Shown here: piece by piece, positions 1-64,000 of the stretch
How the letters are laid out: every line of letters starts with the position of its first letter
Position numbering within the stretch: position 1 is the stretch's first letter
Source: an uncultured Planctomycetota bacterium
GTDB taxonomy: Bacteria; Planctomycetota; PLA2; JAEUHO01
NCBI GenBank assembly: GCA_963752285.1
Contig: CAVVXN010000002.1
Location: forward strand, 256,001 to 320,000
DNA: 64,000 bases
Reading direction: 5' to 3'
Program-made: the position numbers and the translations under genes
The notes under the pieces: generated by a model
What the model was told of the DNA's origin: nothing
The model's database searches: none
The model's input: the letters and a program-made list of their open reading frames with translations, nothing else

Positions 1-157
1 CGCTCCTCGTCGCGAGCGGGGTCTCGCTGCCCTCCACGAGGACGCGCGCGGGGATCGGGGGCGCCTGGCGGTAGACCTCGTGTCCGAAGAACCCGAGGAT
101 CCCGAAGCTGACGAGGAGGACGAGGGCGAGTACGAGCCAGAGCCTCCGGTGGGACAC
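1..157 (-). CDS. norB: Quinol-dependent nitric oxide reductase (qNor), N-terminal fragment, runs off the window edge
   Basis: Not in the ORF track. Manual translation from GTG at 157 gives MSHRRLWLVLALVLLVSFGILGFFGHEVYRQAPPIPARV, the typical qNor N-terminus (TM helix plus YRQAPPIP). SD AAGGAGG lies upstream. It is directly downstream of ric/norA. Confidence 0.85.
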   Translation of the reverse strand, partial: MSHRRLWLVLALVLLVSFGILGFFGHEVYRQAPPIPARVLVEGSETPLATRS

Positions 158-186
158 GAGAGACCTCCTTTCGCGGGGGGACCGGC

Positions 187-846
187 TCAGGCGCCGAGCG
201 CGCGGGGGAAGAGGACGTTGTTCTCGATCCCGGCGTGCTCGAGGAGCTCGCGCTCCACGCGCTCGAGGTCGAAGTAGAGCGCGCGCCAGCTCGTGCACGC
301 GTCGTCCGGAGCCGCGAGGCCGCCGGTGAGCTCGCGGGTGGCGGCGAGGTCCGCCGCCATCTCCTCGTGCTCGAGCTCCATCACCTGGATGGGCCCGGGG
401 AGCATGGCGGTCCGCTCCGACCGGATCAGCGGGAAGAGGATCTGCTCCTCCTTCAGCATGTGCATCTGGAGGAGCTCCCACATGCGGGTCAGGTGCGCCG
501 CGAGGCCCGTCGGGCAGCCCGGCTTGCCGGCGTGCCGCGACTCGACCTTCTCGGCGAGCCGGATGAGCTCGGGGAAGTCGCGCCGGTGCGCCACGTGGTA
601 GCGCTCGTAGATCTCGTCCAGCACGAGCGGCAGCGCCAGGTCGTTCCACGGGACGACGGCGTCGGCGGTGCGGCTCGACTCGATCTCGCAGAGGACCGCC
701 GCCGGGTCGAGGCCGCGCTCCTTCGAGGCCGCGGCGAGCGTCCGTCTCCCGCCGCAGCAGAAGTCGAGGCCGTGGCGCTGGAGGACGCGCGCGGCGCCGG
801 GGATCTCGGTGGCGAGCTGGTGGAGCGGGGTGTCGATCTGGGCCAT
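187..846 (-). CDS. ric: Di-iron NO-binding / iron-sulfur cluster repair protein (Ric/YtfE/NorA family)
   Basis: ScdA_N motif DFCCGG and hemerythrin-like motifs (H..H, HMLKEEQILFP, EH, H...ENNVLFP). ATG at 846 has a GAGGAGG SD. Confidence 0.93.
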   Translation of the reverse strand: MAQIDTPLHQLATEIPGAARVLQRHGLDFCCGGRRTLAAASKERGLDPAAVLCEIESSRTADAVVPWNDLALPLVLDEIYERYHVAHRRDFPELIRLAEKVESRHAGKPGCPTGLAAHLTRMWELLQMHMLKEEQILFPLIRSERTAMLPGPIQVMELEHEEMAADLAATRELTGGLAAPDDACTSWRALYFDLERVERELLEHAGIENNVLFPRALGA

Positions 847-876
847 GGGAGCCTCCTCGAGAGATGAGGAGCCCAG

Positions 877-893
877 AGCACGGCGCGATCCAA
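877..893 (-). promoter_or_regulatory. Sigma-54 (-24/-12) promoter for ric-norB
   Basis: The minus strand reads TTGGATCGCGCCGTGCT, i.e. GG-N10-GC, about 30 nt upstream of the ric start and next to a divergent sigma-54 activator. Confidence 0.75.
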
Positions 894-901
894 CGACGTA
901 A

Positions 902-972
902 GTCGTTTCTACAAAACGAATTGCGACACGGAGTAGATGAATATACAACGAGTGTCGCGTTGTTAGAATCAC
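902..972. promoter_or_regulatory. Candidate NorR boxes GT-N7-AC in the AT-rich divergent intergenic region
   Basis: GTCGTTTCTAC (902-912) and GTTAGAATCAC (962-972) fit the NorR consensus GT-N7-AC. The motif is short, so the call relies on context. Confidence 0.5.
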
Positions 973-980
973 ACGTCGAT

Positions 981-2573
981 ATGAAAACGACAACCCCTGA
1001 CGCCCTCGACCGGCTCCTCGAGATCGCGGTGGACCTGAACCTCTCCATCGCGGCCCGGGACCGCTACCGGCGCCTCGTGGACGCGGTCCGACGGGTCATC
1101 CCCTGCGACGCCGCGGTGCTCTTCCGCCGCGAGGGCGGCGTCCTCGTGCCGCTGGCCGCGCACGGCGTGCGGGCCGAGACCCTGGGGCTCCGCTTCCGGC
1201 GCTCGGAACACCCGCGGCTCGAGATCATCTGCCAGGGCGACGGCCCGACCCGCTTCCCTCCCGACTCGCCGCTCCCCGACCCCTTCGACGGCCTCCTGGA
1301 GAGCGACGCGCACGGGCTCGACCGGATCCACGCCTGCCTGGGCTGCCCGCTCCGGGTGGAGGGCGAGCTCGTGGGCGCGCTCACCGTGGACGCGCTCTCG
1401 CCTACGGCGTTCGACGGCGTCGACGACCGTGTCCTCTCGCTCCTCGCCGCCCTCGCGGGCGCCGCCATGCGCACCGCGAGACTGATCGAGGCCCTCGAGC
1501 ACGAAGCCACGCGGCAGGAGCGCGTGCTCCAGGACCTGAAGCGCGACGTCGAGCAGAGCCGCGGCGGAGAGCTCGTCGGCGAGAGCGAGGTCCTTCGTCG
1601 TCTCCGCGACGAGATCCGGCTCGTCGGGCGCTCCGACCTCACGGTGCTCGTGACGGGCGAGACCGGCGTCGGCAAGGAGCTCGTGGCCCGCGGCCTCCAC
1701 ACGGCGTCGTCCCGCGCGGAGCGGCCGCTGCTCTACCTCAACTGCGCCGCGCTCCCCGCCGCGGTCGCGGAGAGCGAGCTCTTCGGGCACGTGCGCGGGG
1801 CCTTCACCGGGGCCGAGCGCGACCGGCCCGGCAAGTTCGAGGTCGCGGACGGCGGTACGCTCTTCCTCGACGAGGTCGGCGAGCTGCCTCTCGAGCTCCA
1901 GCCGAAGCTCTTGCGCGTGCTCCAGCACGGCGAGATCCAGCGCGTCGGCGCCGACCGCGTCCTCCACGTGGACGTGCGCGTCGTCGCCGCCACGAATCGC
2001 GACCTCGAGGCCGAGGTCCGCGCGGGGCGGTTCCGTTCCGACCTCTTCCATCGTCTCGACGGGTACCGCATCCGCGTGCCCGCGCTCCGCGAACACGCCG
2101 AGGACGTGCCGGTGCTCTCCGGGTTCTTCGGGGACCGCGCGCGGCGGCGTCTGGGACTCGGCCCCGTGCTGACCTCGCCCGACGTCCGCTTCGCGCTCGC
2201 GTCGTACCCCTGGCCGGGCAACGTCCGCGAGCTCGAGAACGTGATCTCGCGCGCGATCCTCCGGGCCTCCGCACGTGTACCGCGCGGCGGGGCGATCCGG
2301 ATCGAGCGAGGGGACCTCGGACGCGACTTCGCGACGGACGCGGCCGGGGCGCCCCCGCCGGCCCCCGCGGCGAGCGGCCCACGACAGCCGGCCGGCCGGA
2401 CCCTGCGCCAGGCCGTCGAGGACCTGCAGCGGGACCTCGTGCTCGCCGCGGTCCGTGAGCACGACGGGAGCTGGGCCGCCGCGGCCCGCGCGCTCGGGAT
2501 GCACCGGAGCAACCTCCACCACCTCGCCACGCGCCTGGGCCTCAGGGCCTCGCGCCGCCGCGCCACCTCGTAG
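981..2573 (+). CDS. norR: NO-responsive sigma-54 transcriptional activator NorR (GAF-AAA+-HTH)
   Basis: GAF domain with NorR iron-ligand motifs (HPRL, PDPFDG, HACLG, LTVD), Walker [32 protein letters not shown] and a C-terminal HTH ([15 protein letters not shown]). Confidence 0.93.
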
Positions 2574-2628
2574 GGAGCGCGCGGCCCCGGTCCTTGGAGC
2601 GGCGTTGGCGCTCGGGCACCATGGCGCG

Positions 2629-3510
2629 GTGAGCTCCACCACGTCGAAGGACCTTCGTCGGGACTACGAGGTGCCGACCGCCATCGGCCTCTGCGCGGAC
2701 GCGCGCGAGGTCCTCGCGTTCCTTCCCGGCTACGAGGTGGCCGTGCGCGAGGTCGCGGCGCATCCCGGCGCCCTCCCGAAGAGCGAGCTCGGGGGGCGTC
2801 GCCGCCTCGCCCGGCTCGAGATGCCCGGGGGAAGCCTCCTCGTTCGCGAGTACGGGAAGGGGGGGCTGCTTCGTCGCGTGCGAGGGCCGGCGATGCACGG
2901 CCGGCTTCGACCCCTCGACGAGCTGGTGCTGCACCGCCGGCTCGCGGCGCTGGGGGTGGCCGTCGCCGACGCCGTGGCCTCCGTCGTCCTTCGCGGCGCG
3001 TTCGGATGGCGCGGCTACCTCCTCCTCGAGGAGGTGCAGGGCGCGTCGGACCTCGAGGCGTGGCTCTACGGCGCCTCGGCGCCGGCGCGCCTCCCGCGGA
3101 CCCAGGTCCTCCTGACCGCCGGGCAGAGCGTGCGCCGTCTCCACGACGCGGGCGTCGCGCACCCCGACCTCCATCCAAAGAACCTGCTCCTCACGCCGGC
3201 CGGCGAGGTCCTCGTGCTCGACCTCGACAAGGCGAGACCCGCGGCGGGCCGTCTCTCCGACGCGGCGCGACTGCAAAACCTCGTCCGCCTCGGTCGGGCG
3301 ATCGAGAAGCACCGCCTGAAGGGCCTGCGCGCCTCCCCGCGCGACGCGCTCCGCTTCCTCGAGGGCTACGCCGGCAGCCGGGCGGCCGCGCGGGCCTGGT
3401 ACACGGGCATCCGGTCGCGACTGCGGCGCGGTCTGAGGCTGCGGGTGCTCTGGTGGCGGCTCCTCGGCGAGGCGCGCCCGTGGCAGGGCGCCGCCGCGGG
3501 GTCGGCGTGA
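2629..3510 (+). CDS. LPS sugar kinase, Kdo/WaaP family (KdkA-like)
   Basis: [25 protein letters not shown] and VLDLDKA motifs. The GTG start at 2629 is inferred. Confidence 0.8.
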
Positions 3511-4283
3511 AGCTCACGGCGGCGATCATCGCGAAGGACGAGGCGGACCGGATCGGCCCGTGTCTCGAGAGCCTCGCGTTCGCCGACGAGATCGTCGTCC
3601 TCGACTCGGGGAGCGCGGACGACACCGTGGCGGTGTGCCGCGCCCACGGCGCGCGCGTGATCGAGACCGACTGGCCGGGCTGGGTGAAGCAGAAGCGCCG
3701 CGCGGTCGAGGCGGCGTCGAACGACTGGGTCCTGTCCCTCGACGCGGACGAGCGCGTGGACGACGAGCTCTGCGCCGTGATCCTCGACCTCGCGCGCGCC
3801 CGTCCGGGCGAGGCGGCGGACGGCCCCGCGGCCTACGAGATGACGCGTCAGACGCGCTACCTGGGCCGGTGGATCCGACACGGCGGGTGGTTTCCCGAGT
3901 GGCGCGTGCGGCTGTTCGACCGCCGTCGCGCCCGGTGGGGCGGCGTAGACCCCCACGACCGCGTGGAGGTCAGCGGTCCCGTCGAGCGGATCCGGCACGG
4001 GAAGATCCTGCACCACTCGTTTCGCTCGCTCGCCGACCACGTTCGCCAGGTGAACCGCTTCACGAGCGTCTCCGCCGACGAGATGCTCGCGCGCGGGCGG
4101 CGGCCCGGCGTGCTCTCGATGCTCGTGCGCCCGCCGTACCACGCGTTCCGGATGTACGTGTTGCGCCTCGGCTTCCTCGACGGTTGGCCCGGGTTCGTCG
4201 CCGCAGGCATGAACGGGTGGTACGTCTTCCTCAAGTACGCGAAGGCGTGGGAGCGCGGACGAGCGGGAGCGCGGGCCTCGTGA
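3507..4283 (+). CDS. Glycosyltransferase family 2 (WaaE/KdtX/LgtF-like)
   Basis: IIAKDEA, VLDSGSADDT, WVLSLDADE, GFLDGWPG and FLKYAK motifs. GTGA overlap with the upstream stop. Confidence 0.88.
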   Translation: MKLTAAIIAKDEADRIGPCLESLAFADEIVVLDSGSADDTVAVCRAHGARVIETDWPGWVKQKRRAVEAASNDWVLSLDADERVDDELCAVILDLARARPGEAADGPAAYEMTRQTRYLGRWIRHGGWFPEWRVRLFDRRRARWGGVDPHDRVEVSGPVERIRHGKILHHSFRSLADHVRQVNRFTSVSADEMLARGRRPGVLSMLVRPPYHAFRMYVLRLGFLDGWPGFVAAGMNGWYVFLKYAKAWERGRAGARAS

Positions 4284-5863
4284 GCGAGACCTCGGCTCCG
4301 CAGCCCTTCGCCGTCGGCCCGTGGCGGGGGCTCGCCGTCCCCGAGGTCGAGTCCGTCGTCCGGGACCTCGTGGCGCGGGGGCCCGAGGCGGTCGCGCGCG
4401 CGGGCACGGTCCTGCGCGAGAGCCGCTACCGCGTCACCGCGCGCGTCGAGACGGCCGTCGGCCCGTTGCTCCTGAAGGCCCACCGCGTCCGCCGCCGCGG
4501 CGAGTCGTGGGGAAGCCTCGTCCGCCGGTCGCGGGCGCGCGCGGAGTGGGACGCCGCGTGGACGCTCGCCGCCCGCGGCGTTCGCGCGCCGGCCGCGCTC
4601 GCGTTCGGGGAGCGCCGGCGCGGGGGACGGCTCCGGGAGGCGTTCCTCCTCACGTCGTATCTCGCCGAGCACGCGCCGTTCCGGCGCGCGTTCGCCGAGG
4701 CGCGGATCGCGCGCCGCGGCGACCTGGCGCGCGCCGTCGGGCGGTTCGTCCGCCGGATGCACGACGCGGGCTTCGACCACCGGGACCTCCACGCGGAGAA
4801 CCTGCTCGTCGGACCGTTCGGCGCGGGCGACCTGGTCGTCGTGGACCTGCACCGCCACCGCGTCGGCGGGCCGGTCCCGCCGCGGGCGCGCGTCCGCGCC
4901 TTGGGCCGCCTCCTCCACGACCTCGGGCCGCTGCTCGGGCCCGGCGGGCGCTTCCGCATGCTGGTCTCGTACGCGGGCGCGGACGGCCGCGCCGCCGCGC
5001 GCCGCCTCGCGCGGGGCGCCGCGCGCGAGGGGGCGCGGATCGAGCGGGTCCGCGTGAAGAGCCGCGCGAAACGGTGCTTCCTCGAGAGCACCGTGTACAC
5101 GCGGGACGTCGGACGTCGTACGGGCGCGCGGCGACGCGACCTCCCCCTCGACCGCCTCGAACGGGCGCTGCGGGAGCACGAGGAGGCGATCGCGCGCCGG
5201 GACGACCGCGTGGTGAAGGTCGGACGCAAGTCGCGCCTCACGCGGCACGGCGACGTCGTCGTGAAGGAGACGTTCCCCGCCGGGCTCGTCGGGCGCGCGA
5301 AGGACCTCCTCGCGCCGCGGCGCCGCCGAGCCGGCTACCAAAACGCCCATCTCCTCACGGTTCTCGGCGTGGACACCGCGCGGCCGCTCGCGTGGGTCCA
5401 CGAACGAGGCCGCGACTACGTGCTCTACGACGACCTCACCTCGCGTCCCCGCCTCGACGTCCTCGCGCGCGAGCGCTACCTCGGCCGCGACCGCGCGGTC
5501 CAGGTCCGACTCCGCGACGCCTCGGCCGCGTGGATCGCGTCCCTCCACGCGCGCGGCGTGTACCACGGCGACCTGAAGGGCGTGAACGTGCGCGTCGCTG
5601 AGGACGGCGCGTCTCTCCGCTTCTTCCTGGTGGACACCGACCGCGTGCGCCGCTTCGCGCATCCCGTGGACCGCCGCCGCCGCGTGAAGAACCTCGCGCA
5701 GCTCGCGGCGTCGATCGCCGTGGTTGTGACCCGCACGGAGCGACTGCGCTGGTATCGCCGCTACGCCGCGCGCGTGCCTCCGGCGGAAGAGCGCGAGACG
5801 GCCCGCGAGGTCGCCCGCGCGCTCGCGCCGAAGATCCTGGTCGTAGACGAGCCCCTGGAGTGA
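4280..5863 (+). CDS. Tandem two-domain LPS kinase (Kdo/WaaP/InaA family)
   Basis: Two catalytic loops: MHDAGFDHRDLHAENLL..VVDLH and LHARGVYHGDLKGVNV..LVDTD. GTGA overlap with the upstream stop. Confidence 0.8.
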   Translation: MSETSAPQPFAVGPWRGLAVPEVESVVRDLVARGPEAVARAGTVLRESRYRVTARVETAVGPLLLKAHRVRRRGESWGSLVRRSRARAEWDAAWTLAARGVRAPAALAFGERRRGGRLREAFLLTSYLAEHAPFRRAFAEARIARRGDLARAVGRFVRRMHDAGFDHRDLHAENLLVGPFGAGDLVVVDLHRHRVGGPVPPRARVRALGRLLHDLGPLLGPGGRFRMLVSYAGADGRAAARRLARGAAREGARIERVRVKSRAKRCFLESTVYTRDVGRRTGARRRDLPLDRLERALREHEEAIARRDDRVVKVGRKSRLTRHGDVVVKETFPAGLVGRAKDLLAPRRRRAGYQNAHLLTVLGVDTARPLAWVHERGRDYVLYDDLTSRPRLDVLARERYLGRDRAVQVRLRDASAAWIASLHARGVYHGDLKGVNVRVAEDGASLRFFLVDTDRVRRFAHPVDRRRRVKNLAQLAASIAVVVTRTERLRWYRRYAARVPPAEERETAREVARALAPKILVVDEPLE

Positions 5864-5866
5864 CGC

Positions 5867-7030
5867 GTGCGCTTCCTGTGGACGATCAGCAACTGGAAGC
5901 ACACGGGGCCCGTCGAGCCGAGCCTGGACCTCGCTCGGGCGGTGGCCGACGCCGGGAACGACGTCCGCGTCGAGGTGGGACGCCCGCCGTCGTGGGAGGG
6001 CCCCGAGGCGGGTGTGCTCCGCGACGCGCGATCGCTCCCGGCGGCCGGGGTGGGCGCGCGCCTGGCCAAGCACGCGTTCTTCTGGCGGGACCGACCCGAC
6101 CGGCGGCGGCTCGCGCGGTGGCTGCGGGCGTTTTCCCCGGACCATCTCGTCGCGACGCTCGCGAACGACCATCGCCTCCTCCTCGCCGCGCGCCGCGGCG
6201 CGGGCCGCGCCCCGGTGACGCGGCTCTGGTTCGCGGACGGCGAGTCCGACCCTCCGCCGCGCGAGCGCGTGTCCCTCCTCGCGTCGGAGCGCGTCGTCGT
6301 GTTCGGGGACGCGCCGGCGGCGCGCCTGCGGATGCTGGGGGTGGACGCCGCGCGGGTCGTCCGCCTCGACCCGCCGCTCGACGTGGACCGGGTCCGCGCG
6401 CGGGTCGCCGACGTCCCGGCGGCGCGGCGCGCGCTCGGCGTGCCCGACGACGCGTTCCTCGTCGGGATCGTCGCGCGGATCCAGCCCCACCGCCGCTGGG
6501 AGGTGCTCTGGGCGGCGGTGTCGGCGCTCGACCGCGAGGGCCTGCCCTTCGTGGTCGTCGTGCTCGGCCGCGGCACGCGCGCGGAAGAGGTCGGGCGCGC
6601 GCCCGTGCGCGAGGCGGGCCTCGACCATCGCGTCCGATTCGCCGGGTACCTGCAGGGCGAAGCGTACGCGTCGGCCCTCGCCGCGTTCGACGCGCAGGTC
6701 CTGCTCGTGCCGGGGAGCGATCCCACCTGCCGCGCCCTCCGCGAGGGGATGGCGCTGGGCGTGCCGTCGATCGCGACGCGCCGCGGCCTCCTGCCGTCGA
6801 TCGTGGAGCACGAGACGACCGGGCTCCTCGTACAGGACGCGCCCGCGGACCTCGCGCAGGCGATCCGACGCCTCGCGGGCGATCGCGACCTCGCCCGTCG
6901 CCTCGGCGAGAGCGCGCACGCCTCCGCGAAGGAACGCTTCGACGCCCGCCGCGTCGCCGCCCGTCTCCTCGCCGCCCTGCCGCCCCCCGTCGGGCCGCGT
7001 CCGCTCGGGCCGCTGCCGGGAGACCGGTGA
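5867..7030 (+). CDS. Glycosyltransferase family 4
   Basis: GT-B C-terminal motifs: VARIQPHRR, RVRFAGY, ALREGMALGVPSIAT, IVEHETTGLLV. Confidence 0.8.
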   Translation: MRFLWTISNWKHTGPVEPSLDLARAVADAGNDVRVEVGRPPSWEGPEAGVLRDARSLPAAGVGARLAKHAFFWRDRPDRRRLARWLRAFSPDHLVATLANDHRLLLAARRGAGRAPVTRLWFADGESDPPPRERVSLLASERVVVFGDAPAARLRMLGVDAARVVRLDPPLDVDRVRARVADVPAARRALGVPDDAFLVGIVARIQPHRRWEVLWAAVSALDREGLPFVVVVLGRGTRAEEVGRAPVREAGLDHRVRFAGYLQGEAYASALAAFDAQVLLVPGSDPTCRALREGMALGVPSIATRRGLLPSIVEHETTGLLVQDAPADLAQAIRRLAGDRDLARRLGESAHASAKERFDARRVAARLLAALPPPVGPRPLGPLPGDR

Positions 7031-7101
7031 CCCCCCGGTCCGCGTGCTCGGCACGATTCTCGGGATCGAACCGACCGGCCGCACGGACCCCGTGTGGCGG
7101 C

Positions 7102-8406
7102 TCAGGGTGCGGTCCCGTCGCGGAGGACGGTGGCGGCGTCGAGGCCCTTCGCCACCGCGGGCAGGATCCCCTGTTCGACGTAGATCGGGCGGACGATCCG
7201 CTGCAGTCGGGGGAGGTAGCGCGAGAACACGAACGCGCCCGCCAGCGTGATGCAGCCGCCGGCGAGGACGGTGGTCGGAGCGCCGATCCACGACGCGACC
7301 GCGCCGGCCAGGAGGCTCCCGAAGGGGAGCATGCCCATGATCGACATGGCGTAGAACGCCATCACGCGGCCGCGCATGTCCTCGCGGACGAGCGTCTGGA
7401 GGATCGTGTTGCTGGCGGCCAGGTGCAGGAGGAATCCGAAGCCGATCGCGACCATCACGACGACCGAGAGCGCGAGCGATCGCGACAGGCCCAGCGCCAC
7501 GAGCCCGAGGCCGAACGTCGCCGCGGCGCGCGGTACCCACCGGCCCAGTCCCACGACCGTCGTGCGCGAGGCGAGGAGGATCGCGCCCGAGAGCGCGCCG
7601 ACGCCCGTCGCGCCCATGAGGAACCCGAGCGTGTGCGCGTCGCCGCCGAGCGTCTTCGCCGCGAGGACGGGGAGGAGCGCGGTGTAGGGCATCCCGGTGA
7701 GGCTCGTGACCGCGAGGAGGATGAGCACGGCCCGGATGGGGGGGAAGCCGAACGCGTAGTGAAAACCGTCGAAGAGGTCGCGGAGCACCTTCTGCTTCGT
7801 CGCGGGGCGCGGTCGGTGCGCGACGCGCATCGCGAGGAGCGAGCCCACGATCGCGAAGTAGGTCGCGCCGTCGAGGAGGAAGCACCACCCCTCACCGACC
7901 CACGCGATCAGGACGCCGGCGATGGACGGACCTACGAGCCGGGCGGCGTTGACCATCGTCGAGTTGAGGGCGATGGCGTTCGAGAGGTCCGCGCGGTCCT
8001 CGATCATCTCCACGAGGAAGGACTGGCGCGCCGGGATGTCGAACGCGTTGATCGCCCCCTGGAGCAGCTGGAGCGCCACGATGTGCCACACCTGGATCCA
8101 GCCGGGGATGGCGAGCGCCGCCAGCGCGAACGACTGCACGCAGGCCAGGACCTGCGTGACCAGGAGGACGCGGTAGCGGTCGAGCCGGTCCACCCAGACG
8201 CCCGCGAACGAGCCGAGCAGGAACGTGCCGATCTGGCCGGAGAACGCGACGAGGCCCAGCAGGGCCGGCGAACGCGTGAGGCGCCACGTGAGCCAGCCGA
8301 CGGCCACGCGCGTGATCCACGTCCCCACGAGCGAGAGGCTCTGACCGCCGAAATAGAGGCGGTAGTTGCGGTGGCCGAGCGCGCGGAGGACCTGGAGGCG
8401 CTTCAC
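7102..8406 (-). CDS. MFS transporter (MFS_3 / H+ antiporter-like)
   Basis: About 12 hydrophobic segments, with RNYRLYFGGQ, GVWVDRLDR, FDIPARQSF and MRGRVM. Confidence 0.9.
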   Translation of the reverse strand: MKRLQVLRALGHRNYRLYFGGQSLSLVGTWITRVAVGWLTWRLTRSPALLGLVAFSGQIGTFLLGSFAGVWVDRLDRYRVLLVTQVLACVQSFALAALAIPGWIQVWHIVALQLLQGAINAFDIPARQSFLVEMIEDRADLSNAIALNSTMVNAARLVGPSIAGVLIAWVGEGWCFLLDGATYFAIVGSLLAMRVAHRPRPATKQKVLRDLFDGFHYAFGFPPIRAVLILLAVTSLTGMPYTALLPVLAAKTLGGDAHTLGFLMGATGVGALSGAILLASRTTVVGLGRWVPRAAATFGLGLVALGLSRSLALSVVVMVAIGFGFLLHLAASNTILQTLVREDMRGRVMAFYAMSIMGMLPFGSLLAGAVASWIGAPTTVLAGGCITLAGAFVFSRYLPRLQRIVRPIYVEQGILPAVAKGLDAATVLRDGTAP

Positions 8407-8434
8407 GTCGGGGATTCTCGCGCCGCCGGGCTCG

Positions 8435-9994
8435 TCACGACCCGGCGAGGCGCAGGCCTTTCGGCACGAGCAGCCTCCGCAGGCCGCGGAAGGCGAGGTG
8501 GGCGAGGAAGGCCATGGCCATTCCGGGGAGGACGCCCTCCCAGATCCGCGCCATGTCGTAGCGCCGCATCCCCGCCAGGATCGGCTGACCGTAGCCGCCG
8601 GCGCCGATGAACGCGCCGAGCATCGCGAACCCGACGCAGAGGACGGTGGCGGTCTGGATCCCCGCGAGGATCGAGGGCGACGCGAGCGGCAGGTCCACGC
8701 GAAGGAGCCGGGTTCGGGCCGAGAGGCCGAGGGCCTCCGCCGACTCGCGGAGCGGCCCCGGGATGGCGGCCAGGCCCGCGTGCGTGCTCACCACGATCGG
8801 CAGGAGGGAGTAGAGGAAGAGCGCCGCGACCGCGGCCCCGTTCCCGAGGCCGAGCAGGGGGAGGACGAGGAACAGGAGCGCCAGCGCCGGGATCACCTGG
8901 ATCACGCCGACCCCGCCCAGGATCGCGTGGCCCGCACGGGGCCGGGCGGCCGCGAGGACGCCGAGCGGGACCCCGACGACGACGGCCGCGAGCACGGAGA
9001 TCAGCACGAGGAAGAGGTGCTCCCGCGTGCGGAGCCACACCCTCGTCGCGAGGCCCGATCGCGCCGAACCGGTGTCCACCCCGAGCTCGCGCGCGAGGAA
9101 GCCGGACGCCACCTCGGACTCGTCGGCGCCGCTTCGCCCCTCGCCGGGCTTCGCCTCGACGTTCATGCCGATCATCGTCGCGGCGTCGATGCGGCCGGCC
9201 AGGCTCTCGATCGCGCGGACGAGCGCGGGGGCGCGCCGCGGCAGGTCCGCGCGGTACAGGAACACCGCCTCGTAGCGCGGGAACACGCCGAGGTCGTCCT
9301 CCAGCACGACGAGGTCGTGCCACCGGATCTCGGCGTCCGTGGCGTAGAGGTCCGTCGCGTCGATCGTGCCGGCGTCGAGCGCACGGTACGCGAGCGCGTG
9401 CTCGAAGCCCGTGGCCGACGTCGGGAGCCCGTACCGCGCGCGGAGCGCGGGCCAGCCGTCGTTCCGGTCGAGGAACTCGTTCGAGAACCCGAGCCGGAGA
9501 TCGGGGTGGCCGCGAAGGTCGGAGATCCGCGTGGCGTGGAGCGCCTCGGCGCGGGCGCGCTTCATCCCGATCGCGTAGCCGTCCTCGAAGCCGAGGGGCG
9601 CGGACATTCGGAGGCCGCGGCGCGCGAGCGCGGCGCGAAGGGCGGGCCGCCCGTCCAGGTGCTCGGCCGCCAGGAGCTCGCCGGTGAGCGTGCCCGTGTA
9701 CTCGGGATACGCGTCGATGGCTCCCGTCTCGAGCGCCCGGAAGCAGAGCGCGCTCCCCCCGAGGCCTTCCCGGTGCTCTACCCGCGCGCCGTCGGACCGC
9801 GCGAGCTGGGCGGCGATCTCGCCGAGGATCACCGACTCGGTGAAGGCCTTCGACCCCACGACCGCGTCGGACGCGCGACCCGCGCAGGCGGGAACGAGGA
9901 GCAGCGACCCCGCGAGCAGCATCCCCGCGAGCCGCGGGTTCGAGCGCGGTGCGAACCCGAGCCCCGCCGCGAGCGCGCGCGCGGCGCGCCTCAC
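8435..9994 (-). CDS. Osmoprotectant (glycine betaine/choline) ABC transporter, fused substrate-binding and permease domains
   Basis: VGSKAFTES, YPEYTGT, EFLDRNDGW and FPRYEAV, followed by a permease with an EAA loop (ESAEALGLS) and GAFIGAGGYG. Start is GTG 9994 (overlapping the ATPase stop) or ATG 9922. Confidence 0.88.
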   Translation of the reverse strand: MRRAARALAAGLGFAPRSNPRLAGMLLAGSLLLVPACAGRASDAVVGSKAFTESVILGEIAAQLARSDGARVEHREGLGGSALCFRALETGAIDAYPEYTGTLTGELLAAEHLDGRPALRAALARRGLRMSAPLGFEDGYAIGMKRARAEALHATRISDLRGHPDLRLGFSNEFLDRNDGWPALRARYGLPTSATGFEHALAYRALDAGTIDATDLYATDAEIRWHDLVVLEDDLGVFPRYEAVFLYRADLPRRAPALVRAIESLAGRIDAATMIGMNVEAKPGEGRSGADESEVASGFLARELGVDTGSARSGLATRVWLRTREHLFLVLISVLAAVVVGVPLGVLAAARPRAGHAILGGVGVIQVIPALALLFLVLPLLGLGNGAAVAALFLYSLLPIVVSTHAGLAAIPGPLRESAEALGLSARTRLLRVDLPLASPSILAGIQTATVLCVGFAMLGAFIGAGGYGQPILAGMRRYDMARIWEGVLPGMAMAFLAHLAFRGLRRLLVPKGLRLAGS

Positions 9995-10734
9995 GGGACC
10001 CGCCCTGCGACGGGCCCGTGCTGCGCGTTCACGAAGTCCGTGACGAACGGCTCGGCCGGCCGGTGCAACAGGTCGTCCAACGGGCCCCGCTGCACGACGC
10101 GGCCGTCGCGCATCAGGACGATCTCGTCGGCCAGGAGGCCCGCCTCCGCGAGGTCGTGGGTCACGAGGACCACCGTCTTCCCGAGCCGGCGGAACAGCGC
10201 TTGGAGCTCCGACTGGAGCTCGGCGCGGATCATCACGTCGAGCGCGCCGAGCGGCTCGTCGAGGAGGAGGACGTCCGGGTCGAGCACGAGCGCGCGCATG
10301 AGGCTCACGCGCTGGCGCTCGCCGCCCGACAGCTGGTCCGGGTACCGCGCGAGACGGTCGGCGGGGAGGCGCGCCGTCTCGGCGAGCGCCGCCACGCGCG
10401 CCGCGATCTCGTGCTCGCCGAGGCCCGCCTCGCGCGCGCCGAGGGACACGTTGCCGCGGGCGGTCAGGTGGGGGAACAGCCCGCCCGACTGGATCACGTA
10501 GCCGGTCCGACGCCGGACCGCGCGAACGTCGAGCGTAGAGAGCGGCGCCCCGCCGAACCGGACGGTGCCCTCGTCCGGCGCCGTGAGCCCGAGGAACAGG
10601 CGGAGCGTCGTGGACTTGCCGCAACCGCTCGGCCCGAGGAGCACGGTCACGCGGCCGGCGGCGGCCAGGAGGCTCGCGTCCGCGAGGGCCGTTCGATCGC
10701 CGAAGCGCTTCGTCACGTGGTCGAGGGCGAGCAT
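9991..10734 (-). CDS. Osmoprotectant ABC transporter ATP-binding subunit
   Basis: GPSGCGKS, GYVIQSGGLFPH, LSGGERQR, LLLDEP and VTHD. Confidence 0.92.
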   Translation of the reverse strand: MLALDHVTKRFGDRTALADASLLAAAGRVTVLLGPSGCGKSTTLRLFLGLTAPDEGTVRFGGAPLSTLDVRAVRRRTGYVIQSGGLFPHLTARGNVSLGAREAGLGEHEIAARVAALAETARLPADRLARYPDQLSGGERQRVSLMRALVLDPDVLLLDEPLGALDVMIRAELQSELQALFRRLGKTVVLVTHDLAEAGLLADEIVLMRDGRVVQRGPLDDLLHRPAEPFVTDFVNAQHGPVAGRVP

Positions 10735-10740
10735 CGCTCC

Positions 10741-11526
10741 TCAGCGTGCGAGGTGCGTGGAGAGGAACGTCGTCACCGCCGCCACGGCCTGCTCGAGGTG
10801 CGGCGTGGGGCCCTCGAACGGGTGGACCGCGCCGAACGTGTGGCCCGCGCCCTCGACGCGGAGGGTGGTCGCGTGCGAGGCCCAGGAGGCGAGTCTCTCC
10901 TGGTGCGAGATCGGGACGCTCCCGTCCGCCGTGCCGTGCACGAGGAGGAGCGGACGGTCCACCGACCGCGCGGCGGCCTCGATCGAGTAGCGCCGCGCGT
11001 CGTCGAACGCGCTCCGGGCGATCGGCATCGTCTGGCCCGTACGTGCGTTCTTCACCGGGTACACGCCCTCGCGGCGGAGCACGGCCTCGAGATCGACCGG
11101 CTCGAGGTCCGTCGTGGACGCGACCGACGCGAGCGTCGCGACGCATCGTACGCGCGGGGTCCGCGCGGCCAGGAGGAGCGCGTCTCCGCCGCCCCGGCTG
11201 TGGCCCACCAGGCCGATCGGGCCGTCGAGTCGGGAGAGGACGGCGTCGAGGTCGTCCTGGTGGCGCGTCCAGGTGTCGAGGCAGAAGAGGTCGAGCCGGT
11301 CGAACCCTCCGCGCGCGCCGCCCGCCTCGCCGACCCCGTTGTGGGAGAAGTCGAGTCGAACGGCCCGCAGTCCCGAGGCGGCGATGCGCTCCGAGATCCA
11401 CGGGAACATGCCCCAGTCCCGGAAGCCCTTGAACCCGTGCAGGACGAGCACGGCGGGCGCGTGCGCGGGGCCCACGACGTCCGCGCGCACCGGGCTTCCG
11501 TCGGAGCCGGGAACCTCTAACCGCAT
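10741..11526 (-). CDS. Alpha/beta hydrolase
   Basis: [10 protein letters not shown], nucleophile motif [15 protein letters not shown] and GAGHTF. Confidence 0.88.
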
Positions 11527-11606
11527 CGGAGGAGCATACGATAGATTGTCCGACCCCGGGACGCCGGAAGGCTGGCGGCGGGGAGTCACGGGAGGAGACG
11601 AGTCCC

Positions 11607-12656
<1,050 letters not shown>

Positions 12657-12667
12657 AGGGAGCCGGC

Positions 12668-13489
12668 TTGCGGCTCGGTCTCGCCTGGACGTTCGCCCTC
12701 GCCGCGGCGCTCGGGTTGCTCGGCGCGAATCTGGCCGCGGCGCTCCACGCGGCGGTCGCCGTGCCGGGCGGCCTTCGGCCGGCCGCGCGCGCGGCCCGCT
12801 CCGACGACACGGCCCGCGCGGCGCTCGCCCGTGAGCTCGCGTTACGGCTGCTCGGCGGGGAGGCCGGGGCGGACGACGCACCGGGGCCGGAAGTGGCCGC
12901 AGAGCTCACCGTCCTCCTCTCGACGCCGCCCTTCCAGGACTTCCTCGACGCCGCCGCGGAGACCGCGCGGCGGGACCTCGCGGGCTCCCGGCCCGAGGCG
13001 GTCCGGATCGACGCGACGGCGGCCCGGGACGCGCTCCTCGCCGGGGCCCGCGCGGCCGGGCGGGACGCGATCGCGTCGCGGCTCGCCGCGACGCCCACGC
13101 CGGTGACGGTCGTCCTGGCGCACGCGGGGCAGGTACCGGTGCTCGGCTCGTGGACGGGCGCGCTGGGCCTCCTCGCGGCGTTCGGGCTGGGCGCGGGCGT
13201 GCTCCTGGCCCTCGCGGGCGTTCGCCTGGCGCCGGGGGGCGCGGTCCGGCTCGCGCTCGCAGTCGGGGCGCTCGGCCTCCTCCTCGGCGTGGCGCTCGTG
13301 GCGCTCCCGCGCGGGCGGCTCTCGCTCGGCACCGTGCCGGTCGAGGTCACCGACGTCGCGCTCCGCGCGCTCGCGCGACCCGTGGCGGTCCGCAGCGCGG
13401 CCATCGGGGCGGCGGCGCTCCTGCTCCTCCTCTTCCGGCGTCGCGTGGTGACGAAGGAGACGGCCGCTCCGCGGCCGGGTACGACCTGA
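12668..13489 (+). CDS. Hypothetical membrane protein
   Basis: Fills the gap between fbaB and the GT2 gene. One N-terminal and three C-terminal hydrophobic segments. TTG start after GAAGGGA. Confidence 0.6.
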
Positions 13490-13491
13490 GC

Positions 13492-14346
13492 ATGCCCCAC
13501 GCCCGCGTGCACGTCGCGACGTACGAGCAGCTCCCGCACCTGAGGCGGGCGCTCCGTGGATTCCTCCGCCAGACGACCAACGACTTCACGCTGGTGTGCG
13601 CCGACGACGGGTCGGGCGAGGAGACCCGTCGGTTCCTCGATGCGTTCGCAGAGCAAGCGCGCGCGCGGGGCGTCGCCTTCGAGCACTGCTGGCACGAGGA
13701 CCGGGGCTTCCGCCGCGCAGGGATCCTGAACGCGGCCGTACGGGGCGCGACGGACGAGACGCTCTACCTCTTCAGCGACGGGGACTGCATCCCTCCGGCC
13801 ACCTTCGTCGAGCGGCACATCGAGGCGCACGCGCCGCTCTCCTTCCACGTGGGCGGCGCGATCCGCCTGTCGGAGGAGGTCACGGCCGCGCTCACCGTGG
13901 CGGACGTGGACTCGGGACGCTACGAGGCGCTGGCGACGCCGGCCGACCGGAAGGACCTCGCGCGCCGCGCTCGGAAGAGCCGTTGGGGGACGTGGCTCCG
14001 GCGCCGGCACCGGCCGAAGGTCCTCGGCCTGAACGTCGGGTTAGACCGCGCGCTCTTCGAGGACCTGAACGGGTTCGACGAGCGCTTCGAGGGCTACGGC
14101 TACGAGGACTCCGACCTGAGGGACCGCGCGATGCGCCACCGGCCGCGGCCGGTGGTTCGCGTCCTGTACGGGCGAAACGACGTGGTGCACCTGTGGCATC
14201 CGCGCGCGCCCGGAGGCCGGGCGCCGAACCGCGCGCTCTACGACTCGGATCGTCCCGTGCGGTGCGTGCGCGGGCTCGTCCAGGACGTCGCCCCGGACGC
14301 GACCGCGCCCCGGGTCAGCGATCCTCGTCCGCCGCGACCGGCATGA
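13492..14346 (+). CDS. Glycosyltransferase family 2 with a GT7C-like C-terminus
   Basis: ADDGSG, WHEDRGFRRAGILN, FSDGDC, NGFDERFEGYGYEDSDL and HLWH. Confidence 0.88.
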   Translation: MPHARVHVATYEQLPHLRRALRGFLRQTTNDFTLVCADDGSGEETRRFLDAFAEQARARGVAFEHCWHEDRGFRRAGILNAAVRGATDETLYLFSDGDCIPPATFVERHIEAHAPLSFHVGGAIRLSEEVTAALTVADVDSGRYEALATPADRKDLARRARKSRWGTWLRRRHRPKVLGLNVGLDRALFEDLNGFDERFEGYGYEDSDLRDRAMRHRPRPVVRVLYGRNDVVHLWHPRAPGGRAPNRALYDSDRPVRCVRGLVQDVAPDATAPRVSDPRPPRPA

Positions 14347-16342
14347 CCCCGAGGTCCTGCATGCGCACGAGGTCGGCGTACGTGCCGCCCCGCGCGATCA
14401 GCTCCTCGTGCGTGCCGTGCTCGACGATGCGCCCGAGGTCGATCACCACGATCCGGTCGGCGTGTCGGATCGTCGAGAGCCGGTGGGCGACGACGAGCGT
14501 CGTCCGCCCCGCCTGCAGCCGTTCGAGCGCCTCCTGCACGAGCTTCTCGCTCGACGTGTCGAGGTTCGACGTCGCTTCGTCGAGCACCAGGATGTCGGGG
14601 TTCCGCACGAGCGCGCGCGCGATCGTGATCCGCTGCCGCTGACCGCCCGAGAGGCGTACGCCCGACTCGCCGACCTCCTCTTCGTAGCCGGCCGGCAGCG
14701 CCGAGATGAACTCGTGGATCTGCGCCGCGCGGGCCGCGTCGGCCATCTCCTCGGCGGTCGCGTCCGGCTTGCCCTGGCGGAGGTTCTCGCGGATGGTCGT
14801 GTGGAAGAGGAAGGGTGTCTGCGTCACGACCGCCGTCCGGGCGAGGAGCGACTGGCGCTTGAACTCCCGGGCGTCGTGGCCGTCGATCGTGATGCGTCCC
14901 TGGTCGGGGTCGTAGAAGCGGAGGAGGAGGTCGCAGAGCGTGGACTTCCCGCCGCCGGAGGGGCCGACCAGGGCGACGGTCGAGCCCTTCTCGATCTCGA
15001 ACGACACGTCGCGGATCACCGGCTGCCCCGGCACGTACGAGAACGAGACGTTCTCGAAGCGGATCGTCCCCGTGAGCCCGGGGAACGCGATCGCGCCGGG
15101 CCGGTCCGGGCTGCCCGGTGGGAGTGCCAGGTACTCCGTCGTGCGCTCGACGCTCGCCATGCGGTCCTGCAGGCTCGTGAACTGCTTCACGACCCGCTTC
15201 AACGGCTGGTAGAGGTTCCCGACGAGCACGAGGAAGATCATCAGCTCGCCGCGACCCACGGGGAGGAGTCCGCTCAGGAGCAGGAAACCGCCTCCCACCG
15301 CGAGGACCATCGCGAGGAAGTTGTTGATGAAGGCCGTCAGCGCGTCGGCAGCCGAGCGCGAGCGCTGGACCTTCAGCGCGCGGCGGGTCACCTCCTCGTC
15401 CGCCGCGCGGAACTCGCGGACGCGCCGGCCCTCGGTGCCGAATGCCTTGACCGTGCGGATGCCCGAGAAGATCTGCAGCAGCACCTCGACGCGCCGCGCG
15501 CTCTCCTGCTGGCGCCGGTGCGCCCGCTTGAGCGTCCGCCGCATCAGACGAAACATCGGGAGGAAGAACGGGAGGCCGAGGAGACACCCCAGCGTGAGCT
15601 GCCAAGAGAGCATGAAGAGGAACATCAGCGTCGCCGCGACGTTCAGCACGCCCTGGATCACGCCGTCGAGAAGGAGGTTCAACGCGGTGGCGTAGCCCTC
15701 GACGTCGCCGAGAACGCGCTGGACCAGCTCGCCCCGTCGTTGGCTGTCGTAGAATCCCACGGGTTGGTCGAGGAGCTTCGCGCAGAGCGCCTCGCGCACG
15801 TCCATCAGGATGTGCAGGCGCACCTTCTCCGCGACGTAGCTCTCGCCGTAGGAGGCGGCGCACATCACCACGATGAAGAACACGAAGAGGAGGAGGACGG
15901 TCAGGAGCGTCGCGTACTGGTCGAGTCGCTGCGCCCGGATCACCCGCGCCTCCTCCGCGGTCGCGCTCTTCGGGACGGACGCCTCCAACCACGCGGCCGG
16001 GATCAGCGCGCCCGTGAGGGAGTTCGCGAAGTCGGTGAACCGCTCGAGGCCGCCGGCCAGCGAGCCCGCGCGTCGCCGGAACTCGTTGACGTACCGCCCG
16101 GCCTCGTCCGTCCCGCCCGGGGCGGGGGGCTCCTCGGCCGGGGCGGTGGGCTCTTCGGGCGCCCCGACGGAGCCCGGGAGGAACACCCGGGTGACGATCG
16201 GGTAGAGGAGAAGGAAGCGGCCCGTGTTCGCGCCGGCCTGGAACGCCATGAGGGCGACGGAGAGGGCGATGCCGGTCCAGTGGGGGCGCGCGAAGGCGAG
16301 GGCCGGGAGGAGGCCCTTCACGGTCCTCACCCCCGGCGCCAT
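14315..16342 (-). CDS. ABC exporter with fused TMD-NBD (MsbA-like)
   Basis: Six-TM domain plus GPSGGGKST, LSGGQRQR, LDEATS and AHRLST. LPS gene context. Confidence 0.88.
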   Translation of the reverse strand: MAPGVRTVKGLLPALAFARPHWTGIALSVALMAFQAGANTGRFLLLYPIVTRVFLPGSVGAPEEPTAPAEEPPAPGGTDEAGRYVNEFRRRAGSLAGGLERFTDFANSLTGALIPAAWLEASVPKSATAEEARVIRAQRLDQYATLLTVLLLFVFFIVVMCAASYGESYVAEKVRLHILMDVREALCAKLLDQPVGFYDSQRRGELVQRVLGDVEGYATALNLLLDGVIQGVLNVAATLMFLFMLSWQLTLGCLLGLPFFLPMFRLMRRTLKRAHRRQQESARRVEVLLQIFSGIRTVKAFGTEGRRVREFRAADEEVTRRALKVQRSRSAADALTAFINNFLAMVLAVGGGFLLLSGLLPVGRGELMIFLVLVGNLYQPLKRVVKQFTSLQDRMASVERTTEYLALPPGSPDRPGAIAFPGLTGTIRFENVSFSYVPGQPVIRDVSFEIEKGSTVALVGPSGGGKSTLCDLLLRFYDPDQGRITIDGHDAREFKRQSLLARTAVVTQTPFLFHTTIRENLRQGKPDATAEEMADAARAAQIHEFISALPAGYEEEVGESGVRLSGGQRQRITIARALVRNPDILVLDEATSNLDTSSEKLVQEALERLQAGRTTLVVAHRLSTIRHADRIVVIDLGRIVEHGTHEELIARGGTYADLVRMQDLGVMPVAADEDR

Positions 16343-16460
16343 CTTGCCTTCCCGAGGGTCTCTGCCTCCCACGAAGCCTCCGTCCGGCCCGGGCCTGCCC
16401 GCCGGCGCATGAGTGTAGGCAAGACGCCCGGGATCCCCCCCTTTGGACCCTCGCGTCGAG

Positions 16461-16489
16461 TTGATTCCGGGCCGATTCGGGGGTATCCC
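16461..16489 (+). promoter_or_regulatory. Possible sigma-70-type promoter for the EF-G paralogue
   Basis: TTGATT-17 nt-TATCCC upstream of SD GGAGGAG and ATG 16524. Confidence 0.35.
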
Positions 16490-16523
16490 TCGGCCTCTTT
16501 GCCCCCCGCATGCGGAGGAGTCC

Positions 16524-18554
16524 ATGTCGCATCGTTCCGAGGATGTTCGCACCGCCGCGTTCGTCGGCGCGGGGGGCTCCGGGAAGACGACTCTGGTCGA
16601 GGCGCTGCTCTCCGAGACGAACGCGACGAGCCGACGCGGCACGATCGCCGAGCGGAACACGGTCTCCGACTGGGACGAGGACGAGAAGGAGCGCCAGCAG
16701 AGCATCCTCGCGTCCGCCGTGCACCTCGCCTGGGAGGGGAAGCGGATCCACCTGATCGACACGCCGGGGGCCCTGGACTTCGTGGGCGAGCCCGTCACGG
16801 CGCTGGCCGCGGTCGAGACCGCGATCTTCTGCGTGCACGCGCACGACGGGGTCGGCGTGACGACCCGCCGCATCTACAAGACCGCCCGGCGCGCCGGCAT
16901 CCCCTGCTGTGTCCTCGTGACCCGGATCGAGTCCGAGAACGTGGACGGGGCCGCGATCCTCGACGAGATCCAGGCGGCCTTCGGGGAGGCGGCCGTGCCG
17001 CTGAACCTGCCCGACACGTTCGGCAGCGACGTCTCGCAGGTCGTGGACGTCTTCTCGCCGGACGTGCCGGCGCACCTCGAGGCGACGGCCGCTCGGTACC
17101 GCCAGCAGGCGACCGACCGGGTCGTCGAGGTCGACGAGGCGCTGCTCGAGAAGTACCTGGAGGAGGGGCGGATCGAGCCCGCGGAGCTCGAGGCGGCGTT
17201 CCCGCGCGCGCTCCGGGCGGGCAACATCGTGCCGGTGCTCCACGTCTCCGCCGAGAAGGGCGTGGGCATGCGCAAGCTCTTGACCTTCCTCGTCCACGAC
17301 GCGCCGCGGCCCGTGCCCACCGTGCTCAGGCCCGCGAAGAACGCAGAGGGCGAGCCGGTCGCTCTCGACGCCGCCGGTCCGTTCTCGGCGCAGGTGTGGA
17401 AGATCCAGGTGGACCCGCACGTCGGCAAGGTCGCCTTTCTTCGCGTCTGGACCGGCTCCGTCGCGAGCAAGACGGGGTTCACGGTCGCGCGGACGGGTCG
17501 TCACGAGCGCATCGGCGACCTCCTCGAGATCCAGGGGAAGGAGATGAAGCCCGTCGCGGAGGCCGTGGCCGGCGACCTCGTGGCCGTCGCGAAGATCGAC
17601 GACATCCGCATCGGCGACACGGTGCGCGACGAGGCGGCCGACTGGACGTTCGACCCGATCGCCACCCCGTACCCGAAGGTCACGGTGGCCGTCGAACCGA
17701 AGAACCGCGCCGACGAGGCGAAGGTGGGGCCCGAGCTCCACAAGCTCGCCGACGCGGACCCCACGTTCGTCTTCGAGCGCGAGGAGGGCACGGGCGAGCT
17801 CGTGGTTCGCGGGATGAGCAGCCTTCACGTGGACGTGGTCCTGCGTCGCCTCGCCCGCCGCAAGGTCGAGGTGACGACGCACGCCCCGCGCGTCCCGTAC
17901 CGCGAGACCATCGGGTCGCGCGGCGAGGCGCAGTACCGCCACAAGAAGCAGACCGGCGGTCGCGGACAGTTCGCCGAGGTCCACCTCCGCGTCGCCCCCC
18001 TGCCGCGCGGTGGCGACTTCGAGTTCGTGGACGAGGTCGTCGGCGGATCGATCCCGCGGCAGTACATCCCGGCCGTCGAGAAGGGTGTGCGCGAGACCCT
18101 TCCGCGGGGCGTGGTCGCGGGCTACCCGTTCACCGACGTGCAGGTAACCGTCTTCTTCGGCAAGGCGCACGACGTGGACAGCGACGAGTTCTCGTTCAAG
18201 CTCGCCGCGAGCCAGGCGTTCAAGCAGGCGGTCCTGGACGCGAACCCCGTCCTCCTCGAGCCGATCCTCGACGTGGAGATCGAGGTGCCCTCGCGGTTCA
18301 TGGGTGACATCTCGGGCGACCTGAACAGCCGGCGCGGACGCATCCTGGGGATGAACCAGGAGGGGGACATGGCCATCATCCACGCGCACGTCCCCCTGGC
18401 GGAGATGCTCCAGTACAGCACCGAGCTCCGGAGCATCACCGCCGGCGAGGGCGACTACACGTTCCACTTCGCGGACTACGAGCAGGTGCCGCCGCACATC
18501 GCCGAGCAGGTGGTGCAGCGCTCGAAGCGCGAGCTCGCCGAGGAGCGCGCTTGA
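16524..18554 (+). CDS. Elongation factor G paralogue (EF-G2 / FusA2-like)
   Basis: GAGGSGKTT, DTPG, VPYRETI, HKKQTGGRGQFAEV, GKAHDVDS, LLEPI and GDLNSRRG. Located outside the str operon, with degenerate G motifs. Confidence 0.9.
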   Translation: MSHRSEDVRTAAFVGAGGSGKTTLVEALLSETNATSRRGTIAERNTVSDWDEDEKERQQSILASAVHLAWEGKRIHLIDTPGALDFVGEPVTALAAVETAIFCVHAHDGVGVTTRRIYKTARRAGIPCCVLVTRIESENVDGAAILDEIQAAFGEAAVPLNLPDTFGSDVSQVVDVFSPDVPAHLEATAARYRQQATDRVVEVDEALLEKYLEEGRIEPAELEAAFPRALRAGNIVPVLHVSAEKGVGMRKLLTFLVHDAPRPVPTVLRPAKNAEGEPVALDAAGPFSAQVWKIQVDPHVGKVAFLRVWTGSVASKTGFTVARTGRHERIGDLLEIQGKEMKPVAEAVAGDLVAVAKIDDIRIGDTVRDEAADWTFDPIATPYPKVTVAVEPKNRADEAKVGPELHKLADADPTFVFEREEGTGELVVRGMSSLHVDVVLRRLARRKVEVTTHAPRVPYRETIGSRGEAQYRHKKQTGGRGQFAEVHLRVAPLPRGGDFEFVDEVVGGSIPRQYIPAVEKGVRETLPRGVVAGYPFTDVQVTVFFGKAHDVDSDEFSFKLAASQAFKQAVLDANPVLLEPILDVEIEVPSRFMGDISGDLNSRRGRILGMNQEGDMAIIHAHVPLAEMLQYSTELRSITAGEGDYTFHFADYEQVPPHIAEQVVQRSKRELAEERA

Positions 18555-19891
18555 CGGACGAGATCTCCGCCGGCCGCGCCGCGCGCGCCGGCAGGGCTCT
18601 CGTCCTCGCGATCGGCCTGGTGGCGCTCCTCGCCGCGCGCTCCGGCGCGGGCGACGACGCGTCCGCGGACGTGCCGGGCGACGCGGCGCTCCGCGCGCGC
18701 GTCGTTCAGTGGCTCGACGACCTGCGGTCCGCGTCGTTCGAGACGAGGGAGACGGCGCGCGCGGGGCTCGAGCGGTACGCCCAGGCGGCCCCGGACCTCC
18801 TGGAGGCGCGGAAGGACGACCCCGACGCGGAGGTCCGCCGGACCGTTCGGACGATCCTGGAGCGGCTGCACGGCGCGGCGCCTCCCCCGCCGGCTCCGCA
18901 AGACGGCGACGTCGAGGGCGTAGGGCGCGTGACCATCTCGGCGAACGGTCCCCTCTCCGCCGTCCTCGAGCGCCTCGGCGCGCCGTACGGAGCGCGCGCG
19001 GTGGTGCCGGGCGACGCGGGCGGAACCGTCGTGGCCCTCGACCTCCACGACGTCCCCTTCTTCGAGGCGCTCGCGCAGGTCGCCGCCGTCGCGGACCTGG
19101 TCGCGCCGGGGCCCTTCGAGCCGGACGGGACGATCGCGCTCCGCGGGGCGGACGCGACACCCGCGGTCCCGAGCGCGGCGTCGGGGCCGCTCCGCGTCCG
19201 CGTCGAGGAGGTCACCTCGACGCGGACCCTCACGCGACCCGGCCGCCGGCACCACCTGGTCCTCGACCTCGACTGGATGCCCGCGGTCTCGGTGAGCGTC
19301 TGGCGCACGCCGACCGACCTCCAGGCCGTGGACCCCGACGGACGCCCCGTCCCGCCGGGCGCGGCGATGCGGAGCCGGACGTCCTGGGGCGCCGGCGTCG
19401 GGGCGACGTCGGGACGGTTCGCGATCGACCTCGACCCCGCCGCGGACGACCGGGTGGAGCGCCTCGCGCGCCTGGAGTTCGCCCTGCCCGTCCGTCTCGC
19501 CGTCGGGCGCCACGACGTCCACTTCGACCGGCCGACCGACGACCTGCCCCGCACGCTCCCCCCGGGATCGGGCCCGGACACGGAGGGCGCCGTCACCCTG
19601 CGTTCGCTCGCGCGGGCCCCCGGGAACGGGCCCTGGGTGGCGGAGGTGGGCATCCGCCTCGCCGGCGAGACCGCGGAGCGCACGCTCTCGCTCTGGCTCG
19701 ACCGGGACGACGGCACCTCCGTGCCGCTCACCGCCGGCACCCGGTTCCCCTCGGCGGACGGCTGGCTCTCGATCGTGGCCCGCGCATGGGGCCGATCGGA
19801 GGCCCTGCCGGTCCGACTGCGCGCGACCTGGCTCACGAGCGAGGTCGAGGGGAACGCCCGGTTCCGGCTGGAGGACGTGCCGCTGCGGTGA
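18551..19891 (+). CDS. Hypothetical exported protein (signal peptide, short HEAT-like segment, beta-rich remainder)
   Basis: TTGA overlap with the EF-G2 stop, a hydrophobic N-terminus, and a DDPDAEVRR HEAT-like motif. Confidence 0.65.
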   Translation: MTDEISAGRAARAGRALVLAIGLVALLAARSGAGDDASADVPGDAALRARVVQWLDDLRSASFETRETARAGLERYAQAAPDLLEARKDDPDAEVRRTVRTILERLHGAAPPPPAPQDGDVEGVGRVTISANGPLSAVLERLGAPYGARAVVPGDAGGTVVALDLHDVPFFEALAQVAAVADLVAPGPFEPDGTIALRGADATPAVPSAASGPLRVRVEEVTSTRTLTRPGRRHHLVLDLDWMPAVSVSVWRTPTDLQAVDPDGRPVPPGAAMRSRTSWGAGVGATSGRFAIDLDPAADDRVERLARLEFALPVRLAVGRHDVHFDRPTDDLPRTLPPGSGPDTEGAVTLRSLARAPGNGPWVAEVGIRLAGETAERTLSLWLDRDDGTSVPLTAGTRFPSADGWLSIVARAWGRSEALPVRLRATWLTSEVEGNARFRLEDVPLR

Positions 19892-19962
19892 CGGCCGCGC
19901 CCGCGGCCCTCCGAGCCGGCACAGGCCCTTCCCTCCTCCGGCCCGCGACGTATCCTCCCCGC

Positions 19963-20331
19963 GTGGAACGTCCCGCGCCGCCCTCTCTCGCGCCCGGACG
20001 CTCGGCGCTCCCGCGGTTCCTGCTGGTGGAGCGTCGCCTGGACGAGGAAGTCCGGGCGGCCGAGGAGGCCGCGGCCCGCGCGATCGAGGCCGCCGAGGTC
20101 GAGGCGAGGCGCGTCCGAAGCGAGGGCGAGGCGCGCCTCAAGGCCGTCGTGCTCGACGCGGAGACCCAGGCGCGGCGCGAGGTCGAGGCCCGTGCGCGCG
20201 ACCGCGTCAGCGACGCGCGCGTCCGCGTCGGCCGCTGGGTCGAGTCCGCCGAGGCGGCGAGCGCGGACGCCGTGGAGCGGGCGCTCGAGCTCCTCACCTC
20301 GGACCCGATCGAGGAGGGGGGCGGGGGGTGA
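19963..20331 (+). CDS. V/A-type ATPase peripheral-stalk subunit G(H)-like coiled-coil protein
   Basis: 122 aa Ala/Glu/Arg-rich helix (EEVRAAEEAAARAIEAAEVEARR). Its stop overlaps the start of the subunit I-like gene. TATCCT lies 6 nt before the GTG. Confidence 0.65.
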   Translation: MERPAPPSLAPGRSALPRFLLVERRLDEEVRAAEEAAARAIEAAEVEARRVRSEGEARLKAVVLDAETQARREVEARARDRVSDARVRVGRWVESAEAASADAVERALELLTSDPIEEGGGG

Positions 20332-22208
20332 TGCGCCCGGCCTTCCTCCAGGTCGAGATCCTGGGGCCGCGCGCGACCCTCGACCGGTGGCTCGAGGGCG
20401 TCCAGGAGCACGGGCGCTGCCACGTGGTGGACGCCCTGCTCGGTCTGGAGGGCGAGCCGGGGATCAGCCGCCCCACGCCGACGCGCGACGAGAACGACGC
20501 CGCGACGATGCGGAGCGAGGCGCTCCGTCGGCTCCGTGCCGTGGAGCGCGTCCTCCCTCGCACCGCGCCGGACGGGAACGGGTCGGCGCCGCGCCCCTCG
20601 TTCTCGGTCGGCGCCTCGGGCCAGGGCCTCGCCGACGTCGAGCGCGACGCGGCCGCGGCGGGGTCCGTGGGCGGGAAGATCCTCGCCGCGCTCGAGGCCG
20701 GCCGCGACGCGGACCGCAGCGTGGAAGCGGCGGAGGCGCGCCAGCTGCTCCTGTCAGCGCTCCCGCCGGCGCGGTCCGATCCGCTCGGCGTCGCGTATGC
20801 ATTTTCCGCGGAGCGTCCCGTGCCGCGCCGCCGGCTCGAGCGGTTCACGCGCGACGGCGCCTCGGTGTGGCGCGCGGTCGGTGAGCGGCAGGCGGTCGTC
20901 GTGCTCGACGTGCCGTCCGGCCAGGAGGACCGCTTCGGACAGGAGCTCGCGCGCCTCGGAGGCCGGAAGGTCGAGTGGGAGCCGGACCTGCTCCAGGGCG
21001 GTCGGGCCGCCGCGCTCGCGCGCGCGACCGAGGCGCTCGCGCACGCGAAGGCGCGCGACCGCGAGGCGCTCGGCGCGCTCCGCCGCGTCGTGGACGCCGA
21101 GGGCCCTCGCGCGCGCCGGTTCCTCGACGCGCTCGAGGACGCCGAGGCACGCGCGCGCCTCCGCGACCGCCTCGCGACGACGGAGCAGGTGACGGCGCTC
21201 CGCGCGTGGGTCCCGTCCGAGGACGTGGACGCGCTCGAGACGCGGCTCCGGGTACGGGTCGGCCCGGAGGTGGTCGTGCGCGCGCTCGGCGACGGTACGG
21301 ACGCGCCTGCGGCGCCGCGGCGCGTGGCGCCGGTCCCCCTGGCCGCACTCCAGGGGGTCGGAGCGCGGCGCTTCGGCGAGGTCACGGCGCCCGCGCTGCT
21401 GGCGCTCGCCGTGCCCATCGCCTTCGGGCTCGCCTGGGCCGACCTCGCGGGCGGGCTGCTCCTCCTCCTCGGTGGCGCGTTCCTCCAGATCGGCGCGGTG
21501 CCCGGCTCGCCGCGGCGCGACACGTCGCTCCTGGCGGAGGTCGCGGGTCTCGGCGCGCTCCTCGGGGGCCTGCTCGCGGGGCACGGCTTCGGCGCCCTCG
21601 GCGCGTCGTGGTTCGGGGTCGGCTGGGGCTTCCTCCCCGGGGAGGGCGGCTGGGCGGAGTGGCCCTCGGCCCTCCGGTTCACGTGGATCGTCGGCGCGGC
21701 GGCGGCCGCGGGCGCGGCGTGGGGGCTCGGCGTCGCGAGCGGTCGGGCGCGGGGCGGCGGACCCGCCGGCGCGCGCGCGGGTCTCGGCGTCGCGCTGCCG
21801 CTGGTCGTGGTCGCCGGCGCGGCCGCGGCGACGCTCCCCGCCGGGACGGTCCTGCACGCGCTGTGGTGGACCGCGCCGGTCGCGGCGATCGCGCTGCTCG
21901 TCGTGGCGGGGCTCCGCGAGGGCGGAGGTCGGCTGGTCCTCGACCTGGCCGCCACGGTCCGTCTCGTCGCGGTCCCGCTCTTCGCGCTCGAGGTCGCGTC
22001 CCGGGTCTTCGCGCGCCTCGCGGCCGACCCGTCGGCGGCGGGCTGGATCGTCGGCGTGCCTCTCCTCGCCGTCGCGACGCTGGCCGCGGTCGTGGACCCG
22101 GCGCACGTGGCGATGGGCGTGCCCTACGATCTCTCCCTCGGAGGTCGTGCGCTCGCCGAGCCGTACGCGCCGTTCGCGAGGCGTGGCCGGGACGGAGGTG
22201 AGCGATGA
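20328..22208 (+). CDS. Diverged V/A-type ATPase subunit I (a / NtpI)-like membrane protein
   Basis: Collinear with NtpI: ILGPRATLDRWLEGVQEHGRCHVVD, TEQVTALRAWVPSEDV, FGEVTAPALLALAVPIAFGLAWADLAGG (cf. YGEIDP..FPxFFGxMFGD), LAATVRLVA (cf. LSYxRLxA) and a terminal PYAPF. Confidence 0.75.
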   Translation: MMRPAFLQVEILGPRATLDRWLEGVQEHGRCHVVDALLGLEGEPGISRPTPTRDENDAATMRSEALRRLRAVERVLPRTAPDGNGSAPRPSFSVGASGQGLADVERDAAAAGSVGGKILAALEAGRDADRSVEAAEARQLLLSALPPARSDPLGVAYAFSAERPVPRRRLERFTRDGASVWRAVGERQAVVVLDVPSGQEDRFGQELARLGGRKVEWEPDLLQGGRAAALARATEALAHAKARDREALGALRRVVDAEGPRARRFLDALEDAEARARLRDRLATTEQVTALRAWVPSEDVDALETRLRVRVGPEVVVRALGDGTDAPAAPRRVAPVPLAALQGVGARRFGEVTAPALLALAVPIAFGLAWADLAGGLLLLLGGAFLQIGAVPGSPRRDTSLLAEVAGLGALLGGLLAGHGFGALGASWFGVGWGFLPGEGGWAEWPSALRFTWIVGAAAAAGAAWGLGVASGRARGGGPAGARAGLGVALPLVVVAGAAAATLPAGTVLHALWWTAPVAAIALLVVAGLREGGGRLVLDLAATVRLVAVPLFALEVASRVFARLAADPSAAGWIVGVPLLAVATLAAVVDPAHVAMGVPYDLSLGGRALAEPYAPFARRGRDGGER

Positions 22209-22858
22209 GCACCGCTCCCGACCTCCAACCGCTCCTCGACGCGGTGATCGAGCACGCGCACGCACGATGCCGCCATGCCGAGGACCGCGCCGCGGCGAGG
22301 CGGCGCGAGCTCCTCCTCGCCGCGGAGGACCACGTGCATGCGCTCGAGGAGGCGGCGCGCGAGATCGGCCGTACGCGCGGCGCGTCCGCGGACCTCGCCG
22401 CCTCGCGCGAGGCGCGGGCCGAGGTCGAGAAGGTCGCGAGCGAGGCCTTCGACCGTCTTCTCGAACGCTTCGAGCGTCGCGTGAAGCTGGCCCTCGAGGC
22501 CCTGCCTTCGAGCCCGAGGTACGGCGACGCGATCGGGGGGTGGGCGCGCGCGGCTGCCAGGCAGATCGATGGGCCCGTGGAGGTGCACACGGCGCCGCGT
22601 GACCGCGAGGCGGTGTACGAGGCGCTGCTCCAGGCCGGCGTGGAGGACTTCCGCGTGCGCGCCGAGCGGCGGATCGGGTGCGGGTTCGTCGTCCGCGACA
22701 TGGACGGGCGCACGGTCGCCGACCTGCGGCCCGAGGCCCTGGTCGCGTCCCGGAGGCCGGACCTCCGCCGCCTTCTCGAGGCCGTCGTGCCCCGCCCGAC
22801 AGGACTGGTCCCCGTCGATCCCGAGCCCGCCACGCCGGCCTCCGGCGGTCGCGCGTGA
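22205..22858 (+). CDS. V/A-type ATPase subunit E-like protein
   Basis: N-terminal coiled coil, then VHTAPRDRE and IGCGFVVRDMDGRTVADLRPEAL (cf. GGxxxxSxDGRIxxDNTxEARL). ATGA overlap. Confidence 0.75.
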   Translation: MSTAPDLQPLLDAVIEHAHARCRHAEDRAAARRRELLLAAEDHVHALEEAAREIGRTRGASADLAASREARAEVEKVASEAFDRLLERFERRVKLALEALPSSPRYGDAIGGWARAAARQIDGPVEVHTAPRDREAVYEALLQAGVEDFRVRAERRIGCGFVVRDMDGRTVADLRPEALVASRRPDLRRLLEAVVPRPTGLVPVDPEPATPASGGRA

Positions 22859-23892
22859 CGGCGGGACGCGTCCGCCGTCTCCGCCGCCTCCTCGGCGCCG
22901 GCCTCCTCGGGGCGCTCCTCCTGGGGCTCGTCCTCCTGCTCGCCCGACCCGGCGTCCACGGGCCCCTCGCGCGGGCGTTCCAGACGATCGCCCGGGACGC
23001 CTTCGGCGACGACGCAGGCGACCTGGGGCTTTTGCTCGACGACACCTCGGGACTCGGGCTCGGCGACCCCGTCTTCCGCGCAGACCGGCCCTCCGGGCTC
23101 GAGCCGGCGGGCTGGGTGGCCTCCATCGGGGCGGGGCGGGTCACGATCCGGCTCGCGCCGGGGGAGCGCCTCGACGGGGCGTGGCGGCTCGTCCGCCTCG
23201 GCGCGCCGCGCGGCCTCGCGGACGCCTGGCGCCTCGCGGTCCCGCCGGAGGCGGGCCGCGCGCTCGCCGCGCGGGCGAAGGAGGAGCTTTCGGGACTGCT
23301 CCAGGAGAGCGTCCTCCCCGAGCTCCGCCGGCGACTGCCCGAGTTCCTCTCGCGGGTGGACCCTCGCCACGATCCGCGCGCCCGCGCGGTGCTCGACGGG
23401 GTCGGCGCCGCGGTGGCGGAGCGCCTTCGGCCTCTGGCCGACGAGCTCGTGCGCTACGTGGGACGCGACCTCGAGAAGCGGTTCGGGTTCCTCGACCGCG
23501 TCTCGCTCCTCTTGAAGTACCTCCGCGGCGACACCGACGCACTCCGAGGCGAGCTGGTCCCGGCGGCGACCGAGAGCGCAACGCGGTGGTGGGCGGCGCG
23601 CCGGGACGCGGTCCTGACGGCCGTAGGCGAGGCGCTGCTCGCCGAGGCGAAGCCCGTGGGGACGTGGCTCGTGGAGGCGGTGCTGCCCGCCGCGCGGGAC
23701 ACCCTCCTCCGGCCCGTCCTCGACGCCCAGGCGCCGGCCATCGAGCGTTCGGCCCAGCGGGTGCTCGACGACGCCACGCGGCTCGTGGTGGAGGCGCCGG
23801 AGGGCGGTTTCCGCGTCCGCTTCGCGGCGGCGGTCCGAAGCCGGCTCCTCGAGAAGCGAGGTCCGCTGCTCCTCCTGGAGCGCGCGCCGTGA
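22855..23892 (+). CDS. MCE/MlaD-like protein (N-terminal TM, MCE domain, long helical C-terminus)
   Basis: TM anchor, then LDDTSGLGLGDPV...PAGWVASI...VTIRL, resembling the MCE signature (GLxxGxxV...VGxVxxI). Adjacent to an MlaE-domain gene. Confidence 0.6.
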   Translation: MTAGRVRRLRRLLGAGLLGALLLGLVLLLARPGVHGPLARAFQTIARDAFGDDAGDLGLLLDDTSGLGLGDPVFRADRPSGLEPAGWVASIGAGRVTIRLAPGERLDGAWRLVRLGAPRGLADAWRLAVPPEAGRALAARAKEELSGLLQESVLPELRRRLPEFLSRVDPRHDPRARAVLDGVGAAVAERLRPLADELVRYVGRDLEKRFGFLDRVSLLLKYLRGDTDALRGELVPAATESATRWWAARRDAVLTAVGEALLAEAKPVGTWLVEAVLPAARDTLLRPVLDAQAPAIERSAQRVLDDATRLVVEAPEGGFRVRFAAAVRSRLLEKRGPLLLLERAP

Positions 23893-25433
23893 GCGGAGCG
23901 CCGCAGCCGCTCCTCGAGGTCGAAGGGCTCGACGTCGTGGAGCGCGGCCGCCGGCTCGTCCTGCGGTCCTCGTTCGTCGTTCGCGAGGGCCAACGCGCGC
24001 TGCTGGTGGGACCGTCCGGCGCGGGCAAGTCGCTCTTCGTGGACCTTCTCCTCGGCTTCGCGGGACCCGAGACGCCGGAGCTCGTCGTGTCCGGGTCGAT
24101 CCGCCTCGACGGACACGAACGGCTCGGCGCGCCCCCCGACCCGTCGCTCGGCGCCGTGTTCCAGATCCACCGTCCGGGGCTCTTCGACGACCTGAGCGTC
24201 ACGCAGAACCTCGCGTTCGGCGCGTCGGACGCCGAGCGGCAGCGGGAGGCGGCGGCGGCGTTCCATCTCGGCGCGCTCGAACGACCCGTCGCGACGCTCT
24301 CCGGCGGCGAGCAGGTCCGGACCTCCCTGGTCCGGACGTTGCTCCACGGCGCCGAGATCCTCGTCCTCGACGAGCCCACGACCGGGCTCGACGAGAGCGC
24401 GAGGCGCCAGGTGGTGGACGCGATCGCGAAGGCCCACCGCCGCTTGACGCTCGTGGTCACGCACGACCTCGACGCGTTCGAGGGCTTCGCCGACGTCGTG
24501 CTCCTCCTCGACGCGGAGAGCCGGACGATCCGTCCCCTCGACCGCGGCGGGGAGGGCTGGGCCGCGGTCCGAGCCGCGCTCTCCCGTCGGGCGCCGCCTC
24601 CCCCGGCCGCACCCGACGGGACGCCGCGCCGGGCCACGCGCCTCCTCCGCGCCGGCGCGCGGGTCGCCGAGGGCGCGACCGAAGTCGCCGCCGACGCGCT
24701 CGTGGCGCTCCTCGCGCCGTTCGCGTGGCTGGCCGCGTTCCACCCGCTCCACGGGCCGCGCGTGCGCGGCGCGCTCCGCCGGGATCTCGCCCCGGGCGTC
24801 GCCGTCTTCGTCGGGCTGGCCTCCATCCTGATCGGCGTCACCGCGACCCACTTCCTCTTCGAACGGCTCCCGCAGCGCCCGTACGCGGAGGCGCTCTTCC
24901 TCGACGACCTCCTCGCCGGGCTCGGCGTGGTGCAGGTCCGGGTCGTGGTGCCCCTGCTCGTGTCGATCCTCCTCGCCGCGAAGCTCGGCGCCTCGACCGC
25001 CGCGTGGCTCGGTCACATGAGCCGGACGCGACAGATCGACGCCCTGCGCCTGCTCCACGTCCCGGTCCGCCGTCACCTGCTGCTGCCCGCCGCGGGGGGG
25101 CAACTCGCCGCGTCCCTCGTCCACACCACGATCGCCCTCGCGGGCGTGTTCCTGACCTCGCTCGTCGTGTTCCTGTGGGACCACCCCGGCTGGTCCGCCC
25201 GGTACGCGTGGCGCGCGTGGTTCGAGGAGGTGCACGGCCTGGACCTCGCGTGGGTGGCCGCGAAGGTCGGGCTCTCCGCCGTCGCCGTGGCCGCGATCGC
25301 CTTCCGGGCGGGCGTCACGCCGAAGCGGCGCCCGGAGGAGATCGTGTCCGCGATCCACGCCACCCTCTTGGGCGCGTTGCTCGCGGTTCTCGCGGTGCAC
25401 GCGGCGTTCGCGTTCCTGGAGTTCGCACGCTGA
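23889..25433 (+). CDS. Fused ABC ATPase (MlaF-like) and MlaE-family permease
   Basis: GPSGAGKS, LSGGEQ, LVLDEP and VTHD. The C-terminal half has VPLLVSILLAAKLGASTAAWLGHMSRTRQIDALRLL, the MlaE signature. Confidence 0.85.
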   Translation: MSGAPQPLLEVEGLDVVERGRRLVLRSSFVVREGQRALLVGPSGAGKSLFVDLLLGFAGPETPELVVSGSIRLDGHERLGAPPDPSLGAVFQIHRPGLFDDLSVTQNLAFGASDAERQREAAAAFHLGALERPVATLSGGEQVRTSLVRTLLHGAEILVLDEPTTGLDESARRQVVDAIAKAHRRLTLVVTHDLDAFEGFADVVLLLDAESRTIRPLDRGGEGWAAVRAALSRRAPPPPAAPDGTPRRATRLLRAGARVAEGATEVAADALVALLAPFAWLAAFHPLHGPRVRGALRRDLAPGVAVFVGLASILIGVTATHFLFERLPQRPYAEALFLDDLLAGLGVVQVRVVVPLLVSILLAAKLGASTAAWLGHMSRTRQIDALRLLHVPVRRHLLLPAAGGQLAASLVHTTIALAGVFLTSLVVFLWDHPGWSARYAWRAWFEEVHGLDLAWVAAKVGLSAVAVAAIAFRAGVTPKRRPEEIVSAIHATLLGALLAVLAVHAAFAFLEFAR

Positions 25434-25469
25434 GGAGGCGCGTCCTGGGGGCGGGAGCGCGCCGGCGGG

Positions 25470-26348
25470 TCAGCGTTCGTCGTCCTGATCGATGAAGAGG
25501 ACCTTCAGGTCGTGCTTGTGGTCTCGGACCATCAGGTTCCAGTCGTCCCACCGGGTCAGGTGCTGGCCCGTCAGCTCGTTCAAGGCGGTGGGGATGACGC
25601 CCGAGAGCTGCCCCCAGCGGTCGGTCCCCGAGCTCCCGCTCGCCGGCGGGATGTACTGGCCCGTGTTCGGGTCGTCCTTGCCGGGGCGCGCCCGACCGGG
25701 CTTGTCCTTCACGAGCGTGCCCACGAGGTCCTCGACGATCTTCTTGCGCAGACGCCACGACGCGTGGCGAAACTTCCCGAGCGCCTGCGCGGCGAGCGCG
25801 GCGATCCGGAAGTTCTCCGAGTCCTCGACGACCTTGAGGAGAGGCAGCACGAGCGAGTCGTCGCCGATCGCCCCCGCGGCGTCGATCGCGGTCGAGAGCC
25901 ACGGATCGACCTCGTCGTCTTGCTTCTTCACCGGCTCGATGAACGACTTCACGTACCGCGCCCCGTCGGGATGACCCATGTCGCCGAGGGCCTTGAGACC
26001 CGCCTTCCTCACGTCCGCGTCGCGCTCGCGCTTCAGAAGCAGGCCGACGGCCTTCACGAGGTGCTCGCGGGCCGCCTTCACGTCGGGGTGGCCCGCTGCC
26101 TCCTTGTAGAGCGCGACGGCGAGTTCCATGTCCTTCTGGAGCGCGGGCACCTGGTCGGCCTTCGCGTGGTCGTCGATCTGGTCCTCGTGCGCGGAGACCT
26201 TCTCCATGATGGGGGGCGATGCGGCGGGCGGATCGTCCTTCGCGATCGACGCCCGGGCCGCGATCGTGAAGATGAACAGCACGACGATCGACGCTGCGAT
26301 CCGCGCACGAACGCGGACGGGCACGACACGAGCCGTCGATGAACGCAT
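25470..26348 (-). CDS. Exported HEAT-repeat-like protein
   Basis: Signal peptide ending ARA and helical repeats (VRKAGLKALGDMG, AIDAAGAIGD, AAQALGKF). SD AAGGGGAG. Confidence 0.7.
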   Translation of the reverse strand: MRSSTARVVPVRVRARIAASIVVLFIFTIAARASIAKDDPPAASPPIMEKVSAHEDQIDDHAKADQVPALQKDMELAVALYKEAAGHPDVKAAREHLVKAVGLLLKRERDADVRKAGLKALGDMGHPDGARYVKSFIEPVKKQDDEVDPWLSTAIDAAGAIGDDSLVLPLLKVVEDSENFRIAALAAQALGKFRHASWRLRKKIVEDLVGTLVKDKPGRARPGKDDPNTGQYIPPASGSSGTDRWGQLSGVIPTALNELTGQHLTRWDDWNLMVRDHKHDLKVLFIDQDDER

Positions 26349-26562
26349 CGGACTCCCCTTTCGACGAGACGAACCACCACGGGGAGGACGCCGTCACGTA
26401 CGCGCGTTCCCCGCGCGGCGCGGCTCGTGCCCCCGTCCCCGGCCCTCGGGCGCCCTTCGGCCCGCGGTCCCCGGGGCGGCATCCTCCGCCTGGCTCGAGC
26501 ACCTATTCAGACGTCATCGGCCGGCGGATGGTTTGCCACGTTCTCGAAAGGGGACGTAAGGA

Positions 26563-26608
26563 CCACGGGACGAGACTTTAGACTAGAGCCTAAAGTCTCG
26601 GCCCGTGG
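26563..26608. repeat. Long inverted repeat (terminator, operator or recombination-site candidate)
   Basis: CCACGGG-A-CGAGACTTTAG-(ACTAGAGC)-CTAAAGTCTCG-G-CCCGTGG: perfect 11-bp inner arms, an 8-nt spacer and 7-bp outer arms. Confidence 0.8.
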
Positions 26609-26651
26609 GCGCGTCGTCGCCACGCGGGGGCGCCGTCGGGCGCCGGCCGGG

Positions 26652-28781
26652 TCAGGGAACCGTGGGGTACGGGAGGTCCGTCGCGTCGAGCGGACCGGCC
26701 ATCGTGCTGAGGAGGACGCCGGTTGGGAGCTGGCGCGTCACGTCGCGGAAGAACGCCTCGCGGCCCGCGCCGAGCCCGGTGAGGGACGCGCGCGGCACGG
26801 GCACGTTCGGCAGCACGACCTCGGGGAAGTGCGCCGTGATCTGGCCCGTCGTGTCCGGGACCACCGTGCCCGTCACCGTGAAGTCGGAGTCCGGGTTCCG
26901 CCCGGGCCACGTTCCCGGCGGGAACATCGTCGAGTCGGTCGCGAGGGTCGCGGCGACCGTGAACGGCATCACCGACAAGAGCTCGGCGGTGGAGGTGGCC
27001 ACGCGACGTCGCGTCGCGAACTGCCACGCGACGCGGATCGGAGCCGGCGCCGTATCGCCCTCGAAGTAGGCGGGCACGCGCACGATCTGGGTGCCGGGGA
27101 TCGCCTGCCCCGTCCCGTCCCGCGCGGTGCCGAGATACGTCGCGTTCGTGCCGCCCTCCGGGATCAACGCGGAGCCCGGGTCGGGGCTCAGGACCACGTC
27201 CGGGTTGCCGTTCGCGAGGTCGAACGTGACCAGGTAGTACACGCCGCCCGGGTCGCCGCTCGACGAGCCGGAGCTGCGGTAGGGCAGCCAGGCACCGATG
27301 CGGCCCGCGAGATCGTGGACGAGGTCGTCCGTCACGGGCGCGGACGGCGGGTCCACCGTCGTCAGGTTGTAGACGAGCGGAAGTCCCGGGACCCAGCGCG
27401 TGTCCGGGTCGGAGGTCGCCGTGTCGATCGCGCCCGTCAGCAGCGCGACGCCGCTCATCCACGTGAAGGGCGCCTTGTTGAGCGGGGGCTCGGAGGGCGC
27501 GGGCACGGCCGGCTCCTCGCCGGGAAGCGTCGGCGGCGGGACGTTCGGCTTGTTCGGACCGCTGCCGACCGCCTCGCGGTGCCCGATCGCCAGCACCTCG
27601 ATGTCCATCGAGTTGAGCGCCTCGATGGTCGCCTGGAGCGTCGCGGCGCCCGTCGGCGCGACGGGGATCGCGCCGGTCTCGTCGCCGAAGCGGGCGTAGG
27701 CCTGCTGACTCGTCGCGTCGCTCGCGAAGCCGGGGGGGAAGCCGCCCGGAGCCACCGGGGAGGCGGCCGCGAAGGCCTGCACGCTGGTGATCGTCTCGCT
27801 CGGGCGCGGTCCCGTGCCGGGCGCGCTCGGCGTGTTGGAGACGGACGCGTCGAGCGCGGTCCCCTCGACGAGCGGCGTGATCGTCGCGATGTCGCTGTAC
27901 ACCACGATGAACCGGATGGAGTTCGGGCGCCAGCCGGCCCCGCCGAGGCTGCCGCTCGAGCGCGTGTCGCCCACGATCCACTCGGGCTCGCCGTCGTCGT
28001 CCGTGCCCTGACTCCCGAGTGCGAAGGGCGGGACGTCGCCCGAGCTGCCCGGGGCGAGCTGCGTCGTCTCGAGGCCCACGCTTCCGCTGTCGAGGTTCGA
28101 GCTGTTGCCGTCGCCGTCGAAGCCGGTTCCCGTCGCGAGCTGGTAGAGCGCCTCGAGCGCGGATTGCGCGTCCACGGGGTCGCGGCCGCCGTCACCCGGG
28201 GTGGTGCGCGAGAGCGCGAGCGAGAAGAGCGAGGCGAAGAGCTGGTTGCCCTGCCGCAGGATGGGCTGGTTCAGGATGAACGGACGCGCGAGCCCGTCGA
28301 TCGGCAGCGCGACCTGCGTGGGGTCGCCGGCCTGGGGGCCCGACCGCACGAAGTTGGCGTAGTCCTCGAAGCGCGAGACGCCGAAGGCCAGGTCGAAGTC
28401 GGAGGTCTGGCCGAGCCCCTCCGAGACGAGCTGGTTCAGCAGACGGTCCTTCGCGTCGCGAAAGACCTCCTGGGCGACGACGGACTTGATGCGGCCGTCG
28501 CCCGGCGTCTGGATCTCGCCGAGGACGATGTCCGAGTTCGGCTCGGGCGTGTCCTTCGTGTTGAAGAACGAGTCGTCGAGCAGGAACATCACGTCCACCT
28601 TGAGCGGCCCGTTCTGAGGCCGCACCGCGACGGGGGGCAGCTCGATGCCGACCTGCCCAACCGAGGTGGTCTGCGCCTGGAGCTGCAGGGTCCCGGAGTC
28701 CTCGGCGCAGCAGCCTGCGACGAAGCCCAGGAGACTGGCGATCGAGAGGATCCTCACCGCCTTGATCGTGGGTCGCGTCAT
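26652..28781 (-). CDS. Large lipoprotein with a vWA (integrin-beta I-like) domain
   Basis: Lipobox-like GFVAGC, with VDVMFLLDDS, FGVSRFED, ALEALYQLATG and GWRPNSIRFIVVYSD. Confidence 0.7.
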   Translation of the reverse strand: MTRPTIKAVRILSIASLLGFVAGCCAEDSGTLQLQAQTTSVGQVGIELPPVAVRPQNGPLKVDVMFLLDDSFFNTKDTPEPNSDIVLGEIQTPGDGRIKSVVAQEVFRDAKDRLLNQLVSEGLGQTSDFDLAFGVSRFEDYANFVRSGPQAGDPTQVALPIDGLARPFILNQPILRQGNQLFASLFSLALSRTTPGDGGRDPVDAQSALEALYQLATGTGFDGDGNSSNLDSGSVGLETTQLAPGSSGDVPPFALGSQGTDDDGEPEWIVGDTRSSGSLGGAGWRPNSIRFIVVYSDIATITPLVEGTALDASVSNTPSAPGTGPRPSETITSVQAFAAASPVAPGGFPPGFASDATSQQAYARFGDETGAIPVAPTGAATLQATIEALNSMDIEVLAIGHREAVGSGPNKPNVPPPTLPGEEPAVPAPSEPPLNKAPFTWMSGVALLTGAIDTATSDPDTRWVPGLPLVYNLTTVDPPSAPVTDDLVHDLAGRIGAWLPYRSSGSSSGDPGGVYYLVTFDLANGNPDVVLSPDPGSALIPEGGTNATYLGTARDGTGQAIPGTQIVRVPAYFEGDTAPAPIRVAWQFATRRRVATSTAELLSVMPFTVAATLATDSTMFPPGTWPGRNPDSDFTVTGTVVPDTTGQITAHFPEVVLPNVPVPRASLTGLGAGREAFFRDVTRQLPTGVLLSTMAGPLDATDLPYPTVP

Positions 28782-29037
28782 GATCGTCAGCCCTCCCGCC
28801 CGGCCGCTGGCCACCGGTTCTTCACCGGGCGACGCCAGCACGCGGGCACATCCCGGGCCCGCCCGGAGCGAGCCCCGCGGACCGGCGCCCGGCCGGCCCT
28901 CCTAAGTCCCTGTCCCGAAACGGGTTGCAGACCCTCGCGAGGTCCGCCCGCACGCCCCGGACGCCCCCCGCCCGTCGACTCCGGACATCGGACGTCGAAA
29001 CCCGAGGACATTCCTCCTCCGCGTCCGCCCATCCGGA

Positions 29038-29952
29038 CTAGAAGTCCACCTCGACTCCCAGGTTCGGCGCGAACGTGAAGATCCAGCGCTTCTGGCCGTC
29101 GTTCGCGGGATCGAACCGCGTGACGTCGGTGTGGTCCGCGTGGACGTCGAGGCCCAACGTGAGCCGGACGTTCTGGGTGACCAGGTATCCGAAGCCGATC
29201 TCCCCGTACGCGCCGAGCCCGCTGTCCTTCGTGAGGTAGTCGCCGGTCCAGAAGTACTCCGGCCCGACACCGAGCCAGTAGTAGAAGCGGCTGTTGTTGT
29301 GGAAGCTCCGCTGCCACGTGAACTTCGCGCCCACGTGGTAGAAGTAGCCGCCGTCCTCCCGCAAGCCGAACAGGGGATCCTGGCGGTCGAACCGGCCGCT
29401 GTTCATGCGGAAGAAGCCGTCGAGGCCCCAGCAGCCGCAGAACGTGCGGCCGAGGTCCACGCCCCAGTATCCGCAGTGGCTCGGCGCATCGGTGCCCGAG
29501 TACAGGGCGTAGCCGAACACGGCCCGCGCGTGCCACATGGAGATGCCGTCCTCGCACGGCAGGCGGCAGCCGGACCAGCAGCGCGCGGCGAGCGGCACGG
29601 CGGGCGCGACCGCGCACGGCGCGGCGTACGAGGGCGGGGTCGTCATGGGGGCGGACATCGCCGGGACCGGCGCGGCGGTGGACCACGCGGGCGCGGCGGT
29701 GTTGGGCGCGGACGGAGGCGGAGGGGGCGGCGGCGCGTCGCCCGCGGTCCGGACGAACCTCGTGGCGCCCTCGTTCGGCAGGGTGGCCTTCTCGACGGCG
29801 GCGGCCGGCGGCAAAGCCGAGGGGCCGCGAACGCGCTTCACGATCGGCGGGGGCAGCGAGCCCTCCGCACCGCCCGCCCGGGCCGGCGAGGCGACGGCGC
29901 CGGCGACGAGCCAGGTGGCGAGCATCGCCCCCGCGAGGCGGATCGGTCGCAT
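29038..29952 (-). CDS. Outer-membrane beta-barrel protein with a Pro/Cys-rich N-terminal region
   Basis: Signal peptide (ASPARA), alternating aromatic strands (YHVGAKFTW, YYWLGVGPEY, YGEIGFGY) and C-terminal LGVEVDF (beta-signal Phe). Confidence 0.72.
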   Translation of the reverse strand: MRPIRLAGAMLATWLVAGAVASPARAGGAEGSLPPPIVKRVRGPSALPPAAAVEKATLPNEGATRFVRTAGDAPPPPPPPSAPNTAAPAWSTAAPVPAMSAPMTTPPSYAAPCAVAPAVPLAARCWSGCRLPCEDGISMWHARAVFGYALYSGTDAPSHCGYWGVDLGRTFCGCWGLDGFFRMNSGRFDRQDPLFGLREDGGYFYHVGAKFTWQRSFHNNSRFYYWLGVGPEYFWTGDYLTKDSGLGAYGEIGFGYLVTQNVRLTLGLDVHADHTDVTRFDPANDGQKRWIFTFAPNLGVEVDF

Positions 29953-30103
29953 GTTGGTCCTCCCTCGACGCGGACCACTCCGCGTGAATCAGACCGGCAG
30001 GGTCCCAGAACCACCTGCATTCGGCAACGGTTCGCTCGCGTCGGCGTCACCGTCCTCGCCGTGTTCTCCTACGATCCTGCGAACAACGAGCGGCTCGCGT
30101 GTC

Positions 30104-30799
30104 ATGGGGCATTCACGGTCCGAATCGAGTCCGGCGTACGAGTCCGGCGGCGACGCGTCCGCGCCCTCGTCGCCGTTCTCGGGTCCGTGGCCCGAGGCGG
30201 CGGACGTCGTGGCGGTCGGCGGGTCGCTGGAACCCGATCTCGTGCTCGACGCGTACGTGCACGGGGTGTTCCCCTTCTACGGCGCGGACCAACCGACGCT
30301 CTGGTGGTGTCCGGACCCGAGGACGGTGATCCCCCTCGGCGCGTTCCACGTCCCGAGACGCCTGGCGCGAACGATCGGGACGCGCGACTACGAGGTGCGC
30401 GTGGACACGTCGTTCGAGGCGGTCGTACGCGCGTGTGACGAGGGCCGGCCCGACGGGTCGTGGATCCACGAGGACATGGTCCGCTGCTACGTGGAGCTCC
30501 ACCGTCGCGGGCACGCGCACGCGCTGGAGGTATGGCGCGGTCCTCGCCTCGTCGGCGGACTCTACGGCGTCACGGTGGGCGGCTGCTTCGCGGCCGAGTC
30601 GATGTTCCACCGCGAGCGCGACATGTCGAAGGTGGCCCTCGCGCACCTCGTCGGGCGACTTCGCGTGCGGGGATTCACGCTGCTCGACGTGCAGTTCCTG
30701 ACGCCGCACCTCGCGCGCTTCGGCGCGGTCGAGATCCCGCGGACGCGCTACCTGGGACGCCTCGCGGCCGTACGCGCCGACCCCGTGACCTTCGCGTGA
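30104..30799 (+). CDS. aat: Leucyl/phenylalanyl-tRNA--protein transferase
   Basis: AYVHGVFP, WWCPDPR, LHRRGHAH, LVGGLYGV, ESMFH, SKVAL and HLARFGA. Confidence 0.95.
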   Translation: MGHSRSESSPAYESGGDASAPSSPFSGPWPEAADVVAVGGSLEPDLVLDAYVHGVFPFYGADQPTLWWCPDPRTVIPLGAFHVPRRLARTIGTRDYEVRVDTSFEAVVRACDEGRPDGSWIHEDMVRCYVELHRRGHAHALEVWRGPRLVGGLYGVTVGGCFAAESMFHRERDMSKVALAHLVGRLRVRGFTLLDVQFLTPHLARFGAVEIPRTRYLGRLAAVRADPVTFA

Positions 30800-30805
30800 G
30801 CCGGC

Positions 30806-31243
30806 TCAGCGCTCGTTCGCGATGCGAATCCGGGCGCGGGCGCTCGCGAGGGCGCGGTCGCGCGCCTCGAAGGCCTCCGGCGTCGTCGGCACGCGCGCGA
30901 GCGCCGCGGCGAGGTCTTGCTGCGCCACCGCGGCGTCCACGCGCGCCGCCGGCTGGGCCCGCTCCGCGAGGACCGTCACGGTGCCGTCGAACGTCTGCAC
31001 GACGCCGCCCTCGAGGAACCAGCGCTGCCACGCGGGCCCGTCGGGCCGGATCCGGAGCTCGCCCGCGCCCAGGCGGGCCACGAAGGGGGCGTGGCCCGGC
31101 AGGAACTCCACCTGCCCGTCGTGCGCGGGCACGATGACCGCCTCGGCGAGCCCGTCGTAGACCGGTCCTTCGGGGGTGAACACGCCGACGAGAAGGTGCC
31201 CGGGCGGCGCGCTGACGGGGGGGGGAGAGGCCGGGGGCTCCAC
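30806..31243 (-). CDS. atpC: F1 ATP synthase epsilon subunit
   Basis: VFTPEG, VPAHDGQVEFLPGHAPF, FLEGG and VTVLAE. Last gene of the atp operon. Confidence 0.92.
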   Translation of the reverse strand: MEPPASPPPVSAPPGHLLVGVFTPEGPVYDGLAEAVIVPAHDGQVEFLPGHAPFVARLGAGELRIRPDGPAWQRWFLEGGVVQTFDGTVTVLAERAQPAARVDAAVAQQDLAAALARVPTTPEAFEARDRALASARARIRIANER

Positions 31244-31245
31244 GG

Positions 31246-33627
<2,382 letters not shown>

Positions 33628-35157
33628 TCAGGCCGCCGCGGTGCCCAGGAAGCTCTTCGTGAAGCCGTCGAGGACGCGACGCAGGTCGCTCTCGACCTCC
33701 TCCGTCAGCGCCTTCGATGCGTCGAGGCGGTCCCAGAGATCCTGGTGGCTGGTGTGCACGTGATCGAGCAGGGCGGCCTCGTATTCGCGGACGCGGCCGA
33801 GCGGCACGGCGTCGAGGAAGCCGCCCGCCGCCGCGTAGATCACCACGACCTGGTCGATGACGTGCATCGGCTTGAACTGCCCCTGCTTCAGGATCTCGAC
33901 CATCCGGCGGCCCCGGTCGATTTGTGCCTGCGTGGCCTTGTCGAGCTCGGTTCCGAGCTGCGCGAAGGCCTCGAGCTCGCGAAACGCGGCGAGCGAGAGG
34001 CGCAGGCCGCCGGCCACCTTGCGGTGCTTCATGGCCTTCACCTGCGCGGCGCCGCCCACGCGGCTGACCGAGATGCCGACGTCCACGGCGGGCCGCACGC
34101 CCGCGCGGAAGAGGTCGGGCAGGAGGTAGATCTGACCGTCCGTGATCGAGATCACGTTCGTCGGGATGTACGCCGAGACCTCGCCTTCCTGCGTCTCGAT
34201 GATCGGGAGCGCGGTGAGCGAACCGCCCCCGAGGTCGTCGGAGAGCTTCACGGCTCGCTCGAGGAGGCGGCTGTGCAGGTAGAAGACGTCGCCCGGATAC
34301 GCCTCGCGTCCCGGCGGCCGCCGGAGCAGGAGGGAGATCTGTCGGTACGCGACGGCTTGCTTCGTGAGGTCGTCGTAGACGCAGAGCGTGTGCCGCTTGT
34401 GCTGGTACATGAGGTGCTCGGCCATCGTGCACCCCGCGTACGGCGCGATGTACTGGAGCGAGGCCGGGTACGCGGCCGATGCGTTGACCACGACCGTGTA
34501 GTCCATCGCGCCCGCGCGGCGCAGATCCTCGACGACCTGCACGACGGTGGACTCCTTCTGGCCGATCGCGACGTAGAAGCAGATCACGTCGTGGCCGCGC
34601 TGGTTGATGATCGTGTCGATCGCGATCGCCGTCTTCCCGGTCTTCCGGTCGCCGATGATCAGCTCGCGCTGGCCCCGACCGATGGGGGTCATCGAGTCGA
34701 TCGCCTTGATGCCGGTCTGGAGCGGCTCCTTCACGGGCTGGCGGTCCGCGATGCCGGGCGCGATGAGCTCCACGGGCCTCGTCGTCTCGCCGCGGATCTC
34801 GCCCTTGCCGTCGAGGGGGCGGCCCAGCGGGTCGACGACGCGACCGACGAGCTCGAGACCCACGGGAACCTCGAGGAGGTTGCCGGTGCGGTGCACCGAC
34901 ATGCCTTCCTGCAGGGTCTTGTAGTCTCCGAGCACGACCGCTCCGATCGAGCCCTCCTCCAGGTTGAACACCTGGGCGCGCACGCCGTTCTCGAACTCGA
35001 TCATCTCGCCCGCGGCCGCGCGGTCGAGCCCGTAGATGCGTGCGATGCCGTCGCCGACCTCGAGGAGGGTGCCGACCTCGGCCACGTCGGCCTGGGTCCG
35101 GAACTCCTCCAGCTCCTTCTTGAGGACGGAGGTGATCTCCTCAGGATTGAACCGCAT
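33628..35157 (-). CDS. atpA: F1 ATP synthase alpha subunit
   Basis: [27 protein letters not shown] and [20 protein letters not shown]. Confidence 0.98.
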
Positions 35158-35716
35158 GCTGCCTTCTCCCTCGCACGCGCCGGCCGATCTCGGCCAGCAT
35201 CCGGCGTCCGCTCAGGTCGAGCACGAGGTCGCCGACGCGGAGCGTCGCGCCCGCCACGAGCTCGGGCTTCACGTGATGTTCGAGAACGGGCTCCTGGCGC
35301 AGCGCCGCGCGGAGCCGATCGGTCCACAGTCGGAGGTGCTCCTCCGACGCGGGGGTCGCCGTGTTGAGCGTCACGGGCACGCGATCGAGGCGGACGTCCG
35401 TCCAGACCTCGTACGCCACCGCCACGCGGTCGAGCAGGCGCGCGCGGCCGTGGTCCAGGAGGAGTCGGACGAAGTCCCCGAGGAGAGGGGGGAGCCCCGC
35501 GAGGAGCCGATCGAGCGACTGCGCCTTCTCCTCCTGCTTCACCATCGCGGAGAGGAAGTACGCGCGGAGCGTCCTCTGGTCGGCCCAGGCCCCGCCGAGC
35601 GCGGCGAGGGCCTCGCCGACCTCGCGCACGAGCGCCTCGCCGCCGCGCTCGTCGGCGACCTGCCCGAGCGCGGCGGCGTACACCGCCGCGAGCGGTTCGA
35701 CCCGTCGTCGGCTCAC
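35141..35716 (-). CDS. atpH: ATP synthase delta subunit
   Basis: VYAAAL and [19 protein letters not shown]. Lies between atpF and atpA. Confidence 0.88.
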
Positions 35717-36342
35717 GTGGCGCTCCGATGGCGGTCGCGTTCGAACGCGCCGACGACCTCGTCCACGAGGTCCGCGTTGTCCTCCGGCGTCAGCTGTCGC
35801 CGGACGATCTTGGACGCCGCCTCGGTGGCGAGCGCCGTCACGTCGGAGAGGATCCGGTCGTAGGCGTCGTCCGCCGCTTGCCGGACGTCCCGCACGGCCC
35901 GGGCGGTCGTCTCCTCCGCCTGCCGGCGGGCTTCGGCCTCGATGCGCTGCGCGACGACCTCGGCGGCCCGCTTCCCCTCCTCGGCGATCTGCCGGGCCTT
36001 CTCGGTCGCCTCGTCCAGACGGCTCCGGTACTCGGCCGCGAGGGCCCGGGCTTCGGCGTTGGCGCGCTCGGCGTCGTCCACGGCCTTCTTGATCACGTCC
36101 TCGCGCCGCTGGAGGCCCGTCAGGATGGGCTTCCACGCGAGCTTCGTGAGCACGACCAGCAGCACGAGGAACGTGACGATCGCCGCGACCATCGACGGCA
36201 GGTCGAGGTTCGCGGAGATCAGGTCGGGCTCCGACGAGGCCGCCGGTGCGCCGGCGTCGCCGGCCGCGGGGGGCTCGGCGAAGGCGGGCGCGACGACGAA
36301 GACGGCCAGCAGGAGCCACAGCACGAGCGGCCGGGTCCACAT
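35713..36342 (-). CDS. atpF: Fo subunit b, with an N-terminal signal-like extension
   Basis: FLVLLVVLTKLAWKPILTGLQRRE followed by a coiled coil. Confidence 0.92.
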   Translation of the reverse strand: MWTRPLVLWLLLAVFVVAPAFAEPPAAGDAGAPAASSEPDLISANLDLPSMVAAIVTFLVLLVVLTKLAWKPILTGLQRREDVIKKAVDDAERANAEARALAAEYRSRLDEATEKARQIAEEGKRAAEVVAQRIEAEARRQAEETTARAVRDVRQAADDAYDRILSDVTALATEAASKIVRRQLTPEDNADLVDEVVGAFERDRHRSAT

Positions 36343-36425
36343 GGGGAAGGTCTCCTCGATCGGACGGGGGGCACGACGACCCGGCCCCGCCCCCGGACGG
36401 GGAGCGGGCCGAGCGCCGATCCGGC

Positions 36426-36695
36426 CTACTTCAGGATGATCATCAGGACCAGCGCGAAGAAGGTGAACCCCTCGATCAGCGCCGCCGTGATGATCATCGA
36501 CGTGAAGATGCCGGGCCGCGCCTCGGGCTGGCGCGCGATCGCCTCGACCGCGTTGGCGCCGATCATGCCGATGCCCTTCGCGGCGCCGATCACGACCAGG
36601 CCCGCGCCGATGGCCAGGCCGAGCGTGCCGAGCTCATTACCACCAACCACCTCGCCGGCGGCGAGGATGCCACTCATGATCGGGATCCAACCCAT
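36426..36695 (-). CDS. atpE: Fo subunit c (probably H+-type)
   Basis: GAGLVVIGAAKGIG, ARQPEA and AALIEGF. It lacks the Na+-type E-S/T signature. Confidence 0.95.
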   Translation of the reverse strand: MGWIPIMSGILAAGEVVGGNELGTLGLAIGAGLVVIGAAKGIGMIGANAVEAIARQPEARPGIFTSMIITAALIEGFTFFALVLMIILK

Positions 36696-36769
36696 GTCCG
36701 GGACTCCTACGGGGTGCGCTCGGGAGCGCGGTCGAAACGGGAACGGGGCCGACCGGGCGGCGGACCTTC

Positions 36770-37600
36770 CTAGTGGTCCACGTGGATCGCCAGGCCGACG
36801 AAGACGATGGTCAGGAACGTGAAGATGTAGGCCTGGAGGAACGCGACGAGCACCTCCAGGAGGTCGATGAACACGGCGCCGAGGATCGAGGCCGCCGTGA
36901 TGCCCAGGTGCGCGCCGCCCGCGGTCAGGCCCACGGCGGCGAACCCGAGGAGCACGGTGATCACGACGTGGCCCGCGATCATGTTCGCGAACAGGCGGAT
37001 GGCCAGCGCGAACGCCTTGATGAACGAGCCCAGGATCTCGATCGGGATCAGGAAGATGGACAGGAGGAAGGGGGCGTGGCCGAAGAAGAAGTTGTGCCAG
37101 TAGCGCCCTACGCCCTGCTCCCGCATGCCCGAGAGGTGGATCAGCACGAACGAGCAGGCCGCGAGGCCGCCCGTGATCGAGAAGTTGCCCGTCGCCGTAC
37201 CCCCGAGGTGGGCGAGGTGCGCGTCGATCCCCTGGGCCGCGGCGCCGATCGGGATCATCCCGAGCAGGTTCGCGGTGAGGATCAGGAGGAAGACCGTCCA
37301 GATGTACGCGATGTAGCCGTCGGTCGCGTGGCCGAGCACCGGCCGAGCCATGTCCTCGCGCACGTACTGCAACACGGCCTCGACGAGGTTTCGGAAGCCC
37401 CGCGGGACGATCCCCTCCGCGCGCGCCGCGATGGGCATCAGGATCGCCAGGAGCACGGCGCTCGCGACGAGCATCACGACGTGGTTCGTGAACGTGTAGC
37501 CGCCGATCCGTCCGAGCTCGTGCGGCATGATGTGCTCGAGCGGGTTCCCGGCCGCGCCCAGGAGGAGCGGCGGGAAGGTGGGCGGGACGGGGAAGCTCAT
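36770..37600 (-). CDS. atpB: Fo subunit a
   Basis: NLLGMIP, TATGN, ALAIRLFANMIAGH and LQAYIFTFLT. Confidence 0.96.
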   Translation of the reverse strand: MSFPVPPTFPPLLLGAAGNPLEHIMPHELGRIGGYTFTNHVVMLVASAVLLAILMPIAARAEGIVPRGFRNLVEAVLQYVREDMARPVLGHATDGYIAYIWTVFLLILTANLLGMIPIGAAAQGIDAHLAHLGGTATGNFSITGGLAACSFVLIHLSGMREQGVGRYWHNFFFGHAPFLLSIFLIPIEILGSFIKAFALAIRLFANMIAGHVVITVLLGFAAVGLTAGGAHLGITAASILGAVFIDLLEVLVAFLQAYIFTFLTIVFVGLAIHVDH

Positions 37601-38025
37601 CTCGTCGGGGCTCCGTCGGGGTGCTCTCGGCGGGACGGGGGAGGGTCGGTGGCACGGCGGCCGAGGGCCGCGAGCTCCCTGACCTCCAGAGCGAGCACGG
37701 AAAGGTAGATGAGAACCAGCCCGATGGCCACGGGCTCCCGAGGGATCGGTACGGCGAAGAGGAGGACCGAGGCCAGGACGAGGGTGGAGAGGAGGCGGAT
37801 CCCCATCCCCGCGATGGCCCCGTTCACGAGCGCGCCGGGCTCGGGGCCGACCCAGCAAAACGGGAGGCGCCCGAGGACCGAGCCCACCGTGGCCGCCGTG
37901 CCCCCCAGCGCGAGGCCGAGGGCGGCCCGCGGCCCCCCGATCTCCCACGCGACCGCGGAGCCGAGGAGGACCTCGCCCGCCGCCAGGGGGACGTGGGGCC
38001 CGAGGATGCGGGGGGCGTTCGCCAT
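37597..38025 (-). CDS. ATP synthase I-like membrane protein
   Basis: Four hydrophobic segments. Its stop overlaps the atpB start (ATGA). Confidence 0.65.
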   Translation of the reverse strand: MANAPRILGPHVPLAAGEVLLGSAVAWEIGGPRAALGLALGGTAATVGSVLGRLPFCWVGPEPGALVNGAIAGMGIRLLSTLVLASVLLFAVPIPREPVAIGLVLIYLSVLALEVRELAALGRRATDPPPSRREHPDGAPTR

Positions 38026-38053
38026 GGCCGCGCGCGGCCCCGGCCGCGCCTCC

Positions 38054-38335
38054 CTACTCTCGTCTTCCCAGGTCTCGGAGGAGGGCGCGGACCATCAGGT
38101 ACACCCCCACGAGGACACCCAGCATCGCGCCGGCGACGGACAGCCAGGGGTCCGTTCCCAGGTTCGCATCGAGCCAACGCCCACCAAGGAAGAACAACAC
38201 CACGGACACTGCGAACTCGAAACCGATCGCGGACCACGCACCGATCCGCGCGAACGCGGAGGCGGACCGTTCGAAGGGCAGATCGGGGCGCTGGTACGGC
38301 GGGGGCGGGGGCGGGGGGGGATCTTGGCCTTCCAC
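38054..38335 (-). CDS. AtpZ/AtpI family protein
   Basis: GFEFAVSV..GGRWLDANLGTDPW..G..LG motif. First gene of the atp operon. Confidence 0.85.
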   Translation of the reverse strand: MEGQDPPPPPPPPYQRPDLPFERSASAFARIGAWSAIGFEFAVSVVLFFLGGRWLDANLGTDPWLSVAGAMLGVLVGVYLMVRALLRDLGRRE

Positions 38336-38511
38336 GGGGTACGAGTCTAGCCGGCGTGACCCGTGACGCGTGCGACGTGTTCGACGCAAGGCCCGACGGA
38401 TACGCGAGTTGCGCCCGATCTCCTCCCCGAGGGCTCCTGGGACCCGTGGGCCTCCCCCGCGGAGATCCGCCGCCACCGGGCCGCGATCGCCATCGGTAGG
38501 ATGGTCCGACC

Positions 38512-39483
38512 GTGCGCCGGCTATTCGACTTCGTCGTCTTCCAGGGCGTACTCCTCGTGGAGTTCCTCGCCCGCAGCCTCTCGCCGCAAGCCGCGGCCGG
38601 GATGGCGGAGGCGTGCGGACGCGTCTGGTACTGGGTGGACGGCCGGCGCCGCGCGCGCGCCCGCGAGAGCCTGCGCATCGCGCGGGCGGGCGGTCTGGCG
38701 GTCTCGGACCCCGAGGCGCTCGTCAAGGCGAGCCTCGGCTCTCTCATGTGGGTCCCGCTCGAGGTGATGACGTTCCCGCGGTACCTGCGGACCGCGCGGG
38801 ACGCGATCGACCGCTGCCGCTTCTACGGGGACTGGGCCGGCTTTGCCCGCGACCTCGCGGCGGGGCGCGGCGGGGTCGTCCTCGCGGGACACCTCGGGAG
38901 CTGGGAGCTCGCCGGGTGGGTGCTGCGGTTCCTCCACGTGAACGTGCGCGTCGTGGCGAGGCCCATCGAGAACCCCTGGATCGACCGCCGCGCGGTCGGA
39001 GCGCGGGGCGGTCGGTCCCGCGTCATCACGAAGCGCGGCGCCGTGCGGGAGATGGTCCGCACGCTCCGGGAGGGCGGCTGGCTCGGGATCGTCGCCGACC
39101 AGAACGCCGGGACCGGCGGGCGCTTCGTGGAGTTCTTCGGGCTCGAGGCCAGCACGTACGCCGCCCCCGCGGTGGTGGCCCTGCGCGCCGGGGTGCCGGT
39201 CTGGGCGGCGGCCTGCCTGCGGCGGAAGCACCCCCCCTTCACGTACGAGCTCCGGTTGCGCCGGCTCCCCGACCGGCGCCCGGACGCCACCGAGCCCGAG
39301 GCCACCCAGGCCGTCCTGCGCGCGTACCACGAGGCCCTCGAGGGCTGGATCCGGCTCGCGCCGGAGCAGTACAACTGGGTGCACCGGCGCTGGAAGACCC
39401 GTCCGGAGGGGGAGCGGGCGGGGCCCCGGGTCCCGCGCTACGACCGCCGGAGTCTCACCGCCCGGGCCGGCTCCCCGGTCTGA
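38512..39483 (+). CDS. Lipid A acyltransferase (LpxL/HtrB family)
   Basis: GHLGSWE, ADQNAG, FVEFFG and PEQYNWVHRRWK. Confidence 0.9.
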   Translation: MRRLFDFVVFQGVLLVEFLARSLSPQAAAGMAEACGRVWYWVDGRRRARARESLRIARAGGLAVSDPEALVKASLGSLMWVPLEVMTFPRYLRTARDAIDRCRFYGDWAGFARDLAAGRGGVVLAGHLGSWELAGWVLRFLHVNVRVVARPIENPWIDRRAVGARGGRSRVITKRGAVREMVRTLREGGWLGIVADQNAGTGGRFVEFFGLEASTYAAPAVVALRAGVPVWAAACLRRKHPPFTYELRLRRLPDRRPDATEPEATQAVLRAYHEALEGWIRLAPEQYNWVHRRWKTRPEGERAGPRVPRYDRRSLTARAGSPV

Positions 39484-39582
39484 GCCGCCGCCGGGCGCTT
39501 CAGTACGGCACCTCCCGGCGCCGATGGGGGGACGCCCGCTCCCCGGTCGGATCCGCGCCGGCCCGGAACCTGCGGAGGTCTC

Positions 39583-40851
39583 GTGCGACGCCTCCTCCTC
39601 GGCGCAACCCTCGGGGTCGCCCTCCTGTGGCTCGCCCCCGCCGCCCTCGCGGGCGAGTGGGTGGACGGCGACGGCTATCGGTTCCGCCTCCCCACGGGTT
39701 TCGCCCCCGTGGACCAGGCCCAGGTGGACCGCGGCATGCTCAAGGCCTCCATGTCGTTCGACGGCATGCGGGGCGTGAAGGGCCTCGAGCTCGAGGCGCG
39801 GGCATTCGGCCGCGACATCGGCTCGAAGACCGAGGCCGCGATCTTCCTCCTCCGCATGACCGTGGACGGCGACGTGCCGGATCCGGTCCGCGCGGCGCTC
39901 GAGCCGCACGCCCTCGAGCAGGCGTTCACGCGCTCGTTCGAGCAGCAGGCGGAGCAAGCGGGGCTCGGCGGCGTCGCCGTCGAGCACGTGCGGACGATCG
40001 CGCTCGGCGCCGGTCGTGAGGCCGTGGAGATGGTGCTCTCCTCGACCGACCCGCTCCAGGGCGACCAGGTCGTGCGCATGGCGATCGCCGACCACGGCGC
40101 CGACGTCTACTTCCTCGTACTGGCCGGCCACGCCTCCTCGCGGGAGGACGACGACGGCGCGTGGACGACCTTCACGACGAGCGTGCGTCTCTCCGACCGC
40201 GGCGGCTTCCTCGCGGTCGTCGTCCGGTACTGGCCGTTCCTCGCCGGGGGGCTCCTGCTCGGGCTCGGGCTGCTCCTCCTCCGCCGCGCCGGGTCCGAGG
40301 ACCGGCTGGCGCCGCGGTACGCGTCGCGAGAGGTGGGCGGCGGGTTCTCCCGCGCCGCCGACGGCCTGCCCACGTACGACGAGGCCGCCCCGCCGCCCCC
40401 GGGCGTGCAGGAGTTCGGGGGCCGCCGCGTCGTCACGAGTCGCACCGTGATCGCGCCGGAGTCGCTCGACGACGTCCCGACGCCGCCGCGCGCGCCGGCG
40501 CCGGCGCCGGGCTCGCCCTGGGCGCCCGTCGTGCAGCCGATCCTCGCGGAGAGGCCGGAGGACCCGGCCGCGCCCGAGCCGGTCGCGGTCCCGGAGCCCC
40601 CTGCCTCCGACGAGCCCCTGCACCCGTGGGGCGGGATGGTGGACCACGAGCACCTGACCACGCGGACCGTCCACACCGTGAAGCCGCATCCGGCCGGCGA
40701 GTTCCCCGAGGAGGAACTCGGGGACGCGCTGGACCGCACGCTGCCGACCGATGTCGCGCGCCGCGCGCCGCGGGAGGCCGAGGCGGAGACCCAGGAGTCC
40801 GGCCGCCCGGGCCTGAAGATCCAGCGGAACGCGGACTACGCGTCGTCCTGA
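39583..40851 (+). CDS. Hypothetical bitopic membrane protein (exported domain, TM, Pro-rich tail)
   Basis: Signal peptide (PAALA), a central TM (WPFLAGGLLLGLGLLLL) and SD GGAGG. Confidence 0.7.
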   Translation: MRRLLLGATLGVALLWLAPAALAGEWVDGDGYRFRLPTGFAPVDQAQVDRGMLKASMSFDGMRGVKGLELEARAFGRDIGSKTEAAIFLLRMTVDGDVPDPVRAALEPHALEQAFTRSFEQQAEQAGLGGVAVEHVRTIALGAGREAVEMVLSSTDPLQGDQVVRMAIADHGADVYFLVLAGHASSREDDDGAWTTFTTSVRLSDRGGFLAVVVRYWPFLAGGLLLGLGLLLLRRAGSEDRLAPRYASREVGGGFSRAADGLPTYDEAAPPPPGVQEFGGRRVVTSRTVIAPESLDDVPTPPRAPAPAPGSPWAPVVQPILAERPEDPAAPEPVAVPEPPASDEPLHPWGGMVDHEHLTTRTVHTVKPHPAGEFPEEELGDALDRTLPTDVARRAPREAEAETQESGRPGLKIQRNADYASS

Positions 40852-40917
40852 CCCGAGCCGGGCGTGGACGGCGTGGGATCGGCGTCGCGGCGCGCGTGAA
40901 GTAGCATCGCGCTCCTC

Positions 40918-41904
40918 GTGCCGCCCCCGCCCCCCGATCGACCTCCGCCCGATCCCGCGCCGCCGTTCGACCGGAGTCGGTTCGTGCCGCGCCCCCTCGC
41001 GGGGCGGCCGCACCGCGCGCGGGTGGAGGGGTTCGCCCGCCCCGTGGGGACCGGGGCGACGGCCGCGGAGCTGCTGGCCTCGCTGCCCGACCAGCTCGGC
41101 GCGCGGTCCCTCCGCCTGCTCGCGGCGCGGATCGCGGGCGCGCGGCGGGCCGGTCGGCCGGTGGTCTGGGGCCTCGGCGGACACGTGGTGAAGGTCGGCG
41201 TCGGGCCGCTCCTCCTCGACCTCCTCGACCGGGGTTTCGTGCAGGGGCTCGCGATGAACGGCGCCGCCGCGATCCACGACGCGGAGGTCGCGATCCACGG
41301 CAGCACGAGCGAGGACGTCGGGGCGGGCCTGCTCGAGGGCCGGTACGGGAACGCCGACGAGACGGGCGTGCTCTTCGGCGCGGCGGCACGGCGCGCGGTC
41401 GAGACGGGCGAGGGCCTCGGCACCGCGCTCGCGCGTACGCTCGACGAGCAAAGGCCGCCCCACGGCGACCTCTCGCTCCTCGTCGGCGCCGCCCGGGCCG
41501 GCGTGCCCGTCACCGTCCACGTGGCCATCGGCACCGACACCGTGCACATGCACCCCGCGTGCGACGGTGCGGACCTCGGCGCGGCGACGCACCGCGACTT
41601 CCTCCGCCTCGCGACGCTCGTGGAGGGGCTGGACGAGGGCGTGTACGTGAACGTGGGGAGCGCGGTGGTGCTCCCGGAGGTGTTCCTGAAGGCGGTCGCG
41701 CTCGTCCACAACGCGCGCGCGGCGACGGGCGCGCCCCCCCTCCGGATCGTGACGGGCAACCTCGACATGCTCCGGCACTACCGGCCTCGTGTGAACGTGC
41801 TCGAACGGCCGGCGGCCGAGGGCTACGACGTCGCGGGTCACCACGAGATCGTGGTGCCCCTGCTGCGCGTCGCGATCCTGTCCGCCGCGGAGGCGTCGGC
41901 ATGA
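40918..41904 (+). CDS. Conserved protein with a deoxyhypusine-synthase-like fold (GSU2086-like, recalled from memory)
   Basis: WGLGGHVVKVG, MNGAAAIHD, TVHVAIGTDTVHMHP, NVGSAVVLPEVFLKA and GHHEI. Coupled to hldE. Confidence 0.7.
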   Translation: MPPPPPDRPPPDPAPPFDRSRFVPRPLAGRPHRARVEGFARPVGTGATAAELLASLPDQLGARSLRLLAARIAGARRAGRPVVWGLGGHVVKVGVGPLLLDLLDRGFVQGLAMNGAAAIHDAEVAIHGSTSEDVGAGLLEGRYGNADETGVLFGAAARRAVETGEGLGTALARTLDEQRPPHGDLSLLVGAARAGVPVTVHVAIGTDTVHMHPACDGADLGAATHRDFLRLATLVEGLDEGVYVNVGSAVVLPEVFLKAVALVHNARAATGAPPLRIVTGNLDMLRHYRPRVNVLERPAAEGYDVAGHHEIVVPLLRVAILSAAEASA

Positions 41905-43376
41905 AGGGGCTCGTCCAGGTGCTCCAGAGCCTCGGCGCTCCGCGGCTCGTCGTGTTCGGGGACCTCCTCCTCGACCGCTACCTCACGGGCGTGGTGGACC
42001 GCATCAGCCCGGAGGCCCCGGTGCAGGTGCTCCGCGTCGAGAGCGAGGAGGAACGCCTCGGCGGGGCCGGTTCGGTCGCCGTGAACGTCGCGGTGCTCGG
42101 CGCGGCGACCACGCTCGTCGGCGTGCTCGGCCAAGACGAGGGCGCGAACGCGGTCGCGCGGCTGGCCACGGCCTCGGGCGTCGTGCTCGCCTCCGCAACG
42201 GACCCCACGCGCCGCACGAGCGTCAAGACGCGACACGTCGCGCGTTCCCACACGAGCGCGCAGCAGGTGCTGCGCGTGGACCAGGAGACGCCCGAGCCGC
42301 TCGCCCGGGACGTCGAGGACGCGCTCCTCGCGCGTCTCGAGGCGGCGCTCGGCGACGCGGACGCGGTGCTCGTGAGCGACTACGGCAAGGGCGTGTGCAC
42401 GCCCCGCCTGCTCCGGCGCGTGATCGACACCGCGCGGGGGCGCGGGCTCCCGGTCGTCGTGGACCCGAAGGGCGACGACTTCACCCGCTATCGCGGCGCG
42501 ACCTGTCTCACGCCGAACCGGCCCGAGACCGCGCGCGCGTGCGGCATCGCGATCGGCGACGGCGACGACGAGTCCGCGGAACGCGCCGCGACGTGGCTCG
42601 TCGAGCGGCTCGGCCTCGACTTCGCGCTCGTGACCCTCGATCGAGAGGGCGTGTACCTCAAGGTCGGCGCGGCGCCGGGTCTCCGGCTCCGCACGACCCC
42701 GCGCGAGGTCTTCGACGTCACCGGCGCGGGCGACATGGTGCTCTCGACGCTCGCCGTCGCCCTGGCGTCGGGCGCCCGGCCCGAGGAGGCCGCGGCGCTC
42801 GCGAACGTCGCCGCGGGCCTCGAGGTCGAGCACATCGGCGTGGTCCCCGTGACGCGCGACGAGATCGCGGCGCGCCTCGCGATCGGCGTCGAGGCGGTCG
42901 CCTCGAAGCTCGTGACGAAGGAGGAGATCCGCCCGATGGTCGCGCGGTGGCGCGCGTCGGGACGTCGCATCGTCTTCACGAACGGCTGCTTCGACGTGCT
43001 CCACGCGGGCCACGTGCGTTTCCTCCAGGCCGCGCGCGCCGAGGGGGACGTGCTCGTCCTGGGCCTCAACTCCGACGCGAGCATCACGCGCATCAAGGGC
43101 GCCGGCCGGCCGGTGAACCCCGTGGACGACCGCGTGGCGGTCCTGGCCGCGCTCTCGGCGGTGGACCGCGTGGTGGTCTTCGAGGAGGACGAGCCGCTCG
43201 ACCTGATCCACGCCGTCGAACCCGACGTCCTCGTGAAGGGCGAGGACTGGAAGGACAAGGGCGTGGTCGGACGCGAGCTCGTCGAGGCGCGCGGTGGGCG
43301 CGTGGTGCTGCTCCCTCTCCTCCCGGGCCGCAGCACGACGGCGGTGCTCGATCGCGCGCGCCGCGCGGCGCGCTGA
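41901..43376 (+). CDS. hldE: Bifunctional heptose-7-phosphate kinase / heptose-1-phosphate adenylyltransferase
   Basis: GDLLLDRY, RISPEAPV, SDYGKG, TPNRPE and DVTGAGD; C-terminal FTNGCFDVLHAGH, GLNSD and VKGEDW. Confidence 0.95.
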   Translation: MKGLVQVLQSLGAPRLVVFGDLLLDRYLTGVVDRISPEAPVQVLRVESEEERLGGAGSVAVNVAVLGAATTLVGVLGQDEGANAVARLATASGVVLASATDPTRRTSVKTRHVARSHTSAQQVLRVDQETPEPLARDVEDALLARLEAALGDADAVLVSDYGKGVCTPRLLRRVIDTARGRGLPVVVDPKGDDFTRYRGATCLTPNRPETARACGIAIGDGDDESAERAATWLVERLGLDFALVTLDREGVYLKVGAAPGLRLRTTPREVFDVTGAGDMVLSTLAVALASGARPEEAAALANVAAGLEVEHIGVVPVTRDEIAARLAIGVEAVASKLVTKEEIRPMVARWRASGRRIVFTNGCFDVLHAGHVRFLQAARAEGDVLVLGLNSDASITRIKGAGRPVNPVDDRVAVLAALSAVDRVVVFEEDEPLDLIHAVEPDVLVKGEDWKDKGVVGRELVEARGGRVVLLPLLPGRSTTAVLDRARRAAR

Positions 43377-43409
43377 GCGGCGCCCGGCGTCCGGTCCCCC
43401 ACGGGCGCT

Positions 43410-44678
43410 TCAGAGGCGCCGGCTGCGGAAGGTGCCGCGCGTCTCGAGGCGGCGGACCCAGCGGGTGATGCGGCGGATCCAGGGGCGCGCGCCTTCCAGG
43501 CGTCCGCCGAGGTACGCGCGGAGGAGCGCGAGGCGGAAACGGTCGGAGGCGACCGGGCGGAGCGAGATCGCCAGCGCCGCGAGCCCCCGCGCCGCGCGGC
43601 GCATCGGGAACCGGCGCCGTCCCCGTTCGAGCCGGCCGAGGTCCAGGAACGTGATCGAGCGCCGGCCTCCCGCCGCGGAGCCCTCGACGAGGAGGTGCCA
43701 GGCCTGGAGGTCGGGCGGGAAGAGGCGCGCCGTGTGGAGCGCGCGGATCGCGAGGCCGACGCCGCGCGCCGCGCGGGCGAGGTCGCGCGGGCCCGCGGTG
43801 TCGCGCGCGAGCGCGAGCGCCTGGTCGAGGGGGAGGCCCGGGGCCTCGCGTGTCACGAGCACGCCCGCCGGGACCCCGCCCACCTGGCCCTCGAGCGCGA
43901 GCCACGGCTCGGCCGTCCGGAAGCCCGCCGCGCGGAGCGTGACCATGTTCGCGTGCTCGACCAGCGGGCTCCGACCGCGCTCGAGCGGTCGGATCGCCTT
44001 CACGTAGAGCGGGTACCCGCCGATCTCGACGCGCCGGACGGTCCGCGCGCGGCGCTCGTGCACGAGCGCGCCCTCGGTCGTCGTGACGAGGCGCTCGAGG
44101 TCGAGCCAGCCCTCTCGGTCGAGCGTGCGGCGCGCGGCGCGGAGCGCCACGCCCCGCGCGCCCCGGACCTCGACGCGGATCAGGTCGTCGATCGCGTCGC
44201 GCGTGGCCGCGGCGCGCGCGAGGAGCCCGGTGGACGAGTGGACCTTCGCGTCGCCCACGATCGCGACCTCGACCCCGAGCGCTTCGCTCGTCGCCCGCTC
44301 GGGGATCGTGTCGGGAGTGTAGTCGCGCCCCTTCGCGTGCACGTCCGGCTCGAGGCGGCACAGGAGCGTGTCCACGGTGGGCTCGCCGAAGATCGTGACG
44401 TAGTCCACGCAGTGGAGCGCCGCGACCAGCTCGGCGCGCTCCCCGGCGGGGACGACGGGGCGACCCGGGCCCTTCGACGCGCGCACGGTGGCGTCGTCGT
44501 TCACCGCCACCACGAGCACGCCCCCGAGGGTCGCCGCCTCCTCGAGCGCCCGGACGTGTCCGACGTGGAGCAGGTCGAAACCGCCGTTCGAGAGGACGAT
44601 GCGCCGGCCCGCGCGCTTGTGCGACGCCACGATGGACGCGAGCTCGTCGATCGGCAGGATCTTCTCGCGGGCGCCCAT
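43410..44678 (-). CDS. Fusion of a HldE-II-type nucleotidyltransferase and a WaaP-like kinase domain
   Basis: N-terminal half: NGGFDLLHVGH, AVNDD, KGPGRP, KGRDY, HSST. C-terminal half: LYVK, LHTARLFPPDLQAWHLL, FLDLGR. Confidence 0.8.
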   Translation of the reverse strand: MGAREKILPIDELASIVASHKRAGRRIVLSNGGFDLLHVGHVRALEEAATLGGVLVVAVNDDATVRASKGPGRPVVPAGERAELVAALHCVDYVTIFGEPTVDTLLCRLEPDVHAKGRDYTPDTIPERATSEALGVEVAIVGDAKVHSSTGLLARAAATRDAIDDLIRVEVRGARGVALRAARRTLDREGWLDLERLVTTTEGALVHERRARTVRRVEIGGYPLYVKAIRPLERGRSPLVEHANMVTLRAAGFRTAEPWLALEGQVGGVPAGVLVTREAPGLPLDQALALARDTAGPRDLARAARGVGLAIRALHTARLFPPDLQAWHLLVEGSAAGGRRSITFLDLGRLERGRRRFPMRRAARGLAALAISLRPVASDRFRLALLRAYLGGRLEGARPWIRRITRWVRRLETRGTFRSRRL

Positions 44679-44725
44679 CGTCCCCACGATAGCGGAAGGC
44701 CGGTCCCGCTCCCGGCCCCGTCGTC

Positions 44726-45313
44726 TCAGGACGACGAGAGGCCCTCCCGTCGGAGGATCCAGAGTGCCGCCTCGCCCATGTCGCGCGCGACGAAGTCGGG
44801 GTCGTACGGACCGCCGACGGGCAGCGGCCACTTGTCGCGTCCCCCGGCCAGGAGGACCGCGGTCGTCCCGGCGCGCTTCCCCGCCACCACGTCGCGCTCG
44901 CCGTCGCCGATCGAGTAGGACCGGGCGAGGTCGATTCCGAGGTCTCGGGCCGCGCGGAGCCACATGCCGGGGTTCGGCTTCCGGTCCTCGTGGTCCCGCG
45001 CGTACGCGGGCACGACGCCGTCCGGGTGGTACGGCGCGTAGTACTGCGCGTCGAGCTCGAGACCGGCGGCGGCGAGGTTCTCCCGGAGCCGCGCGGCCAC
45101 CTCCTCGTAGCGTTCGACGGTGTAGCGTCCCCGCGCGATCCCCGACTGGTTCGTCACGACGACCAGGAGGAACCCCGCGCGCCGGAGCCGCCCCAGCGCC
45201 TCGGCGACGCCCGCCAGGAGCCGCACGCCGTCGGGGTCGGCGAGGTAGCCCGGGTCGTGGATCAGGGTCCCGTCACGGTCCAGGAAGACCGCGCGGCTCG
45301 TGGGCTCCGCCAT
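44726..45313 (-). CDS. gmhB: D,D-heptose 1,7-bisphosphate phosphatase
   Basis: FLDRDGTL, VTNQSGIARG, RKPNPGM and IGDGERD. Confidence 0.92.
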   Translation of the reverse strand: MAEPTSRAVFLDRDGTLIHDPGYLADPDGVRLLAGVAEALGRLRRAGFLLVVVTNQSGIARGRYTVERYEEVAARLRENLAAAGLELDAQYYAPYHPDGVVPAYARDHEDRKPNPGMWLRAARDLGIDLARSYSIGDGERDVVAGKRAGTTAVLLAGGRDKWPLPVGGPYDPDFVARDMGEAALWILRREGLSSS

Positions 45314-45365
45314 GGGCGGAGCAGGATACCGGGGGACGTCGAGGACGACCCGCCCGGTCGTCCCG

Positions 45366-46166
45366 GTGTACACCTCGCCCCGAATCCCGCCGGAGCTCCC
45401 ACCCGTGGACGGCGCCCTCGATATCCCGCCGCGCTACCGAGGCGCCCTCCGCGCGGCCGGCCTCGAGACGATCTCCGACGTCCTCGGGCGCGCGACGCTC
45501 GTGCGCGACCTCCCGGATCGCCAGAACCTCCGTCTCGAGGCGGGGGGGATCGTCGTCCACGTGAAACGGAGGAAGGCGCCCGCGCGCGGCGGCTCGGAGG
45601 CCGAGGGCCTCGCCCTCGCACGGGCCGCCGGCGTGCCGACGCCCGAGCTCGCCTTCTCGGGCCGGGACCGGGTCCTCGGTCAGGTGTCGGGGACCGTGGA
45701 CCTCGCGCCGGCCGTCCCGCTCGACGCCGCGCTGCGCCGCGGCATGGACCGCGCGGCGCGCGGGTCGGCGGTCCGCGCGCTCGCGCGGCATGTCGCCCGG
45801 CTCCACGACGCGTGCCTCCACCACAAGGACCTCTACCTGAACCACGTGTACGTCGATCCGTCCCACGGCGACGACCCGGTGCGGGGGATCGTCGACTGGG
45901 AACGCCTCGGGCGCCACCGGCGCGCGCTCTCGCGCTGGGTGGTGAAGGACCTCGCGGCGCTCTACGCCTCGATCCCGGCGGGCGCGGTGGACGCCGGTCT
46001 CCCGCGCCGCTTCCTCCTCGGCTACCTCCGTGCGCGGGGACTCGACGCGCGTCGGCTCGGCGCGCGGCTCCACCGCCGGGTGGCGGCGCGGGCGGCGCGG
46101 ATGCGCCGGCACGTGCCGCGGACGCCGGTGGGCGACGCCGCGCGCCCCGGCGAGACGGCGCCGTGA
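45366..46166 (+). CDS. LPS core heptose kinase (WaaP/RfaP family)
   Basis: VHVK, LHDACLHHKDLYLNHVY, IVDWERL and RWVVKDLAALY. The start is uncertain. Confidence 0.82.
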   Translation: MYTSPRIPPELPPVDGALDIPPRYRGALRAAGLETISDVLGRATLVRDLPDRQNLRLEAGGIVVHVKRRKAPARGGSEAEGLALARAAGVPTPELAFSGRDRVLGQVSGTVDLAPAVPLDAALRRGMDRAARGSAVRALARHVARLHDACLHHKDLYLNHVYVDPSHGDDPVRGIVDWERLGRHRRALSRWVVKDLAALYASIPAGAVDAGLPRRFLLGYLRARGLDARRLGARLHRRVAARAARMRRHVPRTPVGDAARPGETAP

Positions 46167-47329
46167 GGCTCGGGGTCCTCCTCGACCGCTACGACCCCTC
46201 GCGCGGCGGCGCCGAGGCGCACACCGCGCTTCTCCTCGAGCGCGCGCTCGAAGGAGGCGACGAGGTGGTCCTTGCCACGCTCCAGGGCCAGGGACCCCGG
46301 GGCGCCGAGACGATCCACGTTCGCGCGCCGCGTCGCCGGCCGGCGCGGGACCGCGCGTTCGCCGACCGCGGCGCCGACGAGCTTCGCGCCGCGGGGGCGG
46401 ACGTCGTGCTCGCGTTCCGTCACGCGCCGCGTGCCGAGGTGTTCCTCCCGCACGGCGGGCTCGTCCTCGACGCGATCCGCGCCCGTGACCGCGCGCGGGG
46501 GCGGAGCGAGGGGTTCGGCCGGGCGCTCGCGCGGCTCCTCTCCCCGAAGGTCCGGTTCTTCCTCGAGGCCGAGCGCGCCGTCCTCGGAGGCGAGGAGGGC
46601 CCCGACGTGGTGGCCGTGTCCCAGGCCCTGGCGGCCCGGATCCGCGCGGTCTACCCGGCCTCGCGCGACCGCGTCGTGGTCGTCGGGAACGGCGTCGATC
46701 GCGACCGCTTCGACCCGGCGCCCTTCCGGGCCGCCGGGGAGGCGCTCCGGAGGGAGGCCGGCCTCTCGGACGCGTACGTGGGGCTCCTCCTCGCCAGGAA
46801 CCCGCTGCTCAAGGGGCTCGAGACGGCGCTCCTCGCGATGGGCCGGCGCGAGGCGCTCGGCCTCGACCCGCCCTTCCACCTGGTCGTCGCCGGCGGGCCC
46901 CTCCCGCGACGGAGCCTCCGCCTCGCGCGGCGCCTCGGGGTCGAGACGCGTCTCCACCCGCGTCCCTGGGCGACCGACGTCCGGCCCCTCCTCGCCGCGG
47001 CGGACGTGCTCGTCCACCCGACCTTCCACGACCCGTGCTCCCTCGTGTGCCTGGAAGCCCTCGCGATGGGCGTCCCGGTCGTCACGACGTCCGAGAACGG
47101 CGTTGGCGAGGCGATGGGCATGCGCGGCGGGATCGTGGTGGAGGAGGCCGGGAACCCCGAGGCCCTCGCCATCGCCCTCGCCGTCCTCGGCGACCCGGCG
47201 CTCCGCGCGGTCACGGGCGACGACGCGCGGGAGCTCACGCGGCGACACCGGCAGCGGGACCGGCTCGACCAGGTGCTCGCGATCTGCCGCGCTCGGGCGG
47301 CCCGGCGCGGGAGTCGGGGCGGCCGGTAG
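46163..47329 (+). CDS. Glycosyltransferase family 4 (WaaG-like)
   Basis: GGAE, NGVDRDRF, NPLLKGL and ADVLVHPTFHDPCSLVCLEALAMGVPVVTT. Confidence 0.88.
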   Translation: MRLGVLLDRYDPSRGGAEAHTALLLERALEGGDEVVLATLQGQGPRGAETIHVRAPRRRPARDRAFADRGADELRAAGADVVLAFRHAPRAEVFLPHGGLVLDAIRARDRARGRSEGFGRALARLLSPKVRFFLEAERAVLGGEEGPDVVAVSQALAARIRAVYPASRDRVVVVGNGVDRDRFDPAPFRAAGEALRREAGLSDAYVGLLLARNPLLKGLETALLAMGRREALGLDPPFHLVVAGGPLPRRSLRLARRLGVETRLHPRPWATDVRPLLAAADVLVHPTFHDPCSLVCLEALAMGVPVVTTSENGVGEAMGMRGGIVVEEAGNPEALAIALAVLGDPALRAVTGDDARELTRRHRQRDRLDQVLAICRARAARRGSRGGR

Positions 47330-47338
47330 GCTTTCCCC

Positions 47339-48358
47339 GTGACGCGTCCGCGCCTCCTCGTGGTCTTGAGCTCGGACCCGCGCGGACCGGTGGTCCGTCA
47401 CCGCTGGCGGGCGTACGCCGACGCGCTCCAGGCGGCGGGTGTCGTGCTCGAGGTGACGTCGTGGCCGAAGGACCGCCTCGGGCGCCGAGCTGCGCTCCAC
47501 CGCGCGGAGATCGCGGACGGGGTCGTCGTGTCGAGCCGCCTCCTCACCCGACCCGACGTCCGGCGGCTCCGGCGCCGCGCCCACCGTCTCGCCTTCGACT
47601 TCGACGACGCCCTTCCGTTCCGGGACAGCGCGCGCGGCGCCGAGGCCTCCCCGACGCGCCGGCGCCGGTTCCGCGCGATCGTCGAGGCGTCGGACGCCGT
47701 GTTCGCGGGCAACGCGTACCTCGCGGCGCTCGCTCGGGAGGCCGGCGCCGACCCCGTCGTGCTCCCGACCACCGTGGACGTGCCCGACGCGCCGGCCGGA
47801 CCGCCGCCCGAGCCGCCGGCGCGGCCCGCGGTGGTCGGGTGGATCGGCAGCCGGAGCACGCTGCCGTACCTCGAGGCGGAGTGGGTCACGCTCTCGGCGG
47901 TCGTCGCGTCGGGCAAGGCGCTCCGTCTGCGCGTGATCGCGGACCGGGCGCCGTCGCTCCCGCCCGGCATCGCCGTCGAGCACGTCCCGTGGACCGAAGA
48001 AGGCTGGCGCGCGGCGCTCGAGCGAACGCACCTCGGTTTCGCGCCGCTGCCCGACGACGCGTGGACGCGCGGGAAGTGCGGCCTGAAGGTGTTGCTCTCG
48101 ATGAGCGTCGGCCGCCCCGTCGTGGCGAGCGCCGTCGGCGTGCAGGCCGAGCAGGTACGACACGGCGAGACGGGCTGGCTCGCAGGGTCGCGGGAGGAGC
48201 TGCTGTCGGGCCTGCTCCTGCTGCTCGACGACCCCGAGGCGCGCCGGCGCATGGGCGCGGCGGCCCTCGAGGACGTGCGCGCGCGGTGGTCGGTTTGCGC
48301 GTGGGCGCCGCGCGTGGTGGACGCGGTCTCGGCGTGGATCGGGGAGGGCATCCGCTGA
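47339..48358 (+). CDS. Glycosyltransferase family 4
   Basis: FDFDDA, AGNAYLA, GWIGS, WTRGKCGLK and PVVASAVG. Confidence 0.85.
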   Translation: MTRPRLLVVLSSDPRGPVVRHRWRAYADALQAAGVVLEVTSWPKDRLGRRAALHRAEIADGVVVSSRLLTRPDVRRLRRRAHRLAFDFDDALPFRDSARGAEASPTRRRRFRAIVEASDAVFAGNAYLAALAREAGADPVVLPTTVDVPDAPAGPPPEPPARPAVVGWIGSRSTLPYLEAEWVTLSAVVASGKALRLRVIADRAPSLPPGIAVEHVPWTEEGWRAALERTHLGFAPLPDDAWTRGKCGLKVLLSMSVGRPVVASAVGVQAEQVRHGETGWLAGSREELLSGLLLLLDDPEARRRMGAAALEDVRARWSVCAWAPRVVDAVSAWIGEGIR

Positions 48359-49413
48359 CGCTCGTCCTTCCGCCGGCCGGCCGTCTCCTCGTCCGCCTGC
48401 CGAACCCGCTCGGCGACGCCGTGCTCGCCACGCCCGCGCTCCGTGCGCTCCGCGCGGCGCTGCCGGGCCGTCACATCACGTGGGCGGGCGGACGCGCGGT
48501 CCTCGAGGCGCTCGAGGGTCTCCCCGACCGGGACGCGGTGATGCCCGTCGTCGGGCCGTTCGCGAAGGGCCTGCTCGCGCCCTTCTGCGCGGGCCGCATG
48601 TGGAGGGGGACGCGGCCCGACGCGGTGCTCCTGCTGCCCCATGCGCCCTCCGCCGCGATCGCGGCGTGGCGGAGCGGCGCGTCGGTCCGGGTCGGGAGCG
48701 GGCGGGGGCTCGCGCGCCCCTTCGTGACCGAGCGGGTCGCGCTTCCGCTCGAGGGGAGGCGACCTCGGCCCAGGTCCATGACCGCGACGTACCTCGACCT
48801 CGCGCGCCCGTTCGGCGCCGTCCCCGACGGGCGTCCGCCGGCGCTCGTCCCGACGGAGCACGACCGGTGGCGCGCCGCGCGGCGGCTCGCCGACGTGCCC
48901 CGGGGCGCGCGCATCCTGGCCGTGAGCCCCGGCGCGTCGTTCGCGCCGACGAAGCGCATGGCGCCCGAGCGCCTCGGCGGGGTCGTCGCCCGCGTCCGCG
49001 AGCGGACGGGGCTCCTGCCGCTCGTCCTCGCGGGTCCCGGCGAGGGACCGCTCGCGGACGCCATCGCCCGCGCGGCGGGCCCCCCGGTCGTCTCGACGGC
49101 GGGCGCGCCGCCCGACGTGGGGGAGCTGAAGGGGCTCCTCCTCCGTTCGGCCGTGTGCCTCGCGTCGGACGCGGGGCCGCGGCACGTCGCCGAGGCGCTC
49201 GGCGTCCCGACCGTCGTCTACCTGGGTCCGACCGATCCCCGCTGGACCGAGGGGTCGCGCGCGACGGTGGTCCGGAACGAGTCGCTGTCGTGCCTCGGCT
49301 GTCACCTCCGTCGTTGCCCGATCGGCCACCCCTGCCTCGACGACCTCGACCCGGAGACGCTGGTGGAGGCGGTCGTCCGGGCTCTCGCGCCGCCGGGCCC
49401 GGGCGAGGGATAG
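48355..49413 (+). CDS. ADP-heptose:LPS heptosyltransferase (GT9, WaaF-like)
   Basis: RLPNPLGDAVLATPAL, PGASFAPTKR, DAGPRHVA, GPTDP and CxxC..CP.GH.C. Start is CTG 48355 or GTG 48334. Confidence 0.88.
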   Translation: MTLVLPPAGRLLVRLPNPLGDAVLATPALRALRAALPGRHITWAGGRAVLEALEGLPDRDAVMPVVGPFAKGLLAPFCAGRMWRGTRPDAVLLLPHAPSAAIAAWRSGASVRVGSGRGLARPFVTERVALPLEGRRPRPRSMTATYLDLARPFGAVPDGRPPALVPTEHDRWRAARRLADVPRGARILAVSPGASFAPTKRMAPERLGGVVARVRERTGLLPLVLAGPGEGPLADAIARAAGPPVVSTAGAPPDVGELKGLLLRSAVCLASDAGPRHVAEALGVPTVVYLGPTDPRWTEGSRATVVRNESLSCLGCHLRRCPIGHPCLDDLDPETLVEAVVRALAPPGPGEG

Positions 49414-49425
49414 ACTCGCCCCTCC

Positions 49426-50526
49426 ATGGCCGCGGCCCCCTCGTCCCCGACCTCGCCCCCGATCTCGCCCGCCGAGACGGCGCGACTCGTGCGCGGGCTC
49501 GCCGACCGGCTCCGGGCGGGCGTCGCCCGGCGGATCGTCGGTCTGGACGCCGTCGTCGAGCAGGTGCTCGTCGCGGTCCTGACGCGCGGGCACGTGCTGC
49601 TCGAGGGCGTTCCGGGCCTCGCGAAGACGCTCCTCCTCTCCACCATCGCCGACCTGCTCGACCTCTCGTTCTCCCGGATCCAGTTCACGCCCGACCTGAT
49701 GCCGTCGGACGTGACCGGTTCCGAGTACCTGATCCAGGACGGCGCCGGCGGAGACCGCGCGTTCCAGTTCGCCCCCGGCCCGATCTTCGCGCACGTGGTC
49801 CTCGCCGACGAGATCAACCGCGCGCCGCCCAAGACCCAGGCCGCGCTGATGGAGGCGATGGAGGAGGGCCAGGTCACGAGCCTCGGCGTCTCGCGGGCCC
49901 TCGAGCCGCCGTTCTTCGTGCTCGCGACCGAGAACCCGATCGAGCAGGAGGGGACGTACCCGCTCCCCGCCGCGCAACTCGACCGATTCCTCTTCAAGGT
50001 CGAGCTCGACTATCCGAGCGCGGCCGAGGAGGAGCGCATCGCACGTCTCACGGTGCGGGGGCGGGACGAGCCGCTCGAGCCGGTCGCGTCGCAGGAGGAG
50101 CTCCTCCGCGTGCAGGCCGCGATCCTCGCGACGCCCGTCCCGGACGGGATCGTCCGGTACGCGGCCTCGATCGCGCAGGCGAGCCGGCCGGGCCGGGCCA
50201 CGACGCCGGAGCGCATCGACGAGTACGTGGAGTGGGGCGCCGGACCGCGCGCCGCGCAGTCGCTCGTGACGGCCGCCCGCGCGCGCGCGCTCCTCCGTGG
50301 GCGCGTCGCGCCGAGCGCCGAGGACGTCGCCGCGATGCTGCCGCCCGTCCTCCGCCACCGGCTGATCCTCTCGTACGCGGCCGAGGCCGACGGCGTGACC
50401 GCGGCCGACGTGGGCCGCGTGCTGCTCGAGCACGTGCCGCCCCCGGGTGGCCGCGCGGAGGTCGAGAGCCGCCCGATCTGGCGCCGGCTCGTGGACTCCC
50501 TCCGCGGGCTCTCGCGCTCCGCCTGA
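49426..50526 (+). CDS. MoxR-family AAA+ ATPase
   Basis: HVLLEGVPGLAKT, RIQFTPDLMPSD, LADEINRAPPKTQAAL, ATENPIEQEGTYPLP and QLDRF. Confidence 0.95.
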   Translation: MAAAPSSPTSPPISPAETARLVRGLADRLRAGVARRIVGLDAVVEQVLVAVLTRGHVLLEGVPGLAKTLLLSTIADLLDLSFSRIQFTPDLMPSDVTGSEYLIQDGAGGDRAFQFAPGPIFAHVVLADEINRAPPKTQAALMEAMEEGQVTSLGVSRALEPPFFVLATENPIEQEGTYPLPAAQLDRFLFKVELDYPSAAEEERIARLTVRGRDEPLEPVASQEELLRVQAAILATPVPDGIVRYAASIAQASRPGRATTPERIDEYVEWGAGPRAAQSLVTAARARALLRGRVAPSAEDVAAMLPPVLRHRLILSYAAEADGVTAADVGRVLLEHVPPPGGRAEVESRPIWRRLVDSLRGLSRSA

Positions 50527-50528
50527 GC

Positions 50529-50543
50529 CCGAGGAAACCTCGG
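50529..50543 (+). other. Short stem-loop just after the moxR stop
   Basis: CCGAGG-AAA-CCTCGG with no U-tract. Confidence 0.4.
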
Positions 50544-50588
50544 CGGGCGCGACGGGTCCAATGGGCGCGCGCTCCGCGTGCCCTCCCG

Positions 50589-50607
50589 TTGCAGAGGTTT
50601 TGCAGAG
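50589..50607. promoter_or_regulatory. Direct repeat TTGCAGAG x2 with an 11-bp period (candidate regulator site)
   Basis: TTGCAGAG-GTT-TTGCAGAG upstream of the giant-protein genes. Confidence 0.5.
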
Positions 50608-50684
50608 CGGGACGACGCACGCATCTACGCTCGCGCTCTTGGGCGGGGCCCGCTCCGAGGGGCCTCGTCACGTGGAGGCCCGTC

Positions 50685-53600
50685 ATGCGCTGCTCGCGTC
50701 TCTTCTCGTCGGCCGGCGCCGGGTGGCTCGTCGCTCTCTTCGTCCTCTCGCTCCTGCTCGCGGGGCGCGCCTCGGCGGGCGACGAGCCGAAGGCCGAGCC
50801 GCCCGCCGTGGGCGACGCGGCCCCGCCCGCGTCCGACGACGCGTCGAAGCCGGAGCCGCCGGTGCTCCACAAGATCTACGTTCCCTTCCGCGACCTGGGG
50901 AAGATCTTCGAGAAGGAGGGCGAGGGCGTCTTCCTCCCGTACGAGGAGTTCCTGTCGCTCTGGCGCCGCGCGAACCGGCCGACGAGCGTCGAGGGTCCGC
51001 CCGTGTCGGCGGCGATCCGCGCCGCCTCGTACGAGGGCGAGGCGAAAGGCGACCTCGTCACCCTCGACGCGACGTTCGAGGTCGAGGTGCTCGCGCCGGG
51101 CTGGCAGCGCATCGCGCTCCCCTTCGCCGGCGCCGGCATCGAGGAGGCGACCGTCGAGGGCGAGCCCGCGCTGGTGCTGCCCCGTCCGAAGGGCGTCTAC
51201 GAGCTCCTCCTCAGGGACCCGGGGCGGCGCACGCTCGTCTTGAGACTCCGCGTGCCCGCGAAGCGCGAGGGCGACGACCTGAAGGCCTCGTTCTCCCTCC
51301 CGCCCGTCCCCCTCTCGCGGCTGCGCCTCGACTTCCCCGGCCGGGCGACGGACGTGGACGTCCGGCCGCGCATCGCGTCGAGCACCGAGCCGCAGCCCGG
51401 CGGCACGACCAGGCTCGTCGCGTTCCTCGGCGCGGTGGACCACATCGAGCTCACGTGGCGGCAGAAGGAGGAGCAGGCGCCGGCGGAGCAGCCCCTCGTC
51501 TTCGCCGAGGTGCAGCACGACGTGCGCGCGGACCCCGGCGTGGTTCGCACCGAGACGGTCGCGAGCCTCTCGATCCTCCGGTCTCCGCTCACGCACCTCG
51601 CGTTCTCCGTCCCGGCCGACGTCGTGGTGCTGTACGTGCAGGGAGACGGGCTCCGCACCTGGGAGCGCTCCGACGACGGGACCCGACTCGACCTCGACCT
51701 GCGCGACCCCGTGCGCGAGCGGTGGCAGGTGAAGCTCGGGCTCGAGCGGCCGCTCCCGCCCCTGCCGGCCGAGCTCTCGATCCCGCTCCCGCGCCTGGAG
51801 GGCGTCGAGCGCGAGACGGGCTTCCTGCGGCTCCTGTCGGGGGAGGGGATCAAGGTCGAGTCCGTCGCGACGGACGGTCTGCTGCAGGTGGACCTCGCGG
51901 AGATGCCCGACGCGCTGCGCAAGGCGCCGGGGGGACGCGCCGAAGCGTGGCGCTTCCCGACGCGTCCGGGCGACGTCCGCGTGCGCGCCGAGTCGCTCCT
52001 GCCGCGCGTCTCGGCGGGCGTGGGGCAGCGCGTGACGATCCGGCCCGAGGGGACCGGGCTCGCCGCGTCGGTGGCGCTCCGCGTGGAGCGCGCGGGGATC
52101 TTCTCCGTGGACCTCGACCTGCCGGGGGACCTGGAGGTCACCGAGGTCCACGTGAAGGGGCCCGTGGGGTACGACGACCACCAGGTGCGCGAGGTGGACG
52201 GACGACGCGTGCTCACGGTGTCGTTCACCGACCGGCTCCTCGGGGAGGCGCTCGTGGAGGTGAAGGGCCGGCGCGCGACGCCGCTCCCGGCCGAGGGCGC
52301 CACGGTCGGCGAGTCGTCGTTCGAGATCCCGCTGCTGCGATTCCCCACGGCCGACTTCGTGCAGGGGTACCTGGCCCTCCACGTGGACCCCTCGATCGAG
52401 CATCGCGAGGCGAAGCGGACGGGGCTCGTGCCGCTCGACCCGAACGCGCCCGCGGCAGAGGAGCCGCCCGCCGAGCCCGCGCTGCCGCCGCTGGCGCGCC
52501 GCTTCGAGTACCTGCAGGGCGACCTCGCGCTCACGCTCGCGCTGAAGCGCCGGGCCCCGTCCGTCGAGGCGGAGGTCCAGACGTCGCTCCGCTTCGAGCC
52601 CGACCGCGTGCGCGTCCAGACGACGCTCGACTACCGGGTGAGCTACCGGGGCGTGGACACCTTCCGCTTCACGGCGCCGCTCTCGCTGAAGGACCGTCTC
52701 CACCTCGATCTCGAGGGCGTGCAGCTCCTCGGTCCCGAGGCCGTGGAGGTGGAGGGGAAGGAGCCGACGCGCGGGCTCTGGACCGTGAAGCTCCCCGCGG
52801 ACCGGCTGGGCGCGGTCCCGATCGCGCTCCAGGTGGACGACGTGCCGGAGGCGGCGCTCGCGTCGGGCACCTCGCGACGCTTCGAGGTGCCGACCTTCGT
52901 GCCGATGGCGGCCGAGGGCGGGCCGCTGCCGAACGTGACGCACTACGTGTCGGTCCGTCGCGATCCCCTGCTCGAGATCACGACCGAGAAGCTCGACCGC
53001 GCCGAGGAGATCGACGCGCGGGAGCTGCCTGCGCCGCTGCGCGGCGAGGACGACTTCCTCGCGCTCCGGGCGTACGAGCCCGAGTGGGCCGCGACGCTCG
53101 TGGTGACGAGGCACGACTACGAGCCCGTCGCCGAGGTCGTGATCTCGCACCTGCACCTCGACACCGTGGTCCACCAGGACCGCGCCACGACCGAGGCGTA
53201 CTTCGTCGTCCGGAACAACGACCGCCAGTCGTTGCGGCTGCGCCTGCCGCACGGCGCGAGCATCCGGGCGCTCACGGTGGACGGCCAGAGCCGCGCGCCG
53301 CGGCAGGGCGAGCCGGGCGAAGAGGACATCGTCCTCGTGCCGCTCCAGACGGGGCGCGCGAAGGACGACGCGTTCACGGTGGCCCTCGTGTACGACCACG
53401 ACGTGAAGCTCTCGTCGGGTCTCGTCTTCGACGACTGGACCCTCTCGTCCCCGGTCCCCCTGGACGTGAAGGCCGACCTCCTCACGTGGCGGGTGTACCC
53501 GCCCGCGAACCTGGAGTACGTCGGTGTCGGCGGGACGGTCGAGCCGGCGGAGCCGTACCGCTCGTGGTTCGGGTCGCTCGTCCAGGGCCTGTTCCGCTCG

Positions 53601-54074
53601 ATCGGGCCGACGCTCCCCCAGGCCGAGACCGACGTGGCGGGCGAGGTCCGCGGGTTCCAGAGCCCGCTCCAGACCCCGCGCGACGGCCGCTGGCTCCTGT
53701 TCCACAACCGCCTCGGCACGGGGACGGTCGAGATCCGCGGCGTGAAGCCGGGGCTGTTCGCCTTCGTCTCGCTCCTGTTCTTCGCGCTGGCGCTGACCCT
53801 CGGCCTCGTCGCCGGCCGGCGGCTCGCGCGGAGCCGTCTCGGCGAGGGCGCGTTCTTCGTCGGCGCGGTGGTCGTGGTCCTCGCGCTGCTCGTTCCCGCC
53901 GGCAAGGGCTCCGCCCAGGTCCTCGACGCGGTGCTCTACGGTCTGCTCCTGGCGGCCGTCGTCCGCTTCCTCGCCCGCGCGCTCGCCGCGGCGCGCGCGC
54001 GCCGCGCAGCCGCGGCGGCCGCGGCGCCGCCGTCCGAGCCGCCCGCGTCCCTGCCGGAAGGGGGTGTCGCGTGA
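50685..54074 (+). CDS. Large exported, C-terminally membrane-anchored protein of unknown function (1129 aa)
   Basis: Signal peptide (GRASA), repeated beta-rich domains and about three C-terminal TMs. SD GGAGG. Confidence 0.8.
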   Translation: MRCSRLFSSAGAGWLVALFVLSLLLAGRASAGDEPKAEPPAVGDAAPPASDDASKPEPPVLHKIYVPFRDLGKIFEKEGEGVFLPYEEFLSLWRRANRPTSVEGPPVSAAIRAASYEGEAKGDLVTLDATFEVEVLAPGWQRIALPFAGAGIEEATVEGEPALVLPRPKGVYELLLRDPGRRTLVLRLRVPAKREGDDLKASFSLPPVPLSRLRLDFPGRATDVDVRPRIASSTEPQPGGTTRLVAFLGAVDHIELTWRQKEEQAPAEQPLVFAEVQHDVRADPGVVRTETVASLSILRSPLTHLAFSVPADVVVLYVQGDGLRTWERSDDGTRLDLDLRDPVRERWQVKLGLERPLPPLPAELSIPLPRLEGVERETGFLRLLSGEGIKVESVATDGLLQVDLAEMPDALRKAPGGRAEAWRFPTRPGDVRVRAESLLPRVSAGVGQRVTIRPEGTGLAASVALRVERAGIFSVDLDLPGDLEVTEVHVKGPVGYDDHQVREVDGRRVLTVSFTDRLLGEALVEVKGRRATPLPAEGATVGESSFEIPLLRFPTADFVQGYLALHVDPSIEHREAKRTGLVPLDPNAPAAEEPPAEPALPPLARRFEYLQGDLALTLALKRRAPSVEAEVQTSLRFEPDRVRVQTTLDYRVSYRGVDTFRFTAPLSLKDRLHLDLEGVQLLGPEAVEVEGKEPTRGLWTVKLPADRLGAVPIALQVDDVPEAALASGTSRRFEVPTFVPMAAEGGPLPNVTHYVSVRRDPLLEITTEKLDRAEEIDARELPAPLRGEDDFLALRAYEPEWAATLVVTRHDYEPVAEVVISHLHLDTVVHQDRATTEAYFVVRNNDRQSLRLRLPHGASIRALTVDGQSRAPRQGEPGEEDIVLVPLQTGRAKDDAFTVALVYDHDVKLSSGLVFDDWTLSSPVPLDVKADLLTWRVYPPANLEYVGVGGTVEPAEPYRSWFGSLVQGLFRSIGPTLPQAETDVAGEVRGFQSPLQTPRDGRWLLFHNRLGTGTVEIRGVKPGLFAFVSLLFFALALTLGLVAGRRLARSRLGEGAFFVGAVVVVLALLVPAGKGSAQVLDAVLYGLLLAAVVRFLARALAAARARRAAAAAAAPPSEPPASLPEGGVA

Positions 54075-57000
54075 CCCGGCGCCGTCGTCTCGGCGCGGCG
54101 CTCGTCCGCGCGCTCGTTCCCGCGCTCGGGCTCCTGTTCGCGCTCTCCCTCGCCTCGTCCGCCCGCGCGGGCGACGACGCGGCAGAGGACCCCGAGGTCG
54201 TCGTCCACGTCCCGGTGGACCAGATGGACGTCCTGCTCGAGGCGGACCGCCGCGGGGTCTTGCTCCACTACGCCGAGTACGTGAAGCTGCTCCAGGAGGC
54301 GCGCGCGCACCTCGCCGAGATGCGGGGGCTTCCCCCCGCGACGGCGGCGATCGTCCGCGCGGACGGAACGCTCGACCTCGCCTCGGCCGAGGGCGCGCGT
54401 CTCGAGATGCGCTTCGACGTGGAGGTCCTCCTGCCCGGGGTCTCGTACCTCGCCTTCCCGCTCGACGGGCTCGGCGTCGAGGACGTTCGGGTCGAGGGCG
54501 GCGGGACGTACGAGGAGACCGGGGGGTGGCAGCACCTCCGCTTCGAGGGCGAGGGCGTGCGCCACGTGACGCTCACGGGATGGGCGCGCGTGGACCAGGA
54601 CGGGCCGTCGAGGGTCGTCGCGATGCGACTTCCGCCGGCGGCCGCGATGGCGCTCAGGACCACGCTCCCACCCGCCGCGAGCGGGAGCGCGATCGGGGAG
54701 GGGGGCGCGATCCCGTTCCAGACCCCCGTGGACCGCCGCGAGCAGCTCTCGATCCGGCCGACGTCGGACGGCAGCGTTCGCGTGGCGTGGGCGCCCGCCG
54801 CGCGCGCCGAGGAGGGCCCGCCCGTCCTCGACGCCGAGACCGACACGCTGCACGTGCTCGAAGACGGCCTCGTCCACTCGAGGGTCGTCGTCCACGTGAA
54901 CGTCCTCAGGACGCCGGTGGACCGCATCGTGCTCCGGATCCCGCCCGAGAGCGCGCTCCGCTCGGTGGGGGGCGACGGCGTGACGGGCGAGGTACGCGAC
55001 GAGGACCGTGCGCGCGTGGTCTTGAGCCTCGACAAGCCGCGGCGCGGTCCGTGGACGGCGACGCTCGACCTCGAGACGCCCCTCGAGGCATCGAAGGCCT
55101 TCGCGCTCCCGCGCGTGCTCGTCGAGGGCGCGATCCGACAGCCGGGCGAGACCGCCGTGCGGGTGGGTCGCGGCGTGGACCTCGAGTCCGTGGACGTGAC
55201 GGGAGGCCGTCGGCTCTCGGCCGGGAAGGACCCGTCGATCCTCCGTTGGGCGCTGGCCGATGCGAGCTCCCGGGTCACGTGTTCCCTCACGCCCGAGACC
55301 GTGCGTCTCGAGGCGACGTCCACCTCGTACCTGAACCTGACGGAGCCGGGGAAGACGCTGATCGACGCGATCACGTACCGCGTCGTGAAGGGCCGGTGCT
55401 TCCTGCTGACCCCCAGCCATCCCGCCGAGGGCTGGCGGCTCGCGTCGCTCCAGGTGAACGGGCGGTCGGACGGGTTCCGGCGCGACGAACGCGCCGACGG
55501 GACCGTCGAGATCCGCCTCGACGGCGGCGTGCCCGCCGGCGGTCGGGTGGCCGTGATCGCGCGATGGGAGCAGACCGGGCTCGACTGGGTGCCCGAGCAG
55601 GGCGGCGTGAACGTGCGCTTCCTCGTGCCGCGCGCGGGCGCGGACCACGAGGAGGGCTACGTCGGCGTCGGCGCCGACGCCTCGTTCCAGGTGCTCGACA
55701 CGGCCGTGGCGGACCTCGCGCCGCTCGGCGCCGCAGAGCTGACGCTTCGCGGCGTGTCGCCGGTGGGCCTGCTCTTCGGGTACCGGCTCGACGGGCCCCG
55801 CCCCGAGGTGACGCTCGCCGTCACGCGCCGCGCGCCGCGCATCGAGGCCGAGGTGGTGGCCGTCGCGCGGCCGCGGCCCCGCCGGCTCGAGGTCGAGGCG
55901 GCCGTGCTGCACACGATCGAGCGCGCCGGCGTGCGGCGCCTCCTGGTGGACGTGCCTCTGTGGGCGGGGGACGACGTCCGGATCGAGGCGCCCGACGTCC
56001 TCGACGCGCACCGTCTGGCGGGCGCGTCGTCGGTCCCGGCGGGTTTCGTGCGCTGGGAGGTCTCTCTCGCGCGTCGCACCATGGGACGCCACGCGCTGGC
56101 CGTGCGGTACCACGAGGAGGAGACGTCGGACGACTGGAGCGTGCCCGCAGGCCGACCGCTCGCCCCGCGCCTCCCGCTCGACCGCGTGGACCGCTCCGTG
56201 GTCGTCGAGCGTGCGCCCGGGCTCGAGGTGAACGTGCTCGGCGACGCGCCGTCGCGCGACCTGGCGGAGCTGCCGCCCGAGGCGGCCGTGGACCCGCTCG
56301 GCGTGCGCGAGGTGGTGCGTCTCCCCGGCGAGATGGACGGACCGGGGATCCAGGTGACGAAGCACGCGGGCGCGCCGGTGCTCGACGCGATCGCGACGGC
56401 CGTCACCATCCGCACCGCGGTGGCGAGCGAGGGCATCCTCCGTTCGCGCGCGAGCGTGCGCCTGGTCAACGTCGGGCGTCAGGTGCTCGAGGTCGTGCTG
56501 CCGCCGAGGAGCACGCTGATCGGGGCCGTCGTGGACCGGGACCCGGTGAAGCCGCTCGCGGGCGCCGACGGCCGACTCCTGATCCCGATCCCGCCCACGA
56601 GGCAGCGGGGCAGGACGACCGAGGCCCACCTCACGTGGGAGACGCGGCTCGGCGGACCGATCGGCGGGCACGTGACGATCCCCTCGCCCACGTTTCCCGG
56701 TCTGGAGGTGCTCCAGACCCACCACGAGGTCTCGTTCGACCCCGCGCTCCGCGTCGAGCGCGTGGCGGGCGACTACGGCGCGCTCGGCGGCGCGCGTGCG
56801 CGCTTCGCGCCCTGGGTCGCGACGCTCCTCGGCGGTCTCGGGCCCCGGACGGTGACGGGGGCCCGGAGCGCGCCCGCGCGCTCGCGCGGCCCCGTCGGGC
56901 GCGACGTCGCCGAACCCCGTCGCGCCGCGGAGGAGGTCTCGCTCCTCCCCTCGAACTTCACCCCGCCGGAGCCGTCCGATCCGGCGTCCGTGGGCCCCGA

Positions 57001-60000
57001 CGCGGTCGTCTTCCGCGACCACGCCGAGGACGACGACGGGGACGGCACGTGGCAAGGCCGGGGGGAGCAACGATACGACGCCGGGCCGCCGGCGGTCACG
57101 ACCCCGCCGACGCCGACGGCCCCGGGGAGCACGCCGTCGCCCACCGGGCCGCCCCCGCCGGCCGCGCTCCCGCCGCCCGTCGCCGCGCAGCCGGCCGGGG
57201 GGGCGCCGGCCGCGGGCCGCGGCGCGCCCGCGCCCGGCGGAGAAGGGCCCGGCGCGCCGCCGAGCCCCCCGCGACCGACCGCCGGCGCGCCGAGCAAGAA
57301 GGGCCTCCTCTCGCTCGACGTCCCGGTCCTCCTCTCTCCGAACCGGCTCGAGGCCGAGCGTCTCGGCACGGGCGGGACGATCGAGGTCTACGTGGCGCGG
57401 GAGACGACCCTCGCCTCGCGGCGCTGGATCTTCCTCCTCGCGTTCGTCGCGGCCGGGCTCTTCTTCGCGCGACGGAGCCGCGCGCGGCGCGTGGGCACGC
57501 CCCTGGTCCTGGCGGGGCTGGCCTTCGCCGTCTACGCGGCGTTCGGCTCGGAGGGCGCGCTCGAGGCCTCGGCGCTCCTCGACGCGGCGACGGTCCTCGT
57601 CGTCGTGCTCGTCGCGTCGTGGCTCGCCCGGGCGACGGTCCTTCGCGCGCCGAGGGCGACGGCGGCGTCGCTCGTGCTCCTCCTCCTCGTCCTGGCTCCC
57701 CGCACGGCGCGCGCGGACGGGAAGTCCGCCGCGAAGCCCGCCGCGAAGCCCGCCGCGCCGCCGACCGTGTACGTCCCGTTCGACCCGAACGACCCGAGCG
57801 TGCCGCGCGCGGACGACCGCGTGTTCCTCCCGCTCGAGGCGTGGCAGCGACTCGTGCGCCTCGCGCGCCCGAACGAGGACCCGGAGGTGGCGCTCCAGGG
57901 GCGGACCGGCGCGGCGACCGCGGTCGCGCACGCCCTCGTGGTGAAGGACGGCGCGGCGGAGGGCGTAACGACGATCGACCTCGAGAAGCGGGGCCCGGGC
58001 GCGCTCTGGCTGGCGCTCCCGCTCACCGGGGTGGCCGTGACCGCGTCTTCGCTCGACGGCGAGCCCGTGGAGCTCGCGCTCGAGGGCGGCATGCCCAACG
58101 TCGCGATCGAGGCACAGGGCGCGCACCATCTCGAGATCCGCTACCGCGTGCCGCTGGTTCCTACGCGCGACGGCGTCACCCTGGCCTGGCGGGTGCCGCC
58201 GTTCGCCCGCGCGGTCCTCGACGTGGAGGCGCCGGGCTTCGACGGCGTGGCGAGGGTCGAAAAGGCCGCGCGCGTCCAGGCGTCGGGCGCCGGGCGCTGG
58301 CACGTGGACCTGGGCCCGATCGGCGAGGTGCGCCTCGCGCTCGTCCACCCGGAGGCGTCCGAGCCCGTGGTGCAGCAGAGGACCCGCGCGGAGAGCCGCG
58401 TCGTGCACCTGCTCGCCGACGGCGGGACCGAGTCCCGCGCGTCCGTGCGCCTGCACGTGCTCCAAGGCGAGGCCCGGTCCGTGACGTTCGCCGTGCCGTC
58501 CGACGTCTCGATCCTCGACGCCACCGGTCCCGCCGTCTCGCGGTGGGACGAGGTGGACGGCGGCGTCCGCCTGACGTTCTCCGAGCCCGTCACGGGCTCG
58601 ACGGACGTCGCGCTCGCGACGTTTCGCGCCGCGCCCGCACCCGGCCGCCAGGAGACCCTGCCCGAGCTGTCGGTCCAGGGGACGACCGGCGAGAGCGGCG
58701 TGGTCGTCGTGCTCTCGTCGGTCGCGCTCCGCGTGGACGTGGACGAAGGGGGGACGACCGGCTTCTTCCGCACGCAGGTGCCCGCGAAGGACACGTGGTA
58801 TCGCATCGATCCGTCGGCGCGGGTCGTCGGCGCGTGGCGGTTCGCGGCCCGCCCGACGCGCTTCGTCGCCCGCGCGGAGCCCGTCGAGGCGTCGCTCGCG
58901 ACGGTGGCGCGCGCCTCCGTGCTCTTCGGGGAGGGCCGGGTCCGGAGCCGGTTCGACGTCGAGGTCGAGATCGACCCGCGCCGTCCGCTCGGCGAGCTCG
59001 TGCTCGACGCCCCCGGCACCGACGAGGTGCGAACCCTCGTGGCGCCGGGGCTCGACACGTGGTGGGCGGAGGGCGAGGGCGAGGGGCGCACGCTCCACCT
59101 TCGCTTCGGGGACCTCGTCTCCGGTCGTGTGCTCGTCCGGGTCGCGTTCGAGAAGCGTCTCGCCGCCGACGCCGACACCGCCTTCGCGCCGCGCCTCGCG
59201 CTCGAGGGCGTGAACCGGGACGTGGGCACGCTGGTCCTCTACGCGCTGCCCGACGTCGAGATCGCGCCGGGCGCGCTCCCGGGCCTGCGGACGATCCCCG
59301 TGGCGTCGGCCGCCGGCCCGGTGCCCGACGAGGACGCCGAGGCGCGCCAGGCGTTCGCGTGGGACGCGCCGCTCGGCGCGTCGCTGCCCGTGGCGCTCGG
59401 GACCCCGGCCCTGGAGGTCGAGGCCGTGGTCGTCTCGGCCGCGCGCCCCGGGGAGGAGGCGACTTCTGTCGATCACCTCGTGGTGTTCGACGTCCGTCGC
59501 GGGCTCCAAGATCGATTCTCGCTCTTCGTGCCCGACGGCGGCTTCGCCGACGCCGACGTCGTGCGCACCCGCGACCTCCGGGAGATCCGACAGGAGCCCG
59601 CGCGCCGGCGCGGGGCCGACGGGGTGGAGGTGGAGGGGACGCTCTACACGCTCCGGCTCCAGACCGCACGAGGGGGGCCCGTCGAGGTGACGGTCAGCCA
59701 GGCGCTGCGGCCCGACCACCCGCTTCGCGTGGTGCGACCCGAGGACGTGAAGTCCGTCCACTGGTTCACCCTCCTGGGCGGGTACGCGGACGGCGAGGTG
59801 GACTCGAAGGTCCTGGGCGGGGCGCCCGATCCCGCGGCGTGGGACGAGCTGCCGTTCCTCCCCACGGCGCTCACGGCCGCGGACGTGGTCCGTGCGTGGA
59901 CCGCGCGCGAGCCGTTCGTGCTGGACGTGGCGGTGCGCCCGCACACCGTCCAGCTCGACGCGGACGCCGTCGTACGGTCGGCCCGCGCCATCGTCGTCGT

Positions 60001-61519
60001 GGGGCGCGACGGCGAGGCGCGCATCGAGCTCACGTACCGTCTCTTCAACCGCCGTCGTCTCTTCCTCCGCGTGCGCATGCCCGGTCGCTCCCTCCTCTAC
60101 GGCGTGACCGCCGGCGGCGTTCCCGTGAAGCCGCTCGACGGCGGGGACGGCGACCTCCTCGTCCCGATCCCCAAGGTGCCGCTCGGCGGCGGCGGGTACC
60201 CGGTGACCTTGCTCTACCGCGCGCCGGTCGGCGACGCGCTCCCGTCGGGAAGCCTCGAGCTCGTCCTGCCTGAGGTCGTGGGCATCGCGCTCGACCGCAC
60301 GGTCGTCGCCCTCTACGCCCCGGAGGGGTTCCGGTACGACTTCGACACGGACATGACGCCCTCGGAGGCGAAGGACCTGAAGGCCGACCTCGCCGAGGCG
60401 GCCGTGAAGGAGGCGAAGGACCTCCTGGAGGTCGTGAAGAACGGGACCCTCGCGCAGCGCTCCCTCGCGGCGCAGAGCTGCGAGGTCGTCGTGAAACAGG
60501 CGGAGAGCTGGAACGACGGCGCGGGGCGTTCGCGGAGCGGGCTCAACTTCGAGCTCGACCAGGTGCGGCGCGAGCTCGAGGCGCGCGTCGCGACCGTGAA
60601 CAAGGACGTGGAGCGGGAGCAGGCGGTCCGGAGCCAGACGCGCGCGTCGGACCTCTACGCGTCGAATGCGGCCCCGATCCTGCAGACCGAGGACGGGGCG
60701 TTGGAGGCGGGGCAGAACGTGGGCTGGCGCCTCAACCGGCGGGACGCCGAGAAGGGCGGCGCGAAGAACGAGGAGGCCGAGGCGCTGAAGGAGCGGTACG
60801 GGAAGGCGTTCGAGCGGCGGAAGCAGAAGGAGGCGCAGGAGGCGCCGGCGGACGATCTTGGGCAGACGGAGGCGGGGCCGACGTCGGGCGGCGAGGCCAC
60901 CGGGAACGACCTGCACGCGCAGAACCTCGAGGGCCTGAACGCGGCCCTCGCCGAGGACCAGTCGAAGAACGACCAGCTCGGGACCGCCGAACTCGAAGTC
61001 GAGATCACGCAGGCGGCCAACCGGGTGTCGCGACCGCGCGGGCGTCAGAGCGCCTTCTTCCTCTTCGGAGGCGACGCGGACCTCGGTCGTCACGCGAACC
61101 CGCAGATGGGGTTCCCCACGTCCGTTGCCGGTGCCGGTGCCGGTCCCGGTGGCGGCGCCGGGTGGGCGGCCTCCACGAGCTTCGACTCCGGTCTCGTGCC
61201 CTCCGAGGACGGGTACGCAGGCTTCGGCATGCGGTCCTACGGCCTCGGCGGCGGCGGGGGCGGCGCGGTCCAGGCGCCCCGCGGGCGCGGCGGTCTCATG
61301 GGCGTGGACGTCGCCCTCCCCGCGAAGGGAAGGGTCTTCTACTTTCGGAGCCTCAAGGCGGGCTCTCCGATCCGGATCGACGCGTCGCGCGAGGGGCCGG
61401 CGCCCGCGCTCCGCTGGGTGCTCTTCCTCGCGATCGTGGGCCTCGGCGTGGTCCTGACCCTGCTCGTCGGCCGCGCCGCGGCGGGGCGTGCGGCAGGACG
61501 GGTGCCCGCGGCCCGCTGA
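54071..61519 (+). CDS. Giant membrane-anchored protein of unknown function (2482 aa) made of two modules paralogous to the upstream gene
   Basis: GTGA overlap, signal peptide (SSARA), an internal TM bundle at about 57420-57700 and a C-terminal TM. Shares motifs with 50685..54074. Confidence 0.8.
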   Translation: MTRRRRLGAALVRALVPALGLLFALSLASSARAGDDAAEDPEVVVHVPVDQMDVLLEADRRGVLLHYAEYVKLLQEARAHLAEMRGLPPATAAIVRADGTLDLASAEGARLEMRFDVEVLLPGVSYLAFPLDGLGVEDVRVEGGGTYEETGGWQHLRFEGEGVRHVTLTGWARVDQDGPSRVVAMRLPPAAAMALRTTLPPAASGSAIGEGGAIPFQTPVDRREQLSIRPTSDGSVRVAWAPAARAEEGPPVLDAETDTLHVLEDGLVHSRVVVHVNVLRTPVDRIVLRIPPESALRSVGGDGVTGEVRDEDRARVVLSLDKPRRGPWTATLDLETPLEASKAFALPRVLVEGAIRQPGETAVRVGRGVDLESVDVTGGRRLSAGKDPSILRWALADASSRVTCSLTPETVRLEATSTSYLNLTEPGKTLIDAITYRVVKGRCFLLTPSHPAEGWRLASLQVNGRSDGFRRDERADGTVEIRLDGGVPAGGRVAVIARWEQTGLDWVPEQGGVNVRFLVPRAGADHEEGYVGVGADASFQVLDTAVADLAPLGAAELTLRGVSPVGLLFGYRLDGPRPEVTLAVTRRAPRIEAEVVAVARPRPRRLEVEAAVLHTIERAGVRRLLVDVPLWAGDDVRIEAPDVLDAHRLAGASSVPAGFVRWEVSLARRTMGRHALAVRYHEEETSDDWSVPAGRPLAPRLPLDRVDRSVVVERAPGLEVNVLGDAPSRDLAELPPEAAVDPLGVREVVRLPGEMDGPGIQVTKHAGAPVLDAIATAVTIRTAVASEGILRSRASVRLVNVGRQVLEVVLPPRSTLIGAVVDRDPVKPLAGADGRLLIPIPPTRQRGRTTEAHLTWETRLGGPIGGHVTIPSPTFPGLEVLQTHHEVSFDPALRVERVAGDYGALGGARARFAPWVATLLGGLGPRTVTGARSAPARSRGPVGRDVAEPRRAAEEVSLLPSNFTPPEPSDPASVGPDAVVFRDHAEDDDGDGTWQGRGEQRYDAGPPAVTTPPTPTAPGSTPSPTGPPPPAALPPPVAAQPAGGAPAAGRGAPAPGGEGPGAPPSPPRPTAGAPSKKGLLSLDVPVLLSPNRLEAERLGTGGTIEVYVARETTLASRRWIFLLAFVAAGLFFARRSRARRVGTPLVLAGLAFAVYAAFGSEGALEASALLDAATVLVVVLVASWLARATVLRAPRATAASLVLLLLVLAPRTARADGKSAAKPAAKPAAPPTVYVPFDPNDPSVPRADDRVFLPLEAWQRLVRLARPNEDPEVALQGRTGAATAVAHALVVKDGAAEGVTTIDLEKRGPGALWLALPLTGVAVTASSLDGEPVELALEGGMPNVAIEAQGAHHLEIRYRVPLVPTRDGVTLAWRVPPFARAVLDVEAPGFDGVARVEKAARVQASGAGRWHVDLGPIGEVRLALVHPEASEPVVQQRTRAESRVVHLLADGGTESRASVRLHVLQGEARSVTFAVPSDVSILDATGPAVSRWDEVDGGVRLTFSEPVTGSTDVALATFRAAPAPGRQETLPELSVQGTTGESGVVVVLSSVALRVDVDEGGTTGFFRTQVPAKDTWYRIDPSARVVGAWRFAARPTRFVARAEPVEASLATVARASVLFGEGRVRSRFDVEVEIDPRRPLGELVLDAPGTDEVRTLVAPGLDTWWAEGEGEGRTLHLRFGDLVSGRVLVRVAFEKRLAADADTAFAPRLALEGVNRDVGTLVLYALPDVEIAPGALPGLRTIPVASAAGPVPDEDAEARQAFAWDAPLGASLPVALGTPALEVEAVVVSAARPGEEATSVDHLVVFDVRRGLQDRFSLFVPDGGFADADVVRTRDLREIRQEPARRRGADGVEVEGTLYTLRLQTARGGPVEVTVSQALRPDHPLRVVRPEDVKSVHWFTLLGGYADGEVDSKVLGGAPDPAAWDELPFLPTALTAADVVRAWTAREPFVLDVAVRPHTVQLDADAVVRSARAIVVVGRDGEARIELTYRLFNRRRLFLRVRMPGRSLLYGVTAGGVPVKPLDGGDGDLLVPIPKVPLGGGGYPVTLLYRAPVGDALPSGSLELVLPEVVGIALDRTVVALYAPEGFRYDFDTDMTPSEAKDLKADLAEAAVKEAKDLLEVVKNGTLAQRSLAAQSCEVVVKQAESWNDGAGRSRSGLNFELDQVRRELEARVATVNKDVEREQAVRSQTRASDLYASNAAPILQTEDGALEAGQNVGWRLNRRDAEKGGAKNEEAEALKERYGKAFERRKQKEAQEAPADDLGQTEAGPTSGGEATGNDLHAQNLEGLNAALAEDQSKNDQLGTAELEVEITQAANRVSRPRGRQSAFFLFGGDADLGRHANPQMGFPTSVAGAGAGPGGGAGWAASTSFDSGLVPSEDGYAGFGMRSYGLGGGGGGAVQAPRGRGGLMGVDVALPAKGRVFYFRSLKAGSPIRIDASREGPAPALRWVLFLAIVGLGVVLTLLVGRAAAGRAAGRVPAAR

Positions 61520-61527
61520 CCGGGGGC

Positions 61528-61989
61528 TCACCTTCCCGGTGGCGGCGGGGCCGGCAGGAGGAACGGCGTGACCGTCGCCCGCGGGGCGGGGGGCTCGCTC
61601 GAGGACCGATCGACGCGGACGCCGTTCCCTGCGAGCGTGACGCGCAGCCAGGTCTCGCCGGCGACCTCGATCTCGCGCCGGGCGCTCGCGCGGCCGCGGC
61701 CGACGACGACGGACACCGTGTGCGGGCCCGCGCGCAGGTAGACCGCCGGGATGATCACGTTCGGCACCCCGGGCGGGAACCGGACGGGCCCCTCGATCGC
61801 CTTCTTGTCGCCCACGTAGACGAGGAACTCCACCGTGTCGCCGCGCGCGGCCGCCTCGGGCGCGGTCAGCCACACGTGGACGGGCGTGTCGCGGTTCTCC
61901 AGGCTGTACGGGTGGCGGCAGCCGGCGGCCAGGAGGGGCGCGAGACCGACCCAGGCCCAGAGGGCCCTCGACCGGGCACGGTGGAGCAT
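61528..61989 (-). CDS. Hypothetical lipoprotein
   Basis: Lipobox LAAGC followed by a small beta-rich domain. SD AGGAGG. Confidence 0.65.
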   Translation of the reverse strand: MLHRARSRALWAWVGLAPLLAAGCRHPYSLENRDTPVHVWLTAPEAAARGDTVEFLVYVGDKKAIEGPVRFPPGVPNVIIPAVYLRAGPHTVSVVVGRGRASARREIEVAGETWLRVTLAGNGVRVDRSSSEPPAPRATVTPFLLPAPPPPGR

Positions 61990-62164
61990 CGAGGCGGCCT
62001 CCTATCGGGCGTCCGGGAACCGCCTGGGGGCGGTGGCGGGCCCGCGGTAGACTCCGCACCCGCCTGCGGCGCCCGGGCACCGGCCGCGAGCGACCGGTTC
62101 ACCCTACGCGTGCGGATCGGGACGCGCAAGCCGCCGTGGCGGGCCTCGGGCGAGGAGGTGCGGC

Positions 62165-63136
62165 GTGCTGGAGGCGAAGACCGCGGGACGCCTGCGCGGC
62201 CGGAGCGTCGTCTCCACGGAGGACTTCCGAAAGGAAGACCTGCTCCACGTGCTCGACGTGGCCGAGCAGTTCGAGCCGGGACCGGACCGCCGCCGCCACG
62301 CCTCGCGTCGCGACCTCGAGGGGAAGATCCTCGCCCTCCTCTTCTTCGAGCCGTCCACGCGCACGCGTCTCTCGTTCGAGAGCGCGATGCTCCGTCTCGG
62401 GGGGAGCGTGCTCGGCTTCGCGGACGCGAAGATGTCGTCCTCGAGCAAGGGCGAGACGCTCGGAGACACGGCGCGCGTGGTCTCGAACTACTGCGACGCG
62501 ATCGTGCTCCGCCATCCGATGGACGGCGCGGCGCGCCTCGCCGCCGAGGTGAGCGGGGTGCCCGTGATCAACGGCGGAGACGGGAGCAACCAGCACCCGA
62601 CGCAGACCCTGCTCGACCTCTACACGATCCGGAAGGCGACCGGCCGGCTCGACGGGCTGCGCGTCGGCTTCATGGGCGACCTCCGCTACGGCCGAACGGT
62701 GCACAGCCTCACGAACGCGCTTCTCCACTTCGACGTGAAGCTCACGTTCGTCGGGCCGCCGAGCCTGAGGCTGCCCGAGGACCTGCGCGACCACCTCCAG
62801 CGCCTCGGGCGCATGGGCCCCGAGGTCATGCACCTGGAGGAGGTCGAGGCGCTCGACGTCTTGTACGTGACGCGGATCCAGAAGGAGCGGTTCCCGGACC
62901 CGCTCGACTACGAGCGCGTGCGGCACGCGTACCGGGTGAATCGCGCGTCGCTCGAGCGGTTCGGCCCCGACATCAAGGTCTTGCATCCGCTGCCGCGCGT
63001 GAACGAGGTGGACCCGGACGTGGACAGCCACCCGGGCGCGCTCTACTTCGAGCAGACGTTGAACGGCGTCACCGTCCGGATGGCGCTGCTCCACCTCCTG
63101 CTCGCCGACGGGGAGCCGTCGGGAGGCGCGGCGTGA
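62165..63136 (+). CDS. pyrB: Aspartate carbamoyltransferase, catalytic subunit
   Basis: FFEPSTRTRLSF, HPTQTLLD, GDLRYGRTVHSL, TRIQKERF and HPLPR. Confidence 0.97.
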   Translation: MLEAKTAGRLRGRSVVSTEDFRKEDLLHVLDVAEQFEPGPDRRRHASRRDLEGKILALLFFEPSTRTRLSFESAMLRLGGSVLGFADAKMSSSSKGETLGDTARVVSNYCDAIVLRHPMDGAARLAAEVSGVPVINGGDGSNQHPTQTLLDLYTIRKATGRLDGLRVGFMGDLRYGRTVHSLTNALLHFDVKLTFVGPPSLRLPEDLRDHLQRLGRMGPEVMHLEEVEALDVLYVTRIQKERFPDPLDYERVRHAYRVNRASLERFGPDIKVLHPLPRVNEVDPDVDSHPGALYFEQTLNGVTVRMALLHLLLADGEPSGGAA

Positions 63137-63570
63137 GGGGCCCGAAGGACTTCCGCCTGCAGGACGGGACGGTGATCGACCACCTCCCCGTCGGCTTCGC
63201 GGTGCGGGCGCTTCGACTCCTGAAGCTCCCGCGCGAGGGGCCCGTGACGGTGGGCATGAACGTCCCCTCCACGCGCTACGGTCGGAAGGACATCGTGCGC
63301 GTCGAGCGGCTCGCCCTGGAGAAGAGCGACCTCGACCGGCTCGCGCTCCTGGGCGAGCGCATCACCGTCAGCATCGTGAAGGACGGCGACGTGACGGCGA
63401 AGGTCGTCCTCGAGGTCCCGCGGACGGTCGAGGGCATCCTCACGTGCCCCACCCCGACGTGCATCACGAACCACGAGGCCGTGACCACCGTGTTCCACCG
63501 GATCGGGTCGTACCCGTACCGGTTCCGCTGCCACCACTGCGAGCGGACCGCCGCCACGCCCGACCTCTAG
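63133..63570 (+). CDS. pyrI: Aspartate carbamoyltransferase, regulatory subunit
   Basis: GTVIDHL, GMNVPS, KDIV and Zn ligands CPTPTC...CHHCE. GTGA overlap with pyrB. Confidence 0.93.
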   Translation: MRGPKDFRLQDGTVIDHLPVGFAVRALRLLKLPREGPVTVGMNVPSTRYGRKDIVRVERLALEKSDLDRLALLGERITVSIVKDGDVTAKVVLEVPRTVEGILTCPTPTCITNHEAVTTVFHRIGSYPYRFRCHHCERTAATPDL

Positions 63571-63833
63571 CCCGGGCGCCCCATGAAGCACGCGACGGGC
63601 TCGACGAAGGTGCGGATGCAAACCCGAGCTGCGATCGCGAGGAGGTCACGCCTCCGCCTGCCGGGTGTCCTCCGTGCGCCTGGGGCGCGAGGCCGAGGCG
63701 AGAGGAGGCGGCGACCCCGAGTCCGTGCCTCGGATCTCAGGTCGTGGACGACGAGCAACGCCGTCATCGGGGTCCTGGCGTGCCGAGGCCCGCGTGACGT
63801 GCGAAGGTCCATGCGTTGTCCGGCCTAGCCCGC

Positions 63834-64000
63834 ATGCGGCCCTACGAGGAGCACGTCGAGCGTGCGCCGGAAGAGATGCGGGCCCGTGCGCGCGCGTTTC
63901 GGGAGGAGATCGCGCGGCGGCGGAGCGTGCGCCACTTCTCCGACCGACCGATCCCGGAGGGCGTGCTCGAGGACTGCCTTCGCGCCGCGGGGTCCGCGCC
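63834..64000 (+). CDS. Nitroreductase family (iodotyrosine deiodinase-like), N-terminal fragment
   Basis: Manual translation: [56 protein letters not shown] (RRSVRxF...AP motif). Runs off the window edge. Confidence 0.8.

Follow-up and report, generated by a model that had tools for sequence, protein, structure and literature searches.

V/A-ATPase stator-like genes linked to an MCE-like gene and an MlaF-MlaE fusion in one family of uncultured Planctomycetota: a candidate envelope transport cassette

Our analysis of a 64,000-nucleotide stretch of DNA from an uncultured Planctomycetota bacterium (contig CAVVXN010000002.1, assembly GCA_963752285.1; hereafter the window, in whose numbering all positions are given) revealed a cassette of five genes, g1-g5 (19963-25433, + strand), in which three relatives of V/A-type rotary ATPase stator subunits precede a protein with a predicted MCE-type fold and a fusion of MlaF-like and MlaE-like domains (Table 1). 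We lean slightly toward the view that the five products work as a single machine for lipid transport in the envelope, to which a rotor-less V-type stator is accessory. We found no description in the literature of a V-stator trio paired with an Mla/MCE transporter.

Table 1. Features of the cassette and of the nearby F-type synthase operon, in window positions.
Feature	Position	Strand	Reading
TATCCT hexamer	19951..19956	+	6 nt upstream of g1 start; proposed -10 box, putative
g1, 122 aa	19963..20331	+	helical, weakly V/A-ATPase subunit G-like
g2, 626 aa	20328..22208	+	divergent V/A-ATPase subunit I/a
g3, 217 aa	22205..22858	+	probable divergent V/A-ATPase subunit E
g4, 345 aa	22855..23892	+	MCE-type beta-barrel by predicted fold, membrane anchor at N-terminus
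g5, 514 aa	23889..25433	+	MlaF-like ABC ATPase-MlaE permease fusion (Pfam)
Complete F1Fo operon (a, c, b, delta, alpha, gamma, beta, epsilon)	30806-37948	-	

The five open reading frames and their junctions lie where a preliminary description of this DNA had placed them, each gene overlapping the next by a 4-nt stop/start sequence (GTGA at 20328, ATGA at 22205, GTGA at 22855 and GTGA at 23889); TGA is the stop codon of all five, and the four overlaps argue for translational coupling of g1-g5. The GTG at 19963 agrees, as the start of g1, with an N-terminus (MDRPxLPP) conserved in nine relatives. Composition is of the coding type in all five genes, with GC3 of 0.90-0.95 (0.93 in g1) against GC2 of 0.50-0.58, and the GC3 values resemble those of the flanking genes. 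The TATCCT hexamer that had been proposed to precede the first GTG as a promoter element is indeed present, but a sigma-70 consensus scan of 18400-26600, which does not cover Planctomycetota promoters, returned no promoter and no terminator.

The first three genes are V-ATPase-like, as had been suggested, to unequal degrees: strongly for the I-like, moderately for the E-like and weakly for the G-like protein. Profile, profile-profile and fold searches concur in making g2 a full-length but divergent subunit I/a. The NCBIfam model for V-type subunit I matches it at E = 6.7e-16 (57.9 bits; cut-off, 777), Pfam gives no match to g2 at E<=1, and the Pfam V_ATPase_I model (PF01496) has none in the genome at E<=10. 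Among solved structures the g2 profile matches Thermus subunit I (E = 1.2e-11), and hhalign aligns the g2 family with six canonical Planctomycetota I proteins over columns 4-427 (probability 97.4, E = 1.3e-11); the C-terminal halves of I-like and canonical proteins, when aligned alone, show no significant similarity (probability 0.7%). The protein is laid out as a cytoplasmic N-terminal domain (~1-330) and a C-terminal membrane domain of eight helices (~335-597), and its AF2 model (pLDDT 77.5) predicts the two-domain architecture of subunit I/a, in which a long helical hairpin closes the membrane domain. The best 40 Foldseek matches of this model are all subunit a/I, with E values down to 5e-12. 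VIA comparisons of the predicted model gave Z 8.9 for residues 6-320 against 3rrk (289 aligned) and Z 7.1 for residues 335-597 against the membrane domain of Thermus Vo I (rmsd 5.9 A, 238 aligned), values that are middling for helical proteins. Only 26 of 1.84 billion representative proteins reach E<=1e-30 with the I-like profile; the next matches after subfamily members and fragments are 485-661 aa long, all eight of those scanned are Pfam V_ATPase_I proteins, and some align with g2 end to end (e.g., 7-626).

What has become of the conserved charges in this membrane domain? The arginine of the penultimate long helix (TM7) is essential, its role being known from R735 of Vph1 and R563 of the Thermus subunit. 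R545 of g2 is invariant in 9/9 I-like proteins and, in a mixed alignment on which its placement depends, shares a column with the arginine of the canonical SY(A/S)R(L/I)MA motif in 15/16 sequences; P0023, one representative of the subfamily, lacks the residue. In the last helix (TM8), the canonical A-L-R-L-H-Y-V-E-F-F is matched in the I-like proteins by A-M-G-V-P-Y-D, with glycine in place of arginine and aspartate (D601) in place of glutamate. R545 on helix 7 together with D590 and D601 on helix 8 suggests that a polar face or groove is still presented in the membrane. In a genome of the same genus (G001), the I-like gene encodes only 443 aa and lacks about residues 134-244, so that part of the N-terminal domain is dispensable.

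The case for g3 as a divergent subunit E is of moderate strength and comes from sequence comparison. The protein combines a long N-terminal helix with a C-terminal globular domain bearing the motif GFVVRDLDGR. Pfam PF01991 (vATP-synt_E) recognizes neither g3 nor any of the 10 members of its family at E<=0.01. The best four solved-structure matches of its profile (alignment A2) are Thermus subunit E, colinear, at E 0.08-0.33, and hhalign of the family against three canonical Planctomycetota E proteins gave a probability of 76 and E = 2.3e-5 over 192 columns, a likeness that runs end to end (3-197 against 1-208) and includes the canonical C-terminal G-x-I/V-x-x-x-DG-R motif. Protein-language-model look-alikes point the same way (vATP-synt_E clusters make up 28/30, score 0.94). 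Strong conservation of the C-terminal head of the E-like proteins makes it probable that this head still binds something. The resemblance of g1 to subunit G is weak: it is helical, has a conserved N-terminal motif (PGRSALPxF..E; alignment A3), and its length and place upstream of the I-like gene are consistent with subunit G (PF16999/PF03179). Pfam V-ATPase_G_2 matches the frame read from 19951 at E = 9e-4, under its cut-off, and does not match the form starting at 19963; three of ten family members match at E<=0.01 (best 5.8e-4), none above the cut-off. Against solved structures, the g1 profile finds V-type G chains (E ~0.1) alongside helical proteins that are unrelated.

The observation that the remaining V-type subunits are absent from the window holds, and it extends to the rest of the genome, a MAG like all the genomes compared here, 89% complete, in which V-type A/B, C/d, D, F, E and c and a canonical I were searched for and not found. 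The ATP-synt_ab genes of this genome are F1 alpha, F1 beta and two Rho, and its sole ATP-synt_C gene (36426-36680) is F-type. The complete F-type synthase noted earlier at some 5 kb is 5.4 kb from the cassette. In five further carriers, each at least 90% complete, subunit D exceeded its cut-off in 0/5 and a single c gene was found in each. The data support the view that g1-g3 encode an orphan stator, for which the genome has yielded neither a V1 head nor a central stalk nor a V-type c-ring.

The product of g5 is an intact MlaF-MlaE fusion. Its ABC ATPase (~1-210) and MlaE permease domain (~305-509) both exceed their Pfam cut-offs (ABC_tran, E = 2.9e-20, 73.7 bits against 25; MlaE, E = 8.9e-18, 65.1 bits against 22.5), and the catalytic motifs, namely Walker A GxSGxGKS, the Q-loop, SGGE, Walker B DEPT and the H-loop histidine H192, are invariant in 7/7 orthologs. 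The assignment of g4 as an MCE protein is by predicted fold only. In the AF2 model of g4 (pLDDT 80.4), a single N-terminal membrane helix serves as anchor and is followed by an apparent small MCE-type beta-barrel, predicted to be seven-stranded (~55-115, with a last strand at 338-343), into which a helical domain of ~210 residues (121-331) is inserted. The Pfam MlaD model (PF02470) matches 0/9 members of the g4 family at E<=1, and a genome-wide search with it misses g4. Foldseek places MlaD and Mce1 on top with a probability of 0.96-0.98 but an E value of only 0.05-0.2, and VIA comparisons with MlaD, Mce1 and LetB gave Z 7.2-7.9 (rmsd 2.3-2.5 A, 72 residues), middling scores that unrelated helical rows equal in the same VIA table. 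The inserted helices bear a weak likeness to apolipoprotein A-IV (E = 0.0012). Every open reading frame of 19963-25433 is accounted for, and none encodes MlaB (STAS), MlaC or MlaA; a separate canonical MlaE is encoded elsewhere in the genome.

We find the cassette only in a single family of uncultured Planctomycetota, within which the order G-I-E-MCE-MlaFE proved to be conserved: it is kept in 9/9 loci fetched from relatives, at 32-66% protein identity, and other public contigs show it again. Of the 29 family genomes, 17 carry the I-like gene; those 17 and one more (G019, whose contig begins 538 nt before g4) carry the MCE-like gene. The g5 fusion is distributed like the MCE-like gene among 40 relatives, and the 16 relatives from other families yielded none of the three genes. 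Across 401 Planctomycetota genomes, complete genes score 620-920 bits with the I-like profile, fragments and the shortened same-genus copy falling below this range; all the complete genes lie in the family, and scores elsewhere are at most 55 bits. Stator and transporter genes alike are strongly derived and have this narrow range in common. The I-like and MCE-like genes share a contig in 14/17 genomes, and in 12 of these 14 the gap between them is 611-891 nt, i.e., the E-like gene. The 4-nt overlap of g3 and g4 is found in the source genome and G001, and the gap is at most 62 nt in five more loci. Between the E-like and MCE-like genes, G009 carries an open reading frame that, from its sequence, we take to be asparagine-synthase-like, and G015 two HtrA-like proteases, which indicates that the halves tolerate separation. 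Conserved order in 9/9 loci and matching presence and absence, with one contig-edge exception, tie the trio genetically to the MCE/MlaFE genes. The upstream frame (an ABC exporter, an EF-G paralog, a 446-aa protein and a thioredoxin-like gene) is present in three genomes from which g1-g5 are all absent (G007, G020 and G010), and in the first two of these F1 beta follows within 0.6-2.3 kb. Since the conserved gene order of the family reaches well past the cassette, to the EF-G paralog, u1 and F1Fo, and the genomes are kin, synteny alone weighs less.

How does the cassette compare with known systems? Like MlaFEDB of E. coli, Pseudomonas aeruginosa and Acinetobacter (6xbd, 7cha, 6zy2), it encodes, side by side, an MlaE permease, an ABC ATPase with its catalytic motifs and a putative MCE partner with an N-terminal anchor. 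Unlike MlaFEDB, it has ATPase and permease in a single polypeptide, is without MlaB (STAS), MlaC and MlaA genes, has a predicted barrel with a ~210-residue helical insertion that misses the Pfam MlaD model, and co-encodes three V-ATPase-derived genes. Mycobacterial Mce1-type transporters (8fed, 8fee, 8fef) share with it an MlaE/MlaF-type ABC motor and, with g4, an MCE barrel plus long helices that may form a periplasm-spanning conduit (Z 7.1-7.7, rmsd 2.4-2.5 A, 71-72 residues for the Mce1 chains). In contrast to these, the cassette has one MCE gene rather than six, the helices are predicted to be inserted in the barrel, whose last strand returns at 338-343, rather than forming a C-terminal extension, and V-stator-like genes are present while Mas/Luc accessory genes are not. 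LetAB and PqiABC are MCE systems with a non-ABC inner-membrane partner (9n8w, 9n8x, 6v0g; PMC13017536), and they offer a precedent for MCE conduits pairing with unusual, family-specific integral membrane proteins; the LetB MCE domains compare with g4 at Z 7.1-7.5. These systems have neither an ABC motor nor V-ATPase-like proteins, unlike the cassette, in which an ABC motor is present and the extra membrane protein is a subunit-a homolog. With the Thermus thermophilus V/A-ATPase stator, composed of I and two E-G stalks (6qum, 6r0z, 5y5x, 3rrk, 3v6i), the cassette shares a g2 that resembles subunit I in both domains and keeps the helix-7 arginine, and Thermus E and G are the best or near-best solved-structure matches of g3 and g1. 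It differs in that A, B, D, F, C/d and c-ring genes were not found in the genome, the second arginine, on helix 8, is replaced by glycine (AMGVPYD against A-L-R-L-H-Y), and g1, g2 and g3 all fall under the curated family cut-offs.

We propose the following model, in which g1-g5 would be a cassette particular to this lineage, encoding an envelope transporter whose substrates are lipids or other hydrophobic molecules. The g5 protein, presumably a homodimer, would be the ATP-driven motor in the inner membrane, and g4 its MCE partner, with a periplasmic beta-barrel expected to form a ring as in other MCE proteins and an amphipathic insertion of ~210 residues that may bind lipid or lengthen the conduit toward the outer membrane. 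The trio g1-g3, derived from the subunit I/a and E-G peripheral stalk of a V/A-type stator, would have a non-rotary role, serving the transporter as a scaffold or regulator anchored in the membrane, the polar face of g2 contacting a partner or allowing passage of ions or lipid head-groups. We infer the association of stator and transporter, and likewise what is transported, in which direction, and any role of the arginine. Of the earlier idea that a stator was repurposed for an MCE transporter, the orphan state and the genetic tie are upheld, while any contact with, or energizing of, the transporter by the stator is putative. A bolder form, which we consider doubtful, has the stator, devoid of rotor and head, physically built into the MCE/Mla ABC lipid transporter, such that the groove of R545, D590 and D601 faces the transporter and the E-G stalk braces or regulates the ATPase domains; in such a chimeric machine, the groove could either link the movement of lipids to a flow of ions or, like a scramblase, let lipid head-groups through. 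If real, such a machine would put the stator of a rotary ATPase to non-rotary use for the first time. In canonical enzymes the E-G stalk measures ~150 A, and its head is attached to subunit B well away from the membrane. This geometry is awkward for the proposed machine, given ABC ATPase domains that hug the membrane.

It is also conceivable, if rather unlikely in our judgment, that two independent modules have been co-inherited, g4-g5 being a self-sufficient Mla-like transporter and g1-g3 a stator remnant with a separate job, such as a membrane scaffold for another partner in the cytoplasm or a gated path for ions or lipids; sitting in one cassette would then be the only reason that they travel together. 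MlaFEDB and Mce1 transporters function elsewhere without V-stator-like proteins, two of the 14 same-contig cases have unrelated genes between the E-like gene and the MCE-like gene, and synteny is high across the family anyway. Against this, the presence and absence of the two halves match over 29 family and 16 outside genomes, save for G019 at its contig edge, both are limited to the same single family, and g3 and g4 overlap by 4 nt here and in G001 and are at most 62 nt apart in five more loci. This strict pairing with g4-g5 would be left unexplained were the trio to serve a partner outside the cassette, either F1Fo, as an alternative or regulatory stator, or an unrecognized cytoplasmic ATPase on the E-G heads. 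That reading, which we regard as improbable, draws on the position of the cassette in a conserved frame beside F1Fo, on a c gene on the same contig in 5/5 other carriers, on the strong conservation of the E-like head and on a second Rho-like hexameric ATPase in the genome; yet this F1Fo is equipped with a stator of its own (a, b and delta) and keeps its place in family genomes without the cassette, and we know of no F-type enzyme with a V-type I, E or G.

The possibility raised at the outset that g1-g3 are functionless remnants of a split or decaying ntp operon abutting an Mla locus we reject as highly improbable. The order G-I-E is what remains of the canonical Planctomycetota order, G-C-I-K-F-E-A-B-D, when C, K, F, A, B and D are removed, the sequences have diverged beyond the reach of the Pfam models, and the I-like gene of G001 is internally shortened. 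Nevertheless, although identity is only 33-57%, the reading frames are intact in all 17 genomes, which represent 11 genera; over such a divergence, neutral decay would have broken them. Moreover, dozens of residues are invariant, including R545 and the E-like GFVVRDLDGR, the AF2 models confidently predict a full-length subunit-a architecture, and the GC3 (0.90-0.94) matches that of the flanking genes.

Five adjacent genes, g1–g5, resemble in turn V/A-ATPase subunits G, I, and E, an MCE protein, and a fused MlaF–MlaE. We lean toward a model in which they encode one ATP-driven transporter of the MCE/Mla type that would carry a rotor-less V-type stator in its inner-membrane complex. The products of g4 and g5 would move lipids or other hydrophobic molecules, and the stator trio, g1–g3, to judge its role from genetic linkage only, may act there as a static scaffold or a regulator.

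At about 75% G+C, the window gives six-frame lists crowded with spurious frames, and real genes were told from these by third-position G+C (GC3). The five genes have GC3 values of 0.90–0.95 and GC2 values of 0.50–0.58, comparable to neighboring genes, and they share the + strand. As the preliminary description had it, they are joined by four overlaps; these read GTGA, ATGA, GTGA, and GTGA from the g1/g2 to the g4/g5 junction. A TATCCT hexamer, not a gene start, lies at 19951; g1 truly begins with the GTG at 19963, because nine orthologs start at the same conserved MDRPxLPP. A consensus scan of positions 18400–26600 yielded no sigma-70 promoter and no intrinsic terminator, so TATCCT remains a putative −10 box. 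Among the sequencing runs listed by a search, one of DNA matched, with a word share of 0.05, and none of RNA did.

Features of the window discussed in the text
Feature	Position	Strand	Remarks
EF-G paralog	16443-18554	+	all five EF-G domains
446-aa protein	18551-19891	+	no family match; 4-nt overlap with EF-G paralog
g1 (G-like)	19963-20331	+	122 aa
g2 (I-like)	20328-22208	+	626 aa
g3 (E-like)	22205-22858	+	217 aa
g4 (MCE-like)	22855-23892	+	345 aa
g5 (MlaF–MlaE fusion)	23889-25433	+	514 aa
HEAT-repeat protein	25470-26348	-	292 aa; downstream of the cassette
729-aa protein	26652-28841	-	no family match; downstream of the cassette
F1Fo operon	30806-37948	-	complete: a, c, b, delta, alpha, gamma, beta, epsilon
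Lipid A biosynthesis acyltransferase	38512-39483	+	Lip_A_acyltrans, E 6.4e-30; just past the F1Fo operon

How close is the trio to its rotary namesakes? The assignment of g2 to V/A-ATPase subunit I is upheld by profile, profile–profile, and fold matches but not by Pfam, where it has no match; against the NCBIfam model of V-type subunit I it reaches E 6.7e-16, far under the model cut-off. A profile of nine g2 orthologs, searched against all solved-structure sequences, found subunit I of Thermus thermophilus (E 1.2e-11) in a colinear match (positions 98–387 against 86–380), and aligned over columns 4–427 with six canonical Planctomycetota subunit I proteins (probability 97.4, E 1.3e-11). With the AF2 model (pLDDT 77.5), all 40 Foldseek matches at E≤0.001, down to 5e-12, were chains of subunit a/I; residues 6–320 matched 3rrk, the crystal structure of a subunit I N-terminal domain, at Z 8.9 (289 of 301 residues), and residues 335–597 matched the Thermus Vo membrane domain at Z 7.1 (rmsd 5.9 Å, 238 residues). 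Among 1.84 billion representative proteins, HMMER delimited a small g2 subfamily of 26 proteins at E≤1e-30, after which, past the fragments of this subfamily, come canonical I subunits; these score no more than 105 bits, and some of them align along the whole protein. All eight canonical matches scanned belong to Pfam V_ATPase_I, whereas two divergent subfamily members do not; in public naming the former are V/A-type ATPase subunit I, and the g2 subfamily carries no name. A word-indexed protein search with g2 gave six matches, none with a named function.

One residue of g2 deserves comment. R545, invariant in 9/9 orthologs, shares a column with the arginine of the canonical SY(A/S)R(L/I)MA motif in 15 of 16 sequences, a correspondence that draws on a mixed MAFFT alignment and the end-to-end HMMER matches and that is alignment-based, because hhalign of the C-terminal 200–230 residues alone, I-like against canonical I, was not significant (probability 0.7%). 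The second canonical arginine, in the last helix, is a glycine in the g2 subfamily. With its retained arginine and the acidic residues (D590 and D601) on its last two helices, g2 seems to present a polar face within the membrane, one that calls for a partner or a function. Of the distant subfamily members, P0020 scores 546 bits and P0023, which lacks the arginine, 372 bits. In a genome of the same genus (G001), an in-frame shortening leaves the I-like gene (L026:3001–4332) at 443 aa; missing are roughly residues 134–244, which belong to the N-terminal domain, and 508–541, yet the R545 region is kept.

The proposed identity of g3 with subunit E finds no support in Pfam, which none of ten members matches, but has moderate backing elsewhere: the four best solved-structure matches of its profile are Thermus subunit E (E 0.08–0.33), its alignment to three canonical Planctomycetota E subunits runs end to end (probability 76, E 2.3e-5) and takes in the C-terminal G-x-V-x-x-x-DGR motif, and 28 of its 30 language-model look-alikes are vATP-synt_E clusters. 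The product of g1 is only weakly G-like. Its position immediately upstream of the I gene fits subunit G, and there are matches below cut-off: Pfam V-ATPase_G_2 at E 9e-4 for a slightly longer reading of g1, the same family at E≤0.01 in three of ten members but above cut-off in none, and V-type G chains among the profile matches at E about 0.1.

The trio had been described as a stator without rotary partners, and none of the partner subunits searched for was found in the source genome (5 contigs, 89% complete) beyond F-type genes. Across this genome, V_ATPase_I, ATP-synt_D, and vATP-synt_AC39 had no match at E≤10, and ATP-synt_F and vATP-synt_E had chance-level matches only (E 1.2 and 5.2); the positive controls were detected in known V/A-ATPase genomes every time. 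There is one ATP-synt_C gene. Of the four ATP-synt_ab genes, two are F1 alpha and F1 beta, in the window, and the other two, on a different contig, encode Rho factors. The nearby F-type synthase is indeed complete, with all eight subunits. Five other carriers, each at least 90% complete, have exactly one c gene apiece and no D subunit over the cut-off. PF01496 exceeds its cut-off in 24 of 151 sampled Planctomycetota genomes, and canonical V/A-ATPases are thus present in the phylum; it does so in neither of the two sampled members of the one family that holds all carriers. The canonical gene order in Planctomycetota is G-C-I-K-F-E-A-B-D, and G-I-E is therefore the same order minus the rotor and head genes.

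For g4, the likeness to MCE/MlaD lies in the predicted fold and not in a Pfam MCE match, which none of nine members gave at E≤1. The model (pLDDT 80.4) combines a membrane anchor with a small beta-barrel and with long helices. The barrel resembles those of MlaD, Mce1, and LetB with a Foldseek probability of 0.96–0.98, but at E 0.05–0.2, and with VIA Z scores of 7.2–7.9 (rmsd 2.3–2.5 Å, 72 residues). Helices 121–331 are an insertion, since the last strand (338–343) goes back to the barrel; they weakly resemble apolipoprotein A-IV (E 0.0012), and atlas look-alikes of g4 (best score 0.79) were uninformative.

The fusion of an ABC ATPase with an MlaE permease in g5 is firmly established, both domains exceeding their Pfam cut-offs and all catalytic motifs being invariant in 7/7 orthologs. 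A metagenome scan with a cassette alignment (A7) was flooded by generic ABC ATPases, all 80 loci retained matching only about residues 1–246 at 25–35% identity, and so says nothing of where the cassette occurs; another alignment, A4, has no segment conserved strongly enough for such a scan. A relative, G009, has its g5 gene (L018:8382–9931) in two overlapping frames, residues 1–146 and 139–512, owing to a frameshift or to faulty assembly. The source genome also has a separate, canonical MlaE (C5:1413357–1416986, L062; 271 aa, E 7.6e-71 to 8.3e-71) with its own partner encoded downstream, a divergent protein, 436 aa or longer, that matches MlaD only faintly (E 0.03). The pair g4–g5 therefore comes in addition to the housekeeping system. 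The MCE partners of this lineage may generally be too divergent for Pfam.

What ties the stator trio to the transporter? The order G-I-E-MCE-MlaFE is conserved, being kept in 9/9 loci of relatives as far as the contigs reach, with protein identities of 32–66%, and it recurs in further public contigs. Seventeen of 29 family genomes have the I-like gene, and the MCE-like gene occurs in the same 17 and in G019, whose contig starts 538 nt before g4; the other eleven have neither. Across 40 relatives, g5 is distributed like the MCE-like gene. Fourteen of the 17 carriers have the I-like and MCE-like genes on one contig, the assembly breaking there in the remaining three, and the gap between the two genes is 611–891 nt, the E-like gene, in 12 of these 14, and 2.5 and 3.9 kb in the other two. 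In 16 genomes of other families, no I-like, MCE-like, or g5 gene was found. In a scan of 401 Planctomycetota genomes with the I-like profile, complete genes score 620–920 bits, all within the family, and nothing outside it exceeds 55 bits; fragments and the shortened G001 copy score under that range. Three genomes without the cassette (G007, G020, and G010) have the same upstream frame, consisting of an ABC exporter on the opposite strand, an EF-G paralog, and a 446-aa protein, and none of g1–g5; the five genes therefore act as one present-or-absent block.

It is possible, though in our view rather unlikely, that the two halves are independent modules, merely co-inherited. Against a single machine one has to count the generally high synteny of the family, whose genomes are kin, the shortened G001 I-like gene, the two-frame g5 of G009, and the unrelated genes that separate the E-like from the MCE-like gene in two relatives. 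These are a 481-aa ORF in G009 (L018:5911–7356), which, judged by its translation, is presumably asparagine-synthase-like, and two genes with signal peptides in G015 (L022:2330–5469), presumably HtrA/DegP-like serine proteases, judged by eye from their translations. Co-folding of two g5 MlaE domains (255–514) with the g2 membrane domain (330–600), run without controls, scored 0.00 and speaks neither for nor against binding.

It seems improbable that the trio serves some other partner, for instance F1Fo or an ATPase yet to be recognized; the F1Fo operon is close at hand in the window, and the F1 beta gene also follows the upstream frame in genomes without the trio, within 2.3 kb in G007 and 0.6 kb in G020. 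The decay of an ntp operon, an alternative in the preliminary description, is contradicted by intact, conserved frames in 11 genera, and we give decay of the stator genes hardly any credence. Among orthologs at 33–57% protein identity, synonymous sites are too saturated for dN/dS. If, as we favor, g1–g5 make up a single transporter, its ring formation, substrate, and transport direction would presumably be those suggested by the protein families.

A full-text search, with subscription journals outside its coverage, found no literature linking V-ATPase stator subunits to Mla/MCE systems. Within that coverage, the system appears to be new for an Mla/MCE transporter in that its accessory set has no precedent, MlaF and MlaE are fused, and helices are inserted in the MCE barrel; a stator truly built into the transporter would be categorically new. 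To our knowledge, rotary ATPase subunits are almost never met outside rotary ATPases. A subunit-a homolog that has long kept its key arginine without a c-ring raises the question of whether the fold alone can be a scaffold, a path for ions, or a groove for lipids. The cassette also bears on how MCE systems are energized and regulated, above all in Planctomycetota, with their little-known envelope biology, and as a small, self-contained set of five genes with an all-or-none distribution it is tractable for heterologous expression and cryo-EM. Were the halves independent, there would still be a divergent Mla variant, marked by the fusion and by the helices inserted in its MCE barrel, and the trio would be a clear example of a stator kept without its rotor.

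Two upstream neighbors were considered as cassette members and ruled out: the 446-aa protein occurs in 25 of 29 family genomes, some without the cassette, and the EF-G paralog belongs to the frame that is also found without it. Nor does the ABC exporter of this frame belong to the system. Across the family, the EF-G paralog and the 446-aa gene have been conserved as a pair ahead of the cassette site. Between the 446-aa gene and g1, most relatives have a gene of about 210–260 aa or a pair of such paralogs (L028:5680–7451, L029:4824–5447, L032:5392–7069, L039:5845–7487, L033:6841–7548, L035:6847–7599, L177:4856–5566, and L178:4715–5440) with the common motif VL.NK.F..WA.EN..V..AHNELGH...CPLYPG.TCR.H. 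We assume from the look of the sequence that they are thioredoxin-like. They also occur in family genomes without the cassette, and the window has none in the corresponding 72-nt gap. A relative of the 729-aa protein lies near the cassette in L033, L035, L036, and L039, and not in G007. The two Rho-type genes of the source genome (C5:1852969–1856583, L016, and C5:175845–179459, L017) encode one protein of 547 aa with an N-terminal extension and one of 438 aa, which falls just under the TIGR00767 cut-off (487 vs 509 bits).
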